Source of the DNA: Polynucleobacter sp. AP-Nino-20-G2
GTDB taxonomy: Bacteria > Pseudomonadota > Gammaproteobacteria > Burkholderiales > Burkholderiaceae
Direction: 5' to 3'
Assembly: GCF_018688235.1 (NCBI RefSeq)
Contig: NZ_CP061313.1
Coordinates: forward strand, 1,622,452 to 1,654,451
Length of the DNA stretch: 32,000 nt
Shown: piece after piece, positions 1 to 32,000 of the stretch
Layout of the letters: the number at the start of each line of letters is the position of its first letter
How positions within the stretch are numbered: the first letter of the stretch is position 1
Notes under the pieces: generated by a model
The model's database searches: none
Told to the model about the DNA's origin: nothing
The model's input: the letters and a program-made list of their open reading frames with translations, nothing else
Translations under genes and position numbers: made by a program

Positions 1-1
1 A

Positions 2-562
2 TCCCCAGAGCCAATGCAAGGATTGGTAGTTATTGCAGTAGCAGCCTCAGGGATTGTTATTAATGCCCTAGCAGCCCTACTCTTTATTAAAAATGAGCAT
101 CAAGACCTAAATTTAAGGGCCGCCTTTTTGCACATGATTTCAGATGCCTTAGTTTCTCTTGGCGTTTTGATTGCAGGGGTGCTCTATTTATGGTTTGAGT
201 GGGCTTGGCTGGATCCCGTGCTAAGCCTGGCTATCTCTGTAATTATTATCGTGAGCGCACTCAATCTATTTAAGAAAACGCTACACATGATGTTCGATGG
301 CGTACCTGACTCAATCGAGTTGTCCAAGGTTTATGACTATTTAAAATCAATTCAAGGGGTTAGCAAGGTGCAGGATTTACATGTATGGGCAATGAGCACC
401 TCTGACATTGCTTTAACAACCCAACTCATTATTCCCAACTGGCAGCATGATGATGGATTGATTGATGAGATCCAAGATGCATTGTTAACTCAATTTAATA
501 TCTCTCATGCCACCATACAAATAACGAAAGCGCCCACCAGTACATCTTGCTCAAATTTATAA
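2..562 (+). CDS. Cation diffusion facilitator (CzcD/ZitB-like) metal efflux protein, C-terminal part; the gene runs off the left edge
   Basis: The frame stays open back to nt 2. It has hydrophobic helices, the CDF-type stretch NLRAAFLHMISDALVSLGV and a C-terminal cytoplasmic domain (VQDLHVWAMS...). Confidence 0.85.
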   Translation, partial: SPEPMQGLVVIAVAASGIVINALAALLFIKNEHQDLNLRAAFLHMISDALVSLGVLIAGVLYLWFEWAWLDPVLSLAISVIIIVSALNLFKKTLHMMFDGVPDSIELSKVYDYLKSIQGVSKVQDLHVWAMSTSDIALTTQLIIPNWQHDDGLIDEIQDALLTQFNISHATIQITKAPTSTSCSNL

Positions 563-564
563 AT

Positions 565-936
565 CTATGTTTCGCCTTCTTGCTCAGCCTCAACAATCAT
601 CGCAACCAAAGAAAAGAGCCCTTCTTCTTCGGCATTCTCTGAAATCAGATCTAAAGGTGCCCCAGCATCAATCAGTTTGGCAGTTTCGCTTGAAGCCGGC
701 AGGCCTTTTCTAAACTCCAACAAACGGGATCGAACAATATCTAATGGGTTGCTTTCGGGAGGTTCTCCCACCTGAAGCGCCTCAAATATTGCGCCAGCCA
801 GTTCATGCATTCCTTCGCTAGTGGCTGTTGATGCAATTTTCTCAGGAGATAGTCCAGCATCAATTGCCAGCGCAGTATTACTGTGATTTGGAATAGAGCC
901 CTTCGATTCGTCAAGAATTCGCTTAATAGTGTCCAT
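565..936 (-). CDS. Hypothetical acidic protein with an internal two-fold repeat
   Basis: ATG start with GAGAGG about 13 nt upstream. The two halves align (..TALAIDAGLSPEKIAS..SEGMHELAGAIFEALQVGE vs ..TAKLIDAGAPLDLISE..EEGLFSLVAMIVEAEQEGE). I do not recognise the family. Confidence 0.5.
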   Translation of the reverse strand: MDTIKRILDESKGSIPNHSNTALAIDAGLSPEKIASTATSEGMHELAGAIFEALQVGEPPESNPLDIVRSRLLEFRKGLPASSETAKLIDAGAPLDLISENAEEEGLFSLVAMIVEAEQEGET

Positions 937-968
937 GCGTACAAATGCCTCTCTGTAGCACCCTGCAA

Positions 969-1547
969 TTAGAAAATAGAGCTGTAATCAGTATAGGCAG
1001 GCCTTACTCGACCATCTTTATGCTTAATGACAGTACCAATCGTAATAAATACCAACGGCTCATCATCACCCTCAAGCTTAAAGAGCTTTTTCATCTCGGA
1101 ACTATAGAGTGCATGACCACTAGATAACCCCGCTCCAAACCCCATGGCATGAGCAGTGAGGATGATATTTTGAACCGCGCAGCCAGCTGAAATTAACTTC
1201 TCATTACGTGGAATTTTGTTATCCCCTGTTCCATACTTAGCAACAGCCAGCAGTAGATAAGGTCCACGCAAAGCCTTTCCATGCGCCTCATCTAATTGCT
1301 CTGGTGTTGCACCAGGATCTCGCTCCTTCAAGTTATGAGAAAACACTCTGCCGAGCAATACCCTGCCAGCATCGGAAATTTCATAAAAATGCCATGGCGT
1401 AACTAGCCCATGGTCTGGGGCAGTTCCAGCGGCCTCCAGAATGATTTTCTTTTGCTCTTCAGTGGGCCCAGGACCACCCAAGCGCTTCGGAGAAATATGA
1501 TGCCGTGTGCGCATCAACTCAGATACTAGCGGGACAATGTCTTCCAT
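969..1547 (-). CDS. NAD(P)H nitroreductase family protein (YdjA-like)
   Basis: About 190 aa with the YdjA-type pattern: RHHISPKRL..PGPTEEQ, APDHGLVTPWHF, EKLISAGCAVQNIILTAHAMGFG. Confidence 0.8.
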   Translation of the reverse strand: MEDIVPLVSELMRTRHHISPKRLGGPGPTEEQKKIILEAAGTAPDHGLVTPWHFYEISDAGRVLLGRVFSHNLKERDPGATPEQLDEAHGKALRGPYLLLAVAKYGTGDNKIPRNEKLISAGCAVQNIILTAHAMGFGAGLSSGHALYSSEMKKLFKLEGDDEPLVFITIGTVIKHKDGRVRPAYTDYSSIF

Positions 1548-1563
1548 TTTTTACCTATTTAGG

Positions 1564-1594
1564 AATAAAAAAGGGGTGAGAAAAACTCACCCCC
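1564..1594 (-). terminator. Rho-independent terminator after aioA
   Basis: Minus strand reads GGGGTGAG-TTTTT-CTCACCCC followed by TTTTTTATT, 19 nt after the aioA stop. Confidence 0.75.
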
Positions 1595-1612
1595 AAGTCA
1601 GGACAAAATCAA

Positions 1613-4093
1613 TTAAACATCAGCGTATGCTCTGCGCTTAAACGATACAGTACGTTTAAAGTCACTCATGGTGCCAACACGCTTAATGTTTGCATAAGTG
1701 CCTTTGTAGTACGGAATCACGTTTCTATCAACCCACTCAGTTGTCACATCACCTGCTACACCTTTAACATAACCAAAGAGCATAAAGGTCTGCTTAGGCT
1801 TGGCATCTTTTACTGGATAGGCCATCGCAAAAGTAGATCCGTAGTCATTAAACACTTCAACGACATCGCCTGCACTAATACCCAGTGCTGAAGCATCTGC
1901 TGGGTTAATTTCTAAATAGGCCATTGGATAACGTCCACGGACAAACTCGTTGTACTGGTCATGGTAAGCCGTCTGCCATACCTCATTAGCTCTTCCATTG
2001 TTAATCCAGAAGGCATATTTCTGCTTTTGACCCTCAACAGGCTTTGGTAATCCTGGCCATGGTGAAGGCTTAAAGTGCGCCTTACCGTCATCAGTATCAA
2101 ACTTGTTATCAGCGTAAATCATTGGGGTGCCGATTAACTTATCGCCCTGCACTTCTTTAATTGGAAGCTGGACTCCGTTGTTGCCTGCTTTAGCCAATAG
2201 GGCATAAGTCGCCATGTAACCTGTGTCACCACCTTGGCTATCAATTGGGCCGGCGCCTGGACGACCTGCCTGACGGAATCCGTCATTGAAAGCATCTTCT
2301 TCGGTTTTCCAATCAAAGCCTGAAAAGCGTTTTGCCATTGCTGCATTACCCTCCTTCTCGTATTGAGCTTTGATAGTGTTAGCTACCATTGCAGCAATAA
2401 TGCAATCTGGTTTTGCCTCGCCTGGAGCATCCATAAACTTCTGAGATAAACGCATACGGCGTTCACCATTCATAGAAGTTAAATTCATCTCGCCAGGCTG
2501 GGTGGCTGGCAGCATAATTTGAGCAGCTTCTTTTAGAGATGTTGGGTACAAGTTAATACTCGCAACAAACAAACCACCCCGTGATGTTGCATCGTAAATG
2601 GCATTAACCATCTCTTCGGGTGAGGCGCCACGAGTTTTAGACATTGCTTCTTTCACGATCTGAGACCGCTTAAGAACCACCTCTCTTAATTGCTGAGCAT
2701 TGTTAGATGTTTGGAAGTTGTTGCAACCCCACCAAGTCATCATGCGGCCATTGCCTTTAATAATCTCTTGATCAATGTAAATCTTCTCGCCTGTTGGATG
2801 TGGTGGACGTGTGTAGCCCTCTTGGTGTCCACCCATACGCACTACGCCTGTACCACGACGACCTACGTTATGCGTTGCAATGACCAAATCCACTAAAGCA
2901 GATTGGATAAGGTAGTTGTCATTACCCCAAATAATGCCTTTTTCATATGAGTGCATTGCGCGCGGCATTGCACCATTAGCCTTTGGCTTATAGCTCCACT
3001 CCGCAGCCTTCTTAAGTTTATCTATTGATACGCCAGTGATCTTGCTGCACTCTTCAAGGGATAAATTATTAGCCTTAGCTGCCTCGTCAAAGCCCTTTGT
3101 ATGTTTAGCAATAAAGTCTTTATCAATCCAACCTTGCTCAATTACATAGGTAAACAGACCATTAAATAAAGCAATGTCAGTTCCAGGCTGAATATCTAAA
3201 TGCAATGTACGGTCTTTTGCTTGCAATTCACATAAGGAGATGGTGTTATTTTTCCGAGGGTCAACAAAAATGACTTTGCCTTCACCGACTGGCTCATTAC
3301 CAAACATATTCTTTTTCTTATCAACTGTAGAGCCAACAATATTTGGCAACCAGTGATTCAAGAAATAATTTGTTTGAGTCTCATAGGGATTGCCACCAAT
3401 AGACCAAATAACATCTGCTAATTGAGCATCTTCATAGCTATTATTCAGTTCGCCAATGCCCATTTCACGGGTAGCATGGCACTCCGAGTTATACGCTGGA
3501 CGATTATGAATACGCACTGATGGGGTTTGAATGGCGCTAAACATCAACTTGCCTGAACCCCAGGTATTCTCAAAACCACCACCTGCACCACCATGGTCAA
3601 ACGTAGAGTAAAAAATTGAACGTGGGCCATCGTTATCAATAATCTTCTTAATAAGTCCCGCATAAACTGCCATAGCGTAATCCCAGGTAGTGTCAAGCCA
3701 CTGATCACCAGCATAAAACTGTGGTAGCTGTAGGCGCTCCTGTGTAATACCTTGAGGGTTATACATATACGTTGCCATCTTGCCGCCACGCGTAGAACTC
3801 AAACCACTATTCACGACGCACGCCTTGTCAGGAACAATCATGATGTTAGAACGCTTGCCGTTCTTGTCCACAATGGTATTAGTCATCGCTGGCGTGAGAG
3901 TTACAGCCATTGGAGGAAGCTGCTTACGGAAATCTAAACCCAACGCATTTTGATTTGGGGCTCTTCCACCCTCTTTATTTGCATCCCACTTGTACACGTT
4001 ATATCCGCACCCTACGATACAGAAGTGGCAGGTCATATTTGTTTTTTGAGCATCAACTGGGGGTAATGCAATACGGTCATTAAATGTTGTCAT
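1613..4093 (-). CDS. aioA: Arsenite oxidase large (molybdopterin) subunit AioA
   Basis: 826 aa. N-terminal 3Fe-4S motif [14 protein letters not shown]. Long stretches match my memory of Alcaligenes/Herminiimonas AioA ([52 protein letters not shown]). Confidence 0.95.
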
Positions 4094-4108
4094 GGCGATT
4101 ATCCCGTC

Positions 4109-4627
4109 TTAAAGAATATTAGAAGCGCGGCCATAAATGAGGCCATTCACACCAACCGCTTTGAACGAGTCAGTGCCTGAGTCATACTTCAATTCAATTT
4201 TTGGCAGATTTTCTGTTGCCTGACCGCATACCATTTGACCCAAGTGCTCTGGATCAAAAACGCTAAAGTGACATGGGCATTTAAATGTCTTAGCCTGTTG
4301 GTCGTAATTAACGGGGCAACCCATATGCGTACACAGTGTGCTGTAAGCAACTACATCATTATTGGGGCCAACTCCCCCGGCGACCGGTCCATCCATTTTG
4401 ATCGCAACACATGGGGAACTTGCGTCAGGGTAAGTAAAGTTCACTGGGGTATTTACCTTCATTCCTGCAGATTTACCAATGTTACGCTCTGGATAGGCTA
4501 AAACCGCACCATTGCCTGGAGCCGCATTTGCAGGACTACTCACAAGCGATGCTGCAGAACCAACCGCAACTGCAGAACCAATACCAGTTACCTTTAAGAA
4601 ATTCCGTCTACTTTCATTCGATTCCAT
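4109..4627 (-). CDS. aioB: Arsenite oxidase small Rieske subunit AioB with Tat signal
   Basis: Twin-arginine signal [10 protein letters not shown]. Rieske ligand boxes CTHMGCP and CPCHFS. It lies immediately upstream of aioA in the canonical aioBA order. SD GAGAGGG precedes the ATG. Confidence 0.93.
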
Positions 4628-4765
4628 CTTTTGCCCTCTCTATAAATGTGAACAATTTCTAGAAATAAGTATAAGTTTTAAATTTCGACAAACATAGAAA
4701 TTATGTCGGTTTGATGACTAAGGATTTCCCTAGTAGCCCTAAAGGCTGATGAAAAAAATAGAAAT

Positions 4766-4786
4766 ATTTGTGTGCAGCGCACAAAT
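4766..4786. promoter_or_regulatory. 21-bp near-perfect palindrome upstream of aioB, a possible regulator site
   Basis: ATTTGTGTGCAGCGCACAAAT has 9 of 10 symmetric pairs and lies about 140 nt upstream of the aioB start. The binding factor is unknown. Confidence 0.25.
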
Positions 4787-4933
4787 CATTTTCAATGGTG
4801 GCTGACTGCTCATGGCCGATTTGAGACCTTCAAATTAATAAAAAACCCTACTTTGAGAGTCGCTTGTACACTTAAAAACAGCCACTTAACCACCATCCCA
4901 ATTGATTTGGAATGTTTACAGCATTAATTTTTG

Positions 4934-4970
4934 ACAAAAAAATGCCGGCAATCCCTGAGAATTACCGGCA
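4934..4970 (-). terminator. Rho-independent terminator after the 139-aa ORF
   Basis: Minus strand reads TGCCGGTAAT-TCTCAGGG-ATTGCCGGCA followed by TTTTTTTT. Confidence 0.7.
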
Positions 4971-4989
4971 AATCGTTTAAAACGAATTA
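4970..4989. repeat. Island palindrome copy 1 (AAATCGTTT-A-AAACGAATTA)
   Basis: TCGTTT/AAACGA arms flank a single central base. The motif overlaps the TAA stop (4987-4989) of the minus-strand ORF and abuts its terminator. Confidence 0.7.
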
Positions 4990-5406
4990 GTGATCTCGTC
5001 GCAGTACTGGAATCCCACCGATCAGATCAGGTCCCCTCATCCACAATGGATCCAGAGAGTTACTTGCTATACCGTTCATATAGCTATCTGGATGCAGCAA
5101 GAAAATGGGCTTGCCAAAAAAGTACTGATCTAGCGTTGCTAACTCAATGCAATCGTCACAAAACTTATCCCACCGTTTATTGCCACTCACGGCCTGATCT
5201 AAATGCTGGTTGAAGTACGCATCTTCCTTTAATAACAGCGCCTTTACCCGCTCAAATACATATTGCTTGCGCAATTCAGGCCACTGATTCAATCCATCCT
5301 CCTCATAACCGCTGATATATAAGCCAAATTTTTCATGGCTTGTTAAAACCGCTGTTTTGATACCATAGTCGCCCATGTATAAGGCACTCATTGCTTTATT
5401 TTTCAT
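4987..5406 (-). CDS. Hypothetical protein (139 aa)
   Basis: Intact ORF followed by its own terminator. Weak SD. No recognisable motif. Confidence 0.55.
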   Translation of the reverse strand: MKNKAMSALYMGDYGIKTAVLTSHEKFGLYISGYEEDGLNQWPELRKQYVFERVKALLLKEDAYFNQHLDQAVSGNKRWDKFCDDCIELATLDQYFFGKPIFLLHPDSYMNGIASNSLDPLWMRGPDLIGGIPVLRRDH

Positions 5407-5423
5407 TTTTCATTTCCATTAGC

Positions 5424-5458
5424 TATATAAAAACGTCTGCAATGTTTAATTGCAGACG
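5424..5458 (-). terminator. Rho-independent terminator after the 108-aa ORF
   Basis: Minus strand reads CGTCTGCAA-TTAAACA-TTGCAGACG followed by TTTTTATATA. Confidence 0.75.
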
Positions 5459-5459
5459 C

Positions 5460-5478
5460 AAATCGTTTGAAACGATTT
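5460..5478. repeat. Island palindrome copy 2 (AAATCGTTT-G-AAACGATTT, perfect 9-bp arms)
   Basis: Perfect 19-bp palindrome overlapping the TAA stop (5477-5479) and abutting the terminator. The layout is the same as for copy 1. Confidence 0.75.
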
Positions 5479-5803
5479 AGAAGTGGGCCGTCTCGATAAC
5501 GCTGCCATCAAACGCATTAATAGATTTCCAAAAAATTGAGCCATAGCGTAATTTGGCTAAGTCATACTGCGCCATACATTGACCCAGCAATGCCCCAGCC
5601 TCTAACAATGCTAATTCACTGCCATCTTCATAGGGGATTGCCAACCTCACAGTCTCATCGGTTCCGTCAGAGATAAAGGCACACTCCTCTCCGTCAGCTT
5701 CAATAACAGCATCAGCCAAGAAAAACTCCAGCTCTTTTACGGTTTTAGCATTTGCATGCTTTGCTGCCAATTGAATATTCATCGTTACAAATTTTGTTGC
5801 CAT
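5477..5803 (-). CDS. Hypothetical acidic protein (108 aa; start moved to the ATG at 5803)
   Basis: AAGGAG lies 7 nt upstream of the ATG at 5803. The track start at 5845 would overlap the upstream gene and has no SD. Confidence 0.6.
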   Translation of the reverse strand: MATKFVTMNIQLAAKHANAKTVKELEFFLADAVIEADGEECAFISDGTDETVRLAIPYEDGSELALLEAGALLGQCMAQYDLAKLRYGSIFWKSINAFDGSVIETAHF

Positions 5804-5823
5804 AGTATTTCTCCTTATTCCTA

Positions 5824-6549
5824 TTAGATGGTGACTGCTTGACACTGTGACACTATGGGCGCTGCTACATTTGACTTATTTGCGTAGTAGTGCTTCACAA
5901 TTTGCTTGCTGGCATTTAGTACACCCCGACCACTACCCTTGCAAGCAGCCGCCACATCAATAAGCACCTGATCGGGAATGCCCAATACCCCGTAATAACT
6001 AAGCACCCTGCTCATAACAGGCAGCCAATGACTACTAGGTGCCGCAGTAAAATCGACTACATGACAGCGATCAATTACTGCACGATCAATTTTTGATAAA
6101 TTATTGGTTGTCAAAATAAACACTGCATGTTGACTGCCCCCATTCATCGCGGTTTTAAGCGATGGCATATAAGCACCAGTTAAGTTATCCACCTCATCTA
6201 ATACAAAATAGTGAAATGCATCGATGGGTGTGAAGTTACAGCGATTAGCAATACTTACCATCATTTGTGCGTGATTTGACGTAGCAGCAATGTCAAAATA
6301 CTGCGGCAACTGTGCATCTTGTCCGCTATGCGCTTGCTCAATCAAATCGGGCAATATTTTTGCCAAAGCACTTTTGCCAGTCCCCACATCCCCATATAAC
6401 AAAATGCCGTTTTTTCCCGATCCAGGAAAGCCGCCATTTTTAGCAATGCAGTCCTCAATCATCTGCTTCGCTTTTGCATCTTTAAAAACTACATCGCCCA
6501 ATACTTTAGGCTGAAACTTCTCATCAAAATTACTAAAATCAGGTTGCAT
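5824..6549 (-). CDS. AAA+ ATPase, RFC/clamp-loader-like, lacking a collar domain
   Basis: RFC-box-like KFQPKVLGDVV. Walker A GDVGTGKS, Walker B FVLDEVD, sensor-1 ILTTNN, SRC-like IDRC. GGAGG SD. Confidence 0.8.
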   Translation of the reverse strand: MQPDFSNFDEKFQPKVLGDVVFKDAKAKQMIEDCIAKNGGFPGSGKNGILLYGDVGTGKSALAKILPDLIEQAHSGQDAQLPQYFDIAATSNHAQMMVSIANRCNFTPIDAFHYFVLDEVDNLTGAYMPSLKTAMNGGSQHAVFILTTNNLSKIDRAVIDRCHVVDFTAAPSSHWLPVMSRVLSYYGVLGIPDQVLIDVAAACKGSGRGVLNASKQIVKHYYANKSNVAAPIVSQCQAVTI

Positions 6550-6612
6550 AAAACCTCCAATGAATGATTGCTACAGGACAATTAATCCCGCAGCAATCTG
6601 TTTAGTTAAAAA

Positions 6613-7632
6613 TTACTCAGCCATTGCCGCTGCTTGCGCTGCCAACTGATCTACTTGGTCAACATCGCTTGCCTGCGCCTGCTCTTCTTGTTCGTTAGCA
6701 ATAGCATCTTTGCTAACCTTGTAAAATGCTAACAACGCTGCGTTTACTACCGCTTTATCGCTAAGCCCAGCACGTACTGCGTACTTGCCGCCCGATAAAG
6801 GTGTAGCAATGAGCACGATTTGCCCTGCTGTAGCGTCCACTTTTTGCGCTAAGACTGCACTGTCAAACACGGCCAGCTCACGTGCATTTGCCCATTGCTG
6901 CGCTTGCACCAGTTTTTCGTCACGTGTTAGTAATGCAGAACCTGCGCCATTTGATTTTTTGCTTTCTGCATTAGCCAAGCGCATTGCAGTTAAGCCCCCT
7001 TCAAAATTTTGCACGTATTGTGCAAAATCAGCAGGTTCGCAGCCTTTCTTTTTTGCGTAAGCAATAGCTGAGTAGTAGCTATTAATTTTTCTAGCATCTG
7101 CACCAATAAATACGCACATTAAAAACTTGCTGAGCACATACGTTTTTGGTGTCATATTAATGTTGCGATCCAGCATGTATGCATCCAAGCGATTTAAAAT
7201 ACGCTTTTGCTCCTTCTCACTCTGCTGCAAGAACAAGTCATACTTTGCGTAGCACTTGCCCACAATGCTATTTAAAAATGCATTGCTACGGGCCTCTGCA
7301 ACATTTAGCTCTCGCTGATATTTCCCGTACTCTGCCGCAAGATCATCTAACTCTGTTATCAGATCACCCATTGCAGCCGCCCCTATAAGCGTTTCAAAGT
7401 CAATAGACTTAGCAGCACCGCTGCCATCGCTCATAAATTGCGCTCGCACGTCGTACCATTCTTGCTTTTGTCCAATGCTTGCCTTCTCTAGCTCACGCAA
7501 AGCCTGCTGCGCTTGCTCTTCAGAAGTACCGCTAACCGTTACCTCCGCCCCTGTGTCTTGCATAAACTTTTCAATGTCTATTGCCTGTGCTGCTGTGTTT
7601 ACTGCTTGTGTGTTTACTAATGTTGCTTCCAT
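6613..7632 (-). CDS. Hypothetical Ala/Gln/Glu-rich protein (339 aa)
   Basis: AAGGAG SD. It sits in an operon with the flanking minus-strand genes. No recognisable domain. Confidence 0.65.
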   Translation of the reverse strand: MEATLVNTQAVNTAAQAIDIEKFMQDTGAEVTVSGTSEEQAQQALRELEKASIGQKQEWYDVRAQFMSDGSGAAKSIDFETLIGAAAMGDLITELDDLAAEYGKYQRELNVAEARSNAFLNSIVGKCYAKYDLFLQQSEKEQKRILNRLDAYMLDRNINMTPKTYVLSKFLMCVFIGADARKINSYYSAIAYAKKKGCEPADFAQYVQNFEGGLTAMRLANAESKKSNGAGSALLTRDEKLVQAQQWANARELAVFDSAVLAQKVDATAGQIVLIATPLSGGKYAVRAGLSDKAVVNAALLAFYKVSKDAIANEQEEQAQASDVDQVDQLAAQAAAMAE

Positions 7633-7656
7633 TTTTACTACTCCTTGTTTGTTAAA

Positions 7657-8037
7657 TTAATGTGTTACTGCTACTGCTGTTACGTCGTCCTGCAAAGTTG
7701 CTACTGCTGCGTTAACTAACGTATCCGTTAAGCTTGCACATTTACGTGTTAAGTACAGTGCAACAATGCATTCGTCCGTCATATGCCCATCTCCATCTAC
7801 TACAAAATCTAATTCTTCTTCCAACTCCGTCAGCATCGTTAGCAACAGCTCTTCTTTATCGCTGCGCTGTTTAATGCTGTCGTAATACTCTTTAACTTCT
7901 TGCATCTGTCTGCAAAACAATATTTCAGCTTCAGCTTCAAAACTTTGCTGCTTGCTTGCAACAATGTTTGCTAAAGCCAGTGCCGCTGCTGTATTACCGC
8001 TTGTTGCTGCGTTTGTGTTTAATCGTGCTGTTTTCAT
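7657..8037 (-). CDS. Hypothetical protein (126 aa), first gene of the minus-strand operon
   Basis: ATG with AAAGGTAG upstream. It ends 24 nt before the next gene. Confidence 0.6.
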   Translation of the reverse strand: MKTARLNTNAATSGNTAAALALANIVASKQQSFEAEAEILFCRQMQEVKEYYDSIKQRSDKEELLLTMLTELEEELDFVVDGDGHMTDECIVALYLTRKCASLTDTLVNAAVATLQDDVTAVAVTH

Positions 8038-8069
8038 TTACTACCTTTCAATATGTGTTTAAAAAAATT

Positions 8070-8327
8070 ACTAAGTGCTGCTTTACTGTTTGTTATTAAA
8101 TTTGCTGCACTATTAGTAGTGCGCTGTGCTGCTAATCCCTGCACTCGCTTAAAGTCAAGCAAGTAGCAGTTTTGTGTTGTTAATGCTTTTTGCATGTAGC
8201 ACCCCCGTGCAAGTTAGTAACTGCGTTAATAAGTCCTGCACAGCAACTACATATAAGTAGTGCTGTACTACGTGAAATTGCGTGTTTAAAGCGACTGATT
8301 TGTTAAAGAGCGGCAGCAGTGCTGCGG
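8070..8327. repeat. Cluster of short GC-rich repeats (GTGCTGC, AGTAGTGC, GTAGCA) in a divergent intergenic region
   Basis: GTGCTGC occurs at about 8076, 8126 and 8319. AGTAGTGC occurs at about 8115 and 8256. AGTAGCAG is at 8162 and TGTAGCAC at 8195. Confidence 0.5.
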
Positions 8328-8409
8328 TATGTAATGAGAATATTCCTGAACACATATGCTTGAAAATTGCTTGTTATAATTAATGCTATAACTATCAATA
8401 GATTTTTTT

Positions 8410-9369
8410 ATGGAAAACCGCAAATTCCGCATCAAAATTAAAAAAACGGGTGGCTATGCACTAAAGCGATGGTGGTTTTATGCGCTAATGGCAAGTGAGA
8501 GTTATGTCTTAGCTCACGCCTTCAGGGAGGGCAGGCTCTCCACGGAGCAGATTGCCAGCCTACCCTGGGACTTCAGTAGAGTCTTGCAAACCTATGACAA
8601 CTTTGGCTGGGTAGGCAATATCACCTTTACCGATTGGCTTAAACGCAAAGATAAGGTGCTATTTAGAACCGAAAAGCAATTGCCGAGCGTTTCTACAATC
8701 ACCCGCATACCCCGTGGTGACGCAGGTGATCCCAATAAGATTATTGATGATGTAATGAAGCATCTTTATGGCACTAGGGATAATCAAAATTTCCCCAATG
8801 CCCTACTTCTATCAATTCCACTAAATCTTTCCAAGCAATCCATCTTTAGGCAAATCGCTCAAAAAATCGATGTTTACAAGCAGTCGCCTAGAAAAGCTAA
8901 CAACCCAGTTGACCTTGAAGTACCGCTATACAGATTTAGAGCAAATAAATTAAAAACTACAGCATTTGACTCTAGCCTTAAGACACTCCATACGAAGATC
9001 CGCAACCATGAGTGGCCGCTTTGGAAAGTAGGTACAAAGGTAAATCTGAATGTAGAGGCGGCGATTGAGATTCGCAAAGCCGAGGCAATGCGAGAAGAGA
9101 TTGAAAGAGCTACGGGAAAGCGACCAAAGCCAGAAGATAGCGCCTATCTTGAAAAAATGACAATGAATACACTGGCGCATAGGCAGATCAAATATGCATT
9201 GCTACTGGCGGAAAATGCTGCTCGAGGAAGATTTCCCAGCATTGACCCAATTGTCGATAAAGACGGAAAGACCATCACATTAAAAATGGATTACCCATTT
9301 ATGAGTGCTGAATACGCAATTGCTGAAGCAGAGTTTTATGAGCGATATCCACAACCTGAAATCGTTTAA
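8410..9369 (+). CDS. Hypothetical basic protein (319 aa)
   Basis: Long intact ORF. No clear SD, so the start is uncertain. No family recognised. Confidence 0.55.
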   Translation: MENRKFRIKIKKTGGYALKRWWFYALMASESYVLAHAFREGRLSTEQIASLPWDFSRVLQTYDNFGWVGNITFTDWLKRKDKVLFRTEKQLPSVSTITRIPRGDAGDPNKIIDDVMKHLYGTRDNQNFPNALLLSIPLNLSKQSIFRQIAQKIDVYKQSPRKANNPVDLEVPLYRFRANKLKTTAFDSSLKTLHTKIRNHEWPLWKVGTKVNLNVEAAIEIRKAEAMREEIERATGKRPKPEDSAYLEKMTMNTLAHRQIKYALLLAENAARGRFPSIDPIVDKDGKTITLKMDYPFMSAEYAIAEAEFYERYPQPEIV

Positions 9370-9378
9370 GACGAATTA
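9359..9378. repeat. Island palindrome copy 3 (AAATCGTTT-A-AGACGAATTA)
   Basis: One arm mismatch. It contains the TAA stop of the plus-strand gene (9367-9369) and directly follows the TAG stop of the minus-strand recombinase as an in-frame TAA. Confidence 0.7.
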
Positions 9379-9951
9379 CTAGATTAGTTCTACTGCTTTA
9401 CGCTTTTGATCGTCGTTGCAGTCTATATAGTGCTGCACACTGGATAACTGTCTGTGTCCACTCAATCCCATGATCACCCTCACCCCAACACCCTTAGCCG
9501 CTAAGTTGGTAATAAAGCTCCTTCTACCCGAATGACTACTAGCCCCTGGAATAGCTGCACGTTGATATAGATAGTGGAAGAACTGAGTGGCTGTATTGGC
9601 ACTAAAGCCATCACTGCCTTTCTTCTGGGAATAAAATAGTTTTTCCCGGGGATCATTGGGGGTATAGATCTTGATATAGGCAGCCAATTCTTTTTTAAGC
9701 TTCTCGCTAATAAACACGGTGCGGGCGTAACCACCCTTCGCTTGCTCTGGGCGCAACATGATCTCATTTTTGATAGCGCCTTCTGCGTCTACTACGTCCG
9801 CAAAACGTAAAGAAGCCATTTCCGCAACACGTAATCCTGCGTAATGTGTAATCAGTAGCATAGCCCTATTTCTAGCGCAATGCTTGCGTGTAGCAATGTG
9901 ATCTAAAACTCTACGTAATTCTTGCGCGGTTAATGTTTTCGCTTGTTTCAT
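9379..9951 (-). CDS. Small tyrosine recombinase (catalytic domain only, 190 aa)
   Basis: Arg-I box HYAGLRVAEMASLRFADV, HSGRRSFITNLA (H-x-x-R), GHRQLSSVQHYI (catalytic Tyr). GGGAGA SD. Confidence 0.85.
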   Translation of the reverse strand: MKQAKTLTAQELRRVLDHIATRKHCARNRAMLLITHYAGLRVAEMASLRFADVVDAEGAIKNEIMLRPEQAKGGYARTVFISEKLKKELAAYIKIYTPNDPREKLFYSQKKGSDGFSANTATQFFHYLYQRAAIPGASSHSGRRSFITNLAAKGVGVRVIMGLSGHRQLSSVQHYIDCNDDQKRKAVELI

Positions 9952-10150
9952 TCTGCAATCTCCCTAAATCAAATAAAAGTCACACATTCAATGTAATTTC
10001 TTATGTGCGTGAAGTCGACCTAAAAAGGTCATCTGATATTTAGTGAGATTTCTTCAATGATCACAATGGTTTAGAGACGATCAGCAGGAAAATATAAGGT
10101 TTTGCGTATTTACTTACATTTACACATCTCAAAGCCAATTACACCCAATT

Positions 10151-10192
10151 GAAGAAAACAGCCGAATTGCGTTTTATCTATGCAATCGGCTG
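10151..10192 (-). terminator. Rho-independent terminator after the 177-aa ORF
   Basis: Minus strand reads CAGCCGATTGC-ATAGATAAAAC-GCAATTCGGCTG followed by TTTTCTTC. Confidence 0.7.
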
Positions 10193-10222
10193 CCATACTA
10201 CTAAATCCAAATATAAACAGCT

Positions 10223-10756
10223 CTAAGCAGCGAGCCTTTGTTTAAGGTCTGCATCGTAGTTTGATGAAAAGTAATCTGGGCTATTGCCAGTCTTTTCCCG
10301 GCATGAGCGCATGGGGAAATGCTCGCTCAACACCAATTCATGCTTATCATCCACAAGCGCCACGGTTAATTGGCAGGTGCGTAAATCCACCGTAACAAAC
10401 CCCATGACCTTGGGCTTTGACATCGCACTATCAAATCGCTTGATCCAGCTGCATAGGATGTGTTCGCCGTGATTGGCGGACTGGACATCTATATTGATTT
10501 TTTGGTAATGGGCAATGACCATTCCCAGCGCCTCCATATCGATATCGGTAGTAGCTGTATGTTGCCACTGGGTAAATGGCACTAGATCGATTAAATACTT
10601 TAAGTGCTGCTGTGGAAGGTCTAAAGTTCCATTAAATACTGCGTTGTAATACATGCCCTTGCCAAAAGTTTTGCCGAACTTTGGGTTGTTATATAAACGC
10701 ACTGCTATTTTTGTTCCTTGTTTTGTTACTTGTTTTGTTATTTGCTTTGTCTCCAT
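10223..10756 (-). CDS. Hypothetical protein (177 aa) with an N-terminal TKQ repeat
   Basis: AGGAGAAAGAG SD. The N-terminus METKQITKQVTKQGTK is encoded by a 12-nt tandem DNA repeat. Confidence 0.65.
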   Translation of the reverse strand: METKQITKQVTKQGTKIAVRLYNNPKFGKTFGKGMYYNAVFNGTLDLPQQHLKYLIDLVPFTQWQHTATTDIDMEALGMVIAHYQKINIDVQSANHGEHILCSWIKRFDSAMSKPKVMGFVTVDLRTCQLTVALVDDKHELVLSEHFPMRSCREKTGNSPDYFSSNYDADLKQRLAA

Positions 10757-10800
10757 CTCTTTCTCCTGATATGGTCTAGTTGCGGGTTGCTTTGTTGCCT

Positions 10801-10945
10801 CTAGTCACAAACCCAGAAAAGAAGTCACTTGTCTGGGTTACTAGTCGCTTCATGCCTTAAGCAGTAGCTAGTAACTAGCAACTAGTTACTTGTAACTTTG
10901 TTTCTTCTTGTTACCTAGTAACCCATAGCAACTCAAAGCAACTCA
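10801..10945. repeat. Iteron-like array of about 10 CTAGTAAC-type 7-8-mers
   Basis: CTAGTCAC, CTAGTCGC, then a period-7 run CTAGTAA/CTAGCAA/CTAGTTA/CTTGTAA (10868-10895), then CTTGTTAC, CTAGTAAC, ATAGCAAC and AAAGCAAC. Confidence 0.6.
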
Positions 10946-11023
10946 CATTTTTATTTATGCCTTCTAGATAAGATCTGAAATTTATTCTTTGGTTTTCGCT
11001 GGGTTTCACAAGATTTCGATCCC

Positions 11024-11057
11024 ATTGCTTATTGATCTAGCTATTGCTTCATTGATC
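11024..11057 (+). promoter_or_regulatory. Direct repeat ATTGCTT(A/CA)TTGATC x2 upstream of the plus-strand gene cluster
   Basis: Two copies of 14-15 nt separated by 5 nt, about 85-118 nt upstream of the ATG at 11142. Confidence 0.35.
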
Positions 11058-11141
11058 CGTTGTTTTTCCATGCCAGATCAGGTCGACCCTTTTGCAGGGC
11101 GACACTATCGTTAAGACTCTACTAACAACAAGGAGTTTTCA

Positions 11142-11585
11142 ATGTCCGTTCTAACAAGTCTTAAATTAATAACAGGTAAGCGCCCGGTATCAGCTAGCCC
11201 AATCGTACTGCGCAGAAACAAGATGGCCAATAAGATTGCTGAGCAGTTGGCACTTTGCGAAGCTCAAAAGTCAGGGCAGCTATACCAACCCAAAGTCTCA
11301 CGCACTTATACAAACAAGCAAACGGGCGAACGCATGACTGTAGACACAGTAAAACGTGTACGTCAGTGGTTTTACATCAGCCCCGAGGGCAAGATCAACT
11401 TAACTCTTAAGTACGGCAGCAAAGTATTACCCCTGAATAAAAAAGGGGCTAATGCAATTGAACTAGCTTCAGGCGATGAGCTCATAGCCACACTGAAGAA
11501 TCTACAGACTGCCGTGCTAAACGGTGATTTAGATGAAGCTATTAATGAAGTAAGCGAGATGACTCGCAATTCATTTAAGAAATGA
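11142..11585 (+). CDS. Hypothetical protein (147 aa)
   Basis: AAGGAG SD 7 nt upstream. No family assigned with confidence. Confidence 0.7.
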   Translation: MSVLTSLKLITGKRPVSASPIVLRRNKMANKIAEQLALCEAQKSGQLYQPKVSRTYTNKQTGERMTVDTVKRVRQWFYISPEGKINLTLKYGSKVLPLNKKGANAIELASGDELIATLKNLQTAVLNGDLDEAINEVSEMTRNSFKK

Positions 11586-11644
11586 TGACCCAGGGCTAGT
11601 TTGCAATCGTGCAACTAGCCCATTTTTAACTTTAGGAGAATTAC

Positions 11645-11791
11645 ATGAATACTTACTCAGCTTACGTCCGTGCCAATGGATTTGTAGTCCAAACCAGAAT
11701 CTGTGCAAACAGCGTTTCAGATGCAATCTTTTTACTCAAAGGCCAATATGGTGCTGATAATTTGGTGCATTTACCTCAGCAAATCGACTAA
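11645..11791 (+). CDS. Small ORF (48 aa) below the ORF-track cutoff
   Basis: AGGAGA SD upstream of the ATG at 11645. Product MNTYSAYVRANGFVVQTRICANSVSDAIFLLKGQYGADNLVHLPQQID. Its stop lies 2 nt before the next ATG, which suggests coupling. Confidence 0.5.
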   Translation: MNTYSAYVRANGFVVQTRICANSVSDAIFLLKGQYGADNLVHLPQQID

Positions 11792-11793
11792 AG

Positions 11794-12156
11794 ATGTCAA
11801 ATTCAGAGTTTGATGCTGCAACGCTTGGCCAATTTACCGGTACTGAGCACTATTACCGCATTAGCCCCAGCACAGTCATTACAGATGGCTGCAAATATCT
11901 AGCTGATGAAGCTGGGGCATATTGGCTAATGGATGCAATAGCTAGTTATCTACCCCAATTTACAGGACGTGAGGAATTTATATCTGCCAAGCTCAACGTG
12001 ACAAGAGGTAGTGCTGAGCTAGCGTTAGATAACGGCAATGGGAAAGTACTTGATCGCCAGCACATTCCATTTACTGACTTCCCCATGCCTACCATTACCC
12101 TCTATGCCTGCTGGAGTGGTGACTTCTGGGTACTGCTACTGCCTAGTGAATACTAG
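11794..12156 (+). CDS. DUF6876-like protein (plasmid/ICE-associated family)
   Basis: QFTGTEHYYR...TDGCKYLADEAGAYWLMDAIAS...LLLPSEY matches my memory of the DUF6876 pattern. The family name is not verified. Confidence 0.6.
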   Translation: MSNSEFDAATLGQFTGTEHYYRISPSTVITDGCKYLADEAGAYWLMDAIASYLPQFTGREEFISAKLNVTRGSAELALDNGNGKVLDRQHIPFTDFPMPTITLYACWSGDFWVLLLPSEY

Positions 12157-12159
12157 TAG

Positions 12160-13572
12160 CTATCGTAAGACTGATGATCTGATTTCTTGCTTAGTGATTT
12201 CTTTTTGAACCTTTTGCAGTACCAACTGGGTCAGTAATAGGCTTATTGCCAGCACGGCAACAATCGTTAAACGTGCCACACTAATTCGCTTCTGCTGAAC
12301 TACAGTTCCTGAGTGATCCCAGGCCACAGGCAAACCATTGTCTAAAGCTTTTTTAGCCTGCCAAGCATTAAATGCCTGCACTAATGGATAAAAAATCATA
12401 AAGGAAAGTGCTTTAGATATCACCAGGTATGCCCTAGACTTTGATTCAACCAAACTCATTGGCTGATAGTTTTTATTAAGCACTCTTATCCCTACCGCCA
12501 ACTTACCTATAGTCGTTTGAAATTTATAAATCATGTAGCTGTCATATAGATACAAGAACAAACACAGCCATAGCAAGCCAGTAATTAACTCTGCAATCAT
12601 CAAAAACATAGTTGCGCTAGATGGCACAATTAAAATCAATAGCAAGCCAGGCAAATCAATCAGCCCCGCCACTAGCCAAACAATAAAAATATCTATCGTC
12701 CTTGCCCACAATCTTGACCAGAAAGTTGCCTGAATCATCTCAGCCTCAACTTTGGACTCGATATCTTTAGCTGGATAGCTTAAGTTTTGCGCAGAAGTAT
12801 CTTGCGCTACTTGGGCCCCAGCAGTTTGGAAGCCTTCTTTTAGCCAACGCATAACAAAACGAAGTAATAAAAACCCAAGCCAGCTAATAATGGAAATCAG
12901 CAAGGCAATCAAGAGATCGTCAATGAATGTATCGCTCCAATTATTTAAGCGCACAAATGCCCGAATGACTCCTATAGAGAACACCAAACCTACAGTTGCA
13001 ATTTGCACACGTCGCCACCCTGGATGCCTCTCAACCAAGAGACCAGACTGAACTAGTCGACCCACAAAGAATGCAACAAGCGGAATTAAGCCAATAGCCA
13101 AAAAGCCGAATAGCAATGCAGTCCAATATCTTTTAAAAATATTTCCAAGAGTCTCGCCAACTGATAAAGGTGCATCTACGCAGCCAAAATAATTAAATAA
13201 CTCCATTCGCGCAAAGTAACAGGTCGAATATGAATTGCTATAGAGGTAAGGATTAGCATTACAGTACTGGAAATTCTTTGCATACTTCCAACCAGGCCAC
13301 TGCTCAGTTTGCTCACCATATAGGGCAGCTATTTCAAGCGTGAAGTCACTGCCGTCTGGATATCTGTTAATCGCAGTACAAAAACTAGATTTATGCTGCT
13401 CAACCACTTTAGCTTGGTACTGGTCGGACTCTTTATTCCAATTAATTAGCCCTAAAACAGTCATGCCAACGGAAAAGATCACGGCCATTACTAGCGCAAT
13501 GCTAAAACCGATTTTGAGTCGACTTAAAGCCACTTCTTTAGTTATAAGCGGTTTACTTGAATTTGGAGTCAT
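12160..13572 (-). CDS. Polytopic membrane protein with a C-terminal RDD-like domain
   Basis: 470 aa with many hydrophobic helices. There is a Cys-rich segment after TM1 and the RDD-type stretch RLWARTIDIFIVWLVAGLID. Confidence 0.7.
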   Translation of the reverse strand: MTPNSSKPLITKEVALSRLKIGFSIALVMAVIFSVGMTVLGLINWNKESDQYQAKVVEQHKSSFCTAINRYPDGSDFTLEIAALYGEQTEQWPGWKYAKNFQYCNANPYLYSNSYSTCYFARMELFNYFGCVDAPLSVGETLGNIFKRYWTALLFGFLAIGLIPLVAFFVGRLVQSGLLVERHPGWRRVQIATVGLVFSIGVIRAFVRLNNWSDTFIDDLLIALLISIISWLGFLLLRFVMRWLKEGFQTAGAQVAQDTSAQNLSYPAKDIESKVEAEMIQATFWSRLWARTIDIFIVWLVAGLIDLPGLLLILIVPSSATMFLMIAELITGLLWLCLFLYLYDSYMIYKFQTTIGKLAVGIRVLNKNYQPMSLVESKSRAYLVISKALSFMIFYPLVQAFNAWQAKKALDNGLPVAWDHSGTVVQQKRISVARLTIVAVLAISLLLTQLVLQKVQKEITKQEIRSSVLR

Positions 13573-13583
13573 AGGGAAAGTAT

Positions 13584-13600
13584 ATCGTTTTTAGAACGAT
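13584..13600. repeat. Variant palindrome ATCGTT-TTTAG-AACGAT
   Basis: Same arm sequence as the island palindrome but with a 5-nt spacer. It lies 12 nt upstream of the RDD gene start, in a divergent intergenic region. Confidence 0.35.
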
Positions 13601-13660
13601 CAACATCATGCTCTACGGCAATTACTGAAATCTTATAAATATAAGAAATGGAGAGTGCAA

Positions 13661-14128
13661 ATGAGATTGAATGAATTTTTAAGTGATGATGAGTGGATTC
13701 GTTTGCAACGAATTATGTACACCAGTACCTTGGAAGCGTTAAACACCTATCAAAAACAACGTGCAGCGCAGTATGTCCCAAAGCCCCTTGCTGCAAAGTT
13801 AAAACCCGAGATAGCAAAAAAGGCACGTACCCTAGCAGCACGTAAAGCCAAGCGACCACCCCAAGTTGCAGCACCCAAACCTTTACCCAAACCCAAGCCA
13901 CTACCCCTGCCTGCTACAAGTGGCACCCCAGCGTATCAACCTATCAAAGCACCCACCCCACTACCTGCAGGCACTAGAAGAGTGGCAGCAAGAAACCAAT
14001 CCAAGCCCCCACCACAAAGTGCCAAATTACCGCCCAGTATGCGTGAATTACCAAGCGGTCAAGTAGCTATGATCCATGCCAAAACCGACCCGATAGCGCA
14101 GAAGAATATGGACAAAGAACGAGGCTAG
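13661..14128 (+). CDS. Hypothetical Pro/Lys-rich protein (155 aa; start moved from GTG 13655 to ATG 13661)
   Basis: GGAGAG lies 6 nt upstream of the ATG at 13661. Low-complexity region KPLPKPKPLPLPATSGTP. Confidence 0.5.
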   Translation: MRLNEFLSDDEWIRLQRIMYTSTLEALNTYQKQRAAQYVPKPLAAKLKPEIAKKARTLAARKAKRPPQVAAPKPLPKPKPLPLPATSGTPAYQPIKAPTPLPAGTRRVAARNQSKPPPQSAKLPPSMRELPSGQVAMIHAKTDPIAQKNMDKERG

Positions 14129-14215
14129 AGAGCCGGCAGAGCGGTGGTCCTGGGGATCTATATAACGCAAAAAAGTGCGCTACCGGCACGACAGAGGCTA
14201 TGCGAAATTAGATGC

Positions 14216-15619
14216 TCAAGATTTCTTCTTCTTGAGAGCTTCTTGCTGCTGCTTAAGTTTTTTAGATTGATATACCTCGGGCACTTCAATCTTATTAAAC
14301 AGCGCCCCTCGTGCTTTAGGTGCCCGTACATTTTCAGCAATCGCCTCACCCGTAGCCCTGTCATAGTGCTTGGCAATAATCCCAGGTGAATTACCCAACT
14401 GCAAAGCAATGTCTCGTAGCGGTACCCCATCCATATTCAGTACAGTAGTGGTGTGGGCACTGCGGAAACTATAAAACACCCGCTTCTTACCACTATTGGG
14501 ATCACGCAGCAAATTATGCTCATCCAAAAAGCGATCAAACATATGGTGTGATGTACCCAGCTTGCCACCACTGCGGGTTCTAAAGACATAACCGGGATCA
14601 TTGCTCTCAGTCAGCTTCTTCAAGGTGGTTTTACCATCTGGGTAATTACGAGCCACGATCTCTTTTAGCACCTTGAAGGTTTCATCAAAGCCATTGGCGT
14701 CCCGATCCTTGGTCTTGCCATATACCGATAAGGTCACTGTAGGCTGCCACTCAATTTGCTCAATGAGATTGCCCTCTTCGTCATATTCTTCAATGGGCTT
14801 TTGGGATGATTCATCTTCAGCCAAGAAACCTTCTGCATTGGTCTCTTGGGGCTGCATATCCACAATCTTGGTCTTGTACTTGATGTTTTTCCATTGCAAA
14901 TTCAGCAGCTCTTTACCTGGCCTAGCCCCTGTATCAATCAAGATGCGGACATAGTCATAAAGGAGTTCACGCTGCTCACGCTTGGCTTCAGATCTGCCCC
15001 GTAGAATCCAGGCTGGGAAGTTGGCCAAAATGGCATTGACCTCTTTTATGCTAAAGGTTGCGTAGTTTTCACCCTTGCGCCCTGTGGTCTCTAGCTCGGG
15101 CTTCATGGCTCTAGTCATAAAGCCGCGAATAATGGCCTCTTCAAAGATGTAGTTCAGCGTAACATTATGTTTTCGTACTGTGCTGTAGGCAGGCTCTTTA
15201 CCCATTAGCTCAGCACGATCAAGCTCATATTGCTTGAGTGCTGCGTAATCAATCTTGTTGATGTTCTTATTACCCAGGCAAGGGATTAAGAAATCATCAA
15301 TGATGCGCTTGTACACACTGTAAGAAACTGGGGCTTCACCTTTTTCCGCCTTGTCATCCATGCGTTTCTTGGTTAGGCGAGCGATATCCTTGAACTTCTT
15401 GGTAACTACGGGAATATTGGCTTCTTTTTTAAGCTCAGCGATGCGTTTGAGATCTTTGGCCTTGTCGATGGCCTTTTCGCGATCTCGTAATCTAGTGGAA
15501 GCGATTAGCCACTTGTCATCCACCTTGTAGCGGCATTGCCAAACCGTACTGTTTGGGCGCTTATAGAGAACGAGCTCACGCGGGTAGATTTCGTAGGTGC
15601 TGTCGAGCTTTTCAGGCAT
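14216..15619 (-). CDS. int: Tyrosine integrase (phage/island type, 467 aa)
   Basis: N-terminal arm/SAM-like region. ILIDTGARPGKELLNLQW (Arg I), FYSFRSAHTTT, LQLGNSPGIIAKHYDR (catalytic Tyr). It has the same orientation as the upstream tRNA gene. The track start is a GTG; the ATG is at 15619. Confidence 0.9.
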   Translation of the reverse strand: MPEKLDSTYEIYPRELVLYKRPNSTVWQCRYKVDDKWLIASTRLRDREKAIDKAKDLKRIAELKKEANIPVVTKKFKDIARLTKKRMDDKAEKGEAPVSYSVYKRIIDDFLIPCLGNKNINKIDYAALKQYELDRAELMGKEPAYSTVRKHNVTLNYIFEEAIIRGFMTRAMKPELETTGRKGENYATFSIKEVNAILANFPAWILRGRSEAKREQRELLYDYVRILIDTGARPGKELLNLQWKNIKYKTKIVDMQPQETNAEGFLAEDESSQKPIEEYDEEGNLIEQIEWQPTVTLSVYGKTKDRDANGFDETFKVLKEIVARNYPDGKTTLKKLTESNDPGYVFRTRSGGKLGTSHHMFDRFLDEHNLLRDPNSGKKRVFYSFRSAHTTTVLNMDGVPLRDIALQLGNSPGIIAKHYDRATGEAIAENVRAPKARGALFNKIEVPEVYQSKKLKQQQEALKKKKS

Positions 15620-15625
15620 CACAAC

Positions 15626-15654
15626 ACTTTAAATTTTTAAAACGATTACGTCAA
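15626..15654 (-). promoter_or_regulatory. Candidate sigma70 promoter for int (TTGACG-N17-TAAAGT)
   Basis: The -10 ends 6 nt before the int ATG, implying a very short or absent leader. The spacer contains a half-site AATCGTTTTAAAA of the island palindrome. Confidence 0.3.
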
Positions 15655-15676
15655 CGGATTTTGTAGAAGCGAAATA

Positions 15677-16177
15677 TTAAGAGTCGCTTCCCTTTTCGAG
15701 AAACTGAAACCATTTACTTAAATTAAGCTGTATGACCAAAAACGAAGCAATCAACATGCTCATTGAAAATGCCGCTATAGCCAAGCAGAAAGCTGTAGAC
15801 CATGAATTCATCAATAAGCCAACTGTAAATTGAGTTGATGCCGACAATAGGCAAAAAAATACAGAAAATGAAAGTACCCTGCTAAGTCTTTTAAGTGGTC
15901 CATATTGGGTCAACTTTGGATTTATGGTCCTTAGCTCTTCAACCTTCTCAATGTATTGCTTATTGTCATAAAGACTTTCTTTTATTTTAATGAGTATCCC
16001 CGTTTTCAAGGACAGCAAAAAACCACCCATAGTAAGAAAGCCGGTGAACAAGCTGGCACGTAAATTCTTTTCATAGAACAAGTTCACATCGCCAAAATAA
16101 TATTGAACCAATGTAAAAACTAGAATCCCAACCAAAGCTGGAACACCGTATAAAGAAAAGTTAGCTATTGCTTTCAA
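15677..16177 (-). CDS. Small four-TM membrane protein (166 aa), second gene of the orphan module
   Basis: TTG start 2 nt after the upstream TAA, with AAGGG 6 nt upstream. Hydrophobic segments at about residues 7-28, 41-63, 101-122 and 128-151. Charged loop KESLYDNKQYIEKVEELR. Confidence 0.7.
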   Translation of the reverse strand: MKAIANFSLYGVPALVGILVFTLVQYYFGDVNLFYEKNLRASLFTGFLTMGGFLLSLKTGILIKIKESLYDNKQYIEKVEELRTINPKLTQYGPLKRLSRVLSFSVFFCLLSASTQFTVGLLMNSWSTAFCLAIAAFSMSMLIASFLVIQLNLSKWFQFLEKGSDS

Positions 16178-16179
16178 TC

Positions 16180-17094
16180 TTAACCCTTAATAGGAGTGCT
16201 AAAAAAAGGAAGTTTACTTTTATATGTAGATTGCATTTTTTTCATAAACCAAGAGTCATTAAAGTCTTGGGGATGAAGACTCTTCATTTTCTCCGCAATC
16301 TCGTCAAACTCAAATTCTGCAAATACCTCAAGATTGTCTTCAAGAAAAATCACCTGCTGTTCTCCGTGTTGATCCTCCCCTACTAACTTGGCTTTATCAA
16401 ATAACTTTCCAGCTACAGCCTTTTTAATGGCTGAAACTACTGAAGAAAGGCTTGCTTGCTTATCGAATCCATAGCTCTGGCTTACCCTGGAAGCCATACC
16501 AGATAATGGTGTAAGACTGGGCTCATCCACATTCAAAGTCGCAACAGTGAAATCAAAAGACTTCACTCTAGCCATGTTGATTAGCAACTTTTCAAAATTT
16601 TCTTTTTTACAGATATAGTTCCAGTCAAATGTATCGTTATATTTTTCTTTGATGGCCTTTTTATCTTTTTCCTTTTTAGCAGCCTCTAACTCCCTATTGC
16701 AAATAGATTTTGAAAATTCAGCGAACTTCTTACGGAACATAAATCCCAGCGTATTTAATGCGCAAGAATGATAGTAGTGCTGATAAAGCCCCCTCCCTGT
16801 TTTAGAATTGACTATAAAAAAATTAAATTCGGCTAACTCAGAATTCGGAGATACGTCTCTTGAATTTATTTCAATCTCCCCATCCTTTTCCATCAACTCA
16901 ATAAACTGCCTGATGTCTTTTGTAGTTATAACAAGACCAGAGTAATAGCCATCTTTTGACTGAACATATACGAATCTTTTAAAGCCACCAAATTCATAAC
17001 CTTTAATTGGATTTTCAACCAAATAATCAAGAAACACTCCCAATGGCACCTGACTGCCAGTCCGAAATTCAACGCCGTGTAACTTAACCTTCAT
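16180..17094 (-). CDS. Unknown soluble protein (304 aa from ATG 17094; 308 aa if TTG 17106), first gene of the orphan module
   Basis: Long intact ORF in very AT-rich DNA. K/E-rich linker ELEAAKKEKDKKAIKEKY. I see no Walker, nuclease or recombinase motif. Confidence 0.75.
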   Translation of the reverse strand: MKVKLHGVEFRTGSQVPLGVFLDYLVENPIKGYEFGGFKRFVYVQSKDGYYSGLVITTKDIRQFIELMEKDGEIEINSRDVSPNSELAEFNFFIVNSKTGRGLYQHYYHSCALNTLGFMFRKKFAEFSKSICNRELEAAKKEKDKKAIKEKYNDTFDWNYICKKENFEKLLINMARVKSFDFTVATLNVDEPSLTPLSGMASRVSQSYGFDKQASLSSVVSAIKKAVAGKLFDKAKLVGEDQHGEQQVIFLEDNLEVFAEFEFDEIAEKMKSLHPQDFNDSWFMKKMQSTYKSKLPFFSTPIKG

Positions 17095-17160
17095 ATTTAG
17101 ATCCAATTAACTTATGTGATTATCATTTTATGTCTGAGCTTGTTATTTTTAATAATTTTT

Positions 17161-17194
17161 ATAAACAAAAGCCCCAGCTATCTCTAACTGGGGC
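17161..17194 (-). terminator. Rho-independent terminator after the tRNA
   Basis: Minus strand reads GCCCCAG-TTAGAGATAG-CTGGGGC followed by TTTTGTTTAT, 10 nt after the tRNA CCA end. Confidence 0.8.
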
Positions 17195-17244
17195 TTTGCT
17201 TTTCTGGTGGGCCCACCAGGACTTGAACCTGGGACCAAAGGATT

Positions 17245-17499
17245 CCGGTTTGTGTAGCTTTCACTACTCCCTGGACTATGCCTTCATCATATTGATCGCT
17301 CAACTTAGATGGGTGCCGTCTAGTCTCTACACGTTCAACAATACTTTCGCATTGAAGCTTCGCTCGGCGTTGCCATATTCGTTTAAAACGATTTGTGTAC
17401 TTAGTAGCAAATACAACAATTCGTTTAAACGTCTTTAGGTTTCTCCGAATTTGACACCATCCCTTACACAGTTTCCACGTGTAAGGCACAACTTACGCT
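17245..17499 (-). ncRNA. Group I intron (Azoarcus tRNA-Ile type, IC3-like), 255 nt, no ORF
   Basis: It is inserted right after the anticodon CAU and ends in G. Blocks match my memory of the Azoarcus intron: GTGCC..AAGGGATGGTGTCAAATTCGG.GAAACCTAA, TATGGCAACGCCGAGC, AAGCTTC, GTGTAGAGACTAGACGGCACCCA.CTAAG. There is an 8-bp P2-like stem CCTTACAC/GTGTAAGG with a GAAA-containing loop. Confidence 0.88.
17377..17434 (-). repeat. Two inverted copies of the island palindrome forming a peripheral intron hairpin
   Basis: Minus strand reads GACGTTTAAACGAATTGT...ACAAATCGTTTTAAACGAAT. The arms pair over about 16 bp and lie between the conserved GAAACCTAA and TATGGCAACGCC blocks. Confidence 0.7.
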
Positions 17500-17695
17500 A
17501 TGAGTCCTCTGCTCTAACCAACTGAGCTATAGGCCCTAAAACTTCACATTACTTGCCGCACTACTTCTGCACTCACTAGGCCAGTAATTAGGTCTAAAAA
17601 GTGTAGAAGCACTGTAGAAGCAATTTTTACTACTTTTACTACACTTAACTGCTTGATTTAATTAAGTAATTTTAATAAATCAAAAAACTTAATTA

Positions 17696-17736
17696 GATTA
17701 TGAGTCCTCTGCTCTAACCAACTGAGCTATAGGCCC
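17696..17736 (-). pseudogene. Truncated intron-less 5' fragment of tRNA-Ile(CAU) (positions 1-41)
   Basis: 37/37 nt are identical to exon 1, followed by AATC, the first 4 nt of exon 2, with no intron. Similarity then stops. It starts 14 nt after the rpoD stop. Confidence 0.8.
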
Positions 17737-17749
17737 GTTAGTCTTTGGT

Positions 17750-20290
17750 TCAATCCTCTTCGAGGAAGGTCTTGAGTTTGTCACTGCGACTTGGATGGCG
17801 CATCTTTCTCAGGGCCTTGGCTTCGATCTGACGAATACGCTCACGTGTAACGTCAAACTGCTTACCAACTTCTTCGAGAGTGTGATCTGTACTCATCTCA
17901 ACACCGAAGCGCATACGCAATACTTTTGCTTCGCGCGGTGTTAATGAATCCAATACGTCCTTCACGACATCGCGCATCGAGTCGTGCAATGCAGCTTCAG
18001 CAGGAGCCAATGTATTGTTATCTTCAATGAAATCTCCTAGATTGGAGTCTGCATCATCGCCAATCGGGGTTTCCATGGAGATAGGCTCTTTAGCGATCTT
18101 CATGATCTTGCGAATCTTGTCCTCAGGAATTTCCATCTTGAGCGCCAAGGTTGCGGCATCTGGCTCATGACCAGTTTCTTGCAAGATCTGACGACTAATA
18201 CGATTCATCTTATTGATCGTCTCAATCATATGAACTGGAATGCGGATCGTACGTGCTTGATCAGCAATGGAGCGGGTAATCGCTTGACGAATCCACCAAG
18301 TTGCATAAGTAGAGAACTTGTAACCACGGCGGTATTCAAACTTATCTACCGCCTTCATCAAACCGATATTACCTTCTTGAATTAAGTCCAAGAACTGCAA
18401 ACCACGGTTGGTGTATTTCTTAGCAATCGAGATTACCAAACGTAAGTTGGCTACCGTCATTTCACGCTTTGCTTCACGCGCACGCTTCTCACCCGCGATC
18501 ATTTGCTTGTTCACTTCTTTTAATTCTGGAAGTGGCAATACCACGCGCGTTTGAATATCAATTAACTTCTGTTGCAACTCTTGAATCGCTGGAACGTTAC
18601 GTTGCAATAATGCTGTGTAAGGCTTGTTTTCTTTAAGGAGCTTGGTAGTCCACTCTAGATTCATGGACATCTTTGGGAAGTCTTTCAATACTTCACCACG
18701 ATTTACACCAACTTTATCTACCAACAAGCTCACAATGCCGCGCTCGAGTTTCCATACCTGATCTACCTGTGAACGCATGGTGTCGCATAACTTCTCAACA
18801 CTCTTTGCAGTCAAGCGGAAACCAAGCAATTCGCCACGAATCGCTTCTTGTGCCTTGATATAAGCTGGGCAGTTATAACCCTCTTTATCAAATGCACGGC
18901 GCATCTTGTCAGCCTGGGCACGAACAATCGCAAATTTCTCTAAAGAGATTTGCTTCAACTCTTCTAATTGCTTAGCATTGGCTGTGGCTGCGCCACCGCC
19001 ACCTCCGCCACCACCTTCATCTTCACCGCCATCTTCATCACCCTCTTCGGCATCCGGGTCAACTTCTGGCTCTTCAGGTCCAAGCTTAATATCTTCCGCA
19101 TTTGGATCAACCAATCCGTCTACGAATTGGTCGATCTCCATCTCACCGCTAGCAATCTTGTCTACATTGCCTAAGATCTCAGCGATCGTTACAGGGCAAG
19201 CAGCCAAAGCCATCACCATATCTTTAAGGCCGGCTTCAATCTTCTTCGCAATGACGATCTCGCCTTCGCGAGTCAGCAGGTCTACCGTACCCATTTCGCG
19301 CATATACATACGCACTGGATCGGTTGTACGCCCGAACTCTGAATCCACCGTAGAAAGAGCGGCCTCCGCTTCTTCTTCCGCCTCTTCTTCAGTAGTTGCA
19401 GCAGAAGTATTCTCGTTTAACAAGAGCGTTTCAGCATCAGGAGCTTGCTCGTAAACAGTAATGTTGATGTCGTTCAACAATCCGATCAAAGTCTCTAATG
19501 CGTCAACATCAGACAACTCATCAGACATTACGTCATTCATTTCGCCATGAGTTAAGTAACCCTTGGACTTACCCATCTTGATCAATGTCTTCAGACGAGT
19601 ACGACGCAACTCTTGCTGCTCTTCAGAACCTAATTGTTGCGCTGCGAATTCTTTTAGAAGTGCTTTTTCTTTTGCCTTACGCTCGCGCGCTTTCTGACGA
19701 TCCGTCAATACTGGCTCAGCACCTTCCGCAGGTGCATCAGCCTTTGGCTTGCGACCCTTTTTAACTTCCTCAGTAGCGACCGCTTCGACATCAACTTCAA
19801 CTTCCGCAGCTTTTTTGCCTTTGGTTTCTTTAACTTCTTTTGCAGGTTTTGCTTCCTTCACCACCTCAGCTTTGGGCGCCGCAGCCTTACCTTTTTTAGG
19901 AGCTTCAACTTTCTCAGCCTTCGCTGGCGCCTTTGCAGGAGCCTTAGCAACCGGCTTGGCAGGCGCTTTAGCTGGCTTAGCAGCAGCCTTAACTGGCTTG
20001 GATGGTGTTTTCGCTTTCGCTACTGGTTTAGCTGGAGCCTTTGCTTTCGGTGCTGGTTTTGCTGGCGCTTTAGCTGGCTTGGCTGGTGTTTTCGCTTTCG
20101 CTACTGGTTTAGCTGGAGCCTTTGCTTTCGGTGCTGGTTTTGCTGGCACTTTAGCTGGCTTAGCAGCAGCCTTAACTGGCTTGGCTGGTGTTTTCGCTTT
20201 CGCTACTGGTTTAGCTGGAGCCTTTGCTTTTGCTACTGGCTTCGCTGCTGCCTTGACTGGTTTAGCTGGTTTTTTCTTGATATTTGGCAT
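17750..20290 (-). CDS. rpoD: RNA polymerase primary sigma factor RpoD with a ~230-aa Lys/Ala/Pro-rich N-terminal extension
   Basis: Regions 2-4 are canonical ([57 protein letters not shown]). The N-terminus is made of [13 protein letters not shown]-type repeats. Confidence 0.97.
19960..20250. repeat. Coding tandem repeat (81- and 102-nt units) inside the rpoD 5' region
   Basis: GGTGTTTTCGCTTTCGCTACTGGTTTAGCTGGAGCCTTTGCTTTCGGTGCTGGTTTTGCTGGC recurs at 20004 and 20085. A third unit starts at 20187 and shares its first 44 nt before diverging. Confidence 0.85.
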
Positions 20291-20514
20291 TTATTAGCAC
20301 TTACTCACATTACTGATGATTGATCTCAGCTGATTAAAAACAGCCTCGTTGTCCACTTGCCCCAAATTTCTACAAAATAAAGCGCAAGTGGCTGAATTAA
20401 TTCGGTTTTTTTCTGGGAATAGAGGATTATAGTCGATTGCGACTTTTTCACCCCTCCTATTGCTAAAAATATGGGGTAAATTTCGGGTTTTTCTAGAGCT
20501 AAATCAGAAAAAAC

Positions 20515-22464
20515 TTAAGAGAATTTCAGTCTTTCGCCCAATTCACGATATCGAGCTCGATCCTGCTCTGTAGCAGTACTTGCTGCAATCTTTTGAGCGA
20601 TTTCGGTCATTTCGGTTTTGAGGTGGTTTAGTTCGAGCTTTTTGAAGGCACCTTCCAGGTCAGCAACCGCCCCCTCGAGATCGAGATCAGAACCCATTAC
20701 CCGCTTTCGGAGAACTTCATACAAAGGGGCTAACTCACTGCGAGATAGCTGCTCCTGAAACAAGGCAAATGCACCAGCACCCACTGTAGGGGGTTTTCCA
20801 TTCTCGCCAGGAATTAACTCCACCAAATCACATTGGGCCAATAGATCTTTCATTAATTCCAATGCTTTTGCAGAGCGCAACTCCGATGCCTGCAATGCCA
20901 AAGCTCGCTTATTGGGATCCAAGGCTTTACCCAAATGCGGAAACTGAATCAACACTCGCAACATCTGCTCCGCTAAATCAGTTGGCGCTTGAGGGGGTGC
21001 GATATTTTGTATGGCCACCCTTTTCGCTGAGCCTTTGGATGTTTGCCAAGGAGCGCCCTGCGTTCGATTACCCGAATTCGCCTGAACAAAATTGGGCGCG
21101 CGTTGATTGACATTCGAATAAGACCCCTGTTGAACTGGAGCAGGCACTACAGTCAATCCACAGAAAGCCTCTAGTTCGGACGGGGTGGAGTTCGTGCGTA
21201 TCGCCAGCTCTCGCAAGATTTGCGTACGCAAAGCAATCGGCGGCATTGACAACAACAAAGGCTTGGCCGCATGGTGGGTTTGCGCCCTACCTTCAGGCGT
21301 AGTGAGCTCATGCCCTTGACTGACGATCTTGAAAAAGAAGCTTGAAAGTGACATCGCCTCTTTGATGACTTTCTCAAATGCAGGCGCACCATAGGCACGA
21401 ACATAACTATCAGGATCATGCTCTGTGGGCAAAAAGAGGAAGCGAATTTCCTTGTCATCCGACATCAAGGGCAAGCAGGCTTCAAGTGCGCGTTGCGCGG
21501 CACGCTGACCAGCTGAGTCACCATCAAATGAGAAAACAATGCGATCCGTTTGACGCAACAACATACGGACGTGATTCGCAGTACAGGCAGTACCCAATGT
21601 TGCCACTGCATTAGGGAAACCCAATTGCGCCAGCGCGACAACATCCATATAACCTTCACATACCAAGACATACTCTTGCGCACGAATCGCTTGTCTTGCT
21701 TCGAATAAACCGTAAAGCGTATTGCCCTTAGAGAACAGCGGGGTCTCGGGAGAATTTAAATACTTTGGCTCACCTTGATCCAAGATCCGTCCACCAAAGC
21801 CAATCGTTTGACCTTTTGGATTGCGAATCGGAAACATAATCCGGTCACGAAAGCGATCGTAGCGTCTAGCTGTTTGATTGCCCTCGCTTTGCTCGCTCTG
21901 AATGAGTAAGCCACCCTCTAATAAAGTCTTAGCCACTTCATCGTTGGCATAAGTACCAAAAACTGCTTCAAGACCTTGCCAACCATCGGGTGCGTAACCT
22001 AGCGCATAGCGCTTCGCTATCTCACCAGTCAAGCCACGACCTTTGAGATACTCCACTGCGCGCGGGGCAACTTTCAGTTGCTGGCGATACCAATCTGCAG
22101 CAGCGCTCATCACCTCACTTAAAGCCATCGTCTGCTGTTGGCGCGCCACATCATTTGCGGTGCGCTCTTCGCGAGGAACATCTAAGCCAGCAGAGCGAGC
22201 CAAATCTTCAATAGCATCTACATAACCAAGGCCGGAGTACTCCATGAGAAAGCTGATGGCTGATCCATGTGCTCCACAGCCAAAGCAGTGATAAAACTGT
22301 TTGGTTGGCGAAACTGAAAATGAAGGAGACTTCTCTGAATGAAAGGGGCACAAACCTTGATAGTTCGCACCCGCTTTTTTTAACTTCACGTGCTGCCCAA
22401 CCACATCCACGATGTCAACCCGATTTAATAAATCGGCAATGAAGGATTGAGGAATGAGAGCCAT
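20515..22464 (-). CDS. dnaG: DNA primase DnaG (start moved from TTG 22470 to ATG 22464)
   Basis: Zn-finger CPFHSEKSPSFSVSPTKQFYHCFGCGAHG, TOPRIM EGYMDV and DGDSAGQRAA. It sits in the rpsU-dnaG-rpoD context. Confidence 0.95.
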   Translation of the reverse strand: MALIPQSFIADLLNRVDIVDVVGQHVKLKKAGANYQGLCPFHSEKSPSFSVSPTKQFYHCFGCGAHGSAISFLMEYSGLGYVDAIEDLARSAGLDVPREERTANDVARQQQTMALSEVMSAAADWYRQQLKVAPRAVEYLKGRGLTGEIAKRYALGYAPDGWQGLEAVFGTYANDEVAKTLLEGGLLIQSEQSEGNQTARRYDRFRDRIMFPIRNPKGQTIGFGGRILDQGEPKYLNSPETPLFSKGNTLYGLFEARQAIRAQEYVLVCEGYMDVVALAQLGFPNAVATLGTACTANHVRMLLRQTDRIVFSFDGDSAGQRAAQRALEACLPLMSDDKEIRFLFLPTEHDPDSYVRAYGAPAFEKVIKEAMSLSSFFFKIVSQGHELTTPEGRAQTHHAAKPLLLSMPPIALRTQILRELAIRTNSTPSELEAFCGLTVVPAPVQQGSYSNVNQRAPNFVQANSGNRTQGAPWQTSKGSAKRVAIQNIAPPQAPTDLAEQMLRVLIQFPHLGKALDPNKRALALQASELRSAKALELMKDLLAQCDLVELIPGENGKPPTVGAGAFALFQEQLSRSELAPLYEVLRKRVMGSDLDLEGAVADLEGAFKKLELNHLKTEMTEIAQKIAASTATEQDRARYRELGERLKFS

Positions 22465-22499
22465 CAGCAATCGATGAGGCTTAAGAAACGATCGCTAGC

Positions 22500-22946
22500 T
22501 TATTTGGCAAGCGCGGCTTTCACAAGCCCAGAGACTTTGCCCATGTCAGCTTTACCAGCTAGCTGACCCTTTAATACACCAATGACTTTACCCATATCTT
22601 GCGGACCAGATGCACCAGTCGAGGCAACTGCTGCAGCAACCGCCGCTTCCACTTCAGCATCAGACAATTGTGCCGGCAAGTACGTTTGCAAGATCGTCAT
22701 TTCGGCAGCTTCAACAGCAACCAAATCATCGCGACCCGCTTTTTCAAATTGAGAGATGGAGTCTTTACGCTGCTTGATCATTTTTTCAATAGTCGAAATG
22801 ATGCCGGCATCATCAACCACAATACGTTCATCCACTTCTCGTTGCTTGATGGCTGCCAATAAAAGGCGAATTGTTCCAAGGCGCGCGACTTCTTTTGCAC
22901 GCATGGCATTTTTCATATCTTCAGTGATTTGATCTTTAAGGCTCAT
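22500..22946 (-). CDS. yqeY: GatB/YqeY domain protein
   Basis: 148 aa. MSLKDQITEDMKNAMRAKE..RLGTIRLLLAAIKQ is typical of YqeY. AGGAG SD. Confidence 0.9.
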   Translation of the reverse strand: MSLKDQITEDMKNAMRAKEVARLGTIRLLLAAIKQREVDERIVVDDAGIISTIEKMIKQRKDSISQFEKAGRDDLVAVEAAEMTILQTYLPAQLSDAEVEAAVAAAVASTGASGPQDMGKVIGVLKGQLAGKADMGKVSGLVKAALAK

Positions 22947-23013
22947 GAGATTTACTCCTAATCTGCGTAAGATAATTTCTTGGTTCAGTGTATTGGCTTT
23001 TTGGTAACAACTT

Positions 23014-23050
23014 AAAAAGCAAAAACCCGCTGCGTTTCACCGTCAGCGGG
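23014..23050 (-). terminator. Rho-independent terminator/attenuator after rpsU
   Basis: Minus strand reads CCCGCTG-ACGGTGAAACG-CAGCGGG followed by TTTTTGCTTTTT. Confidence 0.8.
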
Positions 23051-23088
23051 TTTCAAAGCCTCTCGGTGAGGAGAGCTTTTAAATTCGA

Positions 23089-23301
23089 TTAGTAAAGCTT
23101 CTTAGGCAACATTTGGCTGCGGATACGCTTGTAATGGCGTTTAGCAGCTGCTGCCTTCTTACGCTTACGTTCAGCCGTTGGCTTCTCGTAAAACTCGCGG
23201 GCACGCAAGTCGGTCAATAGACCATTTTTTTCAATGGTGCGCTTGAAACGGCGTAATGCCACTTCAAAAGGTTCGTTCTCACGTAGGCGGACTGTAGTCA
23301 T
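23089..23301 (-). CDS. rpsU: 30S ribosomal protein S21
   Basis: 70 aa, [25 protein letters not shown]. Confidence 0.95.
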
Positions 23302-23378
23302 ACTTGTTTAACTCGTATATGCTCGAAAAATATCGAAAAATTAACTGAATCACGGATTCTAGCACGACCAAACCAAAA

Positions 23379-24452
23379 ATGATTGTTTTAGGCATAGAAA
23401 CTTCTTGCGATGAGACTGGGGTGGCTTTATACAACACCACCCCCTGGGAAAACCGCGCCCCAGCCCACCAGGGCATCTTAGGACAGGCTTTGCACTCCCA
23501 GATAGCCATGCACCGAGATTATGGGGGCGTAGTCCCCGAATTAGCCTCTAGAGACCATATTCGGCGCGTTTTACCCCTTCTAGATGAAGCCTTGCATGAA
23601 TCCAAGCTCCAATTAAAAGATATTGATGCGGTGGCCTACACCCAAGGGCCCGGGCTGGCTGGCGCCCTCCTAGTGGGTAGCGCTTTTGCCAAATCCCTCG
23701 CACAAGGCCTCAATTTGCCCTCTATCGGGGTGCACCACCTTGAAGGACACTTACTTTCCCCGCTTTTAGGGGCCTCAGCACCAGAATTTCCCTTCATCGC
23801 CCTCTTGGTCTCTGGCGGCCATACGCAGCTCATGCTGGTGAGTGGCGTTGGTAAATACCAACTTCTCGGTGAAACCTTAGATGATGCCGCTGGTGAGGCC
23901 TTTGATAAAACTGCCAAATTGCTCGGTTTGGACTACCCTGGGGGTGCCGCCATATCCAAACTGGCAGAACGGGGGCAGTCTGGGCGGTTCGAGCTTCCCA
24001 AGCCAATGCTCCATTCTGGCGATCTTGATTTTTCTTTCTCGGGACTCAAAACGGCAGTCCTGAACCAAGTGAAAAAGTTTGAAGCCCTCAGCATTTCTGA
24101 TGCAACTGAAATTGCGACATTCCATGCGGATTTAGCGAGAAGCTTTGTGGACTCTTTGGTAGCAGTATTGGAGAGTAAATCAGAAAAAGCACTCAAGCAA
24201 ACTGGCTGCAAACATCTAGTACTTGCAGGAGGTGTTGGAGCAAATCTGCAATTACGCTCAGCCCTCAATGCCAGCGCCAAAAAGAATCGATTTGAAGTGC
24301 ATTACCCGCCGATAGATCTTTGCACGGATAACGGCGTCATGATTGCATTCGCTGGGGCGCTACGCATGCTAGCCGAGAACAACGGTTCTACAAAATCAGG
24401 AGCATTTGATATCAAACCCCGTTGGGATTTGGCTAGCAATAACCTCGCTTAA
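23379..24452 (+). CDS. tsaD: tRNA N6-adenosine threonylcarbamoyltransferase TsaD
   Basis: [23 protein letters not shown] and SGGHTQL motifs. It is divergent from rpsU, as in E. coli. Confidence 0.95.
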
Positions 24453-24479
24453 GAATTTTCTTAAGCACTTTTGGTGGAA

Positions 24480-25307
24480 TTACTTGCTGAGACTAATCTT
24501 GGCGTAAGCGCTGTGATTGTGAATAGACTCAAAGTTCTCAGCCTCAACCACCAAGGACAGAATACGTTGATCGCCCTTGAGTTGACCGGCGACATCGCGC
24601 ACCAAATCTTCCACAAACTTCGGATTATCGTAAGCCCGCTCGGTAACCCACTTCTCATCAGGGCGCTTGAGTAAGCCCCACAACTCACTAGAAGCCTGGC
24701 TCTCAGCAGCAAGCACTAAATCTTCCACTGTCATTTTGGTTTGCGGGTCTAAGGTCACAGACATCGTGACATGCGAACGTTGATTGTGCGCACCGTACTC
24801 AGAAATTTCTTTGGAGCAAGGACACAAACTCATCACCGGGACTAAGGCGCGCAAGTTCAACTCAACATCGATTTCACCGGAAACAGCTTGTTTGGCTTTA
24901 GCCATCCAAGTCACTTCGTAATCCATCAGACTCTCCACACCAGATACCGGAGCTGTCTTTTTAACGAAATGCGTGTAAGTAAATTGGATACGACCTTCAG
25001 TGGCATTAAGCAATGGCAACATCGCCTTGACCATCGCCACAACTGCGGCACTATCAATAGGGGTTTTTTGATCCTGTAACAAGGCAATGAAACGCGACAT
25101 GTGCGTCCCCTTGATATGCGCTGGCAAAGCCACATCCATCTCAAAATTACCTACCGCCGGAAACTCACCAGCCTTTGTGCGAATGATGAGTGGGTGACGT
25201 AAACCACGAATACCAACCTGCTCAATCGGCAATGCGCGCTCATCGTGAGATGACTGCACATCTGGCATTGATTGAGGTTTCAAAAAGGCGGTATTGATAT
25301 CGTTCAT
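24480..25307 (-). CDS. folE2: GTP cyclohydrolase FolE2 (type IB); start moved from TTG 25325 to ATG 25307
   Basis: MPDVQSS...LPIEQVGIRGLRHPL and SLCPCSKEISEYGAHNQRS are typical FolE2 motifs. Confidence 0.9.
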   Translation of the reverse strand: MNDINTAFLKPQSMPDVQSSHDERALPIEQVGIRGLRHPLIIRTKAGEFPAVGNFEMDVALPAHIKGTHMSRFIALLQDQKTPIDSAAVVAMVKAMLPLLNATEGRIQFTYTHFVKKTAPVSGVESLMDYEVTWMAKAKQAVSGEIDVELNLRALVPVMSLCPCSKEISEYGAHNQRSHVTMSVTLDPQTKMTVEDLVLAAESQASSELWGLLKRPDEKWVTERAYDNPKFVEDLVRDVAGQLKGDQRILSLVVEAENFESIHNHSAYAKISLSK

Positions 25308-25332
25308 CACTCTATTTTCAGGCAAAAATGAC

Positions 25333-27249
25333 TTATTTGCCCGCCGCTACCGGATTTGCGGTGGTATTTGCTGAATTTAGCACTGGAAAGCGCTGAAAAA
25401 TAGCCTTTGAAATACCTTCAGAGTCCAGACCACACTTACTCATCAAGAGTTTGTAATCGCCATGCTCAACAAACTCATCTGGAATACCCAATTGCAACAA
25501 AGGTTTATTCACGCCCATGGCAGACATCGCTTCCAAGCATGCACTTCCAGCGCCACCCTGAATAGCGCCATCTTCAATCGTCACAAAATAATCATGGTCT
25601 TGCGCCAATGATTTCAGTAGATCGATATCCAAAGGCTTAACAAAACGCATGTTAGCTACAGTCGCGTCACATTTTTTAGCAGCCTCTAATGCTGGATACA
25701 GGAGGGTACCAAACGCCAAAATTGCTACGCGCTGGCCAGTAGCTGCATTTGATTGACGACGTAACTCCCCTTTACCCAAGGGGACGGTGCGCAACTCTTT
25801 CGATGGGATAGCGCCAACACCAGCACCACGTGGATAGCGCACTGCACTGGGGTGTGGCTGATGAAATGCGGTCGTCAACAAATCACGGCACTCTGCTTCA
25901 TCGGCAGGAGTTAAAACCAACATATTCGGAATGCAACGCAAGAATGGAATGTCATACACACCCGCATGCGTTGCACCATCAGCACCAACTAAACCGGCGC
26001 GATCTAAGGCAAATAACACTGGCAGATCTTGAATCGCCACATCATGAATTAATTGATCGTAAGCGCGCTGCAAGAAAGTGGAATAAATCGCTACTACCGG
26101 CTTCATGCCTTCACATGCCATACCAGCAGCAAAGGTCACAGCATGCTGCTCGGCAATGCCAACATCATAATAGCGTTTAGGGAAATTCTTTTCAAACTCC
26201 ACAAGGCCAGAGCCTTCGCGCATGGCAGGCGTAATACCAATCAACAAAGGATCGGCATGCGCCATATCGCACAACCATTCACCAAATACTTGTGTAAAAG
26301 TTTTTTGAGCAGAGGCTACTGGCGCTTTAACGCCTTCCTCAGGATTAAATTTGCTCGGACCGTGATACAGAACAGGGTCTGCTTCCGCCAATTCATAACC
26401 CTGACCCTTGCGCGTCACAACATGCAGGAACTGAGGTCCACGACCTTCAATAGCCAAGCGACGGACGTTTTGAAGCATGGGGATTAAGGCATCCAAATCA
26501 TGCCCATCAATGGGGCCGAAATAATTAAAGCCAAACTCTTGAAAGATCGTCGATGGTGAAACCATACCTTTGGCATGATCTTCCAGACGCTTTGCGAACT
26601 CGCGCAATGGGGGCGCAATCGATAAAACGCTATCGATCCCTTTTTTGGTAGCGGAGTAAATGTTGCCACTGAGTAATCTCGCCAAATGACGATTGAGCGC
26701 GCCCACTGCGGGAGAGATCGACATGTCGTTGTCGTTCAAAATCACCACCAATGGCAAATCGTCATAAACACCGGCGTTGTTCATCGCTTCAAATGCCATA
26801 CCGCCCGTCATAGCGCTATCGCCAATCACAGCAACGGCTACCTGCCTCTCGCCTTTAGTTTGAAAAGCGCGGGCCATACCCATTGCAGCTGAGATACTTG
26901 TAGATGAGTGTCCAGTGCCAAAGGCATCGTATTCACTCTCAGAGCGGCGAGGGAAACCTGATAGGCCGTTGAACTGACGCAAGGTATTCATGCGCTCACG
27001 ACGACCCGTCAGAATTTTATGTGGATAACTTTGATGACCCACATCCCACACCATACGATCATGCGGTGTATCAAAAACATAATGAAGAGCGATAGATAGC
27101 TCTACCGTTCCCAAATTAGAAGAAAGATGTCCGCCAGTTTTAGAAACCGAATCCAAAACAAATTGGCGCAACTCGTCCGCTAAAGCAGGAAGTTGCTCAC
27201 GGGGGAGTTTTTTTAAATCGGCAGGAGAGTGAATAGAATTTAAAGTCAT
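25333..27249 (-). CDS. dxs: 1-deoxy-D-xylulose-5-phosphate synthase (start moved from TTG 27252 to ATG 27249)
   Basis: [53 protein letters not shown]. Confidence 0.97.
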
Positions 27250-27265
27250 CAAATCTTAAGTAATC

Positions 27266-28168
27266 TTATTTGCCCCTATTGACCACCAATAGAGCCAAAT
27301 CTTGAAGGGCCCGTGCTTTATCGCCAAAGCCCTCTAAGCTAGCAATTGCTGTTTCTTGCAAATCTTTTGCCGCCTTCTTGGCATAGTCTAAACCCATCAA
27401 GGTTACATAGGTTGGCTTGTCATTCGCAGCATCTTTTCCTGCGGTCTTACCTAGCGTTTGACTATCAGCAGTGGCATCCAACACGTCATCCACAATTTGA
27501 AACGCCAATCCCAAAGCTTCAGAGTAATTGGCTAAATGCTGCATTTGACTTGGATTGAGCTGGGCAATAATGCCACCCAAAGCCACTGAGCAAGAAAGCA
27601 AGGCGCCAGTTTTCATGGCGTGCATTTGTTTCAATCCAGCGAGGTCTAATTTCTTACCGACACTCTCAAGATCAATCGCTTGTCCGCCAGCCATGCCACG
27701 TGAACCTGATGCGCTAGCCAATATACTAATCATCGCCAGTCGAACTTGTGCATCACATGGGGCGTTTGCCAAAATCTCAAAAGCACGGGTTTGCAAAGCA
27801 TCGCCGACCAATAATGCAGTCGCCTCATCAAATGCCTTATGCACCGTAGGTCGCCCTCGACGCAAATCATCATCATCCATGCAGGGCAAATCATCATGCA
27901 CTAGCGAATAAGCATGAATACATTCAATCGCAACAGCGGCTGCATCTAAGGCAGTCTGACTTGCTTGATTGCTTGTTTGAGCCAGCTCACCAGCGGCATA
28001 TACCAACAAAGGGCGAATACGCTTTCCACCACCTTGAGCGGCATAACGCATCGCCTCATGAAGGCGTATTGGATTGGTAGCGGCCGAGTCGAGCAAGCTC
28101 TCTAGCGCCAATTCAGTACGTTGTCCGTGCGCGCGAACCCAGTCGTCAAATGAAAGTGCGTTGGTCAT
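27266..28168 (-). CDS. ispA: Farnesyl diphosphate synthase IspA (start set at the internal ATG 28168)
   Basis: FARM motif LVHDDLPCMDDDDLRRG and SARM motif FQIVDDVLD. The track start at 28231 would overlap xseB by 41 nt. Confidence 0.9.
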   Translation of the reverse strand: MTNALSFDDWVRAHGQRTELALESLLDSAATNPIRLHEAMRYAAQGGGKRIRPLLVYAAGELAQTSNQASQTALDAAAVAIECIHAYSLVHDDLPCMDDDDLRRGRPTVHKAFDEATALLVGDALQTRAFEILANAPCDAQVRLAMISILASASGSRGMAGGQAIDLESVGKKLDLAGLKQMHAMKTGALLSCSVALGGIIAQLNPSQMQHLANYSEALGLAFQIVDDVLDATADSQTLGKTAGKDAANDKPTYVTLMGLDYAKKAAKDLQETAIASLEGFGDKARALQDLALLVVNRGK

Positions 28169-28190
28169 AACGGCTGAATTTGGGGGTAAC

Positions 28191-28424
28191 TTAGGCTTCA
28201 AAAACCCGAACCTGCTGCTCCACTTGGGCAAGGACTCCTTGGCAATGCTTCAACAAAGCAGCGCCCCGTTGATATGCCAATAAAGTCTCTTCCAAGGAGA
28301 ATTTGCCGGATTCCATGTCGGAAATGAGCTTTTCAAGCTCTTTTACTGCCTGCTCATAGCGCAAATGAGGGTCGATTTGAACCTCAAGACCGGGCTTCTG
28401 ACCCTCGGATTTCTTTGCTGGCAT
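28191..28424 (-). CDS. xseB: Exodeoxyribonuclease VII small subunit
   Basis: 77 aa. YEQAVKELEKLISDMESGKFSLEETLLAYQRG. It sits in the conserved xseB-ispA-dxs order. Confidence 0.9.
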   Translation of the reverse strand: MPAKKSEGQKPGLEVQIDPHLRYEQAVKELEKLISDMESGKFSLEETLLAYQRGAALLKHCQGVLAQVEQQVRVFEA

Positions 28425-28586
28425 TGACTTATTTCCTTCAAAATTCTCACAGATATAGCCCTACATATTAAAGCGAGATGGGGGTCGGATGGGTATAATC
28501 CCCTCCTTCCTTTCCAATATCGATCCGTCGATGGTTGGATTGGTTATTCCGCTTAGCTTCGGCTGACGTTTTCGGGGGTGGGGAGA

Positions 28587-29693
28587 ATGACTAATCTGGC
28601 TACCGCGCAGAAGCTTGCGCCGTCCAATCTACAACTGCCGGTTTCGGCATATTTTGACGTTGACTTGTATCAGCGCGAAATTGAACTGCTTTTTAAGCAG
28701 GGTCCTGGCTATGTAGGCCACGAACTCATGGTGCCTGAAATAGGCTCCTATCAAACCTTGACCTCAGAAAATGAAGGTCGACTGCTCGTTCGCAACAATC
28801 AGGGCGTTGAACTTCTCTCTAATGTCTGCCGCCATCGCCAAGCACTCATGCTCAATGGCGCAGGCAAAGCGGACAATATTGTTTGTCCACTGCATCGCTG
28901 GACCTACGATTTAAATGGCAGCCTTCTAGGCGCCCCACATTTTGAAGATAAGCCTTGCTTGAATCTAGGTAAGTCCCCTTTGCAAAACTGGCAAGGTCTC
29001 TTATTTGAAGGTCCTCGCGATGTGCGTACCGATTTAGCAAAACTTGGCGTTGCTGATGACCTGAAATTTGACGGCTATGTGCTTGATCATGTTGAGGTAC
29101 ATGAGTGCAATTACAACTGGAAAACCTTTATCGAGGTTTATCTTGAGGACTATCACGTTGTTCCATTTCATCCAGGCCTAGGCAAATTTGTTTCTTGCGA
29201 AGACTTGCGTTGGGAATTCGGTGACTGGCATAGCGTACAGACGGTAGGTATTCATAAGGATCTAGAAAAGCCAGGCTCACCGGTGTATCAAAAATGGCAT
29301 GAAGCAGTGCTGCGCCACCACGAAGGCAAAACACCTCGCCATGGTGCCATCTGGCTCACCTACTACCCTAATGTCATGGTTGAATGGTATCCAGGCGTGC
29401 TGTGCGTTTCTACCTTGCATCCCATGGGACCAAACAAGACACGCAATGTTGTCGAGTTTTATTACCCAGAAGAAATCGCGCTCTTTGAGCGGGAGTTCGT
29501 GGAAGCCGAACGCGCCGCCTATATGGAAACCTGCATCGAAGATGATGAGATTGCCGAGCGTATGGATGCGGGCCGCGCAGCCCTGCTAGCCCGTGGCCAG
29601 AATGAAGTAGGGCCGTATCAAAGCCCAATGGAAGATGGCATGCAGCATTTTCATGAATGGTACCGTCGCGCGATGGGCTACCAAGGCGCATAA
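28587..29693 (+). CDS. Rieske non-heme iron oxygenase, alpha-subunit-like (start moved from GTG 28578 to ATG 28587)
   Basis: Rieske boxes CRHRQALM and CPLHRWTY. Mononuclear-iron motif EDYHVVPFH. GGGGAGA SD before the ATG at 28587. Confidence 0.8.
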   Translation: MTNLATAQKLAPSNLQLPVSAYFDVDLYQREIELLFKQGPGYVGHELMVPEIGSYQTLTSENEGRLLVRNNQGVELLSNVCRHRQALMLNGAGKADNIVCPLHRWTYDLNGSLLGAPHFEDKPCLNLGKSPLQNWQGLLFEGPRDVRTDLAKLGVADDLKFDGYVLDHVEVHECNYNWKTFIEVYLEDYHVVPFHPGLGKFVSCEDLRWEFGDWHSVQTVGIHKDLEKPGSPVYQKWHEAVLRHHEGKTPRHGAIWLTYYPNVMVEWYPGVLCVSTLHPMGPNKTRNVVEFYYPEEIALFEREFVEAERAAYMETCIEDDEIAERMDAGRAALLARGQNEVGPYQSPMEDGMQHFHEWYRRAMGYQGA

Positions 29694-29765
29694 TTTGAGT
29701 ACGACTTGGGGGAAATTCTCCAAGCATCATGATGTGTTGTATTTCGTTTTGAATAGGAATACCAA

Positions 29766-30596
29766 ATGACGCCTCTAATTACCGCAAATCAATTAGAAGA
29801 AATTCTGAATAGTGGTGAAAATGTTCTGCTCTGCGATTGCCGCTTCGACTTAGTTGATCCACAAGCCGGAAGAAAATCCTACCTAGAGGGGCACATCCCT
29901 GGCGCAATTTATGTCGACCTTGATCAAGATTTATCCGGAAATAAGACTGGCAAAAATGGTCGCCACCCCCTTCCCACCCCCGAGGCTTGGGCGCATACGA
30001 AAACACGCTTGGGCATTGATTCAAAAACCCTAGTCGTTGCCTATGACAATCAGGGCTCTGTATATGCGAGCCGGTTGTGGTGGATGCTCAAAGCCACCGG
30101 TCACGCCAATGTACAAATTCTTGATGGTGGCCTCGACGCTTGGAATGGCCCGATTGGCACCTTGCCACGTCCACCCACACCAACGCCTTCGCCGCTACAG
30201 GCCATGCCTTATGTGGGATTGATCTTGGTTGATGATGTTATTGAAAACTTGCAGACCCAAAAGAATATCGTCATTGATGCGCGAGCCAATGATCGCTTCC
30301 ATGGTCAAAATGAGACTTTGGATCCAGTAGGCGGACACATCCCCAATGCAGTCAACCATTGCTTTAGAGAAAACCTATCCGGAAAATCATTTAAAGCACC
30401 TGAGCAACTTTATAAAGATTTTGTGGATCTCTTGGGGTCTATCAAAGCGTCTGAGGTGATTCACCAATGCGGATCAGGAGTAACCGCTTGCCACAACTTA
30501 TTGGCAATGGAGATTGCTGGACTTAAAGGCTCACGCCTGTATGCGGGTAGTTGGAGCGAGTGGTGTGCCGACCCCAGTAGGCCGGTTGCAAGCTAG
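29766..30596 (+). CDS. sseA: Tandem-rhodanese sulfurtransferase (3-mercaptopyruvate/thiosulfate type)
   Basis: Two rhodanese domains. The active-site loop CGSGVTA is typical of MST/SseA. Confidence 0.8.
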   Translation: MTPLITANQLEEILNSGENVLLCDCRFDLVDPQAGRKSYLEGHIPGAIYVDLDQDLSGNKTGKNGRHPLPTPEAWAHTKTRLGIDSKTLVVAYDNQGSVYASRLWWMLKATGHANVQILDGGLDAWNGPIGTLPRPPTPTPSPLQAMPYVGLILVDDVIENLQTQKNIVIDARANDRFHGQNETLDPVGGHIPNAVNHCFRENLSGKSFKAPEQLYKDFVDLLGSIKASEVIHQCGSGVTACHNLLAMEIAGLKGSRLYAGSWSEWCADPSRPVAS

Positions 30597-31366
30597 TGCA
30601 ATAACGACAATAAGATTACAAAGCCAACGCCGCACGCAATCAAAACAGTTTGACGCAAAGACTCCACCCAGTGCGGGCGACGATGCATTTGGGGAATGAG
30701 ATCGCTCACAGCGATGTAAATAAAACTACTAGAGGCAATCACCAATAGGTAAGGCATTGCGGCATGCGCTCTTTCTAAAAAGAAGTATGCCAATACTCCG
30801 CCAAGCACGGCAGATAACCCGCAGATAAAGTTATAGAACAAAGCTCTAGTGCGAGAGAATCCGGCATTGAGCAACACGATGAAGTCCCCGATCTCTTGGG
30901 GAATCTCATGAGCAATGATGGCAATAGCGGTAAAAATACCTACTTGGTAATCGGCCATAAATGCCGCGGCAATCAATACGCCATCCACAAAATTATGGAG
31001 TCCATCGCCCACCAAAATCATCCAACCACTGCGGCCCGCTACCTCGGCATCGTGACCATGATGATGTCCATGTCCATCGCCTTCATGATGATGGCTGTGG
31101 CGCAATAAAGCGATTTTCTCGAGCAAGAAAAATCCTAGAAGGCCCGCCAACAACGTGGCAAAAAGCATCTGGGTGTTCGCTCCCTGCATCGTGAAGGCTT
31201 CAGGCAAAGAGTGCAATAAAGCCGTTGCGAGCAAGATACCAACCGATACGCTCACCATGTTGTGAACCATCTTAGACAGCAGAGCCAAGGAGAAGCTAGC
31301 GGCAACTAAGACGCTAGCAGTGCCCGCTAAGGCGGTTACCAACAAGATGCTTTGCAGAACTGACAT
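30593..31366 (-). CDS. ZIP-family divalent metal transporter with a His-rich loop
   Basis: Polytopic protein with the loop HSHHHEGDGHGHHHGHD and the ZIP signature HNFVDG...AHEIPQEIGDF. Confidence 0.85.
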   Translation of the reverse strand: MSVLQSILLVTALAGTASVLVAASFSLALLSKMVHNMVSVSVGILLATALLHSLPEAFTMQGANTQMLFATLLAGLLGFFLLEKIALLRHSHHHEGDGHGHHHGHDAEVAGRSGWMILVGDGLHNFVDGVLIAAAFMADYQVGIFTAIAIIAHEIPQEIGDFIVLLNAGFSRTRALFYNFICGLSAVLGGVLAYFFLERAHAAMPYLLVIASSSFIYIAVSDLIPQMHRRPHWVESLRQTVLIACGVGFVILLSLLH

Positions 31367-31371
31367 ATAAA

Positions 31372-32000
31372 TTACACAACTCCGTTTTGCTTAAACCAAG
31401 CAATGCACTTTTCCCAACCATCTTTAGCCGGACCTTCGCGATAGCTTGCACGATAGTCCGCATGAAATGCATGAGGAGTATCTGGATAGATTTCAAAACG
31501 ACAGGCTTTGGCTGCCGGATTTTTTGGGGCTGCTTTTGCAAGCGCTTCACGCATTTGCTCAACGCTCTCTAAAGAAATGCCGGTATCAGCACCGCCATAC
31601 AGACCCAGAACAGGGGCTTTGAGGTCGGCCGCAATATCGACAGGGTGGCGAGGATTGCCCTCAGTTTTTTCACCAATCACTCGACCGTACCAAGCTACGC
31701 CAGCCTTAACCTGCGGTAATGTAGCGGAGAGCCAAGTAATGCGACCGCCCCAACAGAATCCGGTAACGCCGACTTTTTTCAAATCACCGCCATTTTTTCC
31801 AGCCCACACCAAAGAAGCTTGTAGATCATTTAAAACTTGCGCATCTGGGGTTGGGGCTACGATGTTTTTCTGTATCTCAGCAATCGTGCCGTAAGTATTC
31901 GGATCACCAACACGTGTAAAAAATTCAGGGGCGATGGCAAGGTAGCCTAATTTAGCAAAACGTCTAGTGACATCGGCAATGTACTCATGCACTCCGAAAA
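31372..32000 (-). CDS. Dienelactone hydrolase family protein, N-terminus beyond the right edge
   Basis: The frame is open to the window end. (F)GVHEYIADVTRRFAKLGYLAIAPEFF and GFCWGG (nucleophile elbow) resemble E. coli YsgA-type DLH. Confidence 0.85.
   Translation of the reverse strand, partial: FGVHEYIADVTRRFAKLGYLAIAPEFFTRVGDPNTYGTIAEIQKNIVAPTPDAQVLNDLQASLVWAGKNGGDLKKVGVTGFCWGGRITWLSATLPQVKAGVAWYGRVIGEKTEGNPRHPVDIAADLKAPVLGLYGGADTGISLESVEQMREALAKAAPKNPAAKACRFEIYPDTPHAFHADYRASYREGPAKDGWEKCIAWFKQNGVV

Follow-up and report, generated by a model that had tools for sequence, protein, structure and literature searches.

How did a gene for tRNA-Ile2(CAU) in Polynucleobacter sp. AP-Nino-20-G2 come to be interrupted by a group I intron, with a second copy of its 5' half lying intact a short distance upstream, next to rpoD? 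The scatter of group I introns lacking endonuclease genes through bacterial tRNA genes is poorly explained, and this locus, examined here within a window of 32,000 nucleotides (the whole stretch analysed; all positions refer to it), contains the elements of a possible explanation. The interrupted gene consists of the following features.

17536 to 17500, minus strand: exon 1 of tRNA-Ile2(CAU), 37 nt, the 3' end of which is the anticodon CAT (ARAGORN, intron mode)
17499 to 17245, minus strand: group I intron, 255 nt, beginning with AGCG and finishing with ...ACCGG, terminal G at 17245
17433 to 17378, minus strand: hairpin extension of P5 inside the intron, about 45 extra nt, seen as an alignment gap against 79 other introns
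17244 to 17205, minus strand: exon 2 of tRNA-Ile2, 40 nt, including the encoded CCA (ARAGORN, intron mode)
17197 to 17168, minus strand: terminator-like hairpin and T-run directly 3' of the tRNA (consensus scan)

The default tRNA search of the window returned no genes because the tool has no intron mode. ARAGORN in intron mode recovers exactly the exon/intron/exon split given above, and the joined 77 nt fold as tRNA(cat), which bears out the sequence-only reading of two exons of 37 and 40 nt that form a perfect cloverleaf and are separated by a 255-nt insert starting right after CAU and ending in G. Exon 1 comprises the standard positions 1-36 and one additional D-loop base. The same reading took this to be the only intact tRNA-Ile(CAU) gene in the window, and this also stands: exon 2 occurs there once, and exon 1 twice, the second exact copy being located at 17736..17700. 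Compared with Polynucleobacter and other Burkholderiales relatives, the exons are identical at 76-77 of the 77 positions. The best full-length match of the spliced tRNA in Escherichia coli is a gene annotated as tRNA-Ile with a CAT anticodon (84.4% by BLAST); by global alignment, 65 of 77 positions are shared with this tRNA vs. 59 of 77 with the E. coli elongator tRNA-Met. The tRNA is of the elongator type, with G1-C72 paired and an anticodon stem (GAGGA/TCCTT) that lacks the three G-C pairs of initiators, and it contains C4:G69, C5:G68 and G27.U43, all of which we take to be TilS determinants. The CAU anticodon, the elongator-type features and the nearest known tRNA, a tRNA-Ile2, together support the identification of the locus as a functional-looking tRNA-Ile2(CAU) gene interrupted just 3' of the anticodon by an Azoarcus-type (IC3) intron.

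The identity of the insert itself can be stated more firmly. The Rfam model RF00028 (Intron_gpI) matches 17504..17252 on the minus strand over its full length (1-253) with 54.7 bits (E=2e-11; gathering score, 50 bits), and this is the sole Rfam match in the window. Across an alignment of 83 distinct related introns, an Azoarcus-type P1-P9 structure that includes the P3/P7 pseudoknot (52 pairs in 13 helices) is 97.1% paired, compared with 26-42% in slid controls. Compensatory changes on both sides affect 27 of the 52 pairs (covariation, 0.323 vs. 0.02-0.06), and none of 500 shuffles reached the observed values. P3 and most of P7 are invariant across the alignment and are therefore neutral with respect to the structure. 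The GTG of the internal guide sequence (17489-17487) pairs with the exon CAU through C-G, A-U and a splice-site U.G in all 83 introns; given that these sequences were pre-selected to end in G, the terminal G is demonstrated directly for the intron in the window only. The intron interrupts the anticodon loop of tRNA-Ile2 just past the anticodon (CTCAT-intron-AA), the position characteristic of the Ile2.5Ug type. Over the aligned columns, this intron is 91-94% identical to those of its relatives. It has an A.G mismatch in P4, at a position where the standard pair is also absent in 39 of the 83 relatives, and it is longer than the usual 198-226 nt, the ~45 surplus nucleotides all lying in the P5 extension, which is common to four genomes (the present one and those of loci L098, L122 and L142) and folds into one hairpin (-17 to -19 kcal/mol). 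Pfam returned nothing at E<=1 for the two open reading frames that overlap the intron (17184-17489, minus strand; 17130-17438, plus strand), and so neither points to a homing endonuclease; no open reading frame that would mark an endonuclease-driven mobile intron was found inside or beside it. The gathering score, the U.G pair of P1 with the terminal G, the covarying core and the Ile2.5Ug insertion site confirm, at the level of sequence, an Azoarcus-type (IC3, "Ile2.5Ug") group I intron without an endonuclease gene. The earlier reading was thus accurate on the class of the intron, on the guide-sequence pairing, on the length in excess of the Azoarcus intron and on the missing endonuclease, and the conserved core blocks that it quoted are present, with most of their positions invariant or nearly so among the 83 introns. 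Presumably, the intron is active in splicing.

The Azoarcus intron, which is 205 nt long and self-splices in vitro (PMC13168695), resides in the same gene, tRNA-Ile2(CAU), immediately 3' of the anticodon. Compared by architecture and published length rather than by alignment with the BH72 sequence, the two introns share the U.G splice-site pair with the guide sequence GUG, the identical terminal G, the P1-P9 architecture, GAAA loops in L2 and L9, and the lack of an open reading frame. The intron described here differs in length (255 vs. 205 nt, the surplus being the P5 hairpin extension), in a P8 receptor-like motif with a compensated change of C-G to U-A, and in its setting, a Polynucleobacter-like host and an apparently island-borne gene. 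Among GTDB species genomes, at least 120 loci, mainly in Betaproteobacteria and often several to a genome, contain the intron core block, and "Ile2.5Ug" is one of the four classical types in a catalogue of 5,292 intron-split tRNA genes (Williams 2020). The earlier statement that group I introns are rare in bacterial tRNA genes therefore does not hold for this lineage, and the intron by itself is not novel: it is a locally common textbook ribozyme of a known type.

What requires explanation is the arrangement around the gene, for which the relevant features are listed below.

20515 to 22470: dnaG (NCBIfam DnaG, 470 bits)
17750 to 20290, minus strand: rpoD, the host gene flanking the putative attL (NCBIfam RpoD, 885 bits)
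17736 to 17698, minus strand: host side of the putative attL, an exon-1 fragment (17736-17700) running into the core CTCATAA (17704-17698)
17697 to 17537, minus strand: island side of the putative attL (P' arm, or "spacer"), with a hairpin, an IHF-like site and tandem 11-mers
17658 to 17646, minus strand: IHF-like site AATCAAGCAGTTA in the spacer
17621 to 17601, minus strand: tandem 11-mers GCTTCTACAgtGCTTCTACAC in the spacer, proposed arm-type integrase sites
15622 to 14216, minus strand: Int468, tyrosine recombinase (integrase), identified from an AF2 model, Foldseek and the domains of its homologs
9379 to 9951: 190-aa Phage_integrase ORF, the second integrase-like gene of the island
4987 to 17204, at least: body of the genomic island (Pfam and PHROGs), with attR placed outside the window

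Across Betaproteobacteria, the order of rpoD followed by tRNA(CAU) is conserved. At this position, 13 nt past the rpoD stop codon, the host exon-1 fragment begins. It is identical to exon 1 of the complete gene, so that the fragment and the exon 1 of the element are indistinguishable by sequence, and it ends in an intron-less junction, CAT+AATC. A fragment and a spacer 5' of an intact gene are found in 38 of 110 intron loci, in several families; in these, each fragment matches the exon 1 of its own lineage and extends 2-7 nt beyond the intron site. The tandem 11-mers are conserved across families in spacers that are otherwise unrelated, and the arrangement of fragment and core recurs at loci anchored by the integrase (L142, L143, L146, L269, L273 and L275). 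Taking into account the exon 1 sequence, the CTCATAA core, the IHF-like site and the tandem 11-mers, the 41-nt fragment mentioned in the sequence-only reading does not look like a stray relic but like the attL of an integrated island.

Three other interpretations of these sequences were considered and set aside. A consensus scan of the spacer gave no convincing match to a sigma-70 promoter or terminator element. A decayed copy of the intron would have a similar length, and an "AAGAAAG" in the spacer vaguely resembles the start of the intron, but the two are non-collinear and the spacer is Rfam-negative. By eye, the spacer bears no resemblance to the 3' end of a donor rpoD, from which it would derive in the case of aberrant homing.

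The remaining parts of an integration system are apparent in relatives. Within the same genomes, paralogous copies are homologous from "TCAT" through the spacer and the tRNA to ~60 nt past it; they are spaced 10-34 kb downstream and share one orientation, like members of a tandem array. These copies have no exon 1 on their 5' side and instead have an attP-like hairpin that presents CTCATAA, with tandem 11-mers on both sides; the attP-like junctions carry the 7-nt core only, with no exon sequence beyond 2-7 nt. The reciprocal junction predicted from this arrangement, TCTKYT-CTCATAA-TCCTTTGGTCC (P arm, core and intron-less exon 2), turned up on at least 120 contigs (124 junctions) when metagenomes were scanned solely for the pattern P-CTCATAA-exon 2 of the commoner Polynucleobacter type (core followed by AAGAAAGAAGCCC, the type in the window being core followed by TCTAATTAAG). 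Among the attR junctions listed, 94 have a complete exon 2, with P-arm motifs upstream, and none has an exon 1 within 220 nt upstream; in the examples inspected, terminator-like hairpins similar to that in the window follow exon 2. These junctions indicate that intron-less genes serve as integration targets. For the island described here, the left end, marked by the exon-1 fragment, is within the window, where there is no other copy of exon 2, the core or the arm motif, and both junction types are documented in relatives.

The island encodes ORF308 (phrog_2802), ORF166, Int468, an RDD protein, DUF6876 and DUF6641 proteins and an AAA protein, and the identical gene set is present in locus L142 of a close relative, Polynucleobacter sp. 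MWH-Spelu-300-X4 (CP061294, island at about 1.431-1.452 Mb). The GC content falls to 0.36 at 16-17 kb of the window, and the likeness to other Polynucleobacter loci ends at about 17165. Judging by the fold of its AF2 model (pLDDT 81.9), Int468 is a tyrosine recombinase: the top Foldseek matches are Tn1549 Int, XerH, lambda Int and Cre, with probability 1.0. The homologs of Int468 are named integrase in their source records, and Phage_int_SAM_3 is detected in 34 of 38 and Phage_integrase in 8; the motifs TGARPGKE, GKT and KHY are conserved. The protein itself is below the Pfam threshold (17.4 vs. 27.1 bits), and a search of its sequence profile against PDB sequences yielded no match. No relatives of Int468 were detected in IMG/VR, so nothing here points to the element being a phage. 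In many loci, the homologs are encoded 3' of the intron-containing tRNA gene on the same strand. A tyrosine recombinase, recognized by fold, homolog domains and motifs, is thus located beside the target tRNA. Int468 may be the acting integrase, but in the window it is 1.6 kb away from the tRNA gene, and the 190-aa ORF is a second candidate. In loci that were fetched via the integrase alone and hence are unbiased with respect to the intron, all seven element types consist of rpoD or another host gene, a fragment or core, the spacer, an intron-split tRNA(CAU) gene and the integrase. Two different introns are used in these types, one inserted after nt 36 and the other after U33. L273 and L275 have host fragments that do not match the exon 1 of the element; the mature tRNA of L275, from a Nitrosomonas MAG, is identical to the one described here at all 77 positions and is split by a different intron.

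Probably, given this pattern of sequences, the island has split an intron-less tRNA-Ile2 gene of the host and supplies its own intron-bearing copy. Under this model, the host had a tRNA-Ile2 gene without an intron just 3' of rpoD, and a tyrosine integrase would have acted at CTCATAA in its anticodon loop, so that the 5' part of that gene, exon 1, now remains at attL (17736-17698). As in the relatives, CTCATAA and the host exon 2 would form attR at the far end of the island, outside the window, with the expected structure arm 11-mers-CTCATAA-TCCTTTGGTCCC...CCA. The intron-split gene would then be the first gene of the island rather than the original copy of the host, and in this island family a complete replacement gene, intron included, would lie at a distance of ~160-200 nt from the attP core. 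The pre-tRNA would self-splice in two steps, with GTP attacking P1 at its U.G pair and the exons then being ligated at the terminal G, to yield the 77-nt tRNA, which, once modified with lysidine, would read AUA. The dependence of AUA decoding on splicing is made more plausible by the disruption of the host copy at this locus, and the intron-split gene is presumably the sole tRNA-Ile2 gene of the genome. The island may be capable of excision.

Several other histories could produce parts of this picture. The gene could be the host's own, vertically inherited with its intron, and the upstream piece a decayed tandem duplicate unconnected to the island. Such an origin would account for the identity of the fragment with exon 1 and agrees with the existence, in Betaproteobacteria, of loci where the intron-containing gene lies 42-160 nt past rpoD without any fragment (L101, L044, L095, L112, L113 and L057). 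However, the fragment ends in the intron-less junction CAT+AATC, the spacer shares conserved tandem 11-mers and an IHF-like site with unrelated spacers of other families, and spacer and gene form a unit that recurs elsewhere behind an attP-like core instead of exon 1. The host fragments of L273 and L275, which are unlike exon 1 of the adjoining gene, and the occurrence of the predicted attR in at least 120 contigs also count against this history, which we consider very unlikely. Illegitimate double-strand-break repair has been described for the td intron of phage T4, and a comparable aberrant homing event, in which a break in an intron-less allele is repaired from an intron-containing donor that is homologous only on the exon-2 side, while the exon-1 side is joined illegitimately and exon 1 is duplicated along with upstream donor flank, would likewise yield exon 1 with a few exon-2 bases, a foreign flank and an intron-containing gene. 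We give this scenario almost no credence: the intron and its surroundings lack an endonuclease ORF, every junction falls at CTCATAA, conserved arm motifs flank the core on either side, a neighbouring integrase is a constant feature, and there is a reciprocal exon-2 junction, which one-sided repair would not produce. A further, highly improbable alternative is that the intron-split gene is a pseudogene, in which, for example, the P5 insertion or the A.G mismatch in P4 has made splicing impossible, leaving AUA to a different tRNA elsewhere in the genome. The Rfam score, barely above the threshold (54.7 vs. 50), is compatible with decay, but all core helices are intact, the catalytic-core blocks are identical to those of relatives, the standard P4 pair is likewise missing from 39 of 83 relatives, and the P5 extension is kept as a hairpin in four genomes. 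The perfect cloverleaf, the encoded CCA and the terminator point in the same direction, and disruption of the host copy at this locus should result in selection to maintain the intron-split one.

A different question is whether the intron protects the attachment site. By splitting the CTCATAA/anticodon-stem target, it could stop recombination between attP and the island's own tRNA gene, only 200 nt away, as well as later integrations; in a stronger version of the spread of introns by islands, interruption of the loop by either of the two unrelated introns would be selected because it lowers recombination between attP and the island's own tRNA gene. Consistent with protection, all seven integrase-anchored types are intron-split, by two introns at two loop positions (nt 36 and U33), L275 and the gene described here share the mature tRNA with different introns, and the attR junctions show intron-less genes as targets. 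Yet L032, L037 and L071 (and L106) have a P arm and CTCAT followed by the whole intron and by exon 2, without exon 1, and core recombination therefore has occurred with intron genes of the nt-36 type. Full immunity to the integrase is contradicted by these three or four junctions, leaving weak, partial protection as a possibility. Furthermore, CTCAT(A) and the left half-site are unbroken in genes with the nt-36 intron, and intron-containing genes exist at native sites without islands, so that hitch-hiking alone could explain the association. Protection of the attachment site thus appears unlikely, and we return to the island that brings a replacement gene.

Such an island resembles the tRNA islands identified by Islander and TIGER (PMC4383910) in its tyrosine integrase, its anticodon-loop crossover, the tRNA fragments at its ends, its occurrence in tandem arrays and its attP, which spans a few hundred bp and contains repeated arm motifs. 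In canonical islands, a tRNA fragment in attP regenerates the target, and among those in Islander 3,760 of 3,919 leave a 3' fragment and 159 leave a 5' fragment (PMC4383910). In contrast, the family described here displaces both halves of the host gene, exon 1 to attL and exon 2 to attR, and has no attP fragment that regenerates the disrupted gene; because a separately placed, complete, intron-containing gene supplies the function, this island is a variant rather than a canonical tRNA-integrating island. The "tycheposon" fGI-3 of freshwater and marine Methylophilaceae begins at a "tRNA-Met(cat)" and has a tyrosine recombinase (PMC10872708, ISME J 2024). With respect to the published description of its border, to which the comparison extends, Methylophilaceae loci in our set (e.g. 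L107, L064, L143 and L269) have the same border, a CAU tRNA 3' of rpoD; in that description, the tRNA is labelled Met, and there is no mention of an intron, of disruption of the host copy or of a gene replacing it (PMC10872708). Randau and Soll, as cited in PMC4390854, proposed that disrupted and intron-containing tRNA genes of archaea provide protection from integrating elements. As far as that citation conveys the proposal, it shares with our case the link between anticodon-loop interruption and site-specific integration at the same sequence; here, however, the interrupted gene would belong to the integrating element and not to the defended host, the interruption is a group I ribozyme of the self-splicing type, and three or four junctions show that it does not fully prevent recombination. 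A literature search, in which subscription journals were thinly covered, found nothing relevant that links group I introns with islands, attP or tycheposons.

Overall, the sequences suggest a concrete route by which group I introns without endonuclease genes may spread in bacteria, namely, integrase-driven islands that swap an intron-less essential tRNA gene for an intron-bearing one; one and the same mature tRNA is encoded in more than one bacterial family, where the host fragments preceding it differ, and its gene is interrupted by one or the other of two introns. By bringing a whole gene, such an island could insert itself midway into a tRNA gene with no need for a compatible hybrid tRNA, which could widen its host range. 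The attL, attP and attR sequences defined here make the island model directly testable. Searches for tRNA genes and islands that ignore group I introns miss or mislabel such genes, a possible example being the island border published as "tRNA-Met(cat)" (PMC10872708). In its most general form, the model holds that a widespread family of islands in Betaproteobacteria and some Gammaproteobacteria cuts intron-less tRNA-Ile2 genes and installs intron-split copies, thereby spreading endonuclease-less introns and making the host dependent on splicing while the island stays; once the junction has decayed, what remains could be an intron-containing gene past rpoD that looks native. We regard this generalization as plausible, if just short of probable. 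If the island-spread reading is true, AUA decoding in the host would hang on splicing by a ribozyme for as long as the island stays in place.

The two genes central to this analysis both lie on the minus strand:

17536-17205, minus: split tRNA-Ile2(CAU) gene, with exons of 37 nt (ending in CAT) and 40 nt (ending in CCA) around a 255-nt insert
14216-15622, minus: Int468, a 468-aa tyrosine integrase ORF, with homologs downstream of the intron-containing tRNA gene, on the same strand, in many loci

The insert starts with AGCG and finishes with ACCGG. ARAGORN with intron detection gave the same 37 + 40 nt split as the sequence-only reading, and the joined 77 nt fold into a tRNA with a CAT anticodon; having no provision for introns, a standard tRNA tool reported zero genes over the whole window. 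The joined sequence is not an initiator tRNA (1:72 paired; anticodon stem GAGGA/TCCTT), and its best full-length match in 5,426 E. coli genomes is an annotated tRNA-Ile gene with a CAT anticodon (84.4% by BLAST; 65/77 in global alignment, versus 59/77 for E. coli elongator tRNA-Met). It contains C4:G69, C5:G68 and G27.U43, which we take to be TilS determinants. Upstream lie dnaG and rpoD, a synteny with the tRNA gene that is kept across Betaproteobacteria. The rpoD ORF (17750-20290, minus strand) encodes 846 aa, and the match to the RpoD family model begins only at residue 213; given the lengths elsewhere (840 aa in L142, from Polynucleobacter sp. MWH-Spelu-300-X4, 876 aa in L146, and 636-653 aa in Methylophilaceae-like loci), the product of this lineage has a long N-terminal extension.

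The insert matches Rfam Intron_gpI end to end (17504-17252, minus strand; 54.7 bits, gathering score 50; E=2e-11), the only Rfam family match in 32 kb, and, in line with the supposed lack of a homing endonuclease, the two ORFs overlapping it have no Pfam family match. We aligned 83 distinct introns, placed the Azoarcus-type structure (P1, P2, P3, P4, P5, P6, P6a, the P7 pseudoknot, P8, P9.0 and P9) on the window sequence and then counted pairs. The P1-P9 fold is filled by standard pairs in 97.1% of cells, compared with 26-42% after the partners are shifted by 1-3 columns; both sides change in 27 of the 52 pairs, and none of 500 shuffles reached any observed measure. Covariation is located in P2, P5, P6, P6a, P8, P9.0 and P9; P3 is invariant, as are the C-G, A-U and U.G pairs of P1, that is, the proposed pairing of the internal guide with the exon CAU. 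ARAGORN, Rfam and covariation thus all uphold an Azoarcus-type intron in tRNA-Ile(CAU). The Azoarcus intron itself, 205 nt in the anticodon loop, self-splices in vitro (PMC13168695); the greater length noticed in the window comes from ~45 extra nt that form a single hairpin extending P5 (17433-17378), common to the relative loci L098, L122 and L142, with a folding energy of -17 to -19 kcal/mol. Near-palindromic intergenic 20-mers (AAATCGTTTrArACGAwTTA) occur further into the island at 4969-4988, 5459-5478 and 9359-9378, and the arm of the P5 extension at 17377-17395 agrees with them at 18/19 positions; the two co-occur also in the related island L142. An island regulator may use these 20-mers as operators, or the P5 insertion may derive from them.

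GTDB species genomes contain the conserved block GTAGAGACTAGACGGCACC in at least 120 stretches, often several per genome, and IMG/VR in 18; the GTDB matches listed are mostly betaproteobacterial (Polynucleobacter, Methylophilaceae, Oxalobacteraceae, Rhodocyclaceae, Neisseriales). The assumed rarity of bacterial tRNA group I introns, therefore, does not extend to this lineage. An intron-split tRNA is present in 110 of the 142 extracted stretches (CAU by ARAGORN in 91), with intron lengths clustering at 198-226 nt and a few at 253-255 nt. The closest introns among those listed, from Polynucleobacter and other Burkholderiales genomes, are 91-94% identical to that of the window over aligned columns, within exons identical at 76-77 of 77 positions. 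This type, Ile2.5Ug, is one of the four classical bacterial tRNA intron types in a census of 5,292 intron-split tRNA genes (Williams 2020); given this census and the Azoarcus traits, the window intron belongs to a familiar kind, to which it adds a peripheral insertion, and is in itself ordinary for the lineage. In IMG/VR (L001-L021), the contigs with the core block are viral or proviral, and in some of them it sits within a tRNA cluster; in L001, tRNA-Leu follows an intron-split tRNA(CAU). For some hosts the ARAGORN type is Leu(taa), Lys(ctt), Gln(ttg) or Pro(cgg), and part of these assignments are probably boundary errors.

An exact second copy of exon 1 (17736-17700) begins 13 nt past the rpoD stop codon and runs on into AATC, the intron-less junction. 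What had been seen as a 41-nt fragment is, indeed, a second exon-1 copy; it is not a stray one, having a counterpart 180-250 nt upstream of the intact gene in 38 of the 110 intron loci, among Burkholderiaceae, Methylophilaceae, Oxalobacteraceae, Rhodocyclales, Neisseriales and two gammaproteobacterial families. Each fragment agrees with the exon 1 of its own lineage and extends 2-7 nt beyond the intron site. The spacers between fragment and gene are otherwise unrelated, yet have in common tandem 11-mers (GCTTACACAcc, GCTTACACAC; in the window, at 17621-17601, in the form GCTTCTACAgt, GCTTCTACAC), which are proposed arm-type integrase sites, and an IHF-like site ~45 nt past the CTCATAA core (17658-17646 in the window). 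Paralogous copies of the intron-tRNA in one genome are homologous from “TCAT”, the last fragment bases, through the spacer and gene to ~60 nt beyond. In copies not linked to rpoD, the hairpin GGGCTTCTG-CTCTCATAA-GAAAGAAGCCC precedes the spacer in place of exon 1, with a second 11-mer pair ~75 nt further upstream; judged from sequence, this succession of arm sites, core and arm sites has the layout of an intact attP. Their position, 10-34 kb downstream of the copy linked to rpoD and in its orientation, fits tandem islands.

The locus of Polynucleobacter sinensis (L025) contains three exon-1 copies in a row (2261-2297, 2494-2530 and 2725-2761), that is, two fragment-plus-spacer units ahead of the intact gene, which suggests repeated integration or unequal crossing-over. 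In L049 (minus orientation; 2162-2457 / 5238-5319), a 100% identical 82-nt direct repeat, made up of the last 42 nt of the intron and exon 2, encloses 2.8 kb of inserted DNA shortly downstream of the intron-tRNA; the same pattern is found in L111, and the insert looks like a different small element with an att site that includes intron sequence.

Homologs of Int468, named integrase or tyrosine-type recombinase in their sources, start 81 nt after the tRNA in two loci; 34 of 38 match Phage_int_SAM_3 and 8 of 38 the catalytic domain. The Pfam match of the window protein alone is below threshold, and its sequence profile gave zero matches against PDB. Its AlphaFold model (pLDDT 81.9) matches the Tn1549 integrase, XerH, lambda integrase and Cre, each with probability 1.0, and the predicted N-terminal strand-plus-helix domain, read by eye, resembles arm-binding domains. 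A 190-aa ORF (9379-9951, minus strand) contains a Phage_integrase catalytic domain (E=3e-25) without N-terminal domains; the recurrence of a ~189-aa counterpart beside the Int468 homolog in L142, L143, L147, L269, L271, L273 and L275 suggests that the two proteins may work together. Judged by gene content common to L142, the island extends at least to ~4987, and its right end is absent from the window. Beyond the common part lie genes for a large molybdopterin oxidoreductase with a Rieske_3 domain (1613-4093, minus strand) and, adjoining it, a small TAT-signal Rieske protein (4109-4627, minus strand); the pair resembles arsenite oxidase AioA/AioB. These genes may be island cargo.

If the fragment is attL, a reciprocal junction is expected in which the left arm of attP and CTCATAA are followed by host exon 2. 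A metagenome search for TCTKYT-CTCATAA-TCCTTTGGTCC recovered at least 120 contigs, with 124 junctions among the matches listed. Exon 2 is complete to CCA in 94 of these 124, exon 1 within 220 nt upstream in none, P-arm 11-mers lie upstream, and a terminator follows exon 2 in the junctions inspected. This makeup indicates that the split genes were intron-less and that both halves were displaced. In canonical islands, by contrast, the gene is made whole again by the tRNA fragment in attP, and Islander lists few 5' fragments (159, vs 3,760 3' fragments; PMC4383910). In the proposed mechanism, the intron-bearing gene would arrive on the island and replace the intron-less host gene, and, given the surrounding architecture, the exon-1 fragment is evidence for this arrival and replacement.

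Contexts fetched via the integrase protein, and so unbiased for the intron, represent seven element types (L142; L143/L144; L146-L148; L269/L270; L271/L272; L273/L274; L275), all of which have an intron-split tRNA(CAU) beside the integrase, usually directly upstream. The usual order is host gene (mostly rpoD), exon-1 fragment, CTCATAA, spacer (in most, with the IHF-like site and 11-mers), intron-split tRNA(CAU) and integrase; no full host fragment is visible in L144, L270, L271/L272 or L274, and L144, 34 kb downstream of L143 on one contig, repeats the L143 unit without exon 1. The closest relative among those listed, L142, has an 87% identical integrase, a window-like attL and a 253-nt intron. 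The Azoarcus-type intron is present in three of the seven types, and the other four contain a different group I-like intron (243-254 nt) between U33 and C34:

L146, 8993-9239: U33-C34 intron
L271, 4607-4860: U33-C34 intron
L273, 3703-3954: U33-C34 intron
L275, 4678-4920: U33-C34 intron

In the three of these loci for which Rfam lists it, this intron scores 29-30 bits against RF00028, below the gathering score (E 1.6e-5 to 8e-4). Host fragment and element exon 1 have different sequences in L273 and L275; despite the U33-C34 intron, L275 (a Nitrosomonas MAG) has a mature tRNA identical to that of the window at 77/77 positions.

The presence of an intron in all seven element types, with two different introns at two loop positions, raises the possibility that, by splitting the target, the intron keeps the integrase from acting on the tRNA gene that the island itself carries. 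However, with the nt-36 (Azoarcus-type) intron, CTCAT(A) and the left half-site stay intact, and four loci contain the P arm, CTCAT, the complete intron and exon 2, without exon 1:

L032 (minus orientation), ~2685: P arm-CTCAT-intron-exon 2 junction
L037, ~1993: P arm-CTCAT-intron-exon 2 junction
L071, ~136: P arm-CTCAT-intron-exon 2 junction
L106 (minus orientation), ~1215: P arm-CTCAT-intron-exon 2 junction

Thus, genes that contain the intron have taken part in recombination at the core, whether as integration targets or through a deletion running from attP to the element's own adjacent tRNA. Protection is, at best, a weak and partial explanation, and may better suit the U33 type, because that intron destroys the core.

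Both the intron type and tRNA-integrating islands are known already. A Methylophilaceae island with a tyrosine recombinase bordering “tRNA-Met(cat)” has been described, with no intron mentioned (PMC10872708), and our literature search, thin on subscription journals, turned up no publication that connects group I introns with tRNA-gene islands. The arrangement of these loci suggests that arrival on islands is a route by which endonuclease-less tRNA introns may spread.
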